Below, in pieces: positions 1 through 64,000 of a stretch of DNA of 64,000 bases. Source of the stretch: Okamejei kenojei (taxonomy: Eukaryota); the NCBI GenBank assembly GCA_035221665.1, contig CM069140.1, positions 16,244,001 to 16,308,000 on the forward strand. The letters are read 5' to 3'. The notes under the pieces are model-generated. The model searched no databases. It saw only the letters and a program-made list of their open reading frames with translations, and was not told the origin of the DNA. The stretch's first letter is position 1. Every line of letters starts with the position of its first letter. The position numbers were made by a program, and so were the translations under genes.

Positions 1-256
1 GCCGGCTGCCGCCCCGGCTGGTGTTCCCTGCATGCCTCGGTCCCCGTCGCGGGCGCCTCGTTTCCCTCTGCGCGGGTCCCCTGTTGCCGATCGCGGTTCT
101 CCCTCTCCTGTTTCTCCCACCCCAATGCCCTTCCCTGGTTCCCCAGCTGCCTTGCGTCCTCCTGCTTCTTCTGCTCTTTCGGGGGGAGGGGGAGACGTCC
201 GTACGCGCTCGGGCAGGATCAGTAAGCCGCCTGTTCGCTACGGCGATTTCGTTTAA
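1..256 (+). mobile_element. 3' end of LTR retrotransposon pol/integrase (Ty3/Gypsy-like), cut by the window edge
   Basis: Pro/Ser-rich tail ending RTRSGRISKPPVRYGDFV*, typical of gypsy integrase C-termini. It is followed by a polypurine tract and an LTR. Confidence 0.7.
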
Positions 257-306
257 TTCTGCTGTTTAATTCGGTTGTCGTGACAACAATCTGTTTTTTG
301 ATTTCT

Positions 307-504
307 AAGGGGAAGGATGTAGATGGTTTATATGCAACCAATAATATAGTTACCTCACTCCCATTAACCCCGCCCAGTTAACATCAATCATAACGCCTTC
401 CCCTCAGTAGGAAAATGTAGCCGGTGCTTGAAGGTGTATGTAATACCCAGTGCTATCATTAAAAGATGTTGCACACTTAAGAGCTTGTAAAGTTTTCATT
501 TACA
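307..504 (+). mobile_element. Polypurine tract (307-317) and 3' LTR (318-504)
   Basis: aaggggaagga is directly followed by TGTA...TACA termini, with an ATTAAA polyA-like signal near 458. Confidence 0.7.
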
Positions 505-1395
505 CACACTGTATCATTCTATGACTATGACATCTCTAGTATTACATGGACAGCATCTAAAGTTTCATATAATCCCCAAGCCATTTTTAAATCCCATTTC
601 AGGTGTGGTTGGGATGGGGTGATAGGTTCTGATTCTGCCTGGATTCAGCAAATAGTACTATGCACACAGGGATCCCATAAATCATTGTTATTGCTAAAAG
701 ATATTTCCTGCTTTAGGGTGTGTCCCACTTTCACAACCTAATTCACAACCTTTTTTACTCGAGGACATTTTTCATCAGGCTAGAAAAACGCCCCGGCCTA
801 CTTGATGCCACGAGTACCTACGACTAGCATCACGACTAGCATCAGGCCCTTTTGGTTATATAATTTTGTTTGATTTCTGAGTAAATCTTTAAAAGAACAG
901 TTGAGACATTGACGGAGCTGAGATAAAGCTATTTATTTTGGACCATTTGCTCCGCCAAATATCCTTTCCCTGACACTTCCTGTGTTTTACCAAGGGAAAC
1001 AAGTTAATGTCTTTGATAACTTTATTTCTCAGAAAATCCATGCGGTAATTCAATTCAGCAAATACCACACATCCTCTCATTCGCAAGCGAAGCAGAATAG
1101 GGCCCAAAAAGGTTGAATTTCCAAGTAAAGGTATTTTTCAGTTCAAATAAAATGAAATTTCTGTTGATTTAATTTTGCTGAGGCTCTAATTGTCTTAAAT
1201 TTAGCTGAATATCATTTCCATATTTTCTGTGAAATTATGAAAAACTGTTCCATTTTGCATCAGTGTGATGGTAACGAAAAATAAGATTATACAACTGGAG
1301 AACTTCCGGCATTTCTTTTATAGGCTATGTTTCGTCCTTTGTTCAAGTAGGATCGTTTTCTGCGTAGATTATCTTTTTATCGTGAATTTATCGCC

Positions 1396-1556
1396 CAACA
1401 TGCCCACACCGGCCGACATGTCCCAGCTACACTAGTCCCACCTGCCTGTGCTTGGTCCAACCGGACCTATCCATGTACCTATCTAACTGTCTCTTAAACG
1501 TTGGGAAAGTCGCAGCCTCAACTATCTCCTCTGGCAGCTTGTTACATACACCCACC
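1396..1556 (-). mobile_element. CR1/HER1 LINE 3' fragment
   Basis: Minus-strand peptide VGVCNKLPEEIVEAATFPTFKRQLDRYM matches the CR1 ORF2 C-terminus seen many times in the window. Confidence 0.75.
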
Positions 1557-2339
1557 ATTACGGGTGAGATATTATCTTTTGAAATGCTAGTTTTAGTTTC
1601 AAGCTGACTTCTGCAGACACAACAAACTCGCAAAGATTAATTCTTTTTGCACAGGAAACACATGACAGTGCTGATGGTTAATGTAGAAAAATCACACTGA
1701 TTCCCAATAGGATTACGCGCACATTAAAATTAATTCTTTATCAACTTCACGTTTTCCCATGAGTCCAGACATACACCTCATAAAAAAATGTTAAATATGT
1801 TCAAAAAGGATAATGTGATGCCAAATGTCAACAAAGTTGACGTATGCCGATTCAGGAAAATGAACCACTCTTCCTTATTTGTTAATATCGGCCCATGTTG
1901 AGGAGCAAGTTCTTCCTCAGTTAATGGCTTTTTAAAACTTAATTCTCAAGATGCGGACAACTTTACAAATACATTAATTGAGTCATACGGCATGGAAACA
2001 GGAGACCTGAGATTATGCAGATACAGGGGTCTGGGTCAAATATTAAACTGCTGACTGAATTTGGTCAGTCAGAGAGCATCTGTGGAAGAATGTGGAAAGT
2101 TGAGACACTTCCATCTTTGGTCCGCTGAGTACACTCGTACTATCAAGTACCCATTTATACTCATCCTATATTAATACTTTTTTTATTCAAATCACATTCC
2201 CATCAGCTCACTGCAGATTCCGCTGTTCATCTACATACCATGGACAAGTTACCGTGACCAGTTAACTACCAATGCACGCAGCTTTGGGATGTGGCAAGAA
2301 TCAGGGGCAACACACATGGTCACAAGAAGATGTTTAGAC

Positions 2340-2960
2340 CAAGTAAGTCTGAAAGGAATGAGAGGCAGGAGCAGATTAATAAACATGGTGAGTATGGTGG
2401 GCTGAAGTGTGTTTATTTAAATGCAAGGAGTATTGTGGGTAAAGAAGATGAATGTAGAGCGTGCATCAGTGCATGGGACAATGATGTGGTGGTCATTACA
2501 GAGTCTTAGTTGTGAGAGGGATGGGTCTAGCAGTTTAATGTTCCCACGTTTTGATATTTCAGATGCGATCGAGAAGGAGGAAGAAGTGGAGGTGGATTTG
2601 CATTAATGACGGATACCTAAGCAATATGACTAGAGCTCAAAAACAAGAAAAGTGAAATCACCCTGATTGGATTCTACTGTAGGCCTCCCAATTGCCAGCA
2701 GGGGATAGAGGAATAGATATGTGGACAGATTATGGAAAGATGTGAAATCAGATGGAAAACAGGGTTGTTGTCCTGAGTAACTTTATCTTCCCAATTGACT
2801 GGGACTTCCGTAATGCAAGGAGATTGGATGGAGTAACATTTGTTCTGTGAATCTAAGAGGCTCTTGGAACAATATGCGGATGATCCCACTTGAGGATGGA
2901 CCACATTGGAAATAAGCTTGACCAGATGACTGGAGTTTCTGTGGCTGAGCATTTTTGGAA
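2340..2960 (+). mobile_element. Decayed CR1 LINE, APE endonuclease region
   Basis: LKCVYLNARSIVGK..DVVVITES motif, with stops and frameshifts. Confidence 0.75.
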
Positions 2961-2963
2961 CAA

Positions 2964-3520
2964 TAGACAAAAATGCTGGAGAAACTCAGCGGGTGAGACA
3001 GCATCTATGGAGCGAAGGAATCGGTGACGTTTCGGGTCGAGATAATTCTTCAGACTGATGTGGGGGTGGTGGGGGCGGGAAGAAGAAAGGAAGAGGCAGA
3101 GACAGTGGGCTGTGGGAGAGCTAGGAAGGGGAGGGGAAGGTGGGAGAAAGCAAGGACGACCTGAAATTGGAGAAGTCAATGTTCATACCGCTGGGGTGTA
3201 AACTGCCCAAGCGAAATATGAGGTGCTGCTCCTCCAATTTGTGGTGGGACTCACTCTGGCCATGGAGGAGGCCCAGGGCAAAAAGGTCAGATTCGGAATG
3301 GGAGGGGGAGTTGAAATGCTGAGCTAGCAGGAGATCAGGTTGGTTAATGCGAACTGAGCGGAGGTGTTGGGCAAAGCGATCGCCAGGCCTGCTCTGAGTC
3401 TCACCGATGTAGAGCAGTTGACACCTGGAACAGCGGATGCAATAGATGAGGTTGGAGGAGGTGCAGGTGAACCTCTGGAACGACTGCTTGGGTCCTTGAA
3501 TGGAGTCGAGGGGGGAGGGG
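2964..3520 (-). mobile_element. Penelope-like element fragment (GIY-YIG endonuclease and hammerhead-bearing terminal repeat)
   Basis: FTCTSSNLIYCIRCSRCQLLYIGET..R..QH..LAQHFN..EQHLIFRLGSLHPSGMN is a PLE GIY-YIG domain. A hammerhead-like motif lies at 3026-3053. Confidence 0.85.
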
Positions 3521-3524
3521 GAGA

Positions 3525-5345
3525 AATAGAACTGAGAGTTTAGTAGGGGATAAGAGTCTAACGTCAGGCAACATGGGGACCAATTCGGGCAGAGTGAATA
3601 CTGAACTAAAGGTGTTATATTTGAATGCACGCAGAACATAAAATAAGGATGAGCTTATAATGCAGCTAGAATTTGGCAGGTACCACATTGCGGGCATCAC
3701 AGAGTCGTGGCTGAAAGAGGATCAGAGACGAGAGCTCAATATACAAGGTTACACATCCTATTGAGAAGACAGACAGGTAGGCCCAGGTGGTGGGATATCT
3801 CTGCTGGTCAGGAATGAAATTCAGTCCTTAGGAAGGGATAACATAGGATCAGAAAATGTAGAATCCTTGTGGGTACAACTAAGAAACTAAGAAAAGGGTA
3901 AAAAGACCCCGATGGGAGTCACATACAGGCCTCCGAAAACTAGCTGCCAGGAAGTGGGAAACAAATGACATCAGGAGATACAATTGGCATGTAAGAAAGA
4001 CAATGTTACAGTGCTCATGGGAAATTTCAATACTCAGGTAGACTGGGAAAATCAGGTTGGTACGGGATCCCAAGAGAAGGAATTTGTAGAGTGCCTACAT
4101 GATGGCTTCTTGTGGTTGAGCCTACTACGGAAACGGCGATTCTGGATTTGGCATAATGAACCAGATTTGATTAGGGAGCTTAAGGTGAAGGAACCCCTAG
4201 GAGGCGATGATCATAATATGATACGTTTCAACCTACAGTTTGAGAAGGAGAAACTTAAATTGGATACATCAGTATTACTGTTGAGTAAAGGTGACTACAG
4301 AGGCAGGAGGGAGGGGCAGGCTAAATTTGATTGGAAAGGGACCCCAGCAGGAATGATGAAGGAGCAGCAATGGCAGGAGTTTCTGGGAGTAACTTGTAAG
4401 ACTCGGATCTTTATTTCCCCAAAGAAGAAGAAACATACCAAAGGGAGAATGAGACAACCATTGCTAACATGAGAAGTCAAAGACAGCATTAAGCTAAAGA
4501 GAAATCATATAATGTGGCAAATATTATCAGGAAGCTAGATGATTAGGAAGCTTTTAAAAACCAAGAGAAGGCAACTAAAAGAGCATTATGGGGAAAAAGG
4601 ATGCGGGTAAGCATGCCAATTGATATAAAAGAGGATATTAAATGTTTTTTCCAGTGCATAAGGAGTAAAAGAGAGGCAAGAGTGGACATGAACAACTGGA
4701 AAATGATACTGGAGAAGCGGTCATTGGGAACAAAGAGATGGCAGACGAACTGAATATTTTTTGCATCAGTTTCACAGTGAAAGACACAGCAACATGCCAG
4801 AATTTCAAGAGAGGCAGGGGGCTGAAATGAGTGCAGTTGCTATTCATGAGGAGAAGGTGCTTGGGAAGCTAAAAGATTGAAGGTGGATAAGTCATCTGGA
4901 CAGGATGCATTGCACCCGAGGGCTCTGAATAATATAGCTGCAAAGATTGTCGAGGCATTAGTAGTGACCTTTCAAGAATCACTAGAGTCAGGAATTATTC
5001 CAGAGGACTGGAAAATTGCAAATGTAACTCCACTAAGAAGGGAACAAGACAAAAGAAAGGAAACTTTAAGCCAATTAGCCTGACTTCAGAAGTTCAAAGA
5101 TTTTAGAGTCCATTATTAAGGATGAGGTGTCATGGTACTTGGAGGTACATGGTAAAATAGGCAGACAAGAATGATGAACATAGGAGAGTCAGTGGATATT
5201 GTTTACTTGGATTTCCGGAAGGCCTTTGATATGGTGCCGTACACATAGCTGCTAAACAGGTTTTAACCCCATGGTATTAGAGGCACGATACCAGAATGGA
5301 TAGAAGATTGTCTGACAGGTAGAAGGCAAAGAGCGGGAATAAAAG
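3525..5345 (+). mobile_element. Decayed CR1/HER1 LINE ORF2 (APE to RT)
   Basis: Peptides LMGNFN, EPLGGDDHNMIRF, KSSGQDALHPRAL and PEDWKIANVTP, with many disruptions. Confidence 0.85.
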
Positions 5346-5369
5346 TTGTAGCATCGGGGCTGTCATCAG

Positions 5370-5850
5370 GTTCAATATCTTTGCCTCCTATGTGGGCACA
5401 GTCCCTCATTATCTATGTGGGCACAGTCCCTCATTATCTGTGAGGCACTGGCAGTCAGTCTCAGGCTTGCCCGGCCACTCAATCCTGACCTCAGTGACGG
5501 CACTGGATGTCCATGGCTTTTCCTGACAACCACGTGGTGGTGCTGGTGGGCGCATGCTTGTCGTAGTGGATCAGTATTCCTCCCACCTGCAACAGTGATA
5601 ATAAGCGGAGAATTATTGGGGACATTGTGAATTTCTTTGTTTTCTGAGGATGTAGAGGCTCTTGGCTGTGGCATCAATGTGGTAGGATCAGGAAGAATTA
5701 TTGTGAACTGGAAACTGTTGATCGTCTCCACTGCAGGTTCACTGTTGTGCAATGGGGTGTGTACTACACCCGGCTTCCTACGTCAATGACCAGAACTTTT
5801 GTTTTGTTAATGTCAAAGTAGAGGTTGATGTCGTCACTCTATTACTTTTA
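5370..5850 (-). mobile_element. Decayed Rex1/Babar-like LINE fragment
   Basis: Minus strand gives remnants like KTKVLVID and VETINSFQFT; it resembles the Rex1 copy at 42288-43440. Confidence 0.5.
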
Positions 5851-6196
5851 CAAAGGAACTGTGCCTCATATTTTGCGTGGGTAGCTTACACCCCAGCGGT
5901 ATGAACATTGACTTCTCTAACTTTAAATAGCCTTTGCTTTCCCTCTCTCTCCATCTCCACCCCATTCTCAGTTCTCCCACCGGTCTTACTGTCTCCATCT
6001 ACGTTCTTGGACTTGGAACTTGGAACTTGGAAAACTTTATTGTCATTCAGACCTTGCGGTCTGAACGAAATTTCGTTGCCTGCAGTCATACATATAGTAA
6101 ATAACAAAAACACACAATAAACACATATTTAACATCCACCATAGTGAGTTCACCAGGCATCTCCTCACTGTGGTGGAAGGCAAAAATCTTGTCTTT

Positions 6197-6441
6197 AGAA
6201 ACATAGAAACATAGAAATTAGGTGCAGGAGCAGGCCATTCGGCCCTTCGAGCCTGCACCGCCATTCAATATAATCATGGCTGATCATCCAACTCAGTATC
6301 CTGTACCTGCCTTCTCTCCATACCCCCTGATCCCTTCAGCCACAAGGGCCACATCCAACTCCCTCTTAAATATGGCCAACGAACTGGCCTCAACTACCTT
6401 CTGTGGCAGAGAATTCCACAGATTTGCCACTCTCTGTGTGA
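6197..6441 (-). mobile_element. CR1/HER1 3' end with (tagaaaca)n tail
   Basis: FTQRVANLWNSLPQKVVEASSLAIFKRELD, the 3' stem-loop, and an 8-bp tail repeat. Confidence 0.85.
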
Positions 6442-7920
6442 ATTGTCTTTGTCTCCACTCTTTGTCTTTGTCTTTGTCTCTTCCCTTCTTCCTCTTCCTC
6501 TGCGCTGAGGCGACCCGGGCCTCCGATGTAGTGACCGCACCGGGTGATGTAAATAAGTCCCGCAGGTGAACCGCGCTCCGCGAGTGGGTCGGTTCAACTC
6601 CCCGGCCCGTTCTATCTCTGCCCCGCCCACTCCCCTGACATTGGTCTGAAGAAGGGCCTCGACCCGAAACAACACCCATTCCTTCTCTCCAGAGGTGCTG
6701 CCTGTCGCGCTGTGTTACTCCAGCATTTTGTGTCTGCCCTATTACTAATCTCTCTACCTCCTGTGCTCCATCTCATCATTGTTTGTGATTCGATCCACTA
6801 TGGTGGTATCATCTACAAACCTGTAAATGGAGTTAGAGCCGAATTTATGAAGCAAAAGTATGTAACCTTATGATGAGAGTATTTGAGTACAGGAGTAAGG
6901 ATGTCTTTCTGCAATTACAAAGATCCTTAGGAAGACTACACGTGGGGCATTATGTTCAGTTTTGCTCTCTGTAACCAAAAGACATGTTCTTGTATAAAGG
7001 GAGTGCAAAAAAAAAAATCAACAGGTTCCGGGAATGGTAAGTTTTCATTAGGAGGAGATATTGAATAGACTGGGCCTGTTTTTCTCTCGAGATTAGAATA
7101 AGAGGAAATAGGGAGGATGTTTTCCTTCTCTGAGAAATCTGAACCAGAGATCTCAGTCATGGAACGGACATTAGATAATTTAGGACTCAGATGAGGAGTA
7201 ATGTTCAGATAATCATGGAAGGAAGGGATTTATGAATGAGATGGAGTTAGAAGATCAGCTATGATCTTGATGATTAGCAGAGCAAGCTGGAGGGGACAAA
7301 TGACCTAAAATATTTCCTTTGATCCTCAAGCAGAGAAATGTACGGTGATGCAGTTTGGTGGGCTGGACAATGTGGAATAAAGCATACTGTCCCAAAAGAG
7401 GTGCATGAGCAGAGGGACTTGGGTTTGATCTGACTTATGAGGTGCTCTGGGAGAGAGTTGGAAAAGACACAGTTGGCTAAATGACCCCCTCACCCCCACC
7501 CAGTGCTGCACGGGAGGAAACTGATGTGGGCATAGGTCAGTGAAGATGGTTAAAACACGAAAATAAATTGGTCTTGTCGTCAAAAAGGTGAAAAAGAAAG
7601 AAGGCGATTGGCAAATAATTAATAGTGACATGAGGGAAACAAAACGTGTTTGCATCCCAAGAAAATTGGAAACATTAATGGCAGGAAAGGATTTGCAAGA
7701 CAATGGGGAGAAGAGCAAGGGTGGGGCACAAATGGATGGCCCTTAGTTTGTGCTGGCACGAACTCAATGGGCCGAGTGGCTCTCGTTCGTGCGTAAAAAG
7801 CATTTAAAAGAGATTACGTGATTCTGCGCTTCCATAAATGTCGGGTTATGATCTGCAAGATATGGAATTGGGAAACTTGGAGAAAATGATGTGGTTATTT
7901 GAACTGTGATGCCCTTTGTG

Positions 7921-8041
7921 GTAAATTCCCTTCAGCAGAGGAGCCAGGAGCCAGTGAACGGTGCGTGGTCGGGAATGCTCGCCTGACGCCAAGGGGAGTC
8001 CCCTGCGCTTCCAGACGGGGTTATAAAGCGGGGCGGCGGAG
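7921..8041 (+). promoter_or_regulatory. VCAM1-like proximal promoter: kB-like site 7921-7930, CRE half-site 7984, NF-kB consensus GGGAGTCCCC 7994-8003, TATAAA 8022-8027, GC box 8030-8037
   Basis: The motifs are read directly from sequence. TATA lies ~100 bp upstream of the ATG. Mammalian VCAM1 promoters carry TATA-proximal kB sites. Confidence 0.6.
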
Positions 8042-8128
8042 CCCAGGCTCACAGCTCCAGAGCCTGGCGCCTCTTGCAGAAGTGAAGGCAACCTCGGCTT
8101 GTGTGTGTGTCCGAGTGCAGGCTGAACC

Positions 8129-8189
8129 ATGGCGGGAGGGAGATGCGACCCAGCCGCTACAATTACTCTTGCGTTGCTGCTCGCCACAG
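8129..8189 (+). CDS. VCAM1: Exon 1, signal peptide MAGGRCDPAATITLALLLAT(G)
   Basis: Kozak accATGg, hydrophobic stretch, and a phase-1 GT donor at 8190. Confidence 0.8.
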
Positions 8190-11100
8190 GTTTCTAATTT
8201 ATTTTACAGCACTAATAATCTGCATTTTCTTCTGATTCGTTTTGTGTTGCATATCAGGCACCAAAGTGTCAATTTTGAATCTGTTTGTTTAAAGAAATAA
8301 AGAGGTGAACATTTAAAGCGTTAAACTTGTAAGCTTTAAAATAATAATAATATTGCCTTTGTGTTGTTTGAAAACTGCAGGATCCGCCTTCAATTTGGAG
8401 TTAAACCCGTCTGGAAACGTGTGGGCTCGTATCGGGGACTCGCTGGAGTTGAACTGTCTGGCGACGAGCTGCTCGTCTCCGACCTTCATGTGGACAATCG
8501 GCACCGATAACCCCCTGGGCGGAAGAAGCACAACTCGGGGCTCGGTGTCCACATTCACCATCTCCGCGGTTACCCCGCAGAACGAACACAAGTACACTTG
8601 TTCCGCAAAATGCGGCGCAGAAGGAAAACGAAAATATGCCAACCTCCAGATATTCTGTGAGTATTAACCCATCTCCTGACTGTAAACTTGTTGCAACTTT
8701 GTCCGTCCAGATAAAAGTTAAAAAAAACTGGAAACTCTCAACTATTCGTGCAGCCTCCACGAAGAGAGAAATCGAATCTCGACCCAAAACCTTTTCTCTC
8801 TCTACCCAGCTGCCTGACCCGCTGAGTTACTCCAGCTTTTTGTGTCTATCTTCGGTTTAAACCGGCATCTGCATTTCCATCCTATGGCCCTGTCTCACCG
8901 TGCGAGTCATCCCACAAGTGACCCCAAGTGAAAGAAAAAAAACAGACTCGTGGTTATGTAGGAGATTTCAGGTTTATGATCAAGTGTTTAACCGAGTTCC
9001 CACGGGTATGTCATTGCTGCGATGTTCCAAGTTCCTCTCCCGAGTTACCAAGTTCCTCTCCCGTTACTCTTGGAGCCAACCGTGAATGAAGGTAAGTGTG
9101 TGAGGGTGTCTGGGTGCCGGCCGCAGCCGCTGTTCTTTCACATCAGTTGCACATCAGATTGTTGGGAGACGGAGCTCAGGGTTCACCTCCTGAGCTGCTT
9201 TGGTGCCCAGGCGTAAGTTGAGGTGGAGGGTGGTTGGGGGTGGAGGGTGGTTGGGGGTGGGGTAATGACAGACAAGGCTCTTGGGTGCTGGGATCATTCT
9301 CTGCGGGATGGTCTTAGTGCGGGAGACATGTGTAGGAGAGGTGTGCTGACCGCAGGCAGACACTTTGGTAGTGATTGCCCACCAGTCTCAAAAGCCGCTG
9401 TGTCTCCCTGTCCCTATGATAGCAGGGGGCAATCAAGCCCCTCACCCTCCACGCCAACACAAAGGGCAACGATCCCAAGGCTTTAGGGGCAGAAACAGCG
9501 GGCAGGCGACAATCACCCGCCATAACGCGAGAGATATCATGCGCTATTTCCTTTGCACGTCGGTGTTTCTGTATTTCTCCATCTCATTGTTGGCCCTGTC
9601 TGTCGCCACCCCCACCCCCACCCCTCTGCTTCCCGGCCATGTGTGTGACCCCTTCCCTCCCCTCTCCAGCTCCCCGCCCATTGCACCGGGCGCGGGGGCT
9701 TCGCACCGTCTTCATGTTGGCGATGATCCCAAGGCTTTGGACGGAAGGCAGACGCAACAAGCTGGAGTAACAACGCGTGCCAGGTATCATCTCTGGCGAA
9801 TGTGGATAGGTGACATTTCGGATAAGGGCTCGTCTTCTGAAGAAGGATCTCGACCCGAAAAGTCACCTATTCCTTCTCTCCAGAGTTGCTGCCTGACCCG
9901 CAGGGTTACTCCAGCTTTTTTGTGTCTATCGTTGAATGGGTGACGTTTCGGGTCGAGACCCTTCTTCGGACTGAAAATAAAACTTGCCTCGCGTGAAGCG
10001 GCTTGTAAATTAAAACATAAAATCAAGAAATGTTAAAGGTTGACTCATTTATGTGCTGCTATTCATTCACCTGGCCTATTGCTGTCCTCCCTCGTCCACC
10101 GTGAGCGCCGGACAACTCACCGGGTGCAAACCTCCGCTGCATCCCGGGCGGAGGGCGATGATCACCGGACTGACCGGCAAGTAGAGGCGGCGGGTCGGCC
10201 AAGCCCGGCTCCCCGCCACCGGGATAGACACCAACTACTGGACTAAGCTGAGCGGGATCTCTGGAGAAGTCTGAAGTAGGGTCTCGACCCGAAATCTCAC
10301 CCATCCCATCTCTCCAGAGATGCTGCCTGTCCCTCGGAGTTACTCCAACATGGGCCACTACGTTATTACAACATGTTTGATTTTTTTTCACGAGTTAACA
10401 AGTTTCCCGAGTACCTGCCGTTAGCGCCACGAGTCGATAAGTTGCTCGTGCGAGTTCCGACGATCCCGCTACGTGATCACCACGAGTGAAAACTCGGGGT
10501 CACACGTGGGCTAACTCGCACCGTGAGACAGGGGTTTAACACTGAAAGGTCATTGTTCTGGGGAGATTTCACTCGTTGTAGCGCAGCGTCCGGGGAGAGC
10601 AGTTTTCCCTCTGTTTTCTCTCCACCAATACTGCCCGCCCAATGAGTATTTCCGGCACACGTTGTTTTATTCAGGGCCTTCCAACGGCTGCTTTTGTTTT
10701 GGTCTTTAACAATTTTACTTCACAGATTCATGAATGTTCAGAATTCGCCCATTCGGCTCATCGAGTCTATTCCGCCATTCAATCATGGCTGATCCATCTC
10801 TTCCTCCTAACCCCATTCTCCTGCCTTCTCCCCATAACCACAGACACCCGCACTAATCAAGAATCTGCCTATCTCTGCCTTAAATATATCCATTGCCTTG
10901 GCCTCCACAGCCTTCTGTGGCAATGAATTCCGCAGATTCACCACCCTCTGACTAAATCGATGGGCACCTTGGGCTCTGTACATTCCACCCTGAATCCCTG
11001 TTTGATTCCTGAATCCATGTGTCGTTGCAGCTCTGTCCGACACACTCATCGTGGAGACAGTGGGCAGTCTGGAAGTTGGCCAGAGAGGCTCTGTGAGATG

Positions 11101-14100
11101 TACGGTCCCCAAAGTCTACCCCGCTCATGTGGAGGTGGAGTGGCTGAAAGGAACAACGGTGCTGAAGACCGACACCTTCCATGAATACACAGAGGAAGAA
11201 ACGGCGATGAACTTCACCTACGAACTCACGGCCGAATTGCGAGACTCGGGACAAGAGCTGACATGCCGAGTGCAATTACTCACGGACAACCAACCACGCA
11301 AGGCCGAGGGGACTCTAACGTTACAGGTTCACTGTAAGTATGGAGACAGATATATAACATTGAGAAAGGAGTCCCAGTTATAGACGTAGTCTGGACAATG
11401 GCTTGAGTCGCCCGCCTTTAATGTACTGAATGATCCCATCTCCTTCTACAGATGCTCCCACAGGGATTAACATTACTGCGGAGCCCTCTGCCACAGTGAG
11501 AGAGGGTCAGGATGTTTGGCTAACCTGTGCTGCAGACAGCAGCCCCGCTGCCAGGATTGTGTGGAGCAAGTTATCCGCCGGCAACTGGTCAGTCGTGGCC
11601 AAGGACCGAGCGATTCTGCACCTGTCACCCGCCCAGTTCGGGGACACGGGAATGTACCGTTGTGAAGCCAGCAATAAACTGGGGACAATCACCAAGGAGG
11701 TGGAATTCCATGTTCAAGGTGCGTGGGTTTCACTATTGTAATTTTACTATCAGTGTTATAGGAAAGACGTGGTCAAGCTGGAAAGGGTGCAGAGAAGATT
11801 TACCAGGATGTCGCCAGGGCTAGAGGGTCTGAGCTATAGGGAGAGGTTGGGCAGGCTGGGCCTCTATTCCTTGGAGCGCAGATGAGGGGTGATCTTATAG
11901 AGGTGTGTAAATCATGAGAGGAATAGATCAGGTGGATGCAGAGTCTTTTGCCCAGAGTGGGTGCATTGATGACCAGGCATAGGTTTATGGTGAAGGGGAA
12001 AATATTAAATAGGAATCTGAGAGGTACCTTTTTCACACAAAGGGTGGTGGGTGTATGGAACAAGCTGCTAGAGGAGGTAGTGGAGGTAGGGACCATCCAA
12101 ACATTTAAGAAACAGTTAACCAGGTACATGGGTAGGACAGGTTTGGAGGGACATGGACCAAATACGGGCAGGGGGGACTAGTGTAGCTGGGACATGATGG
12201 CTGGTGTGGGCAAGTTGGGCCGAAGGGCCTGTATCACTTTATGACTCTGTTTCTTTGCACGGATTTGGCTAAACTTTTTGCAATTCATTAATTTCTCACG
12301 CCTCTGGTCTCAGGTTGCCCCAGGAACACCACTCTCTCCATCACCCCCTCTGCTGTGAAGGAAGGAGACAGGGTCACGTTCAGCTGCACAACCCAGTCCA
12401 ACCCCCCTGCCCAGCTTGTACTGAGGAGGCAGTCATCGAGCGGATGGAGCGAGCTAGACTCTGAGAATGGGACATTGACAATCCGTGCTGTCCAGCCAGC
12501 TGATGCAGGGCTGTATCAATGTGAGGCCATTAATGATCTGGGGGAGCAAATCAACAGCAACAAACTCCAGGTTCAAGGTTTGTATGTGAATCAATGAGAA
12601 ATTTACAGGAACTGAATGTGAAAAGTATTTTCACTTGAATTATTATGAGAGGGGGAAAGAATGATTTGGATTTATGGGGGAGCATTCATACCATTCAGGA
12701 CTACGCAAACACTTTATCACAAATAAAGTGCCTTTGACTTGTGCAGCAACGAAATGTGGTGCAGCACATTCTCACAAAGAGCAATGTGAGGAAAACCAAT
12801 TAGTTGTGATGATGGAGAAAAATAAATTGTACTAGACTAAGTGGGACCCGTTGGGTCCCAGCTTCACACGGGAGGGCTGGTCCCCCAATGCAATATTCCA
12901 CCTCTCCACCAATTCCAATATTGCTGGCCAGTGAGTGGGGGTTGGGGGGGGGTGGGGGTGGTGGTGGTTCTGGAGCGCTACTATGTGTGTTTCCAGAGGG
13001 CTAGTATGAACATTGTGGGCTGAAAGGATTCTTGGGCTGGCAGCTCAATCACTCAGGCCAGGCAGTTCAGTCACTCTGGCGAGGCAGCTCAGTCACTCTG
13101 GCCAGGCAGCATTTTAGAACCAATAGAGACACTTTTTGTAGGCATTTTAGAACCAATAGAGACACTTTTTGCAAGCATTTTAGAACCAATAGAGACACTT
13201 TCTGCAAGCATTTTAGAACCAATAGACACTTTCTGCAAGCATTTTAGAACCAATAGACACCTTCTGCAAGCATTTTACAACCAATAGAGACACTTTCTGC
13301 AAGCATTTTAGAACCACATTAAGGGCACTCACAGTTGAGTAGACATGTGTTCAGTACTATTCAGAGCTCAGAGACACGTGACCCTCTGGCTTCCTCCATC
13401 TTGCAGAGACTGAGTGAGGCACACCACTTCCTGGTTTTATAGTCCCTCCCCCTCCCTCCAGCAGGGGCAGCAGAGAGAATGGCAAATTAAAAAAATAATA
13501 ATATATCTCTGATTTTTCATTGATGGGAAATATCCTCTGGTCCAGGAAGGCGGAGGGGGGCTCTGAGCGAGCTGGCCAGAAATGACGGCCGTAGGTGGCG
13601 ACGTTCTCTCGGAAATCACATCATAGTGAGCCAAAAGCGGTCAAGATCAGACTTTTATATATATATATATATGCTGATTTACAACAACAAAAAGGCACAA
13701 AGTTCTGCAGTAACTCATTGTGTCAGGTAACATCCCTGGAGAACATAGATGGGTAACGTTTCAAGTTGGGATCCTTCTTCAGACAGGTGTTGGTTTAGTG
13801 ATAAATATTGACTAGGATGCTAGAATAAACTGGGCAGATTTCTGCCACTTTAAATTTAAAATTGTGTGAAAGAATCTTTTATGTCAACTAGAGGGGGCTT
13901 TAATTTAACAACTTGTGTGAAAGTGTAACTAACTGCTGCCATCCTTTGGATCGGGACTGGAGAGACTTTCTAGCTTTTTGTGCCAAATTCCTTGAACAGA
14001 AACTTGAGCTCACAAGTCATGGTGATTATTATAAATTGCAATAATCTATGATTGTAAAAATCATTAATAGACATCATGAGATGAATAGATCGGGTAGATG

Positions 14101-17100
14101 CACATAGTCTCTTGCCCAGAGTAGGTGAATCAAGGACCAGAGAACATAGGTTTAATGTGTAGGGGAAAAGACGTAATAGGAATCTGAGGGGTAACTTTTT
14201 TACACCTAGGGTGGTGGGTGTATGGAACCAGCTGCTGGAGGAGGTAGTTGAGGCTGGGACTATCACAACATTTAAGAAACAGTTAGACAAGAACATGGAT
14301 AGGACAGGTTTGGAGGGACATGGACCAAACACGGGCAGGCGGGACTAGTGTAGCTGGGACATGATGGCTGGTGTGGGCAAGTTGCGCTGAAGGGCCTGTT
14401 TCCACACTGTATCACTTTATGACTATGACTATGTTTCTTTGCACAGATTTGGCTTGACATTTTGCAATTCATTAATTTCTCACGCCTCTGGTCTCAGGTT
14501 GCCCCAGGGACACCACTCTCTCCATCACCCCCTCTGCTGTGAAGGAAGGAGACAGGGTCACCTTCAGCTGCACAACCCAGTCCAACCCCCCTGCCCAGCT
14601 TGTACTGAGGAGGCAGTCATCGAGCGGATGGAGTGAGCTAGACTCTGAGAATGGGACATTGATAATCCATGCTGTCCAGCCTGCTGATGCAGGGCTGTAT
14701 CAATGTGAGGCCATTAATGATCTGGGGAAGCAAATCAACAGCAACAAACTCCAGGTTCAAGGTTTGTATGTAAATCAATGAGAAATTTATTGGAACTGAA
14801 TGTGAAAAGTATTTTCACTTGAATTATTACGAGAGGGGGAAAGAATGATTTGGATTTATGGGGGAGCATTCATACCATCCAGGACTACGCAAACACTTTA
14901 TCACCAATAAAGTGCCTTTGACTTGTGCAGCAACGAAATGTGGTGCAGCACATTCTCACAAAGAGCAATGTGAGGAAAACCAATTAGTTGTGATGATGGA
15001 GAAAAATAAATTGTACTAGACTAAGTGGGACCCGTTGGGTCCCAGCTTCACACGGGAGGGCTGGTCCCCCAATGCAATATTCCACCTCTCCACCAATTCC
15101 AATATTGCTGGCCAGTGAGTGGGGGTTGGGGGGGGGGGTGGGGGTGGTGGTGGTTCTGGAGCGCTAGTATGTGTGTTTCCAGAGGGCTAGTATGAACATT
15201 GTGGGCTGAAAGGATTCTTGGGCTGGCAGCTCAATCACTCTGGCCAGGCAGTTCAGTCACTCTGGCCAGGCAGTTCAGTCACTCTCGCGAGGCAGCTCAG
15301 TCACTCTGGCCAGGCAGCATTTTAGAACCAATAGAGACACTTTTTGTAGGCATTTTAGAACCAATAGAGACACTTTTTGCAAGCATTTTAGAACCAATAG
15401 AGACACTTTCTGCAAGCATTTTAGAACCAATAGACACTTTCTGCAAGCATTTTAGAACCAATAGACACCTTCTGCAAGCATTTTACAACCAATAGAGACA
15501 CTTTCTGCAAGCATTTTAGAACCACATTAAGGGCACTCACAGTTGAGTAGACATGTGTTCAGTACTATTCAGAGCTCAGAGACACGTGACCCTCTGGCTT
15601 CCTCCATCTTGCAGAGACTGAGTGAGGCACACCACTTCCTGGTTTTATAGTCCCTCCCCCTCCCTCCAGCAGGGGCAGCAGAGAGAATGGCAAATTAAAA
15701 AAATAATAATATATCTCTGATTTTTCATTGATGGGAAATATCCTCTGGTCCAAGAAGGCGGAGGGGGGCTCTGAGCGAGCTGGCCAGAAATGACGGCCGT
15801 AGGTGGCGACGTTCTCTCGGAAATCACATCATAGTGAGCCAAAAGCGGTCAAGATCAGACTTTTATATATATATATATGCTGATTTACAACAACAAAAAG
15901 GCACAAAGTTCTGCAGTAACTCATTGTGTCAGGTAACATCCCTGGAGAACATAGATGGGTAACGTTTCAAGTTGGGATCCTTCTTCAGACAGGTGTTGGT
16001 TTAGTGATAAATATTGACTAGGATGCTAGAATAAACTGGGCAGATTTCTGCCACTTTAAATTTAAAATTGTGTGAAAGAATCTTTTATGTCAACTAGAGG
16101 GGGCTTTAATTTAACAACTTGTGTGAAAGTGTAACTAACTGCTGCCATCCTTTGGATCGGGACTGGAGAGACTTTCTAGCTTTTTGTGCCAAATTCCTTG
16201 AACAGAAACTTGAGCTCACAAGTCATGGTGATTATTATAAATTGCAATAATCTATGATTGTAAAAATCATTAATAGACATCATGAGATGAATAGATCGGG
16301 TAGATGCACATAGTCTCTTGCCCAGAGTAGGTGAATCAAGGACCAGAGAACATAGGTTTAATGTGTAGGGGAAAAGACGTAATAGGAATCTGAGGGGTAA
16401 CTTTTTTACACCTAGGGTGGTGGGTGTATGGAACCAGCTGCTGGAGGAGGTAGTTGAGGCTGGGACTATCACAACATTTAAGAAACAGTTAGACAAGAAC
16501 ATGGATAGGACAGGTTTGGAGGGACATGGACCAAACACGGGCAGGCGGGACTAGTGTAGCTGGGCCATGATGGCTGGTGTGGGCAAGTTGCGCTGAAGGG
16601 CCTGTTTCCACACTGTATCACTTTATGACTATGACTATGTTTCTTTGCACAGATTTGGCTTGACATTTTGCAATTCATTAATTTCTCACGCCTCTGGTCT
16701 CAGGTTGCCCCAGGGACACCACTCTCTCCATCACCCCCTCTGCTGTGAAGGAAGGAGACAGGGTCACGTTCAGCTGCACAACCCAGTCCAACCCCCCTGC
16801 CCAGCTTGTACTGAGGAGGCAGTCATCGAGCGGATGGAGTGAGCTAGACTCTGAGAATGGGACATTGACAATCCATGCTGTCCAGCCAGCTGATGCAGGG
16901 CTGTATCAATGTGAGGCCATTAATGATCTGGGGAAGCAAATCAACAGCAACAAACTCCAGGTTCAAGGTTTGTATGTAAATCAATGAGAAATTTATTGGA
17001 ACTGAATGTGAAAAGTATTTTCACTTGAATTATTACGAGAGGGGGAAAGAATGATTTGGATTTATGGGGGAGCATTCATACCATCCAGGACTACGCAAAC

Positions 17101-20100
17101 ACTTTATCACCAATAAAGTGCCTTTGACTTGTGCAGCAACGAAATGTGGTGCAGCACATTCTCACAAAGAGCAATGTGAGGAAAACCAATTAGTTGTGAT
17201 GATGGGGAAAAATAAATTGTATGTGCTGATTTACAACAACAAAAAGACACAATCTTCTGGAATAACTCAGTGTGTCAGGTAACATCCCTGGAGAACATAG
17301 GTGGGTAACATTTCAAGTTGGGATCCTTCTTCAGACTGACGTTGGTTTAGTGATAAATATTGACCAGGATGCTAGAATAAACTGGGCAGAACTCTGCCAC
17401 TTTAAATTTAAAATTGTGTGACATAATCTTTTATGTCAACTAGAGGGTGTTTTAATTTAACAACTTGTGTGAAAGTGTAAAATGATGAAAGGGATAGACA
17501 GAGTTGACGTGGATAAGCTTTTCCCATTGAGGGTAGGGAAGATTCAAACAAGAGGGCATGACATGAGAATTAAGGGACAGAAGTTTAGGGGTAACATGAG
17601 GGGGATCATCTTTACTCGGAGAGTGGTGGCTGTGTGGAATGAGCTTCCAGCAGAAGTGGTGGAGGCAGGATTGATTTTAACATTTAAAAGTATATGGACG
17701 GGAAGGGAATGGAGGGGTATGGTCTGAGTGCAGGTAGATGGGACTAGGGGAAAATAAATGGTCGGCATGGACTGATAGGACCAAAAGGGCATGTTTCCGT
17801 GCTGTAATTGTTATATGGTTATATGGTTATATATGGTAACTAACTGCTGCCATCCTTTGGCACAGGATTGGAGAGACTTTCTAGCTTTTTGTGCCGAATT
17901 CCTTGAACAGAAACTTGAGCTCACAAGTCATGGTGATTATTATAAATTGCAATAATCTATGATTGTAAAAATCATTAATAGACATCATGAGATGAATAGA
18001 TCGGGTAGATGCACATAGTCTCTTGCCCAGAGTAGGTGAATCAAGGACCAGAGAACATAGGTTTAATGTGTAGGGGAAAAGACGTAATAGGAATCTGAGG
18101 GGTAACTTTTTTACACCTAGGGTAGTGGGTGTATGGAACCAGCTGCTGGAGGAGGTAGTTGAGGCTGGGACTATCCCAACATTTAAGAAACAGTTAGACA
18201 AGAACATGGATAGGACAGGTTTGGAGGGACATGGACCAAACACGGGCAGGCGGGACTAGTGTAGCTGGGACATGATGGCTGGTGTGGGCAAGTTGCGCTG
18301 AAGGGCCTGTTTCCACACTGTATCACTTTATGACTATGACTATGTTTCTTTGCACAGATTTGGCTTGACATTTTGCAATTCATTAATTTCTCACGCCTCT
18401 GGTCTCAGGTTGCCCCAGGGACACCACTCTCTCCATCACCCCCTCTGCTGTGAAGGAAGGAGACAGGGTCACGTTCAGCTGCACAACCCAGTCTAACCCC
18501 CCTGCCCAGCTTGTACTGAGGAGGCAGTCATCGAGCGGATGGAGCGAGCTAGACTCTGAGAATGGGACATTGACAATCCATGCTGTCCAGCCTGCTGATG
18601 CAGGGCTGTATCAATGTGAGGCCATTAATGATCTGGGGAAGCAAATCAACAGCAACAAACTCCAGGTTCAAGGTTTGTATGAAATCAATGAGAAATTTAC
18701 AGGATTCCCCTGAATGTGAAAAGTATTTTCACTTGAATTATTATGAGGTGGGAAAGAATGATTTGGATTTATGGGGGAGCATTCATACCATCCAGGACTA
18801 CGCAAACACTTTATCACCAATAAAGTGCCTTTGACCTGTGCAGCAACGAAATGTGGTGCAGCACATTCTCACAAAGAGCAATGTGAGGAAAACCAATTAG
18901 TTGTAATGATGGAGAAATATAAATTGTATATGCTGATTTACAACAACAAAAAGACACAATGTTCTGGAGTAACTCAGTGTGTCAGGTAACATCCCTGGAG
19001 AACATAGATGGGTAACATTTGGTTTAGTGATAAATATTGACCAGGATGCTAGAATAAACTGGGCAGAACTCTGCCACTTGAAATTTAAAATTGTGTGACA
19101 GAATCTTTTATGTCAACTAGAAGGGGTTTTAATTTAACAACTTGTGTGAAAGTGTAAAATGATGAAAGGGATAGACAGAGTTGACGTGGATAAGCTTTTC
19201 CCATTGAGGGTAGGGAAGATTCAAACAAGATGGCATGACATGAGAATTAAGGGACAGAAGTTTAGGGGTAACATGAGGGGGATCTTCTTTACTCGGAGAG
19301 TGGTGGCTGTGTGGAATGAGCTTCCAGCAGAAGTGGTGGAGGCAGGATTGATTTTAACATTTAAAAGTATATGGACGGGAAGGGAATGGAGGGGTATGGT
19401 CTGAGTGCAGGTAGATGGGACTAGGGGAAAATAAATGGTCGGCATGGACTGATAGGACCAAAAGGGCATGTTTCCGTGCTGTAATTGTTATATGGTTATA
19501 TGGTTATATATGGTAACTAACTGCTGCCATCCTTTGGCACAGGATTGGAGAGACTTTCTAGCTTTTTGTGCCGAATTCCTTGAACAGAAACTTGAGCTCA
19601 CAAGTCATGGTGATTATTATAAATTGCAATAATCTATGATTGTAAAAATCATTAATAGACATCATGAGATGAATAGATCGGGTAGATGCACATAGTCTCT
19701 TGCCCAGAGTAGGTGAATCAAGGACCAGAGAACATAGGTTTAATGTGTAGGGGAAAAGACGTAATAGGAATCTGAGGGGTAACTTTTTTACACCTAGGGT
19801 AGTGGGTGTATGGAACCAGCTGCTGGAGGAGGTAGTTGAGGCTGGGACTATCCCAACATTTAAGAAACAGTTAGACAAGAACATGGATAGGACAGGTTTG
19901 GAGGGACATGGACCAAACACGGGCAGGCGGGACTAGTGTAGCTGGGACATGATGGCTGGTGTGGGCAAGTTGCGCTGAAGGGCCTGTTTCCACACTGTAT
20001 CACTTTATGACTATGACTATGTTTCTTTGCACAGATTTGGCTTGACATTTTGCAATTCATTAATTTCTCACGCCTCTGGTCTCAGGTTGCCCCAGGGACA

Positions 20101-23100
20101 CCACTCTCTCCATCACCCCCTCTGCTGTGAAGGAAGGAGACAGGGTCACGTTCAGCTGCACAACCCAGTCTAACCCCCCTGCCCAGCTTGTACTGAGGAG
20201 GCAGTCATCGAGCGGATGGAGCGAGCTAGACTCTGAGAATGGGACATTGACAATCCATGCTGTCCAGCCTGCTGATGCAGGGCTGTATCAATGTGAGGCC
20301 ATTAATGATCTGGGGAAGCAAATCAACAGCAACAAACTCCAGGTTCAAGGTTTGTATGAAATCAATGAGAAATTTACAGGATTCCCCTGAATGTGAAAAG
20401 TATTTTCACTTGAATTATTACGAGAGGGGGAAAGAATGATTTGGATTTATGGGGGAGCATTCATATCATCCAGGACTACGCAAACACTTTATCACCAATA
20501 AAGTGCCTTTGACCTGTGCAGCAACGAAATGTGGTGCAGCACATTCTCACAAAGAGCAATGTGAGGAAAACCAATTAGTTGTAATGATGGAGAAATATAA
20601 ATTGTATATGCTGATTTACAACAACAAAAAGACACAATGTTCTGGAGTAACTCAGTGTGTCAGGTAACATCCCTGGAGAACATAGATGGGTAACATTTGG
20701 TTTAGTGATAAATATTGACCAGGATGCTAGAATAAACTGGGCAGAACTCTGGCACTTGAAATTTAAAATTGTGTGACAGAATCTTTTATGTCAACTAGAG
20801 GGGGTTTTAATTTAACAACTTGTGTGAAAGTGTAAAATGATGAAAGGGATAGACAGAGTTGACGTGGATAAGCTTTTCCCATTGAGGGTAGGGAAGATTC
20901 AAACAAGAGGGCATGACATGAGAATTAAGGGACAGAAGTTTAGGGGTAACATGAGGGGGATCTTCTTTACTCGGAGAGTGGTGGCTGTGTGGAATGAGCT
21001 TCCAGCAGAAGTGGTGGAGGCAGGATCGATTTTAACATTTAAAAGTATATGGAAGGGAATGGAGGGGTATGGTCTGAGTGCAGGTAGATGGGACTAGGGG
21101 AAAATAAATGGTCGGCACGGACTGATAGGACCGAAAGGGCCTGTTTCCGTGCTGTAATTGTTATATGGTTATATGGTTATGTATGGTAACTAACTGCTGC
21201 CATCCTTTGGCAGAGGATTGGAGAGACTTTCTAGCTTTTGTGCCAAATTCCTTGAACGGAAACTTGAGCTCACAAGTCATGGTGATTATTATAAATTGCA
21301 ATAATCTATGATTGTAAAAATCATTAATAGACATCATGAGATGAATAGATCGGGTAGATGCACATAGTCTCTTGCCCAGAGTAGGTGAATCAAGGACCAG
21401 AGAACATAGGTTTAATGTGTAGGGGAAAAGACGTAATAGGAATCTGAGGGGTAACTTTTTTACACCTAGGGTGGTGGGTGTATGGAACCAGCTGCTGGAG
21501 GAGGTAGTTGAGGCTGGGACTATCCCAACATTTAAGAAACAGTTAGACAAGAACATGGATAGGACAGGTTTGGAGGGATAAGGACCAAACACGGGCAGGC
21601 GGGACTAGTGTAGCTGGGACATGATGGCTGGTGTGGGCAAGTTGCGCTGAAGGGCCTGTTTCCACACTGTATTACTTTATGACTATGACTATGTTTCTTT
21701 GCACGGATTTGGCTTAACTTTTTGCAATTCATTAATTTCTCACGCCTCTGGTCTCAGGTTGCCCCAGGGACACCACTCTCTCCATCACCCCCTCTGCTGT
21801 GAAGGAAGGAGACAGGGTCACGTTCAGCTGCACAACCCAGTCCAACCCCCCTGCCCAGCTTGTACTGAGGAGGCAGTCATCGAGCGGATGGAGCGAGCTT
21901 GACTCTGAGAATGGGACATTGACAATCCGTGCTGTCCAGCCAGCTGATGCAGGGCTGTATCAATGTGTGGCCATTAATGATCTGGGGGAGCAAATCAACA
22001 GCAACAAACTCCAGGTTCAAGGTTTGTATGCAAATCAATGAGAAATTTACAGGAACTGAATGTGAAAAGTATTTTCACTTGAATTATTACGAGAGGGGGA
22101 AAGAATGATTTGGATTTATAGGGGAGCATTCATACCATCCAGGACTACGCAAACACTTTATCACCAATAAAGTGCCTTTGACCTGTGCAGCAACGAAATG
22201 TGGTGCAGCACATTCTCACAAAGAGCAATGTGACGAAAACCAATTAGTTGTGATGATGGAGAAAAATTAATTGTATGTGCTGATTTACAACACCAAAAAG
22301 ACACAATGTTCTGGAGTAACTCAGTGTGTCAGGTAACATCCCTGGAGAACATAGATGGGTAACTTTTCAAGTTGGGATCCTTCTTCAGACTGATGTTGGT
22401 TTAGTGATAAATATTGACCAGGATGCTAGAATAAACTGGGCAGAACTCTGCCACTTTAAATTTAAAATTGTGTGACAGAATATTTTATGTCAACTAGAGG
22501 GGGTTTTAATTTAACTTGTGTAAAATGATGAAAGGGATAGACAGAGTTGACGTGGATAAGCTTTTCCCATTGAGGGTAGGGAAGATTCAAACAAGACGGC
22601 ATGACATGAGAATTAAGGGACAGAAGTTTAGGGGTAACATGAGGTGGAACTTCTTTACTCCAAGAGTGGCGGCTGTGTGGAATGAGCTTCCAGCAGAAGT
22701 GGTGGAGGCAGGATCGATTTTAACATTTAAAAGTATATGGACGGGAAGGGAATGGAGGGGTATGGTCTGAGTGCAGGTAGATGGGACTAGGGGAAAATAA
22801 ATGGTCGGCACGGACTGATAGGACCAAAATGGCCTGTTTCCGTACTGTAATTGTTATATGGTTATATGGTTATGTATGGTAACTAACTGCTGCCATCCTT
22901 TGGCACAGGATTGGAGAGACTTTCTAGCTTTTTGTGCCGAATTCCTTGAACAGAAACTTGAGCTCACCAGTCATGGTGATTATTATAAATTGCAATAATC
23001 TATGATTGTAAAAATCATTAATAGACATCATGAGATGAATAGATCGGGTAGATGCACATAGTCTCTTGCCCAGGGTAGGTGAATCAAGGACCAGAGAACA

Positions 23101-26100
23101 TAGGTTTAATGTGTAGGGGAAAAGACTTAATAGGAATCTGAGGGGTAACTTTTTTACACCTAGGGTGGTGGGTGTATGGAACCAGCTGCTGGAGGAGGTA
23201 GTTGAGGCTGGGACTATCCCAACATTTAAGAAACAGTTAGACAAGAACATGGATAGGACAGGTTTGGAGGCACATGGACCAAACACGGGCAGGCGGAACT
23301 AGTGTAGCTGGGACATGATGGCTGGTGTGGGCAAGTTGCGCTGAAGGGCCTGTTTCCACACTGTATCACTTTAAGACTATATCTATGTTTCTTTGCACAG
23401 ATTTGGCTTGACTTTTTGCAATTCATTAATTTCTCACGCCTCTGGTCTCAGGTTGCCCCAGGGACACCACTCTCTCCATCACCCCCTCTGCTGTGAAGGA
23501 AGGAGACAGGGTCACGTTCAGCTGCACAACCCAGTCCAACCCCCCTGCCCAGCTTGTACTGAGGAGGCAGTCATCGAGCGGATGGAGCGAGCTAGACTCT
23601 GAGAATGGGACATTGACAATCCGTGCTGTCCAGCCAGCTGATGCAGGGCTGTATCAATGTGAGGCCATTAATGATCTGGGGAAGCAAATCAACAGCAACA
23701 AACTCCAGGTTCAAGGTTTGTATGTAAATCAATGAGAAATTTATTGGAACTGAATGTGAAAAGTATTTTCACTTGAATTATTACGAGAGGGGGAAAGAAT
23801 GATTTGGATTTATGGGGGAGCATTCATACCATCCAGGACTACGCAAACACTTTATCACCAATAAAGTGCCTTTGAATTGTGCAGCAACGAAATGTGGTGC
23901 AGCACATTCTCACAAGGAGCAATGTGAGGAAAACCAATTAGTTGTGATGATGGAGAAAAATAAATTGTATGTGCTGATTTACAACAACAAAAAGACACAA
24001 TGTTCTGGAGTAACTCAGTGTGTCAGGTAACATCCCTGGAGAACATAGATGGGTAACATTTCAAGTTGGGATCCTTCTTCAGACTGATGTTGGTTTAGTG
24101 ATAAATATTGACCAGGATGCTAGAATAAACTGGGCAGAACTCTGCCACTTTAAATTTAAAATTGTGTGACAGAATATTTTATGTCAACTGGAGGGGGTTA
24201 TGTGAAAGTGTAACTAACTGCTGCCGTCCTTTGGCACAGGATTGGAGAGACTTTCTATCTTTTTGTGCCAAATTCCTTGAATAGAAACTTGAGCTCACAA
24301 GTCATGGTGATTATTATAAATTGCAATAATCTATGATTGTAAAAATCATTAATAGACATCATGAGATGAATAGATCGGGTAGATGCACATAGTCTCTTGC
24401 CCAGAGTAGGTGAATCAAGGACCAGAGAACATAGGTTTAATGTGTAGGGGAAAAGACGTAATAGGAATCTGAGGGGTAACTTTTTTACACCTAGGGTGGT
24501 GGGTGTATGGAACCAGCTGCTGGAGGAGGTAGTTGAGGCTGGGACTATCCCAACATTTAAGAAACAGTTAGACAAGAACATGGATAGGACAGGTTTGGAG
24601 GCACATGGACCAAACACGGGCAGGCGGGACTAGTGTAGCTGGGACATGATGGCTGGTGTGGGCAAGTTGCGCTGAAGGGCCTGTCTCCACACTGTATCAC
24701 TTTAAGACTATGTCTATGTTTCTTTGCACAGATTTGGCTTGACATTTTGCAATTCATTAATTTCTCACGCCTCTGGTCTCAGGTCGCCCCAGGGACACCA
24801 CTCTCTCCATCACCCCCTCTGCTGTGAAGGAAGGAGACAGGGTCACGTTCAGCTGCACAACCCAGTCCAACCCCCCTGCCCAGCTTGTACTGAGGAGGCA
24901 GTCATCGAGCGAATGGAGCGAGCTAGACTCTGAGAATGGGACATTGACAATCCATGCTGTCCAGCCAGCTGATGCAGGGCTGTATCAATGTTTGGCCATT
25001 AATGATCTGGGGGAGCAAATCAACAGCAACAAACTCCAGGTTCAAGGTTTGTATGTAAATCAATGAGAAATTCATTGGAACTGAATGTGAAAAGTATTTT
25101 CACTTGAATATTACGAGAGGGGGAAAGAATGATTTGGATTTATGGGGGAGCATTCATACCATCCAGGACTACGCAAACACTTTATCACCAATAAAGTGCC
25201 TTTGACTTGTGCAGCAACGAAATGTGGTGCAGCACATTCTCACAAGGAGCAATGTGAGGAAAACCAATTAGTTGTGATGATGGAGAAAAATAAATTGTAT
25301 ATGCTGATTTACAACATCAAAAAGACACAATGTTCTGGAGTAACTCAGTGTGTCAGGTAACATCCCTGGAGAGCATAGATGGGTAACGTTTCAAGTTGGG
25401 ATCCTTCTTCAGACTGATGTTGGTTTAGTGATAAATGTTGACCAGGATGCTAGAATAAACTGGGCAGAACTCTGCCACTTTAAATTTAAAATTGTATGAC
25501 ATAATATTTTATGTCAACTAGAGGGGGTTTTAATTTAACAGCTTATGTGAAAGTGTAACTAACTGCTGCCATCCTTTGGCACAGGACTGGAGAGACTTTC
25601 TAGCTTTTTGTGCCTAATGCCTTGAGCAGAAACCTGAGCTCACAAGTCATGGTGATCATTATAAATTGCAATAATCTATGATTGTAACAATCATTAATAG
25701 ACATCATGAGATGTGCAGATCGGGTAGATGCACAGCGTCATTAGACATGTATTTCCCCCTCATCACCAAACCTGAATGTTTGGGCACATCCTTCCAAACT
25801 GGTCGATGAAGGAGAAAAGGTCACCATTGGTTGCACCATTCATAACATCCACTTAGCCAATTTCACCTGGAAGAAACTAGTGAACAACTGTGAAAATGTG
25901 CTGTCCTTCAGTAACAACAACTTTACAATCCTTGAAAAATACACCAAGTGATGCTGGGCTTTGTAAGGTCAAAGCGATTAATAAACATGGGAAACAGACA
26001 GAATTTGTGGAAATACAAGTTATCGGTAAGTTTAAGTATAGATTGAGAATTGTTGTGTGGAGAAAGTATTTTACTGATATTGTTCTTTAAAAATATTCTT

Positions 26101-26263
26101 CTGTCTCTTTGCAGAAAAAATACCTGATATAGCAACACCTGCTGAGATAGTGTGCACAGGAGCCGCAATTGCATCAGCAGGACTGATATTTTCTGCTCTG
26201 TATTATGCCTTTCGCAGAAGCAACTTGACAAAATCTTACAAAATAGCGGGAGAGATACTGTGA
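8129..26263 (+). CDS. VCAM1: VCAM1-like Ig-superfamily adhesion protein, 13 coding exons, ~1055 aa: signal peptide, 11 Ig domains, TM, short tail
   Basis: Exons 8129-8189, 8381-8656, 11031-11333, 11452-11718, eight 264-bp exons and 26115-26263 all have GT-AG boundaries in phase 1. They join into a 3168-nt open frame. D1, D2 and the tail resemble mammalian VCAM1. Confidence 0.88.
8381..8656 (+). CDS. VCAM1: Exon 2, Ig domain D1 (integrin-binding)
   Basis: FNLELNP..ARIGDSLELNCLATSCSSPTFMWTIGTDNPLGG..QNEHKYTCSAKC has the four-Cys D1 pattern and the CD-loop Asp (human QIDSPL). Splice sites tgcag| and |gtgagt. Confidence 0.92.
8885..10536. mobile_element. Non-autonomous TIR DNA transposon (PIF/Harbinger-like) in intron 2, with nested repeats
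   Basis: Terminal inverted repeats ccctgtctcaccgtgcgagt and actcgcaccgtgagacaggg, with TWA-like flanks. Confidence 0.6.
11031..11333 (+). CDS. VCAM1: Exon 3, Ig domain D2
   Basis: SLEVGQRGSVRCTVPKVYP..EWLKG..DSGQELTCRVQL resembles VCAM1 D2. Splice sites ttgcag| and |gtaagt. Confidence 0.92.
11452..11718 (+). CDS. VCAM1: Exon 4, Ig domain D3 (D3/D6-like)
   Basis: YAPTGINITAEP..VREGQDVWLTC..IVWSK..DTGMYRCEASNKLG..KEVEFHVQ. Splice sites ctacag| and |gtgcgt. Confidence 0.92.
11750..12235 (+). mobile_element. CR1 3' fragment in intron 4
   Basis: Encodes remnants LERVQRRFTRM and FFTQRVVGVWNKL. Confidence 0.85.
12314..12577 (+). CDS. VCAM1: Repeat Ig exon R1 (VCAM1 D7-like)
   Basis: GCPRNTTLSITPSAVKEGDRVTFSC..LVLRR..DAGLYQCEAINDLG..LQVQ. 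Splice sites tctcag| and |gtttgt, 88 codons. Confidence 0.88.
12832..13669 (-). mobile_element. Non-autonomous Helitron in the intron after R1
   Basis: Minus-strand 3' end has hairpin TGGGACCC-AAC-GGGTCCCA then CTTAGT-CTAG. It is inserted at an A|T site with no TSD (empty site ttgta|t in other units) and has an internal ~33-bp minisatellite. Confidence 0.8.
14498..14761 (+). CDS. VCAM1: Repeat Ig exon R2
   Basis: Intact 264-bp copy with splice sites conserved. Confidence 0.88.
15016..15875 (-). mobile_element. Non-autonomous Helitron, duplicated copy in the intron after R2
   Basis: Same site and nearly the same sequence as 12832-13669. Confidence 0.8.
16704..16967 (+). CDS. VCAM1: Repeat Ig exon R3
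   Basis: Intact 264-bp copy. Confidence 0.88.
17481..17839 (+). mobile_element. CR1 3' insertion shared by units 3-6 (also 19158-19516, 20836-21189, 22524-22882)
   Basis: MMKGIDRVDVDKLFP..VWNELP with a (ttatatgg)n tail, flanked by a GTAA duplication. Absent from units 1, 2, 7 and 8. Confidence 0.85.
18409..18672 (+). CDS. VCAM1: Repeat Ig exon R4
   Basis: Intact 264-bp copy. Confidence 0.88.
20086..20349 (+). CDS. VCAM1: Repeat Ig exon R5
   Basis: Intact 264-bp copy. Confidence 0.88.
21758..22021 (+). CDS. VCAM1: Repeat Ig exon R6
   Basis: Intact 264-bp copy (CVAIN variant). Confidence 0.88.
23452..23715 (+). CDS. VCAM1: Repeat Ig exon R7
   Basis: Intact 264-bp copy. Confidence 0.88.
24783..25046 (+). 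CDS. VCAM1: Repeat Ig exon R8
   Basis: Intact 264-bp copy (GRPR, SSEW, CLAIN variants). Confidence 0.88.
25752..26025 (+). pseudogene. Degenerate membrane-proximal Ig exon (pseudoexon)
   Basis: SPNLNVWAHPSKLVDEGEKVTIGC..FTWKK, then a +1 frameshift at gaaaaat (~25935) into TPSDAGLCKVKAINKHG..EIQVI|gtaag. No in-phase AG acceptor is visible. Confidence 0.7.
26115..26263 (+). CDS. VCAM1: Final exon: transmembrane and cytoplasmic tail
   Basis: (E)KIPDIATPAEIVCTGAAIASAGLIFSALYYAFRRSNLTKSYKIAGEIL*; compare human IYFARKANMKGSYSL. Strong acceptor tctttgcag. Confidence 0.9.
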
Positions 26264-26789
26264 AGTGAAAACAAAGGACCAAAGGAATGGACATTCACAC
26301 TTCTAGCACCGATCAATCTCTGGGACTGTGCTGCTATGGGCAGGGAGTTGGGAAATGACTGAGCTGGATTATAACAAGATTCAAAATATTACCAACAGCT
26401 GGTATCTAAAGCGCGGTCAGTAAACCTGAACTTGGGGCACTTTATTGTATATAATACTCAGAATTTGCTGGCGTTCTTGCGAGGAATAGTACTGTGCTAA
26501 GGAAATAGTGCACAAACAATTCACTTGAAAAAGTTCTCTGGCCTAAACAAATACATTTTCGATATCTCTATCCCATGTTCCAGGCATAATTCGAACTATT
26601 AGCACTCTTCAGTGAAACAGATCTAGATTTTTCAGATGCAAAATGGTGCTGGACTTGATCCCATCCTTCCCTTGTGGGTAAAGGGAGGCCATTGTGAGCC
26701 CAGAGCAAGGCACTTTACACTTGCTGTTCTACTGTTTATGGATCAAAAATTATTTGACCTCCTACGGCGATGATTATTTGACCTCCTAC

Positions 26790-27270
26790 GGTTCACCAGA
26801 CTGATTCCTGGGATGTCAGGACTTTCAGATGAAGAAAGACTGGATAGACTCAGCTTGTACTCGCTAGAATTTAGAAGATTGAGGGGGGGATCTTATAGAA
26901 ACTTACAAAATTCTTAAGGGGTTGGACAGGCTAGATGCAGGAAGATTGTTCCCGATGTTGGGGAAGTCCAGAACAAGGGGTCACAGTTTAAGGATAAAGG
27001 GGAAGTCTTTTAGGACCGAGATGAGAAAAACATTTTTCACATAGGGAGTGGTGAATCTGTGGAATTCTCTGCCACAGCAGTTATTTGAGGCCAGTTCATT
27101 GGCTATATGTAAGAGGGAGTTAGATGTGGCCCTTGTGGCTAAAGGGATCAGGGGGTATGGAGAGAAGGCAGGTACAGGATACTGAGTTGGATGATCAGCC
27201 ATGATCATATTGAATGGCTGTGCAGGCTCAAAGGGCCTACTCCTGCACATATTTTCTATGTTTCTATGAT
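26790..27270 (+). mobile_element. CR1/HER1 3' fragment in the putative 3'UTR
   Basis: Nearly identical to 36647-37130; ends in tttctatgtttctatg. Confidence 0.85.
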
Positions 27271-27956
27271 GCTGTTGATTTTTTTTTAATGCTGCTGCAT
27301 TCTTCCCAGAACGTTTGAACCACTTTTGCAATGAATTCCTAACACATTGAACTGGGACACCTTCCATTGTGGTTGAATCTCGGAACTGTGTGCTGGTTTA
27401 GGTACTGAACTCTCAGCTGGGGACCATTGGTCGGTGACTCCGTTTTCTGAAGCTGGAACTGGAAATCCAAACCAAATGAATTGTACTTTTTGAACTAAAC
27501 TATTGTTAAACTCAAGTTGCATTACTGTCCACACATGTAATTTCAATCATTTTTTCATCTAATATGTCAAATCCTGCAATAATTTAGATGAAACAAATTA
27601 ATTAAAATAGTATTTATTTTTGACTTAATATACCTCCCAAATTAAGTAATTAAAAATATTAGCAAATATTTTTCACAATTAGAATATAATATTGTCAACT
27701 TTACTGTTGTCAAGAATAATACTATTGTCAAGTCATTTGAGAATAATACATTTCTAAGGTGAAAACCAGGTATTTCAGTGACACTTGCAATCATTTTAAA
27801 CAAAGTCCAGTTCCAGTACATTTTGCAATGCTGTCAGTCCAGGAAAGATTGCATGTCTAGTATTAATGATTTGGCTGTTTCTAAAAGCGAGTGAATATAC
27901 GAGAGCTTGTGTGGATACTTGTACTACTGATTCTACTGACTAATGTTGCGGGTTTT

Positions 27957-27962
27957 AATAAA
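27957..27962 (+). terminator. Candidate polyadenylation signal AATAAA (alternative at 28184-28189)
   Basis: Canonical hexamer downstream of the stop codon, in AT-rich sequence. Confidence 0.4.
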
Positions 27963-30519
27963 CTATATAATTATCTGAGCACTTTCTCATGATAGTCTGT
28001 GAATCCTGATGGCCTGAGAGTTAAATATAATCACAGCAGCGTTACTCTATGGGTTCAGTCAAAGCACTTACTGTAAATGCGACAAGTTCATTTGTTTAGA
28101 GTTTAGCTTTGTAATTCTTCTACGTTAATGAAATTTAATATATGGAGAGCAACTTTGATTTAACACTTTTGAGCTGCAGCAAAAATAAACTATACGAGCT
28201 GCACAACCTCTTGGGAAGAGGTTATCTGGTCTCCCAAAGAAATTGTGATATGGAATATCAATTAGCCCGAAATGACTCTCTTTAAAATTCTTATCATTTA
28301 AAATGAGTTACTAACACATATAGGTCAAAGGCCTTGGATCTGGGATATCACCCATGATTTAAAATGGGTGATATCCATTTTAAAATGGATATCACCCATT
28401 TTATGGGAGAAGGAAACAGAAAATAAAGTAATGGTTTGATAATGCAATTTTAAAGATTATGACGTAAAACAGAGTGGAAACATTTGAGGAATAGAGTAGT
28501 TTTGAGGTCTTTGTTTATTTAGACTAGTTGGATAGTCTTTATTTCCATACTGAAGATTATTCCCAGGATCACCAGCCAGGAATAGGGGGTCAGACAAGTA
28601 CATGTGAGATAAGGAGGGATTTTAGCTCAACATTTGAGGTCAACATCAAATCTTATTGATGGTGGAGCCAAGGCACACAGGGCCTACTCCTCCTTACATT
28701 CTTAGATGAAACAAAGAGGGTGGGACAGGGTAGAATGTTAATGAGACGATGACTACAAAACATTAATGCATGGTGTGACCATCTCCTAGTCAGGGAAAGC
28801 TCAAAGTTATGCAGAGGCAGTAATTGTCTTCAGTAAATTGTCCCTAGCGTACAGTATAGAACTGGTGTATGGACGATCATTGGTTGGCACTGACTCGGTG
28901 GGCCGAAGGGCCTGTTTCCGTGCTGTACCTCTCTAAACTAAAAAAACTAAGTAAGAAATAGTGGGTCCAATCTCGTGGTAACTTAGGCCTCTATAGGAGG
29001 CAGAAGAGCTGGCTATTAGGATAGTAATAACAAATCTCTAAACTAAGTCTAGTATCCTGTAGTGAGATTTCAGCATGGTAACCAATTAAATAAGATCAAA
29101 TAGAACAAGTTATCCTACAACTTTAGGCTGTGCAGACCATATGCAAGAAAAAGAGGCATGGTAATAATCACAGTGACGATTTGTGACATATTGATAAGAA
29201 TAGAATGGTGTGTTGGAGAGATTAATGTAAGTGTACCTATAGGTCAGAGTGCATTTAAAGGAACCGGCATCATCCCTGGGTAGTTTGTTATGGCAGGTTG
29301 ATCAGTTGTGCCTTGGACAGTGTGACTATGTTTGCGGCACTTATAAATGAGAGTGGGTCTCTGCGTTAGAGTGATGTGGTTACTGAGGACTCTGGATAGT
29401 GGGACAGGGATTGCTAGGGATGTCAGAGGAGGGTGTAGACGTGTTCAGTAGACCTTCATGGACAGTGCACCTATTAATGTAGCAGCTCTTGTACTATCAA
29501 ACTGATTTCTGCTGATAAAGAGTCACATTGAGTCCAGCATTGTAAAATGTAATTGGCCTTGGTTCAGCACAAACAAATACGCAGGAGAGACCTGGTGAAA
29601 GTGTTCCTGGACTCGGCCCGACCCTATTGAAGTCCAGGTTGTTTCCTATGGCATGATAAAGTCAGCCCACATTCAGATCAGTGTTGCAGAGTAGTGTTGT
29701 TATATATTTTATGTTCAGAAGAATGAAAAGTTAGCATAGAAACTAACTGTTAGTGCCTTAAAGACCAGAGTTCTAAAACACCAGGGTGCCATTTACTGTA
29801 AAACTGGAAGCAGATACAAAGGGGAATTCTGCAACCTATGGGTAATTTACAAGATTTCTACTAATCCCAGAAGATTAATTTATGTTCCTCTAATTGGAGA
29901 AAAGGCTGTTTTTTGTTTTATTCTACAGCCAGAACCAGTTGGAACAGATCGTACAGCTAATCCACTCACAGAATATCACTCATTTAAGAGTAATCCTGGC
30001 TGCAGTTTAGTTTTTAGAATTACAACATGGAAACAAGCCCTTCTGCCCATCGAGTCCATGCCGCCCAACGATCACCCGTTCACATTAATTCTATGTTATC
30101 CCACTTTCTCATCCACTCCCTACGCACTAGGTGTGTAGGAAGGAACTGCAGATGCTGGTTTATACGGAAGAAACCACCAAATGTTGGAGTAACTCAGCGG
30201 GTCAGGCAGCATCTCTGGATCAATGGGACCAGCGAGTGTGTAGCGTCAGAGGTGATGTGCTCTATCTACCATTTATGTTGGGCTCCTAGAAGCTCCCAAC
30301 ACATGGACTCAAGGATTATATGGTCATCTGGAATCCCCTCCACCTTGAGTACTAATGGACCAGGTATTCCCAGGAATCAATGAAAATGCGGCATCCTTTC
30401 AAGCAAGTTTGAAAACTATCCCTGAACCTTGTGTAACTCAGAATCTCTTACTATGACCAAGCTTAGAATTGATATTTTGTTTTGAGAGTGTATTGTCAGG
30501 CTTCTGTAGAATGTGGTCA

Positions 30520-31030
30520 TTAGGCTGAATTAGGCCATTCAGCCCATTGAGTCTCCTCTGCCATTTAATCATGGCTGATTTTCCTCTCAACCCCATTCTC
30601 CTGTCTTCTCTCCATAATATTTTACGCCTTTCCTAATCAAGAACCTATCAATCTCTGCCTTAAAAATACCCAATGACTTGGCCTCCACAGCCATCTGTGG
30701 CAATTAATTCCACAGATTCACCACCCTTTGGCTAAAGAAATTCCTCCTCAACTCCATTTTGAAGGTACATCCTTTTATTCTGAGGCTGTTCCCCAACTGC
30801 TTCTCGATTCCCCCATTACTGGAAACATCCTCTCCACATCCACTCTATCTAGGCCTTTCACTATCCAGTGGGTTTCCATGAGATCCCCCCTCATCCATCT
30901 AAACTTCAGCATGTATAGGCCCAGAGTCTTCAAACGCTCCTTCTCTGTTAACCCGAATATCCATGGGATTGTTCTCCTCCGGACCCTCTCCAAAGTCACC
31001 ACATCCTTCCTCAGATATGAAGCTCAAAAC
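30520..31030 (-). mobile_element. CR1 3' fragment
   Basis: LERVRRR..KGLDRVDVERMFP on the minus strand. Confidence 0.8.
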
Positions 31031-31988
31031 TGTTCATTGGAAGATTTTGTGGAGCCATTTTTAGTGGTCCCTCACCAGTGCTTTGAGATGGCGGCTGTGG
31101 CTAGTTCACGTCTCCAAAGCAGATGGGAGGGCATGGAATCAGAAGTGCAAAGAATAAGCTTCCTGCTGGAGTGTTACTAATCCACAGGGCTGATGAAAAA
31201 CTATCAACCTTCACAACTTCCACTCAAGAACCAATGTCACCCCAATATTTGTAGGTGAGCTGCAGTATGTGTCTGCATATTCATAGGTCAGGCTCTTCAT
31301 TAGACAGTGGGCCGAGGGGCCTGATTCCACTCTCTATTTTTAAATCTAAACTCACTCATCGCTGGCACCTGAGGGAGAGCATCAAGAGCTGCGGTGGAGA
31401 TGCCAGCCTAGCAAGAATGTGGCTGGGAATGATGTTCGACACAGTAATCTATCTGCTTTTTGTCAGTGATGATGGTGAGGTCTGCAGATTTCAGAGAAGC
31501 ACTTTTGGACATGGTTGGACCTATTGCTCTGTTTATGCCATCGTACACGGCACAAAGGTTTCTATAGTTGCGTGCAGCTTGGATTTCTTCACCAAGTCAC
31601 TCCAGTACCTGTGTGGCTGCTTTTGCAAGCTCTCGGCCTCTTCACGTGCTGCGGGTTCGGTTGTACAACATGTGCAAGGTGCGCAGAACATTCAGCTTCA
31701 ATGATGGGTGACATTTCATCTCAGTATGCCTCGAACCAGTCGGTGTCCTTACGTTTTTCTTTTCCGAAAAAGCGTTTGCAAAACGTGATTTAGAGTGCTG
31801 ATTCTTTGCAACCAAATGACAAAATAACAATTATGGCAACAGGGAGTTGAATGCTAAGTGGAACATATCAACAGTAACAGCAAAGTAGACATCCTGTTCT
31901 TTCGGAAATGGTTTTGTTCTGTGAAGCAGCAGAATGCAGAGTTACTGTCAAACTTTTCACAGTGAACAATCATCTGTATCTCAGGAAA

Positions 31989-32252
31989 GGGCCTGTCCCA
32001 CTGGGCCTGTCCCACTTAGGTGATTTTTTTAGGCGACTGCCAGTGACTAGGACAATGGAATTCACCAAAGTCAGCACTGGCGACAACCTACGTCACCTGG
32101 CGACAACCTACGTTAACCTGGTGACAACCTACGACAGCACCTACGACAGCACCTACGACAGCCCTAATTGTTACCACTCAAGTCGAACAATTTTCAACAT
32201 GTTAAAAAATTTTCGGCAGTCGCCTAAAAATCACCTAAATGGGACAGGCCCT
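31989..32252. mobile_element. MITE with GGGCCTGTCCCACT TIRs (Harbinger-like)
   Basis: gggcctgtcccacttaggtgattttt...aaaaatcacctaaatgggacaggccc. Related ends occur at ~716, 56376-56824 and 57454. Confidence 0.65.
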
Positions 32253-32512
32253 AGGTGATTTTTTAGGTGACTGCAGGCCACTAGGCTGGCGCCACATGGT
32301 CGCTGGGATGTTGCCTGTATGTTCGTGAGTAGTCTCCTCAGTCGCCCAAAGAGTTGTAGAGTTTTTCTGGTCACTGCTGGATTTTGAAATGTTCAAAAAA
32401 TTTTCAGCGACAGTCGGCGACAATGGGCTTGATGCCAATGAGTGCAGCTTGACTTCTCCTGACGTAGGTGCTGTCATAGGTTGTCACCAGGATGACTTAG
32501 GTTGTCGCCAGG

Positions 32513-32680
32513 ATGGGGGGGGGGCGGCAGCTCGCGGGGTGGGGGGGGGTGGCAGCTCGCGGGGGGGGGGGCCTGCAGCTCGCGGGGTAAGGGGGGGCGG
32601 CAGCTCGCGGGGAGGGAGGGCGGCAGCTTGCGAGGGGGGGGAGGACGGCAGCTTGCGGGGGGGAGGGCGGCAGCGGGCGT
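32513..32680. repeat. G-rich minisatellite (ggcggcagctcgcgggg)n
   Basis: Direct repeats visible in the sequence. Confidence 0.7.
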
Positions 32681-33461
32681 CGACCAAAGCTCTCGTGTAC
32701 AGGGCCCGAGCTGAGTCGCGAGCGGGCGAACGTCTTCAGTCAACAGGGCGACTTTTGAACAACGGGGGGAGGAGGGAGGGATGAGAGGTGACGTCAGTCG
32801 CAGCGTGAGCAGATGGCAGGAAGACCCATTGTTAAGTCATCAGTGAAAAAAAATAAAAACAAATGGCCGTTTTGAATTGAAAATTGGATCGGATTTGTGA
32901 ACATTTTTATTAATTACTCAAGCAATAAAGCACAACATTTTCAGCTAAGCCGATTTTTGACCCCAGGGGGTAAATCTCTACCGGAATATGTAAAAAAGGT
33001 TGTGCTTTCTAGAGGCAGTTGAGGAGCCAGTAAAAACAAGAATTTGGATTAATCCATGTTTGGTTAGCTTACACCAAATCAGACTAATGTCCATTAAAAT
33101 AATTGCAAATTTGTCCAAAAGCCAATTAAAATAATGATTTTTTGCACATTCATATCCTGAGCAGTATATTAAACAGGACATGGCCACTTTCCATTTTGGA
33201 CGAGTTTATGGCTGTGTTTATAAATGAGAAAGTCAAAACAGCAAAATCTTTACTATCACAATACATTGCTAACTTTCCTAAATTCTGAAGAAAATGAATC
33301 AACTTGACCTAAGAACTGTATTTCTCTCTCTATCAATGCTTATTTTGAACCAGGGACAGAGACTAACTATGTAATGAACACAGGATGTAGCAGAATTAGG
33401 TAAAGTAAAATAAAGTAAAGGAAAGTAAACTTTTATTTTGAAGGGGATGTAATATAAATAT

Positions 33462-33760
33462 AGTTTAGTTTTAGTTAAGTTTAGAAATGCAGCGTGGAAA
33501 CAGGCCCTTTGGCCACCGCACCAACCAACATTCACCCATACACTAGTTCTATCCTACACACTCAGGACAATTTACAGAAACCAATTAAGCTACAAAACTT
33601 GCACGTCTTTGGAGTGTGGGAGGGAACTGAAGCACCCAGAGGAAACCTACACGGACACAGGGAGAATGTACAAATTCCATCCCGACAACACCCGTAGTCA
33701 GGATTGAACCTGGGTCTCAGGTGCTGTCAGGTAGTAACTCTACCGCTGTGCCACTGTGCC
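33462..33760 (-). mobile_element. tRNA-derived V-SINE (HE1-like)
   Basis: Minus strand starts ggcacagtggcacagcgg (A box) ... ggttcaatcc (B box), and ends in a CR1-like tail (taaac)n. Another disrupted copy lies at ~50230-50960. Confidence 0.7.
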
Positions 33761-34697
33761 AACCAAAACTATTAATAAATCCTTCTGTGTGCAACAACAA
33801 GCTGGAACATTGCTTATATCTTTGGCCCAACTTGCCCTTGCCAACCAAATTGCTCCATCTACGCGAGTACCATGCGACCGTGTTTGGCCCTTGTCCCTCT
33901 AAACCGTTCCTATCCATGTACCTAGCCAAATGTCTTTTAAATTACAGTATAGTACTTGCCTCGACTACCTCCTCTGGCAGCTTGTTCCATATACCCACCA
34001 TCCTCTGTGTGATAAAGATGCCCCTCAGGCTCCTATTAAATATTTTCATTCTCACCTTAAACCCATGTCATCTGCTTCTTGGTACCCCTAGCCTGGGTAA
34101 AAAGCCTAGTTCACCCTAGCTATTCCCCTCATGATTTTATGCACCTCTATAAGATCACCCCTCAGCCTCCTGCGCTCCAAGGAGTAAAGGTTGGGCTTAG
34201 CCTGCCCGTCCAAAATTGTAGATGATCAGTCATGATCACATTGAATGGCGGTGCTGGCTCAAAGGGCCGAATGACGTACTCCTGCACCTATTGTCTATTG
34301 TTCTCATGAATCTTCTCTCACTCTTCACAGCTTAACAATGTCCTCCCTATAGCAGGGTGACAAAACTGAGCGTAATACTCCAAATGCACCCACACCAACA
34401 TCTTGTACCATAACATCTTGTAACATAACATCCCAACTTCCATGTGTAGGAAAGAATTGCAGATGCTGGCTTAAACTGACGTAAGGCACAAGATGTTGGA
34501 GCAACTCAGCGGGACAGGCAGCATCTCTGGATAGAAGGAATGGGCGACTTTTCGGGTCATAAGGTCATATGTGATAGGACTAGAATTAGGCCATTTGGTC
34601 ATCTAGTCTACTCCACCATTCAATCATGGCTGATCTATAACTCCTTCCTAACCCTGCCTTCTCCCCGTAATCCTGCCTTCTCCCCGTAACCTCTGAC

Positions 34698-37130
34698 ACA
34701 GTTATAATGGGTGACTTCACAGTTAATATACAGTTATAATGGGTGACTTCAATCTACATATAGATTGGGTGAATCAAATTGGCAGGGGTGCTGAGGAAGA
34801 GGATTTATTGGAATGTATGCAGGATAGTTTTCTAAAACCAACATGTAGAGGAACCAACGAGAGAACAGGCTATTCTAGACTGGGTATTGAGTAATGAGGA
34901 AGGGTTAGTTAGCAGTCATGTTGTGCGTGGTCCCTTGGGCAAGAGTGACCATAATATGGTTGAGTTCTTCATTAGGATGGAGAGTGTCATTGTTAATTCA
35001 GAAACAAGGGTTCTGAACTTAAAGAAAGGTAACTTTGAGGGTATGAGACGTGAATTGGCCAAGATAGACTGGAAATTGATTCTTAAAGGGTTGACGGTGG
35101 ATATGCAATGGAAGGCATTTAAAGACTGCATGGATGAACTACAACAATTGTTTATCCCAGTTTGGCAAAAGAATAAATCAGGGAAGGTAGTGCATCTGTG
35201 GATAACAAGGGAAATCAGGGATAGTATCAAAACAAAAGATGAAGCATACAAATTAGCCAGAAAAAGCAGCCTACCAGAGGACTGGGAGAAATTCAGTCCA
35301 GCAGAGGAGGACAAAGGCCTTAATTAAGAAAAGGAAAATAGATTATGAAAGAAAAGTGGCAGGGAACATAAAAACTGACTGCAAACGTTTTTATAGATAT
35401 GTGAAGACAAAAAGATGAGTTAAAACAAATGTAGGTCCCTAAGGAAGACATAAATAATCTGCCGGAAATAGCAGGGGACCGGATTTCAAATGAGATGGAG
35501 GAACTATGAAATCCAGGTTAGCCGGGAAGTGGTGTTGGGTAAATTGAATGGATTAAAGGCCGATAAATCCCCAGGGCAAGATAGGCTGCATCCCAGAGTA
35601 CTTAAGGAAGTATGCCCAGAAATAGTGGATGCATTAGTGATAATTTTTCAAAACTCTTTAGATTCTGGAGTAGTTCCTGAGGATTGGAGTGTAGCTAATG
35701 TAACCCCACTTTTTAAAAAGGGAGGGAGAGAGAAAATGGGGAATTTCAGACCAGTAAGTCTAACATCGGTAGTGAGGAAAATGCTATATTAAAGATGGGA
35801 TAGCAGCACATTTGGAAAATGGTGAAATCATTGGACAAAGTCAGCATGGATTTATGAAAGGTAAATCATGTCTGACAAATCTTATAGAATTTTTCGAGGA
35901 TGTAACTAGTAGAGTGGATAAAGGAGAACCAGTGGATTTGTTATAGCTGGACTTTCAGAAGCCTTTCAACAAGGTCCCACATAAGAGATTAGTATGCAAA
36001 CTTAAAGCACACGGTATTGGATGTTCAGTATTGATGTGGATAGAGAACTGGCTGGCAGAGAGGAAGCAAAGAGTAGGAGTAAACGGGTCCTTTTCAGAAT
36101 GGCAGGCAGTGACTAGTGGGGTACCGCAAGGCTCATTGCTGGGACCTCCAGCTATTTACAATATATATTAATGATCTGGCGAGGGAAGTGAATGCAACAT
36201 CTCCAAGTTTGCGGATGACACAAAGCTGGGGGGCGGTGTTAGCTGTGAGGAGGATGCTAGGAGGATGCAAGGTGACTTGGATAGGTTGGGTGAGAGTGCA
36301 AATGCATGGCAGATGCAGTATAATGTGGATACATGTGAGGTTATCCTCTTTGGTGGCAAAAACAGGAAAGTAGACTATTACCTGAATGGTGGCCGATTAG
36401 GAAAAGGAGAGATGCAACGAGACCTGGGTGTCATGGTACAACAGTCATTGAAAGTAGGCATGCAGGTGCAGCAGGCAGTGAAGAAAGCGAATGGCATTCA
36501 TAGCAAATGGATTTGAGTGTAGGAGTAGGGAGGTTCTACTGCAGTTGTACAGGGTCTTGGTGAGACCACACCTGGAGTATTGCGTACAGTTTTGGTCTCC
36601 TAATCTGAGGAAAGACATTCTTGCCATAGAGAGAGTACAGAGAAGGTTCACCAGACTGATTCCTGGGATGTCAGGACTTTCATATGAAGAAAGACTGGAT
36701 AGACTCGGCTTGTACTCGCTAGAATTTAGAAGATTGAGGGAGGATCTTATAGAGACTTACAAAATTCTTAAGGGGTTGGACAGGCTAGATGCAGGAAGAT
36801 TGTTCCCGATGTTGGGGAAGTCCAGAACAAGGGGTTACAGTTTAAGGATAAAGGGGAAGTCTTTTAGGACCGAGATGAGAAAAACATTTTTCACACAGGG
36901 AATGGTGAATCTGTGGAATTCTCTGCCACATAAGGTAGTTGAGACCAGTTAATTGGCTATATTTAAGAGGGGGTTAGATGTGGCCCTTGTGGCTAAAAGG
37001 ATCAGGGGGTATGGAGAGAAGGCAGGTACAGGATACTGAGTTGGATGATCAGCCATGATCACATTGAATGGCGGTGCAGGTTCGAAGGGCCGAATGGCCT
37101 ACTCCTGCACCTATTTTCTATGTTTCTATG
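34698..37130 (+). mobile_element. 5'-truncated CR1/HER1 LINE (APE C-terminus, RT, 3'UTR)
   Basis: PLGKSDHNMVEF, KSPGQDRLHPRVLKE, FRPVSLTS, KFADD, RPHLEYCVQFWSP, with frameshifts. Confidence 0.92.
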
Positions 37131-37394
37131 ACACCTGTACTAATCAAAAATCTATCTATCTCTGCCTTAAAAATATCCATTGACTGGGCCTCCACTGCCT
37201 TCTGTGGCAAAGAATTCCACAAATTGACAACACACTGACTAAATACATTTCTCCTCATCTCCTTCCTAAAAGAACGTCCCTTAATTCTGAGGCTATGACC
37301 TCTAGTCCTAGACTCTCCTCCTAGTGGAAACATCCTCTCCACATCCAATCTATCCAAACCGTTCACTGTTCTGTATGTTTCAATGAGAGGTACA

Positions 37395-38312
37395 TAATGA
37401 CTTACTGCTCACCGTTGACTCCAGCGACTGTGCAATCTTGCTCCTTCTTGACCTAATTGACTGTCTCCGGTACGGGGTTGGTATTGATGGCACTGCCCTG
37501 AGCTGGTTCATCTCCTACCTCAAAGGTAGGAGTTTCTCCTACCAACATAGCAAACTCTTTCTCCTCCCCAGCTAGCCTCTGCTGCGGGGGTCCACAAGGT
37601 CCCATCCTTGGCCCCATTCTCTTCTCCGTGTATATGCTCCCCTTAGGCCAAGTCATTGAAAGGCACGGCATTTCCTTCCATTGCTACGCAGACGATACAC
37701 AACTCTATCTCCCCCTGAAGCCCAAAAACCAATCAAATCTGCTTAACCTTACCAGCTGCCTCGAGGATATAAAGTGCTGGATGGCCTAGAACATCCTCAA
37801 ACTAAACGAGAGTAAGTCTGACGTCATCCTTCTCGGCCCCTCGGACTCAATCAAAATGATAGCAGGCAGCCTTGGAAGCCTTACCCCACTACTCAAACCT
37901 CACGTGAAAAACCTTGGCGTGATATTTGACGCAGCACTGAAATTTGACAAACAAGTCAATGCCGTGGTAAAAGCTAGCTTCTTTCAGCTTCGGACGATCA
38001 GCCAAGCTATGCGAAATAAAAACAATCCTGGCCTCCTCAGTTTAATTTGACCTCAAAAAGATTCATCCATACATTTATCTCCTTTCGGTTGCACCTAGAT
38101 TACTGCTCCCTCCATCGACTCCTTTAAGTCTAGACTAAAAACTTATCTGTTCTCCCAAGCCTTTCCTGACGTCCTCTGAGCGAGGGCTATTTGTATATAT
38201 GAATGTAGCCTGCTTGTGTATACTATTCTTATAACAAATGTAAAGTACTTTGGTCAACGAGAGTTGTTTTTTAAATGTGCTATATAAATAAATGTGACTT
38301 GACTTGACTTGA
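37395..38312 (+). mobile_element. L2-type LINE RT fragment and 3' end
   Basis: PQGPILGPILFSVYMLPLG..HCYADDTQLY..VKNLGVIFD; tail aataaatg(tgact)n. Confidence 0.85.
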
Positions 38313-39489
38313 ATCTGAAGTCCAGCGAGTACAGGCCCAGTGCCGTCAAATGCTCATCATAGGTTAACCTACTCATTCCAGGGATCTTGTAAGCCTCCTC
38401 TGGACCCACTCTCGAGCCAGCACATCCTTCCTCACATATCGTGCCCGAAATTGCTCACGATATTCCAAATGCGACCTTACCAACGCCTTATAGTCTCAGC
38501 ATTACATCCCTGTTTGTGTATACAAGCCCTCTTGAAATAAATGCTAGTTTTCTTTACCGATTCGACTTGCAGATTAACTTTTTGAGAATCCTGCTCTATC
38601 ACTCCCAAGTCCCTTTGCACCTTTGATTTCTGGATTCTCTCCCCATTTAGAAAATAGTCTATGCCTTCTTCAGATCTATCCCAACTTCTGTACTCAATAC
38701 CATGACTGATGAAGGCCATTGTACCGAAAGCCTTCTTGACCACCCGATCTACCTGTCGCGACACTTTCAGAGAACTATATCCCAGCACTCATAGAGTCCT
38801 TTGCTCTACAATACTTCCTAGGGACCACCATTCACAGTGAAGGTCCTGCCCTGGTTTGACTTCCCAAAATTAAACACTTACCTGCACTAAATTTAATAGT
38901 AAGATTAAAGGAGAACTTACCAGTTTGAAGTTTGATCTTTATTTTATGAGGAGTTACGATGAGGGATTACGTAAAGTAGTCCGCCAGCCCACGTGCGCGT
39001 CAACCTTCAAAGCAGCGGTGTGAAGTCACAGATAACAGTTGTTGAACTGAATATAGTAAGATTCGAGAAACTAGAACTACCAGCTGGCCTTTATGAGAAG
39101 ATTGTTGGGAGCGGACGGCACGTAATCAGATCAGATCAGATCAGATCAGATTCCTTTATTGTCATTCAGACCTTTCGGTGAACGGAAAATTTCGTTACCT
39201 TGCAGTCATCGTAAACACATAATCCCTCCTCATAAAATAAAGATCAAACTTCAAACTGGTAAGTTCTCGTTTAATCTTACTATTTTACTTCGGAGTCACG
39301 TGAGTGACTACATGAAGATTTCAAAGTTCTGTGAATTCATGCCGTAGACACGAGTCCATGCCACACACTGTATTAGTTGACCAAGATGAGTGAAATTAAT
39401 AATGCATTCAGACATGACATAGATTTAAAACATGCTGATGCTTTAATGGACAAAATTAACAATAGTAACCCCTCTCATCCGAGAGGAAA

Positions 39490-40920
39490 CTATAAAACGG
39501 AACTTAAAATGGAGTTGGCAAATCCCTCCGGTCTGACTATGGGTTTATTATAGAAAGTTTGAAAAGTGCTCTGCAAAAAGTGCTCGTTTGACCATCCTGC
39601 AGCCACTAGGATGTGGTCCAGCGGGACGTCCATAACCCTCACTGCTGACGTAGTTGCAGCCCTGGTGGAGTGAGATTTGAAAACGTCAGTATCTACTCCT
39701 GCATAATCCAGAACCCGTTTTAACCACTTGGAGATGGTCTGAACTGAAACCTTCTTATGAGGTTTCTTGTGATTAACAAACATTGCTAGTTCTGACCCCC
39801 TAAGGCTCTTGGTGACCTTAATATATTGTTGGAGGTGCGGGACCACACATAACCGGAGGTCCAAGGGGTATGCCATAAAGAGTAGTTTGAGGCTGGAAGT
39901 ACCTGGTCTACTCTGTTTAACTAGATCATACACATAAAATGTTATATTATTGGCAGATGTGATCATCCTATCCAGCCACAGCTTATGTAATGACTGGACC
40001 TGTTGCGCTGACACCAGTGCCACGAGCATCACTACCTTGTACGTGAGCTGGGACAGGGACAGGGATGTTGCTGGAGCCCACCGGCGAAGCAACGTTAGTA
40101 CCACGCTTACATCCCATATTTCCGAGTATCTGGGCCTGGGAGGATTCGAATTGAAGATACACTTCATGAACCGGGATATCAGTGGGTGAGACCCAACAGA
40201 GTGGTGCCCCGATCCTAGCAACAAGTATGATGGCAAAGCACTCCTGGCACAATTTAAAGCACTGTAACTCAATCTCTCATCAAAATAAAGTGTTGAGAGG
40301 AATTCCAATACATTTGTTATGTGTGCTGTCTCATACGAAATATTAGACTGCAACACTTTCCATTTCTTGATATAGGAGATGCACTGTTTCTTGGTACTGT
40401 CTCTCCAGGCTGCAGTGAGCACGTCCACCGTACGATCAGATAGTCCGAGCCCCAGGAAAGGTCTTCTTAGTCTGCAAACCAACAAATTGAGCCGATCATG
40501 CAGTGAATGATTCTCCACAGTCACGGGGTGAACTAGCAGATTTCTGTTTTTTGGAACTGGCATAAAAGGTTCTGTGATCATTCCCAGTATGAGTTGAAAC
40601 CACGGCTGTGTAGGCCAGTCAGGCACTACCAGAATGCCTGAGGCAGAGTCTTGCTTGATCTTAAGCAAGTACCGACTGACGAGGCAGAATGGGGGGAATG
40701 CATAGAAAAACATTCCTCTCCAATGTAGCGAGAAGGCATCTACCACCACTGCCCCTGGGTCTAGTTCCCATGCAACATACTTTGGTAACTGGTGATTGCG
40801 TCTGGATTCAAACAAATCTATATCCGGTGTTCCATACCGAGTGATAATATCATTAAACATGATATGATTCAACATCCATTCTGTGTTGTCATTGAATTTC
40901 CGTGACCTGGTGTCCGCCAC
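39490..40920 (-). pseudogene. DIRS methyltransferase-like domain and tyrosine recombinase (likely inactive)
   Basis: DIDLF..DAF..W..YAFPPF (MT); HSTR, AGWS, FQTFY (YR). The first catalytic Arg appears to be Gln (SAQQVQ). Confidence 0.85.
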
Positions 40921-42287
40921 AATATTGAACCTACCTGGTAAGTAGGTAGCTAAGATCCAAATGTTTCTTGCAATGCACCAGTGTCAAATGAGGTTAGCCA
41001 ATTTATCACAGGATACTGACATGATTCCACCCATGTGATTAATGTAGGCCACCGCTGTGGTGTTGTCAATCTGAAGTTGAACATGCAGATGGTGCATATT
41101 CTCACAATAAGCTTTTAATCCATAGAGTGCTCCAAGCAACTCTAAGTAGTTAATACCATACAAATGAAGAATAGTAAGATTAAATGAGAACTTACCAGTT
41201 CGAAGTATGATCGTTATTTTATGAGGAGTAACGATGAGGGATTACGTGAAGAAGCCCCGCCTGGCGCTTGATCTGCATACTTCAAAGCAGCGACATGATA
41301 AACACAGAACATAATAGCCGGAGTTAGATAGTAAGGCTCAACATAGATTTAGAACTATCAGATGATCATTTATTTTATGAGGGTCGGGAGTGGAGGGCAC
41401 ATAATCCCTCATCGTTACTCCTCATAAAATAACGATCAAACTTTGAACTGGTAGTTCTCGTTTAATCTTACTATTTTACTTCGGAGTCACGTGAGTGACT
41501 ACGTGAAGATTTTGTAGTTTCTGTGTTTTTTATGTCGTAGACTCATTCCATACGACACGCTGGCTCAACCAACACAGTAATGAGCAAAATAACACATTTT
41601 TCCCAAACATTGTCTCAGTTTATGTGATTAATTTTTTCCCATTATAAAAGAATGAAAATAATGCCCTTTTCATTGAAAGGCAAATTTATCACCAAAATAT
41701 CAATTGATAATATAATTTGATAGTATAAACAAAGCAACAATTACAGAGAACCCAACACTCCGTGTCCAATCCTGACACCATGACTGGTTCCTTGTAACTT
41801 TAATATTTATTTTACACCCTCCTGCGGCCTTGAATCTTTGCTCGAGCGGCCCATCCTGTGCCATTCCTGTGAATGTATCTACCTCCTTAATGGAGTGATT
41901 TTCCACATCTCAATGTCTAGTTCCACTGAGTGTTAAACATGTTTTAACCATCTAGAATATAATTATCTAGAACCATCAGTTTTTACTGATACTTAATGTG
42001 GTTTTTGTGTGTAATAAGTAGTGCTGTCTCACCACCACAGAGACTCTTACCTACTTTAACATATTGAGTCAATGTTGACCCACACACAATTTTTGGCTGA
42101 CAGGATATGCTTAAATTTTACCTTGGTTCCAGCTCTTCCTGGTCTACTTTGTTTGGTAAATTCATAAACATATAAGATAATGTAATCTGTAGCCACATGC
42201 ACATTTGCAATGTTTGCACTCCTATGCTGACACTAAAGTATGAGCATTATCACTTTCAATGATCTCTTGAATCATTGATAGAATTAG

Positions 42288-43440
42288 AGTCAAAGTCAAG
42301 TCAAAGTCAAAATTGCATTTATTGTCATGTGTCCCTGACAGGACAATGAAATTCTTTCTTTGCATAGCACAACAGAACATAGTAGGCATTGACTACAGTT
42401 ATATACTTAAATACACACATTAATTAATAAATTAATAAAGTGCAAATAACAGATGGAGGGGTATTAATGTTCAGAGTTTTGTCCGAGCCAGGTTTAATAG
42501 CCTGACGGCTGTGGGGAAGTAGCTATTCCTGAACCGGGTTGTTGCAGTTCTCAGGCTCCTGTACCTTCTACCCGAAGGTAGCAGGGAGATGAGTGTGTGG
42601 CCAGGGTGGTGTGGGTCCTTGATGATGCTGCCAGCCTTTTTGAGGCAACGGCTGTGGTAGATCCCCTCGATGGAAGGAAGGTCAGAGCCGATGATGGACT
42701 GGGCAGTGTTTACTACTTTTTTGTAGTCTTTTCCTCTCCAGGGCACTCAAGTTGCCGAACCAAGCCACGATGCAACCAGTCAGCAAGCTCTCTACTGTGC
42801 ACCTGTAGAAGTTAGAGAGAGTCCTCCTTGACAGACCGACTCTCCGTAATCTTCTCAGGAAGTAGAGGCGCTGATGAGCTTTCTTAATAATTGCATCTGT
42901 GTTCTCGGACCAGGAAAGAAATTGGTTTTGCTGGTGTTGAGGGCCAGGTTATTGTGCTGGCACCATATGGACAGTCGCTCGATCTCTCTTCTGTACTCCG
43001 ACTCATCCCCATCAGTGATTCGTCCCACAACAGTGGTGTCGTCAGCGAACTTGATGATGGGGTTCGCACTGTGACCGGCTACACAGTCATGAGTATAGAG
43101 TGAGTACAGCAGGGGGCTGAGCACGCAGCCTTGAGGTGCTCCCGTGTTGATTGTTATCGAGTCTGACACATTTTCACCAATACGAACAGACTGTGGTCTG
43201 TGAATGAGGAAGTCGAGGATCCAATTGCAGAGGGATGCGCAGAGACCCAGTTCTGCGAGTTTGGTAACCAGCTTGGAGGGGATGATTGTGTTAAATACCG
43301 AGCTGCAGTCAATGAATAACAGCCTGACATATGAGTTTTTGTTGTCCAAGTGGTCCAGAGCGGAGTGGAGGGCCAGCGAGATCGCGTCCACCATTGATCT
43401 GTTGTGGCGGTAAGCAAACTGCAGTGGGTCCAGGTCCAGT
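42288..43440 (-). mobile_element. Rex1/Babar-type LINE fragment nested in the inner DIRS
   Basis: [50 protein letters not shown]; RFRNSYFPTAVRLLN; (tttgac)n tail. Confidence 0.9.
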
Positions 43441-45978
43441 CCATTGCCCAAGGCAAATCAGGACTATGCTGATCTCCCAACTTCTGTATTTCAACTTTGG
43501 ACAGATTATATATATATATACCTTTTTCATATCGGATATTACGAATGAGCCCGATAAATTCTTGGTCAGCAATATGTCCTAAATAGGACGATAAACACTA
43601 TGAGCTCTATTATTGGCTCTATCACTTAGATGCTGAGAAAAAATGCAATCCACAAGGAACTCCCATATATCTAATATGATAAAATAACTTTTACTGTCTG
43701 CAAAAGACTTCCAATTTGTTATAAACAAAATATTGTTTTTTAAACTATTTCTCCAAATTGCAGGTATAACATTCCTTTTGTACATAATTGTTATATTGTT
43801 ATATTAGTTAAAACATTCATAGACATCTTTGACCGTCAAATTGTTATAATGGTCTGGTAAACCTGCAGATAACCAAATGCATATCTTCATGCCCTGGAAG
43901 AATTTGTACAACAATAAATTACTGCAACTATTAGTCATCATAACGGGTTCAAACATCACTCTCAACATTAATGAGAACCATGAAGGTCCGGTTTGGGCCA
44001 CTAAAGCGCCCCTGGCAGCGTCCTGCTACATTTTCACCAGACACTGCCCTATCAAACAAAAATGAGGAACATAAAAGAACATCTTTCCTCATGTAATATA
44101 GCAAAATGTATCCACCGCTCTTGCTCTCGGTTTTCCCACGAGAACATTTAAGAGATCGGTGATTTAATCTGGATACAACCAGATTAATGGTAAGTAATCC
44201 ATATTACTGACAATGTTTTTCCCCTGATTTGTCGTCTGCAACAACATTGTCTCTTCCTTAGAGATAAACAGCTGAACTAAAACATTTTTAGAATACACCA
44301 CATTAATATGTACTTACGTCTAATAAAAATATTTAACAAAAATAATGCGCCACATCTGGTTACCCAGATAATCACTTGATAATGATCTTACTTGACTCAT
44401 GTGATTGATATATGCCACAGCCGTTGTATTGTTCACCTGATATGACATGCACACTTTCATAATAGAACAATAGGCATTTAATCCATAAAAAGCACCTGAT
44501 ACTCCAATAATTAATACAAATGTTTGGAGAAAAATGTCTTAGGACAATCCATTCCCTGGTGTTATTGTCCGTAGTGCCCTAAACAAGGGACATATCAATA
44601 TTATCTTGATAAGAATAGATATTATACTTATCTTAACCCAAATAATCACAGAAGCTATCTATCATCCGATAATACTTGCTTCAGCTTGCAACGGCTGCTA
44701 AGCTTATATATTTAAAGCAGCTTGTGGAACCTTTTCTATCCACCACTTTAATTCTGTTAACGTATACTTTGGTATTTGCATAGGCCTGTCAAAAAGGCCT
44801 GCATACTCTTATAATGCTTGTGTTTTCCCTTTTTTGGAGCTTTTTTTTTTTTTTTTTTTACTCTTTTACCTAAGCTCCTTCTCTGATGGAGGGACAAAGT
44901 TTGTCAACAAAGCAATGAGACATTTGCATCTCGGAAAACATTTTCCCCCTCATATGGTGCTGAATTACTCCTAAACCCAGAATAGTAATTTAGTAATGTT
45001 TATGAATGCCTAAAACATAGTTTTTATTGGATGGGTCAGGACCCTTGCCTCTCATCAGGCTTGTACATTGCTGCACTAATTTGCAGCTGACTCCTGATCA
45101 ACCTTCCAATTTAAAATGTGATCAAGATAAGCCATGACCATGTCCTCATTAGTGCAAGTGCTGATCTTCTTATCAGTGCAATTGTTGTTCCAGTAATTAT
45201 GTGAACAGCCTAGAACTGAGTTTTTAATCAATTAGACAATGTCTTAACTTGCACAGCTGACCCATTCTAATTAATTTCAAGCACCTGTAAATATGATAAC
45301 TAATTGGTACTAAATGCCAATCCTTTGAGTCTTATAGTAATGATTAACAATTTGTTGATAACAACTGTTTTTCAATGTTGAAGATGTCCATTTTAATGAA
45401 ATGATTTTACACTGTAAAAGTGTATTTAAAATGATGTCTTGTATGGTTTTACCACCACATCTTCTTTTAGCTGGGGAAATTAATGATACAAATTTATGTA
45501 CCTCTTCTTTATTGGAGATATTGTGGGTGCAAACCTAAAATCAATTTTTAGGTTTTCCTATACAGGTGAACCAATTCCTTCTACAATTTTTTTGTAGATC
45601 CTTTACACATTAAAATAAATCAACCCTTTGTTATGCCATATCATTGATCATAACACACCTGTAATCTCCCACATTGGAGATTTCATCAACTTCTTCTGTA
45701 ACAGGTTTTTGCACCTCTTCAATGTACATGAAGCCTTTTCTTCCCAATCATATGGGTTCACATAAGGCTGTGTTGGATAAATATTTATTGATCATACTCC
45801 TGCCTTTGTTTTGATCCATTATCAAATCTTTACATTGGATCATATTTTTTCCAAAGTTTAATGACCAATAGTCTTTCCTTTGTAATCAATGTCTTTGATT
45901 TATCCTGAGGCAGGTTTACTCCATAATAATCAGGAGTTTAACATAACTTGATCTGTTTTGACCTGCAAATCTAAAGTG

Positions 45979-46107
45979 NNNNNNNNNNNNNNNNNNNNNN
46001 NNNNNNNNNNNNNNNNNNNNNNNNNNNNNNNNNNNNNNNNNNNNNNNNNNNNNNNNNNNNNNNNNNNNNNNNNNNNNNNNNNNNNNNNNNNNNNNNNNNN
46101 NNNNNNN
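45979..46107. other. Assembly gap (N run)
   Basis: Run of Ns. Confidence 1.
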
Positions 46108-47518
46108 TTCAGCTCCACAAACTAATGGCATTTTGCCTTTTTATTTTAAATGTTTTCTTTGTTTTACATAAGTAGTGATGCCACGCACCAGCTTGAAATA
46201 CTTTGAAATCGTATTTCCTTATGTCTCCATATAATTGAGACATGGGTACCATACTCGGATTCACCGTTGATACCTTAATAAAACATACATTTTTTTATCA
46301 ATAACTCTGCTGTTTCAACCATAACAGCTTTGGTGAGACCAATTAATTTTGGTTTCCATGGTTACTTTCCATGGCCTCATTCCTTCATTCAGGTATCGTA
46401 CCTAGTACACCTGTATATATATTTGTGCTGTGGTGGGTACTTTATGACCAGCCACCACTATCAATGCACCTTTAGGGTCAGTTTTTTTCATATTCTTTTA
46501 CTGCCCTGGTAACTCCTGAGTTTTTCCTCAAGGAGACTACCTCCAAAACAATCCGAGGTAGATATTCCCACATTGATAAATTCCACCATATATATTAATA
46601 TATGGAAACCCCTCAGGGTCTGTTTTGGGAATATTCTTGGCCTTTTAAACCCTTAGGTTGAATTTTTTATTTTTGGAGTCTTTCTCCATTAATTTTAAGC
46701 CATAAAGCCTTTTTGTCTGGAGGCCTTTTTATTAGAACTTTTCAAATCATAGCCTCTCTGACTTTTTTAAATTTTTTCCTCCCCACTGGAGTTTTTCCTT
46801 CTGGAGTTTTCCCTTTTCTTTTTAACTTTTAAACTCCGTTTTTTCACCCGGAGTATTTATTTTCCTTTTTAACTTTTAAACTCCGTTTTTTTCCCCGGAG
46901 TATTTTCTTTTCATTTTAAGTTTTAAACTCTGTTTTTCCTCATAGCCAAAAGTTTGTGGATCGACTAAAATCTCCCTAACGGTAATTTTAACGGCCACCG
47001 GTATCGTAACCGGCTCCGCACTTAATCTGCCGTCTCGATCGCTGAGTTTTCCCCTGGGACGCTTTATAAACTCCGTTTTTTCCACCCGGAGTATTTTCTT
47101 TTCATTTTAACTTTTATTTTATTTTTTGCTTTCAAATTCCATTTCTTTTTAACTCCTGGTGGCTCTATACACCAGCCACGGAGTTTGGATATGCCCTGTA
47201 AGTATTTCAACTGCACTTACCTGCAGGCCCGTACCTACCGCTGTTGAGGAGCTGCCTCTGCAGCTCTTGCTCTGCCGTCAGCGTCGACATAATGCCGATC
47301 AAGCCCCAGGCAGGGCTTCTTCACGTAGTAACTCACGTGACTCCTAAGTAAAATTGATGACTCATGCACATCTGCCACCACAGCTAGAAATGGTATCAGT
47401 AGCGCCCCATCCCAGAGTACTAGCATCAGTTCATAATATAACTGAAGGATTGTTGACCAAAATATTACTGGAGAAATGCCGAATATTGGACATCCACCAT
47501 TGTAACTCAGCAATGGCT

Positions 47519-48655
47519 TCAGCCGGCAATCGCATAGGTCTGTTGAAGTGACCTGCATGGTTTGAGTGCCTGCTCCTTTGCACGTTGTAAATTTTGATAA
47601 TGGAAAGGCCCAAATTTTGCAGCTGGAAAAGCAGCCACTAATTTGCCAATTATACTGGCTACTTGCCGAATAGAAGGTTGCTGCTTCACAATGAGATTGT
47701 TGCAGGCTTCTATTAATTCCAATCTCTTACCCCAAGGCAGAGTTACAGACATGTGAATAGAGTTAATGGTAAATCCCAAATAATCCATAACTCTAGATGG
47801 TGTCAACTTCGATTTAATTGGATGGATGAGAAACCCCAATCTCTCAAATAAGAGTTTGAAGGTTGAAATAGCTAATTTAGCTAACTTCAGAGTTTTTCCT
47901 ATGATTAGGACATCATCCAAATATGCCATCACTATATGATTTTGAGCTCGTAATAGCCCAAGTACTGGTTTCAACAATTTTGTGAATAATCTGGGGACTG
48001 AAGTCAACCCATTAGGCAATGCTTTAAACTGCCATAGTTGCCCCATCCAGATAAATTTCAAATATTTCCGGTGATCCCTATGAATGGGTACCAAATAGTA
48101 TGCATCTTTAAGATCGATGCATGTCATATAACATCCCTTGGAAACCAGTTGTTTGGCAGTAACAAAGTTTTCCTTTTTGAAATGTCTATACTGCACAAAG
48201 AAGTTAAGCCGAGTCAAGTCAAGGATGATTCTGCATCCTCCATCCTTCTTTTGTCTTATAAATATATTGGACACAAATTGGTGAGATTCGTGACTCGACT
48301 TCTCAATTACCCCTTTTGTATATAATGCCTGAATTTCAGCTGGTACATCCAAACCCTCCTGTTGTGAATGAACAAAGGTTCGGTTTGGTGTATGCTGGGT
48401 GGGTGGAAGTGAATCAGAAAGGAATTCAGTTTGGAACCCGTCTATACTGTGCAGTATAACCGAATCTGATGTTATCCAACGCCATTCAATCAAAAACAAG
48501 CGTAATCTCCCACCAACCTGTGACTGACCCACACACCTCATGTTCTGGAAAGAACCAGACCCACCTACCTCCATGGTTACCGGTGGATTCATGGTGTCTA
48601 TTTCCGCCCCCGGTGTTTGGGGGGGTAGAACTGCTGGAGTGCGCGAACTGCGCAT
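47519..48655 (-). pseudogene. DIRS reverse transcriptase
   Basis: KKDGGCRIILDL..IDLKDAY..ALPNGLTSVPRLFTK..AYLDD; frameshifted before RNase H. Confidence 0.9.
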
Positions 48656-49586
48656 TTTCGACGAGGGCCGGCCTGAGCCTTGCCCTAAAAAAGACCTCTG
48701 CCCAAAGCGTTCGGTCTTCGTGCTGCCACCAGTTTCTGTGAGTCGTTTGCTGCCGGTGGAATGACGAAGCTCTATGCGTTGGTGGAGCTCTGATTAGCCC
48801 CACAGCTTTCACCTCGTCATCCAGGTCTTTGACCAGCTTTGGCAGATCTTCCCCAAACAAATAGTTTGGCGGCTGTACGTTACTGGCCCTGCATAATCCC
48901 GTAAATTTGGGATTCAGGACAGGGCGGATGGCATTCTTGCGGAAGCAATTAATCTCAAAATGTGCGTTGCACATTAATGCCAGCGCATCTTGTTGCTCAT
49001 CCGACAGAGAACTTCCATCCACCGACCTGGCAAAGGCCGTGTTAGCAAGTTTCAGGATCCTCTGGAGTTTCACCTCCTGGGTTTTGATGCCCCCACCAAT
49101 GTAACTCCAGATCGAGCTGTTTACAGCCGGCACTCTGAGTGAAGCACAGTTGACAGGCTTATGGTACCTCATGGATGTTTGCACCATTACCAGCTCCTGG
49201 AGCTGATGTGAAGCGAGGTAATTAATGCTGGCCACCAGTTCTTCATCCAGCGGCTCCCCAATTTGCGACGGTATGGCAAATTTAGATACCATAGCAGGCA
49301 ATTCTGCTTCACGCAGCTCGTGCATCAGGGTATGCTCCCCGGACATACCACTGAACTCCAACTCAGCCCAAAACTGACTCCGTATGCTCCCCTCCTCAGA
49401 GAGGGAGACATTATGCAGCCCTACACCAGGCGCTGCCATGGGCCCCCGAGACCCACGCTGATATGACTCCGTCCCCTGGAGTATATCGTGATGAAGTATC
49501 CCTTCCATCAGATGCTCCATCCGGGATAGACGTCCGAAGATGCTACCCAATGTAGGAGGCGACCCCTGCTGGCCTGACTCGTCCAA
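48486..49586 (-). CDS. DIRS ORF1 (gag-like)
   Basis: 366-aa ORF overlapping the 5' end of RT, in the standard DIRS ORF1 position. Confidence 0.7.
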   Translation of the reverse strand: MDESGQQGSPPTLGSIFGRLSRMEHLMEGILHHDILQGTESYQRGSRGPMAAPGVGLHNVSLSEEGSIRSQFWAELEFSGMSGEHTLMHELREAELPAMVSKFAIPSQIGEPLDEELVASINYLASHQLQELVMVQTSMRYHKPVNCASLRVPAVNSSIWSYIGGGIKTQEVKLQRILKLANTAFARSVDGSSLSDEQQDALALMCNAHFEINCFRKNAIRPVLNPKFTGLCRASNVQPPNYLFGEDLPKLVKDLDDEVKAVGLIRAPPTHRASSFHRQQTTHRNWWQHEDRTLWAEVFFRARLRPALVENAQFAHSSSSTPPNTGGGNRHHESTGNHGGRWVWFFPEHEVCGSVTGWWEITLVFD

Positions 49587-52500
49587 GTCGATAGGCCTAT
49601 TGGACTTTTGTTCGGCTTTCCCACCTCTCGGGTAGCCAAGGTGCTCTCCATAGGCACCAAGTCGGAAGTCACTGAAGTAAAATTAACCATTCCTTAGCTC
49701 ACTTGCCTCACTAATAAAAATCCTGCTGTCATTTGTGGTAACCATCTTCGCTATCTATGATACCACCCAGTTTAGTATCATCTGTAAACTTACTATTCAG
49801 TTCTTGCACATCCACATCCAAATCATTGATATAAAGTAACTGCTTGGTGCTTGTTTACTCTCATGGGAGAATATAGAACTGGAGGGACAGAATAAGACGT
49901 TGCCCATTTAAAGTAAGGTTTATGGGGGATTGGGAATACCTCAGAGGGCTTAGGAGGCAGCATCATTGAAGACATTCAAGCCCCAGACTGAAAGATCTTT
50001 GTTCTGTGGGAGAATCAAGGATAATAGAGCACTGGAAATGGGGATTCCTATGGGAAATAGGAAAAATAATTATGGGGCAGCAAAGTAGAGTTGAGGTCAA
50101 GATAAGATGAACCAAAAGAGGAAAGGGGCCTGAAAGGCGGCTGTCTACCCCATTCTACTTCTGGCTTTTCCATTAGCTGTGTTGCGGATACTTATTTCCT
50201 CATTTTCTGCTTTAGGGTTAGCAATATATTAGTTTCGTCCATTCGGCCCACCGAGTCCACACCAGCGATCAATCATCCATTCAAACCAGTTTTGTTTTCC
50301 TACTTTCTCAGCCACTCTCTACACATTGGGAACAATTTTACAGAGGCCAAATAACCTGCAAACGTCTTTGGGATTTGTGAGGAAACTGGAGCACCAGGAG
50401 GAAACCCAAACAGTCACACAGAGACAATACAAACACTGCACAGACACACACAACACAGCAGAGTGAACTACCGTCTACCTCATTGGTGACCCTCGGACTA
50501 TACTTGATCGGACTTTGCTGGCTTTACCTTGCACTAAATGTTATTCCCTTATCATGTATCTATACACTGTAAATGGCTCAATTGTAATAATGTATTGTCA
50601 CTCTTTCTGCATGACTTGGTTAGCAACGCACAGAAGCTAAGACGCCCCGCGTTTCACTGTAACCTCGGCACACGGGAAATAAACTAAGAGTGAGATTGAT
50701 GTGGCCCTTGTGGCTAAGGGGATCAGAGGGTATGGAGAGAAGGCAGGTACGGGATACTGAGTTGGATGACTCAGCCATGATCATATTGAATGGCGGAGCA
50801 GGCTCGAAGGGCTGAAATGGCCTACTCCTGCACTAATTTCTATGTTTCCTAAAGTTCTAAACAGCAGACAGCACTCTAGGTCAGGATAACTGAAACTGGG
50901 AACCTATGTCGCTGTGAGGCCGCACCACCACACTAATCCTGGCCACTGTGCCACCCAAGCACTTACAAACTGGGCTTAATATTGCCTCTCAGCAAGTTGC
51001 ATGTGATAATTCCAATGTCCCAGCGGCTTTAGTAACAATGGCCACGGTACAGAGCTACAGGTGGGAACCAAATCAATGTCAAAGCATATCATCTCACCAA
51101 TGAGTGGTATGCCTCTTTCTTTTCTCTGGTAGTTTGCTTTTGGCATAGATAAGCTTTCTATGATACCATTATCCTCTCGTTTCCTTTTTACCCTTACTTT
51201 TCAATCTAAAAGAAGGATATTGTCCGAAACGTCGACCCATCACTCCGTTCTCTCCAGAGATCTTGGCTGTCCCGCCTAGTTACTCCAGCATTTTATTTCC
51301 TACCCTATTACAATCTCATTCACTGTTCGAGATCGATCCACTATGTTGGTATACAAACAAAGTAAATGTAGTTAGAGCAAATTTAGAAGCAAAAGTATGT
51401 AACCTTATGAAGACTGTATAGACTCGCTTGTACATCGCTGGAATTTTTGAGATTGATGGGGATCTATAGAGACTTACAAAATTCTTAAGGGGTTGGACAG
51501 GCTAAGAAGCAGAAGAATGTTTCTGATGTAGGGGAACTCCAGAACAGGGGTACACAGTTAGGATAAAGGGGAACGTCTTTTAGGACCGAGTATAAGAAGA
51601 TATTTTATCACAACAAAGACGAGAGTTCTGTGGAATTCTCTGCCACAGAAGGTAGTTATGCCAGTTTAATTGGCTATATTTAGAGGAGTTGGGTGTGCAC
51701 ATGTGGCTAAGGGACAGGGGTAATGGAGAGAAGCAGTAACAGGATAACTGATTGATGATCACCATGATCAAATTGAATGGCGGTGCAGCTCGAAGGGCCT
51801 AATGGTGCCTAACTCCTGAATCCATTCTCTATGATTCTATGATTGAATTGAGAGTATTTAGGTACAGGAGTAAGGATGCTTTTCTGCAATTACAAAGATC
51901 TTTAGGAAGACGATACGTGGGCATTGTGTTTCAGTTTTTGTTCCTCTGTAAAAAAAATCAGCATGTTTCAGGAATGGGAAGTTTTCATAGGTGAGGAGAT
52001 ATTGAATAGATTGGCCCTGTTTTTCTCATGAGATTAGAAAAAGAGGATGCAGGATTATTTCCATTCTCCAGAATTTGAATACAGACAACATTAGATAAAT
52101 TTAGGACCTCGATGAGATCAATCAGATATCAAGGGAAGGAAGGGAATTTGAATAGTTCATAAAAATTAGATGGAGTTAGAAGATCGCTAGATCTTGAATG
52201 ATAGCAAGCAGCTCGAAGTGGGCAAATGACCCACTCCTAAAATATTTTCCTTTGAATCTCAAGGCCAGAGAAAATGTACGCTGAGCGTAAGGTGCAGGAC
52301 AATGTGAATAATGCATACCTGTCCCAAAAGAGGTGCATGAAGGCGAGGTACATGGTATTGATCTGACTTATGAGGTGCTCTGAGATAGTTGAAAACGACA
52401 CAGTTGGCTAAATTGACCCCCCCGCCACCCGCCCCCCCAACACCCTGTGATGCATCTAATACGTGTACTTCTATAGTCACTGTGAAACATAAGACGAGGA

Positions 52501-53833
52501 AACTGATGTGGGCATAGGTCAACATTCTGTGATGAGATGTGAAAGTCGAAAAGTAATACCCAATTGTCTCAGCGACAAAAATGAGATGAAAAAGTAAGAA
52601 GAACGATTTGGCAAAATAATTTTAATAGTGACATGAGAGATAACTACACACTCATTCCGTGATTTGCATTTCAAGAGAAAGCTGGAGACATTTGAAATTG
52701 AAGGAAAGATTTGCAAGACAATGGGGAGGAGCAAATGGGATCTAGGGGCCAAAGGATGGCCCTTGGTTTTGTGCTTGGCACCAATCCAATGGTCCGAGTG
52801 ACTCTCGTTCGTGCGAAAATCTTTTTTTTTTTAAGTTACTCTGCGCATCCATAAGTTTCTATGATTTGCAAGATGTGGAATTTGTTAAAAACCTGTTGAA
52901 AAAAATATGTTTTTTTATGTGTGTTTATTTGAACACTGGGATGGACCTTTGCGTAATTCCCTCAGCAATGGGGTCTGGTTGGAATGCTCGCCTGACGCCA
53001 AGGCTCTTCCGGACGGGGTTATAAAGCCCAGGCTCACAGCTCCAGAGCCTGGCGCCTCTTGCAGAAGTGAAGGCAACCTCGGCTTGTGTGTGTGTCCGAG
53101 TGCAGGCTGAACCATGGCGGGAGGGAGATGCGACCCAGCCGCTACAATTACTCTTGCGTTGCTGCTCGCCACAGGTTTCTAATTTATTTTACAGCACTAA
53201 TAATCTGCATTTTCTTCTGATTCGTTCTGTGTTGAATATCAGGCACCAAAGTGTCAATTTTGAATCTGTTTGTTTAAAGAAATAAAGAGGTGAACATTTA
53301 AAGCGTTAAACTTGTAAGCTTTAAAATAATAATAATATTGCCTTTGTGTTGTTTGAAAACGGCAGGATCCGCCTTCAATTTGGAGTTAAACCCGTCTTTT
53401 CGGAGACGTGTGGGCTCGTATCGGGGAATCCTCGCTGGAGTTGCACTGTCTGGCGACGAGCTGCTCGTCTCCGACCTTCATGTGGACAATCGGCACCGAT
53501 AACCCCCTGGGCGGAAGAAGCGCAACTCGGGGCTCGGTGTCCACATTCACCATCTCCGCGGTTACCCCGCAGAACGAACACAAGTACACTTGTTCCGCAA
53601 AATGCGGCGCAGAAGGAAAACGAAAATATGCCAACCTCCAGATATTCTGTGAGTATTAACCCATCTCCTGACTGTAAACTTGTTGCAACTTTGTCCGTCC
53701 AGATAAAAGTTAAAAAAAATACTGGAAACTCTCAACTATTCGTGCAGCCTCCACGAAGAGAGAAATAGAATCTCGACCCGAAATCTCACCCGTTCCTTCG
53801 CTCTCAGAGATGCCGCCTGTCCCGCTGAGTAAA

Positions 53834-54930
53834 GGGGCTGTCTCACTGTGGCGACCTGATCTGCGAGTTAAGAAGCGTGTCTTCGACCTTCAAGCTCGAG
53901 AGCACTCGCCTGGAAAACCTCGAGCTAGATTGACCGTTCTCACCACGAGCTGGATCGACCGACCGCAAACACACACACACTCACACACACCACACACATC
54001 ACTCACACACACACATACTCTCACCACACACACACTCATGATACTCACACACACATCACACTTACTCACACGACAACAACCAAACTCACACACCCACACT
54101 CACACTCATACTCGCACACTCACTACACTCACACACACATCATACTCACACACTCACTCACTGATCACTCACACACTCACACTCACACTCAAAGACACAA
54201 CACTCACTCAACACACACTCATACTCACACACACTCCACTCATCACACTCACACTCACTCACACTCACTCGATACTACACACTCACACTCACACACTCAT
54301 ACTCACACACTCATACTCACACACACTCATACTCCACACACACTCACACTCACACACACTCACACTCACACATTGCAAAGGCGGGGGCCAGGGACAGCGG
54401 GGGAGCACTGTCTGAAATTCACACCCGCGATGAAGAGGAAGGTGAAAGACGGCTGCCACAGTGTACGGTAAGTGCTTTAGAGAGCGCGCGCAGAGGGGGG
54501 TGAGGAGAGAGGAGGAGAAGGAGTGGGGACACTTTTAAGAAGCCAAACAAATTATAATAAAATTAGCGAGGATTTTACCTACCGGTCGGTTTTCCTTAGT
54601 CCTAAAAACTCCAATTTAAATGCCCGGTCAGCGAAGGAGATTTTTGCCCACGGAATGCCCTCCGAGTCCTGTACCAAAAGTGCCCGAACCCCCACTAAAA
54701 AACACTCCACTACCAGTTCAAAAGAACCATGCCGACCCAAAATTTGCTTCGCGGATATTTTTTCCGCGACTAGCTTGAACCACGATTATACTGGAACTTC
54801 CAACGAGCATTGAAGGAGATTCCAGTTACCTCAAAGGACCTTCTAGGACCACGGTGACCATGCTGTCGAGTTAGAGTCGAGGCAAACTTTCTAAACTTGC
54901 AGATTAGGTTGCCACAGTGTGACAGTCCCC
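53834..54930. mobile_element. Harbinger-like TIR element containing a (CA/ACTC)n microsatellite (53970-54372)
   Basis: TIRs ggggctgtctcactgtggcgacct and aggttgccacagtgtgacagtcccc. Confidence 0.6.
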
Positions 54931-54939
54931 CTGCGATTT

Positions 54940-55490
54940 ACTCCTCCCCCCTGCCCCCCCCTCCTTCTCTTCTCCCCCCTCCTCCTCTCCCCCCTCCTCC
55001 TCCTCTCTCCTCTCCCCCCCTCCCCTCCCCCCCCCTCCTCCCCTCCCCCTCCTCGAACCCCCCCCTCCTCCTCCCCCCCTCGCCCATCCTCCCCCTCCTC
55101 CTCCCCCCTCCCTCCTCCCCCCCACCTCCTCCCCCCCTCCTCCTCCCCCCCTCCCTCCCTCCCCCCCCCCCCCCCGTCCTCCTCGCCCCCCTGCTCCCCC
55201 TCCCTCCCCCCCTCCTTCCTCCCCNNNNNNNNNNNNNNNNNNNNNNNNNNNNNNNNNNNNNNNNNNNNNNNNNNNNNNNNNNNNNNNNNNNNNNNNNNNN
55301 NNNNNNNNNNNNNNNNNNNNNNNNNNNNNNNNNNNNNNNNNNNNNNNNNNNNNNNNNNNNNNNNNNCCTCCTCCTGCCCCCCCCTACCTCCGCCCCCCCC
55401 CCTCCACTCCTCCCCCCCTCCTCCCTCACCTGAACTCCCCCCCCTCCCTTCTCACCCCCCACTCTCTCCCCCCCCCACCCCCCCGCCCCC
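54940..55490. repeat. C/T-rich low-complexity tract containing an N gap (55225-55366)
   Basis: (cct)n/poly-C sequence and Ns. Confidence 0.9.
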
Positions 55491-58400
55491 TTCTGTGCAA
55501 ATTAATTCCGCAATATCACCAACCTCTGACCTAAATCGATGGCACCTTGGGCTCTGTACATTCCACCCTGAATGCCTGTTTGATTCCTGAATCCAAGTGT
55601 CGTTTGCAGCATCTGTCCGACACAACACACAATCGTGGAGACAGTGGGCAGTCTGGAAGATAGGAGGCCAGAGAGGCACAAGAGATGTACGTCACCCAAG
55701 TCTACCACCGCTCAATTGGATGTGGATTGGACTGAAAGTAACAACGGTGCTGAAGACCGACAAGCTTCCATGAAAACTTACACAGAGGAAGAAATGGCGA
55801 TGAACTTCACCTATGAACTGACTGCCGAATTGCAGCCTCGGGACAAGAGCTGACATGTCGATGCAATTACCACGGACAACCAACCACGCAAGCCGAGGGA
55901 CTCTAACGTTCCAGGTCACTGTAATTAATGGAGACGAATAAATAACATTGAGAAAGAGTCCCAGTTATAGACGAAGTCTGGACAATGTCTTTGAGTCGCC
56001 CGCCTTAATGATACTGAATGATCCCTTCTCCATCCTACAATGCTCCCACGGAAATTAACATTACTGCGTATCCCCACTGCCACAGGTGAGAGAGGGTCAG
56101 GATGTTTGGCTAACCTTGCTGCAACAGCAACCCCGCTTGCCAGGATTGTTGTGGTAGCAAGTTATCACGCCGGCAACATGGTCAGTCGTGGCGAGGACCG
56201 AGCGATTCTGCACCTTCACCCCCCCAGTGATGTAAACCGTTGTGAAGCCATCAATAAACTGGGACAACCACCAGGGAGGTAATTTCCATGTTCAAGTGTG
56301 CGTGGGTTTTTCACTATTGATAATTTTACTATCAGTGTTAAAGGAAAGACGAGTCAAGCTGGAAAGGTAGCCTCTAGGTCCTGTCCCCACTTGCGAATGC
56401 GTTTTGGCGCGACCAAACCGAAGCGGAGTCACAGCGAAGTTCGCTACTAAGTACACACTGTACGACATTGCGTCATGCATACCATTCAGCTGGGCCAGGA
56501 GGGCGTGCATCGCACAACGTCGGGATGAGACGTCATCACACGTCACACCAGGCGGTGATGACTTCGTGCTACGCCACGCGCTAAGCGTATCGCCGTCAAT
56601 ACGCTGTTGTAATGTACGACGGTCGTGCCCCAAAACAGCTTGTTTGGTGCGCGCGAAGATTTTGGCCATAGCCAGAATTTGCCCGAGATGTCGGACCAGC
56701 CCCGCACAACTCCACGCTTCTAAGTGGGACCGGCCCCCCCACGGCCATACGGTGCCTATACGCCTCAAGCGACCATGAGGTAGCGTAATTTGTGAGCCAA
56801 GGACGCGCAAGTGGGACAGGCCCTTTCAGTTAGGTCGAGGAAAAATGTTAAGCATGTTGAAAAATTTTCCGCGTGTAAAAATTGGTCTGTGTGGTTCTTT
56901 TGAAATCTTAGTGCAGCAGAGTAGGGTCGCTTTGTAGTTACAGGCAGTCGAGGGCAGCCGTAGGCAATCTCCTTTGCTGAGCGGGCATTTTAATTGGCTC
57001 ATTGGAGTTTTCAGGACCAAGGAAAACCGATCGGTAATGTTAAATGCTCGCTAAACGTTATTATGTTGTCTAGCTTCTAAAAAGTGTCCTCCAGTCCTTT
57101 CCCCCCCCCCCCCCCCCACCCTCCACTTTCTCTTATTTTCCCTCCTCTTTCTCTCCCCACCCCCACCCCCCCCCCCGGCTCTTTAGAGGACTACCGTAAC
57201 TGTGCAGCTGACTTTCTTACCTTCTTGTTCAAGTGGGGTGATGTATTTTAGCAACAGCAGCTTCCCCGCTTTCCATTCGTGTGTGGTGATGCAGTGCGCC
57301 TTTGCGAAGTGTTGTGCAGTCGGTCGATGCAGCTCGCGGTTTATAATCATTGACGTTAGTATCCACTCAAGGCGATTTTTTCAGGCGAGTGCCCACGATC
57401 TTGAAAGCGGAAGAACAGTCCCATAGAAAGTGTACGCGTCAGTGGGACAGGCCCTTAACAGACAGGATACATGATAGACTGATTTGGATGGGGACCATGG
57501 AGTTTACTAGTGTAGCTGGGGACAAATGGCTTGGGCAAGTTGGGCTGAAGAGCTGTATTCCACAATGTATCACAATATGACTATGACTCTATTTTATGTT
57601 CTTTGCACTTTGGCAGAACATTTAGCAATTCATTAATTTCTCCATGCTCTCTGTACTCGAGGTATCCCCAGTGACACACCACGTCTCCACCATTCAGCGC
57701 TTCCAGCTGCACAACCCCCAGATCAACAGCACACACTCAGGTTTCAAGGTTCGACATCGGGTTTGGTGCCGGATGGCAGCTTCGCCAAAAGTCCGTTCCT
57801 TTCGTCTTTTTGTTAGTTAGTAGTGTTATTTAAAAGTATTTGTGTTAATGTACTATGTTTGTTATTATTTGGGGAGTGGGTGGTCGGGGAAAACATTTTA
57901 GCACAATAGACAATAGTTGCAGGAGCGGGCAATTTGGCCCTTCGAGTCAGCATCGCCATTCAATGTGATCATGGAGATCATCTACAACCAGTAATCCCGT
58001 TCCTGCCTTCTCCCCATATCCCCTTAGCTCCGCTAATTTTTAAGACCCTATCTTAGCTCTCTCCTCTGTAACATCCAAGAACCTCCTCCACCGCCCTCTG
58101 AGGTAGAGAATCCACAGACTCACTACCTTGTGAGAAAAAGTGGTTTCCTCCTAGCCTCCGTTCTAAAATTCTGCTCTTATTCTTAAACTGTGGCCCCTGG
58201 TTCTGGACTTCCCCCAACATTGGGAACATGTTTCCTGCCTCTAGTGTGTCCAAGCTCTTAACAATCTTATATGTTTCAATGAGATCCCCTCTCATCCTTC
58301 AAAACTCAGGAGTGAATCAACCCAGCTTGAGCTCCATTCGTCATCAAGCCATAGTCCCGCCATCCCGCAATTAACGTTCAAAACGCTTAGCTTGCCAGAT

Positions 58401-59283
58401 ATGCGATTGTTTTCCGGGTCGTCTCTCTGGTCACTCTGAAGCCTAACATCATGGAGCTGGAGGTATGGACACCATCAGAGCTGATTCCTTGCCTCGGATT
58501 GACGCTCCAATCCACGGCCTGTGGACTTTAACATCAAGGGCTTGTAGATCCTCGGAGAGACCAGTCGGGAAGCTCCAGAAACCGCGAAACGACGTGTCGA
58601 ACTAGCCCCCGACCGAGAGGTGAGGTCCGATCGCCCGCCCGGCGCGCTGGTGTCAACTGACATCTTCCCGACAAGAGCTTGATAAATCGCCCCGACGCGG
58701 AGGGTCCCACCGCCGCTACTGGAGTCAAGAATCGTTCCCGTCAACGGAAGGTGTAAAAGGCCCCCGACAGCTCGGGAGACAAAGAGGAAGTGATCAAACT
58801 TTTTGTGCTTTTCCATCAATACACGTAGTCCGTCACAGTGAGGAGTCACCATGTGGTTGATATTTATGTTCAAATGTCTATTTGCTTTAATTTTAGTTGC
58901 TTTTTATTAGAATGACTGTACGGCAAATCAAAATTCCACTATGTTACAATATATATATCCTTGGCTAATAAAGTAAGTATGAATATGTGTATGTATGGAA
59001 ATTAATGGGAAATATACAGGAACTGAATCATTATAATTTGCAATAATCTATGATTGTAACAATCATTAATAGATATCATGGGATGTATGGATCGGGTAGA
59101 TGCACATAGCCTCTTGCCCAGAGTTGGTGAATCAAGGACCTGAGGACAAAGGTTGAAGGTGAAGGGGAAAAGATTTAAGAGTAATCTCAGGGGTAACTTT
59201 TTCACACCAAGGGTGGTGGGTGTATGGAACAAGCTGCTAGAGGAGATAGTTGAGGCAGGGACTATCCCAACATTTAAGAAACA

Positions 59284-61649
59284 CTAGACTCGTTGGTTCC
59301 CGTGTTCACAAGGGAGGGCTGGTACCCCAGTGGGGGAGGAGGCTTTCAGTTGAGCTAGTATGGGTGTTGTGGGCCAAAGGGACTGGTTTCCAGAGGGCTA
59401 GTATGGACATTGTGGGCCGAATAGATTCTTGGGCTGGCAGCTCAGTCACTCAGGCCTGGTGGGCTGGCAGCTCAGTCACTCAGGGCTGGTGGGCTGGCAG
59501 CTCAGAAACTGCCAGAAATTCTGCACAAAACAGGTGACTCTTTGAAAGAGAAGGGGGAGAGGGTGGAGAATCAATTTTAGACATTTTTCATATTTTTCTG
59601 CAGATCACAGCAATGAAGGAGGAAAGTCTATCCTGGCCTGGATCAAACAGAGAGCCAATGAAGGGAGGGAGAAAAATACTGGGTTGAGGTTTAATACTTG
59701 CAGGGGGAATACTTACTGATGGGTTGAAGGGACTCCTCCTGGTCTAGTACAGGCTTGATGGGCCAAAGGGTCTCTTAAAAAATAATCTGAGTGAAATCTC
59801 AGTGAAAGGCACTTTTTCTGGACTTTCCTTGGCCAGGCACGGGCCGTTTGGGCCAAAATGCACCTCCTGGGCTAATACGGGCATTTTGGGGGAAAGGGGC
59901 TGGTTTCCCGGCTAATAGGGGCCTTGTGGGTTGAAATTAGTGGTTTCAGGCAGGCCAAACAGTACATTTCAATTCCATTTCAATTTCAAGCTCAGGGCAG
60001 GCCAAATAACTCATTTCATTTCTATTTCCATTTCAAGCACAGGGCAGGCCAAACAACTAATTTCATTTTCATTTCATTTCATTTCAATTTCCATTTCCAT
60101 TGCCGTAGCAAGCATAGGGCTGGCCACATAACTAATTTCATTTTCATTTCATTTCATTTCCATTTCCATTGCAGTTTCAAGCGCAGTGCAGGCCAAACAG
60201 CTCATTGCATTTTCATTTCCATTTCCATTGCAGTTTCGAGCACAGGGCAGGCCAAACAGCTAATTGCATTTTCATTTCATTTCCATTTCCATTTCCATTA
60301 CAGTTTCGAGCAATGGGTAAGTCAAACAGCTCATTGCATTTTCATTTCATTTCCATTTCCGTTGCAGTTTTGCGCACTCGGCAGGCCAAATAGCTCATTG
60401 CATTTTCATTTAGTTTCCATTTCCATTGCAGTTTTGTGCACTCGGCAGCCAAATAGCTCATTGCATTTTCATTTAGTTTCCATTTCGTTGCAGTTTTGTG
60501 CACTCGGCAGGCCAAATAGCTCATTGCATTTTCATTTAGTTTCCATTTCCATTGCAGTTTCGAGCACTGGGCAGGCCAAACAGCTCATTGCATTTTCATT
60601 TCCATTTCCATTGCAGTTTCGAGCACTGGGCAGGCCAAACAGCTCATTGCATTTTCATTTAATTTCCATTCAATTGCAGTTTCGAGCACTGGGCAGGCCA
60701 AACAGCTCATTGCATTTTCATTTCATTTCCATTTCCATTGCAGTTTCAAGCACTGGGCAGGCCAAACAGCTCTCTGCATTTTCATTTCATTTCCATTTCC
60801 ATTGCCGTTTCGAGCACTGGGCAGGCCAAACAGCTCATTGAATTTTCATTTCATTTCCATTTCCATTGCAGTCTTAAGCACTGGGCAGGCCAAACAGCTC
60901 ATTGTATTTTCATTACATTTACATTTCCATTGCCGTTTCGAGTACTGGGCAGGCCAAACAGCTCATTGCATTTTTATTTCATTTCCACTTCCATTGCAGT
61001 TTAAAGCACAGGGCTGGCCAAACAGCTCATTGCATTTTCATTTCCATTTCCACTTCCATTGCAGGTTCAAGCACAGGGTAGGCCAAACAGCTCATTGCAT
61101 TTTCCATTGCAGGTTCAAGCACAGGGCAGGGCAAACAGCCCATTGCATTTTCATTTCATTTCCATTTCCATTGCCGTTTCAAGCACAGGGCAGGCCAAAC
61201 AGCTCATCGCATTTTCATTGAGGGTTAACAAATCATTTATTGCAAGTACATTGCAGACTCAGAGCAGTTGATTCACAGCTTAAAATTGTGAATTCACTTA
61301 AAATTCACAGTTGTAGCCTCTCCCTCGTGATCATCCAAAGTAACTGTCTCACATCCAGGCATCCGGGGTTTTATATTCCTGCCCCCCCCCCCCCCCCCCC
61401 GCAGTAGGGGCGTTACCTTCATCATGGTGATTGGCAGGCGAGAGGACCAATCAGCTGATCTCAAGATTTTTTAAACACTCATGCATTCTTAATTTTTGAT
61501 CGATCGGAAAAATCCTCAGGGCTGCCTCAGAGGAGGAGGACTGTGAGTAAGATGGCCAAAAATCATAGCGATATACGGTAACGTTTTTTCTAAAATCAAT
61601 ATACAGCGCAGACAGGACGTGGTCAAGATGAGACTTTTAGTTATATAGA
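59284..61649 (-). mobile_element. Non-autonomous Helitron with an internal ~65-bp satellite (~59950-61220)
   Basis: Minus strand reads A|TCTATATAAC...CTAG|T. It splits a CR1 (aagaaaca|tttagacagg) with no TSD, and its ends are homologous to the 12832 and 15016 elements. Confidence 0.82.
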
Positions 61650-63002
61650 TTTAGACAGGTACATGGATAGGACAGGTTTGGAGGGACATTGGACCAAACG
61701 GGGGCAGGCGGGACTAGTGTAGTTGGGACATGATGGCTGGTGTGGGCAAGTTGGGCCAAAGGAACTGTTTCCACACTGTATCACTTTATGACTCTATGTT
61801 TCTTCGCACGGATTTGGCTAAAATTTTAGCAATTCATTCATTTCTCACGCCTCTGGTCTCAAGTAGCCACAGGGACACCACTCTCTCCATCACCCCCTCT
61901 GCTGTGAAGGAAGGAGACAGGGTCACGTTCAGCTGCACAACCCAGTCCAACCCCCCCTGCCCAGCTTGTACTGAGGAGGCAGTCATCGAGCGGATGGAGC
62001 GAGCCAGACTCTGAGAATGGGACATTGACAATCTGTGATTGTCATTGACATTGATACAGCCCAGCTGATGCAGGGCTGTATCAATGTGAGGCCACTAATG
62101 CACTGGGGGGGCGGGGGGGGGGCAGATCAATAGCAACAAACTCCAGGTTCAAGGTTTGTAGTTCCACTGCAGGGTGTGGACTTACCATCGGAGCCAATTC
62201 CTTGCCTGGGATCGACGCTCCAATCTGCGGCCTGCGGACGTTAACATCAAGGGCTTGCAGCCTCGGGAGAGACCGAGTCAGGAAGCTCCAAAACCACACA
62301 ATGTTCAACTGGTCCCGACCGGGGGTCCGTTCGCCCTTCCCAGGGAACTGACATCCCCCCGATGTAGGAGCTTCATCGCCCGAACGCGGAGGGCCACTGC
62401 CGGCTACGGGAGTCAAGATTATCCCTTCAACGGAAGGTTAGAGGCCCCCGACCGCTGGAGATCAAAGGGAAGAGATTGAACTTTTTTTCGCCTTCCATCA
62501 TAACAGGCACGTGCTGTGAGTAATTACTCAGTAGGCTTTTAAAAAAAACTTAATCCGCGCATGCGGAAAAGTTGAATCAGTTGTCATCTAATTGAATGAC
62601 AACACTTGTTCAAAGGACCAATTGGAGGGAGAGTTCCTTTCACACCATGTGGAGAGTCTGTGCCAAGGGTAAAGTTGTGGGGAGAGCAGGAGTGTTGAGA
62701 AGGAGGGGGTAGGGGATAATGCCAGTAACTCACTCACTCACCGCTGCCGCGGCGCTCCGGGCACGGAACCACCGCATTGTGGCCGGGGATAGAAGCAGCT
62801 CGGGGAGCTGCGAGCAGCCGCCGGGACCCGACAGTAGAACTGGCCACCATTTTAACGCCTTCTGCCGGCCCGCTCACCTTTGGCAGTGCTCTTCATTTGA
62901 ACACCTCTCACCTGTCGCTTGCTCATGTCAGCCGCTTCCTGCAAATCCTTAAATTCCCACAGCCGAGTAACCTCAATCGCACTGTCGGAATTTAAGGATT
63001 TG

Positions 63003-63170
63003 GACTTCTGGTGGCGCTATGCAGGGCTAGAGACCAGCGCCAGCTAGCTCCATACAAAATCCGCGAAAAAACGGGGAGAAACACGGACCTACCTGCTGTT
63101 ACTGCACCGGCTGCCTGCAACGCGTGAGTGTTGTCATCAGGCGTGCGACTCTGGTATGTCTCTGCAACAT

Positions 63171-63203
<33 letters not shown>

Positions 63204-63519
63204 GACTGCCAAGCCAAAACAGGCACCGGAAAAAGTAGCCCCGACTGAAGCCTCGGGCTCAGGTACAACGTCGTCCCAGGAAGATGTTTCGAGGAGGCCA
63301 AAGCCTAAAAAATCTGAGATAGATCTTCGGATTTTTCTATCTCAGGAAATTAAAAATATAAAGGAGGAACTGAAGATATTGAATTTTAATGAAGAACTTC
63401 AAACTTTTAACGAAGAGTTTAAGGAGGAAATGAAGGAAGAAATCAACTCCACCGTCCTTGAATTATTGGAAACATGGAAGAAAGAAACGGAAGAAAAGCT
63501 GGAACAACAGATTGCGTAG
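63003..63519 (+). mobile_element. Probable L1/Tx1-type 5'UTR and ORF1 start
   Basis: CpG-rich leader followed by an acidic/basic coiled coil (EIKNIKEELK..EEFKEEMKEEI). The family assignment is an inference. Confidence 0.45.
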
Positions 63520-63524
63520 ATGGA

Positions 63525-63962
63525 CATACCTGCCAACCATTCCGATTTGGGCGGAATTCTTCCGATTTTTTCCATCCCAATTCCGAATTCCGATTTTTTT
63601 TTCCTCAATATTCCGAAAAAAATTGGAATTCGGAATTGGGATGGAAGCGTGCATGCGACCCATGGCGGCGGCGGCGGCGAGGAGACAGCGAGAGAGCGCA
63701 CCGCGCCTGCGCCGCTTATGGGGGCACGCACGGGTGTAACGTCTTCATCACGCAGCCGCATGACCCCGCCCCGCCACGGTGGCGTTCGGCGTCACTTGCC
63801 CCCCCCCCGCACTGACGTCACTTTCCCGCCCTCACTGACGTCACGTACCCCGCCCCTTACTGACGTCACGTGCCCACCCCTTACTGACGTCACGTGCCCC
63901 GCCGTCACTGACGTCAGACTAATAGGATTCCGATTTTTCATTCTCACAAGTTGGCAGGTATG
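63525..63962. mobile_element. Non-autonomous DNA transposon, 13-bp TIR CATACCTGCCAAC, 6-bp TSD GATGGA
   Basis: Perfect TIRs; GATGGA at 63519-63524 and 63963-63968. Confidence 0.85.
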
Positions 63963-64000
63963 GATGGATGTCAAAATCAACTCGATGGAGTCCAGCTTTA

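What the first reader, a model, noticed from the sequence alone, without database searches (positions are those of the whole stretch)
8129..26263. VCAM1-like receptor with an extended, possibly variable-length stalk: one D7-like Ig exon amplified eight-fold
Seen: one ligand-binding D1-D2-D3 head is followed by eight 264-bp exons differing by only a few residues. All are open, phase 1-1 and keep their splice sites. Known: human VCAM1 has 7 domains from a D1-3/D4-6 duplication plus a single D7, and D7 has the same non-Trp C-strand pattern (IILKK there, LVLRR here). Inference: this lineage lengthened the membrane-proximal spacer rather than duplicating the binding head, giving 11 Ig domains. Because every exon is symmetric, both exon skipping and unequal crossover could change the reach of the integrin-binding site without a frameshift.
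Basis: partly seen in the sequence, partly recalled or inferred. Interest (0 to 1): 0.85.

Follow-up and report, generated by a model that had tools for sequence, protein, structure and literature searches.

The report
Skate VCAM1 with eight-fold repeated stalk
This is a skate's version of the leukocyte-adhesion receptor VCAM1 in which one immunoglobulin-domain exon has been copied eight times in a row, and related skates and sharks carry from 1 to at least 14 copies, so the length of this receptor evolves unusually fast.

Summary
Eight 264-bp exons (R1-R8, 12314-25046) have AG/GT borders, are phase 1-1, are all open, and differ at 0-9 bases. They sit in 1.3-2.2 kb tandem units.

The gene is a VCAM1 family member. 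D1 and D2 match solved human VCAM1, and the integrin-loop Asp and the cytoplasmic-tail motif are conserved. The closest database proteins are RefSeq "VCAM1-like" models of skates and sharks.

The predicted product has 1055 aa and 11 Ig domains.

- A ninth Ig exon (about 25745-26025), the ancestral Cys-less membrane-proximal domain, is dead here. It has a frameshift and no in-phase acceptor.
- A second, badly sequenced or decayed VCAM1-like copy lies at 53-62 kb.
- The array is not unique to this genome. Models show at least 14 R domains in Amblyraja, 13 in Rhinoraja, about 2 in Leucoraja and 1-5 in sharks. Shark isoforms differ by exactly one or two R exons.

R copies cluster by species, which means concerted evolution or repeated bursts. 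One RNA-like contig carries a spliced R-to-R junction.

Transcript-level exon counts and within-species polymorphism remain untested. I class this as a new variant of a known kind, of moderate interest.

The parts
7993..8003 (.). Palindromic NF-kappaB-consensus site (GGGRNWYYCC on both strands), about 20 nt upstream of the TATA-like box
   Evidence: the whole 64-kb window has only 3 matches, against 11 expected by chance, and two of them are this site. Its function is inferred, not tested.
8022..8028 (+). TATA-like box TATAAAG, 101 nt upstream of the ATG
   Evidence: Read directly.
8129..8189 (+). Exon 1, coding part: signal peptide MAGGRCDPAATITLALLLAT, ends in phase 1
   Evidence: The same peptide and the same junction into D1 occur in the Amblyraja model P0001.
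8381..8656 (+). D1 exon (276 nt): integrin-binding-type I-set domain with four Cys and a WTIGTDNPLGG C-D loop
   Evidence: human VCAM1 D1 (1VCA, 1VSC, 1IJ9), E 1.8e-17. Pfam I-set and Ig_3; the loop Asp is conserved from sharks to mammals.
11031..11333 (+). D2 exon (303 nt), ICAM/VCAM-type second domain
   Evidence: human VCAM1 D2, E 1.8e-6. PF21146 ICAM1_3_5_D2 scores 29.2 bits, above its cut-off of 27.5.
11452..11718 (+). D3 exon (267 nt), I-set domain with the canonical C-strand Trp
   Evidence: It falls in the D3 clade in the domain tree.
11911..12239 (+). Part of the D3-R1 intron homologous to the 3' part of every R-R intron, but only about 85-88% identical to it. This old flank was not homogenised; identity jumps to 96-98% from about 12240.
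   Evidence: 84.5-85% over 425 columns. families D20 (88%) and D1 (96-98%).
12314..12577 (+). R1 exon (264 nt, phase 1-1). The only copy with an NTT sequon at its start.
12832..13667 (+). 836-nt insertion in the intron of unit 1, with 22-nt and 33-nt tandem repeats. Shared with unit 2 (15016-15873) only.
14498..14761 (+). R2 exon
16704..16967 (+). R3 exon (protein identical to R4 and R5)
17452..17835 (+). About 384-nt transposon-like insertion in the intron of unit 3, shared by units 3-6 only
   Evidence: ORF of the type MMKGIDRVDVDKLF...VWNELP.
18409..18672 (+). R4 exon (identical to R5 at the DNA level)
20086..20349 (+). R5 exon
21758..22021 (+). R6 exon
23452..23715 (+). R7 exon. Unit 7 (1331 nt) has neither insertion, so it is the minimal unit.
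24783..25046 (+). R8 exon, the most diverged copy. Its first full codon is CGC (Arg) instead of TGC (Cys).
   Evidence: In one search a 294-nt contig of run X15 joins 24931-25044 to 24781-24960, which is a spliced R-to-R junction.
25047..25734 (+). Intron after R8, homologous (93-97%) to the 5' part of every R-R intron. Repeat homology ends at 25734.
25745..26025 (+). Dead exon of the ancestral Cys-less 'last' Ig domain. Homology to the shark domain starts near 25772. An A5 run at 25935-25939 shifts the frame (..FTILEKYTK* versus +1 frame NTPSDAGLCKVKAINKHGKQTEFVEIQVI). The nearest acceptor AG (25743-25744) is out of phase with R8. The donor GTAAGT at 26026 is intact.
   Evidence: 60% and 56% identity to the last domain of sawshark VCAM1-like P0003 (E 1e-21 and 1e-7); an independent DNA contig of X1 covers 25859-25986 without a gap, and three RNA-like runs have zero depth over 25814-26116; the Leucoraja model reads the same shifted 'FTILEKYT'.
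26115..26263 (+). Last coding exon: juxtamembrane segment, transmembrane helix (IVCTGAAIASAGLIFSALYYAF) and a 16-aa tail RRSNLTKSYKIAGEIL, stop at 26261-26263
   Evidence: 79-85% identical to the Amblyraja and Leucoraja gene B terminal exon, and the tail motif is shared with all vertebrate VCAM1. The R-to-TM junction LQVQ|EKIPDIATPAE is the one annotated in P0160; run X17 covers 26173-26700.

Best explanation
The region 8129-26263 holds one gene. It is the upstream member of a tandem pair of VCAM1 co-orthologues in a skate (Rajiformes). The species is not Leucoraja erinacea, Amblyraja radiata or Rhinoraja longicauda.

The gene has 13 coding exons, all in phase 1: signal peptide, D1, D2, D3, eight R exons, and one exon for the transmembrane helix and a short tail. 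They encode a 1055-aa type I membrane protein with 11 Ig domains.

Shown:
- The head D1-D2 is VCAM1-like, with the conserved Asp in the integrin-contact loop.
- Each R exon is an I-set domain of the same type as the penultimate domain of other vertebrates' VCAM1, which is D7 in eutherians.
- The array arose by tandem duplication of a unit made of one R exon plus a hybrid intron. The hybrid intron is the 5' part of the R-to-last-domain intron fused to the 3' part of the D3-to-R intron.
- The units share nested insertions (units 1-2; units 3-6), so the array grew stepwise.
- The unique flank before R1 is about five times more diverged from the internal copies than these are from each other, and R copies cluster by species. 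The array is therefore old but is kept uniform, or is repeatedly rebuilt, by unequal crossing-over or gene conversion.
- The exon for the ancestral Cys-less last domain is dead.

Inferred:
- R8 splices directly to the TM exon, as annotated for the paralogue in related skates.
- The protein is an integrin (alpha4-type) counter-receptor whose binding head is held further from the membrane, roughly 8 extra domains. Its reach changes in whole-domain steps without frameshift, by crossover over evolutionary time and possibly by exon skipping.
For: Exon anatomy.

VCAM1 identity: D1 against 1VCA, E 1.8e-17; D2, E 1.8e-6; ICAM1_3_5_D2 above its cut-off; nearest proteins named VCAM1-like in 20+ cartilaginous and bony vertebrates; TDNPLGG loop and RRxN..K.SY tail.

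Splice junctions: every junction of the model is found in a RefSeq model of a related skate.

Array is real:
- Units differ by distinct insertions and lengths.
- An independent DNA run holds the R unit in a contig of depth 228, against 65-70 on the single-copy flanks (a weak measure).
- Independent assemblies of Amblyraja and Rhinoraja give 14 and 13 R domains.

Constraint:
- Variable sites number 13 of 264 in exons against 64 of 632 in introns shared by all units (Fisher p = 0.012).
- None of the 12 small indels touches an exon.
- R is the best-conserved domain across cartilaginous fish: 70% identity to sawshark against 45% for D1.

Expression: a spliced R-to-R contig, with no depth on introns or on the dead exon, in RNA-like runs.

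Concerted evolution: the window's 8 R copies form a clade (99/94) and Rhinoraja's 15 form another (100/99). The flank is 85% identical to internal copies, while the internal copies are 98% identical to each other.
Against: - No raw RNA reads were available. All runs were Logan contigs, and the tool itself flags X15 as 'probably DNA'. How many R exons a transcript carries is therefore unknown.
- The gene's own TM exon and 3' UTR were covered only in a run of another species (X17), not in the two RNA-like runs of the closest organism.
- No RefSeq model of a related skate ends its long-array gene in a TM exon. They read into an intron or fuse with the next gene.
- No canonical poly(A) signal lies within 1.3 kb of the stop.
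- Integrin binding and any benefit of length are inferred from homology and analogy only.
- The high conservation of R argues that it is more than a passive spacer.
Confidence: 0.78

Rival explanations
1. The array is genuine DNA, but most mature transcripts carry only a subset of the R exons. The identical splice sites would make the R exons a pool of cassette exons, so the usual protein would be much shorter than 11 domains and of mixed length.
For: All eight exons have identical acceptor and donor contexts and are symmetric. RefSeq isoforms of great white shark (880 and 704 aa) and Heptranchias (712 and 624 aa) differ by exactly two and one R domain. By my own knowledge, human VCAM1 skips its D4 exon.
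Against: A spliced R-to-R junction exists in an RNA-like contig. The Amblyraja model strings 14 R exons together. In run X17 the R contig is about 4.7 times as deep as the 3' UTR contig, although the tool warns that contig depth is unreliable.
Confidence: 0.25
2. The assembly has over-expanded a shorter array, so there are fewer than eight units in the real genome.
For: Units are 95-99% alike, which is the regime where assemblers err. Another part of the same window (55.4-62.2 kb) is riddled with 1-nt indels next to an N gap.
Against: Units differ in length and carry nested, distinct insertions (836 nt in units 1-2; about 384 nt in units 3-6), a 28-nt deletion in units 4-5, and 13 variable exon sites. 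The array itself is free of frame errors. The independent DNA run shows excess depth on the unit. Two other skate assemblies show even longer arrays.
Confidence: 0.06
3. The long-array gene is a decaying duplicate, and the working VCAM1 of skates is the short paralogue (D1-D3, two R, TM). The array would then be neutral expansion in a gene on its way to loss.
For: The last-domain exon is already dead. Related skates' long-array models lack a clean 3' end. The closest organism's RNA-like runs did not cover this TM exon.
Against: All 13 exons are open with intact splice sites. Exons vary half as much as introns and carry no indels. The only indel seen in the TM exon between individuals is in frame, at 21 nt. 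R is the most conserved domain across species. In this window it is the second copy, not this one, that looks broken.
Confidence: 0.07
4. The gene is not VCAM1 but another multi-Ig protein, such as hemicentin-2-like (as Amblyraja's model is named) or a Siglec/CD22-type receptor.
For: NCBI named XP_032885016 'hemicentin-2-like'. R and D3 alone hit titin, contactins and MDGA best in the PDB.
Against: D1 and D2 hit VCAM1 specifically. There is no V-set sialic-acid domain and no EGF or G2F modules. The tail is VCAM1-type. All other relatives are named VCAM1. The hemicentin name is explained by the long run of I-set domains.
Confidence: 0.03

Closest known systems
VCAM1 (CD106) of mammals and other vertebrates
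   Same: It has one Ig domain per phase-1 exon. D1 has two disulfides and an Asp-bearing C-D loop. D2 is VCAM/ICAM-type. There is a single TM helix and a short tail with the K.SY motif. R resembles D7, the penultimate domain type.
   Different: There is no D1-D3/D4-D6 head duplication. Eight near-identical D7-type domains stand in place of one. The Cys-less last domain that sharks, birds, turtles, caecilians and platypus keep is a dead exon here. Eutherians also lack it, so the loss is parallel.
RefSeq models of skate and shark VCAM1-like genes (XP_032885016 Amblyraja radiata 'hemicentin-2-like'; Rhinoraja longicauda 'vcam1b'; Leucoraja erinacea, Carcharodon and Scyliorhinus VCAM1-like)
   Same: They have the same head, the same R domain (87-94% identical among skates) and the same junctions. 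They show arrays of 13-14 R in two skates and 1-5 R in sharks, with isoforms that differ by whole R domains.
   Different: Copy number differs: 8 here. R copies carry species-specific residues in every copy. Three of the skate models are visibly defective: one is truncated in an intron and two fuse two genes. I found no paper describing these arrays.
Sialoadhesin / Siglec-1 (17 Ig domains)
   Same: It is an adhesion receptor with one N-terminal binding domain on a long rod of Ig domains. Truncation experiments show that length is needed to escape cis-inhibition: about 33 nm for 17 domains against about 14 nm for 6 (PMC10027830). This is the best functional analogy for an extended VCAM1.
   Different: It is a different family, with a V-set lectin head. 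Its 16 C2-set domains are old and diverged, not a young homogenised exon array.
In-frame intragenic exon arrays with copy-number change by unequal crossover (LPA kringle IV-2 repeat, CR1 long homologous repeats; from my own knowledge, not tested here)
   Same: Tandem units contain whole symmetric exons, the introns are also nearly identical, and protein length changes in modular steps.
   Different: Within-species polymorphism, which defines those human cases, is not yet shown here. The unit here is a single Ig exon of a cell-adhesion receptor.

Membership tests
VCAM1 (vascular cell adhesion protein 1) family | N-terminal I-set domain with an extra disulfide (four Cys) and an acidic residue in the C-D loop (QIDSPL in human) | tested here: met
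   aligned to human VCAM1 residues 1-86, E 1.8e-17, with all four Cys aligned; the loop is WTIGTDNPLGG, identical in TDNPLGG to kiwi and sawshark.
VCAM1 (vascular cell adhesion protein 1) family | Second domain of the ICAM/VCAM type | tested here: met
   human VCAM1 D2 is the best PDB hit, E 1.8e-6. PF21146 scores 29.2 bits against a cut-off of 27.5.
VCAM1 (vascular cell adhesion protein 1) family | One Ig domain per exon, all in phase 1, with the last exon encoding TM plus a short cytoplasmic tail | tested here: met
   The human gene structure is taken from my own knowledge (Cybulsky 1991, a paper not held in the library).
VCAM1 (vascular cell adhesion protein 1) family | Conserved cytoplasmic tail motif R(R/K)xNxK(G)SY | tested here: met
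   by-eye comparison of C-termini of 21 species (window RRSNLTKSYKIAGEIL; rodent RKANMKGSYSLVEAQKSKV). BLASTP of this short exon against rodent was not significant.
VCAM1 (vascular cell adhesion protein 1) family | Closest named relatives are VCAM1 | tested here: met
   the top hits to R and to the skate and sawshark proteins are VCAM1 or VCAM1-like from sharks, rays, lungfish, amphibians, reptiles, birds and mammals.
VCAM1 (vascular cell adhesion protein 1) family | Conserved synteny (GPR88 next to VCAM1, as on human 1p21) | not tested
It lies outside the sequence I can read.
VCAM1 (vascular cell adhesion protein 1) family | Binds alpha4beta1/alpha4beta7 integrin | not testable with these tools
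   Needs an adhesion assay.
Seven-domain VCAM1 architecture (D1-3 duplicated as D4-6) | A second D1-D2-D3 block | tested here: not met
   the gene has no second D1 or D2. This duplication is seen in rodent, gar, sturgeon and milkfish, but also not in sharks, birds, turtles or caecilians, so it does not define the family.
In-frame exon array with modular length variation (LPA KIV-2 / CR1 type) | Tandem units holding whole symmetric exons, with introns nearly identical as well | tested here: met
In-frame exon array with modular length variation (LPA KIV-2 / CR1 type) | Copy number differs between individuals of one species | not testable with these tools
   Only contigs were available. Between species the number differs: about 2, 8, 13 and at least 14.

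The most novel reading that the evidence does not exclude
The R array is a length-polymorphic module within skate populations, comparable to an LPA-like VNTR in an adhesion receptor. It would be further tuned by exon skipping. In this species the Cys fixed at the start of seven of the eight R domains would zip two chains into a disulfide-linked parallel rod. That would make a covalently dimerised VCAM1 of extendable reach, with R being more than a spacer, since it is the most conserved domain of the protein.
Probability: 0.25. Interest if true: 0.7.

Novelty: new variant of a known kind. Interest (0 to 1): 0.5.

Why it matters
VCAM1 is a central leukocyte-endothelium adhesion receptor, and how far its integrin-binding head must stand above the membrane has hardly been studied. 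Cartilaginous fish supply a natural series of the same receptor with 1 to at least 14 copies of one stalk domain. The extremes are in skates, and the same domain type also expanded independently in lungfish and frogs.

This series is a ready-made set of constructs for testing length against adhesion under flow, as was done for sialoadhesin (PMC10027830).

It is also a clean vertebrate example of concerted evolution of a single-exon protein module, with a datable unhomogenised flank.

It explains faulty automatic annotations in skates: the 'hemicentin-2-like' name, models that fuse two genes, and models truncated in an intron.

The gene family and the principle of exon amplification are both known, so this refines current understanding and does not overturn it.

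Tried and rejected
Every search was exon by exon by reference, or with database proteins.
I therefore could not read the Amblyraja, Leucoraja or Rhinoraja loci to compare introns, check their TM exons or confirm copy numbers.
- Reads: no run on record is RNA, and all four runs laid were Logan contigs. My plan to estimate R exons per transcript and genomic copy number from depth ratios could not be carried out properly. I report contig depths only as weak hints.
- I chose the 3' stretch (24400-27400), so the D3-to-R1 junction was not tested with reads. It rests on related species' models.
- PDB searches with D3 and R gave only generic I-set hits (titin, contactins) and no family assignment.
- BLASTP of the 48-aa TM/tail exon against rodent VCAM1 was not significant. 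The tail motif rests on comparison by eye.
- A first hydrophobicity scan with a strict threshold found no TM segment. A looser one found it.
- Literature: five searches for VCAM1 domain-number evolution in sharks, skates or fish found nothing relevant. The 1991 gene-structure paper is not held.
- No TM exon for the second gene copy was found before the window ends.
- Rejected readings: assembly artefact, hemicentin or Siglec identity, pseudogene. The reasons are under Rival explanations.
- No structure prediction was run. The Pfam scores (E about 1e-14) made it unnecessary.

Full report
OBSERVATION

The claim is correct in every particular I could test. A repeat scan finds eight copies of a unit spaced 2184, 2206, 1705, 1677, 1672, 1694 and 1331 nt apart. 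Each unit contains an exon of exactly 264 nt. The exons lie at 12314, 14498, 16704, 18409, 20086, 21758, 23452 and 24783. Each is preceded by the same tract ending in ...tctggtctcAG and followed by GTTTGTAT. Each starts with two bases and ends with one base of a split codon (phase 1-1). None has a stop. They differ at 0-9 bases and 0-5 residues. R4 and R5 are identical in DNA, and R3, R4 and R5 are identical in protein.

The other exons also have AG/GT borders and phase 1:
- signal peptide, 8129-8189
- D1, 8381-8656
- D2, 11031-11333
- D3, 11452-11718
- TM/tail exon, 26115-26263

The coding exons sum to 3168 nt, which gives 1055 codons plus the stop. All searches were made exon by exon.

WHAT THE GENE IS

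- D1 aligns with mature human VCAM1 from its first residue (E 1.8e-17). All four cysteines align, and the integrin-contact loop reads GTDNPLGG where human has QIDSPLNG.
- D2 has human VCAM1 D2 as its best solved relative (E 1.8e-6). It passes Pfam's cut-off for the ICAM-type second domain.
- D3 and R are generic I-set domains by PDB and Pfam.
- A full-library search with the R exon gave, as its best named relatives, VCAM1 or VCAM1-like proteins of skates, rays, sharks, lungfish, amphibians, reptiles, birds and monotremes.
- The transmembrane/tail exon ends in RRSNLTKSYKIAGEIL. The motif R(R/K)xN.K.SY is present in all 21 VCAM1 C-termini I printed.
- An earlier, unchecked note of this scan places a GPR88-like ORF 32.7 kb upstream. 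That would match human synteny, but I could not read it.

Every junction of the model occurs in a RefSeq model of a related skate:
- signal to D1
- D1 to D2 (IF-S-LSDTL)
- D2 to D3 (QVH-Y-APT)
- D3 to R (HVQ-G-.PR)
- R to R
- R to TM (LQVQ-E-KIPDIATPAE)

By identity (85-93% to Amblyraja and Leucoraja, 68-81% to Rhinoraja) the window comes from another skate.

(a) A ninth Ig-like exon lies between R8 and the TM exon.
- Its two halves are 60% and 56% identical to the last, Cys-less domain of sawshark VCAM1-like (E 1e-21 and 1e-7).
- A run of five A at 25935-25939 shifts the frame, giving ..FTILEKYTK-stop.
- The only nearby acceptor is out of phase with R8, so inclusion would end the protein.
- The frameshift is not an assembly slip. 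An independent DNA contig covers it without a gap, and the Leucoraja gene model reads the same shifted FTILEKYT.
- Three RNA-like runs have no depth on it.
- Sharks, birds, turtles, a caecilian and platypus keep this domain. Skates have lost it, and so have eutherians, in parallel.

(b) A second VCAM1-like copy starts at 53025.
- Its promoter, signal exon and D1 are 97.8% identical to the first copy.
- D2, D3 and one R follow up to 62153.
- From 55.4 kb on it carries about 15 one-base indels per exon, next to an N gap.
- It is therefore either poorly sequenced or a pseudogene. Related skates have an intact short paralogue there (D1-D3, two R, TM).

(c) The array is not peculiar to this genome. 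R-domain counts in gene models are as follows:

| Species or group | R domains in models |
|---|---|
| Amblyraja | at least 14 |
| Rhinoraja | 13 (+2 in the fused paralogue) |
| Leucoraja | about 2 |
| Sawfish | 1 |
| Sharks | 1-5 |

- Stingrays instead repeat a D3-R pair.
- Lungfish and tree frogs have their own runs of the same domain type.
- Great white shark isoforms (880 and 704 aa) and Heptranchias isoforms (712 and 624 aa) differ by exactly two and one R domain.

HOW THE ARRAY AROSE AND IS MAINTAINED

Self-comparison shows that each R-R intron is a hybrid. Its first part matches the intron after R8 (up to 25734). Its last part matches the intron before R1 (from 11911). The founding event therefore joined the two introns that flanked a single ancestral R exon.

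Unit 7 is the minimal unit. Units 1-2 share an 836-858-nt insertion, and units 3-6 share a roughly 384-nt transposon-like insertion.

The unique flank before R1 is only about 85-88% identical to the internal copies, while those are about 98% identical to each other. Identity jumps to 96-98% some 75 nt before R1.

In a domain tree all cartilaginous-fish R domains form one clade (97/93). Inside it the copies group by species: the window's eight (99/94) and Rhinoraja's fifteen (100/99, with copies of both paralogues mixed).

Together this means an old first duplication followed by continuing homogenisation or turnover, through unequal crossing-over or gene conversion.

CONSTRAINT

- Exons have half the variable sites of the introns shared by all units (13 of 264 against 64 of 632; p = 0.012).
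- Exons have none of the 12 small indels.
- Across species R is the most conserved domain: 70% identity to sawshark, against 45% for D1. This argues that R does more than fill space.
- Each R carries one NGT sequon.
- In this species R1-R7 begin with an extra Cys, where R8 has Arg and other skates have Ser or Gly. The T of this TGC codon is confirmed in the independent DNA run.

IS R 'D7-LIKE'?

Rodent D7 and the penultimate domain of platypus, turtle and caecilian share two things with R: the Trp-less C strand (IILKK / IVLRK / LVLRR) and the pattern VKEGD.V..SCT...DAG.YECE. D3/D6-type domains keep the Trp.

In the tree these domains lie with R and the 'last' domains and apart from D3, but the branching among them is unresolved. 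Position also agrees, since R sits just before the last domain. The claim is reasonable but not proven as orthology.

EXPRESSION AND ASSEMBLY CHECKS

Only Logan contigs were available, and none is on record as RNA. On 24400-27400:
- A 294-nt contig of run X15 joins the end of an R exon to the start of an R exon at the exact splice borders.
- X15, X16 and X17 have depth on R but none on the unique intron 25107-25308 or on the dead exon.
- X17, from another species, covers the TM exon and 3' UTR.
- The DNA run X1 covers everything. Its R-unit contig has depth 228 against 65-70 on single-copy flanks. The tool warns that this is not a copy number.
- X1 also carries 21 extra bases after 26146, in frame. 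This matches the NPAGVLE segment of other skates, so the window's allele has an in-frame deletion.

MECHANISM

Shown: a VCAM1-type head on a rod of eight near-identical Ig domains, anchored by a conserved TM and tail, in a gene whose length module can change by whole domains without frameshift.

Inferred: it binds alpha4-type integrins through D1, and the added domains raise the binding site above the cell coat. For sialoadhesin, 17 domains reach about 33 nm and 6 domains about 14 nm, and short forms fail to bind because of cis-inhibition (PMC10027830). By that yardstick eight extra domains add roughly 15 nm.

A palindromic NF-kappaB consensus sits at 7993-8003, about 20 nt before a TATA-like box. 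It is one of only two such places in the 64 kb. This fits cytokine-inducible expression as in mammals, which I know from my own knowledge and did not test.

VERDICT

It is a new variant of a known kind. The family, the exon-per-domain layout and modular exon amplification are all known, and related arrays already sit, badly annotated, in RefSeq. I found no paper that describes them. Interest is moderate (0.5). It would rise if length polymorphism within species or a functional role of stalk length were shown.

Noticed in passing
window 53025-62153: A second VCAM1-like gene copy lies here: promoter, signal exon and D1 at 53025-53783 (97.8% identical to 8040-8789), D2 at 55612-55920, D3 at 56040-56296, and one R at 61863-62153. 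From 55.4 kb on it carries about 15 one-base indels per exon, next to the N gap at 55225-55366. D1 has a 4-nt insertion. No TM exon was found before the window ends. It is either raw-read-quality sequence or a pseudogene.
   Followed up: partly
window 26144-26147: The independent DNA run X1 has 21 extra bases after 26146 (in frame) and G>A at 26144, in its only contig there. Other skates encode NPAGVLE at this spot. The window's allele therefore has an in-frame 7-codon deletion in the juxtamembrane segment.
   Followed up: partly
window 12316, 14500, 16706, 18411, 20088, 21760, 23454 (first full codon of R1-R7): Each of R1-R7 starts with an extra, unpaired Cys (TGC). R8 has CGC (Arg), and other skates have Ser or Gly. 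That puts seven free cysteines along the stalk, which could form interchain disulfides. The T is confirmed in DNA run X1.
   Followed up: partly
window 7993-8028: A palindromic NF-kappaB consensus site lies about 20 nt upstream of a TATAAAG box and 126 nt upstream of the ATG. The whole window has only 3 matches, against 11 expected by chance.
   Followed up: partly
proteins P0217, P0029, P0218 (stingrays Hemitrygon, Hypanus, Mobula): Stingray VCAM1-like proteins repeat a two-domain D3-R unit (D1-D2-D3-R-D3-R(-D3)) instead of R alone. This is a different solution to lengthening the same stalk.
   Followed up: partly
proteins P0228 (rodent), P0041 (platypus), P0222, P0224, P0013: The Cys-less 'last' domain is present in platypus, turtle, kiwi, caecilian and sharks but absent from the rodent 7-domain protein. 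Eutherians and skates seem to have lost it independently.
   Followed up: partly
proteins P0160 (Leucoraja erinacea, 1067 aa), P0159 (Rhinoraja longicauda, 2100 aa), P0001 (Amblyraja radiata, 1554 aa): These RefSeq models look faulty. The first two fuse the two tandem VCAM1-like genes through junk sequence. The third is named hemicentin-2-like and ends by reading into an intron (..LQVQGIPRNQWKCD..).
   Followed up: partly
window 26264-27600: No AATAAA or ATTAAA lies within 1.3 kb downstream of the stop codon. From about 26790 the sequence is a very high-copy repeat (contig depths above 100,000 in all runs). The 3' end of the transcript is undefined.
   Followed up: no
window 39490-40920 (-), 47519-49586 (-), 42855-43451 (-), 36491-36952 (+): Long ORFs of transposon type (reverse-transcriptase-like and related) fill the 26 kb between the two VCAM1-like copies.
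   Followed up: no
window 60069-61228 and 53969-54372: A 64/128-nt satellite-like tandem array of about 18 copies lies inside the second gene copy's intron. A 400-nt (AC)n tract and a C-rich low-complexity tract border the N gap.
   Followed up: no
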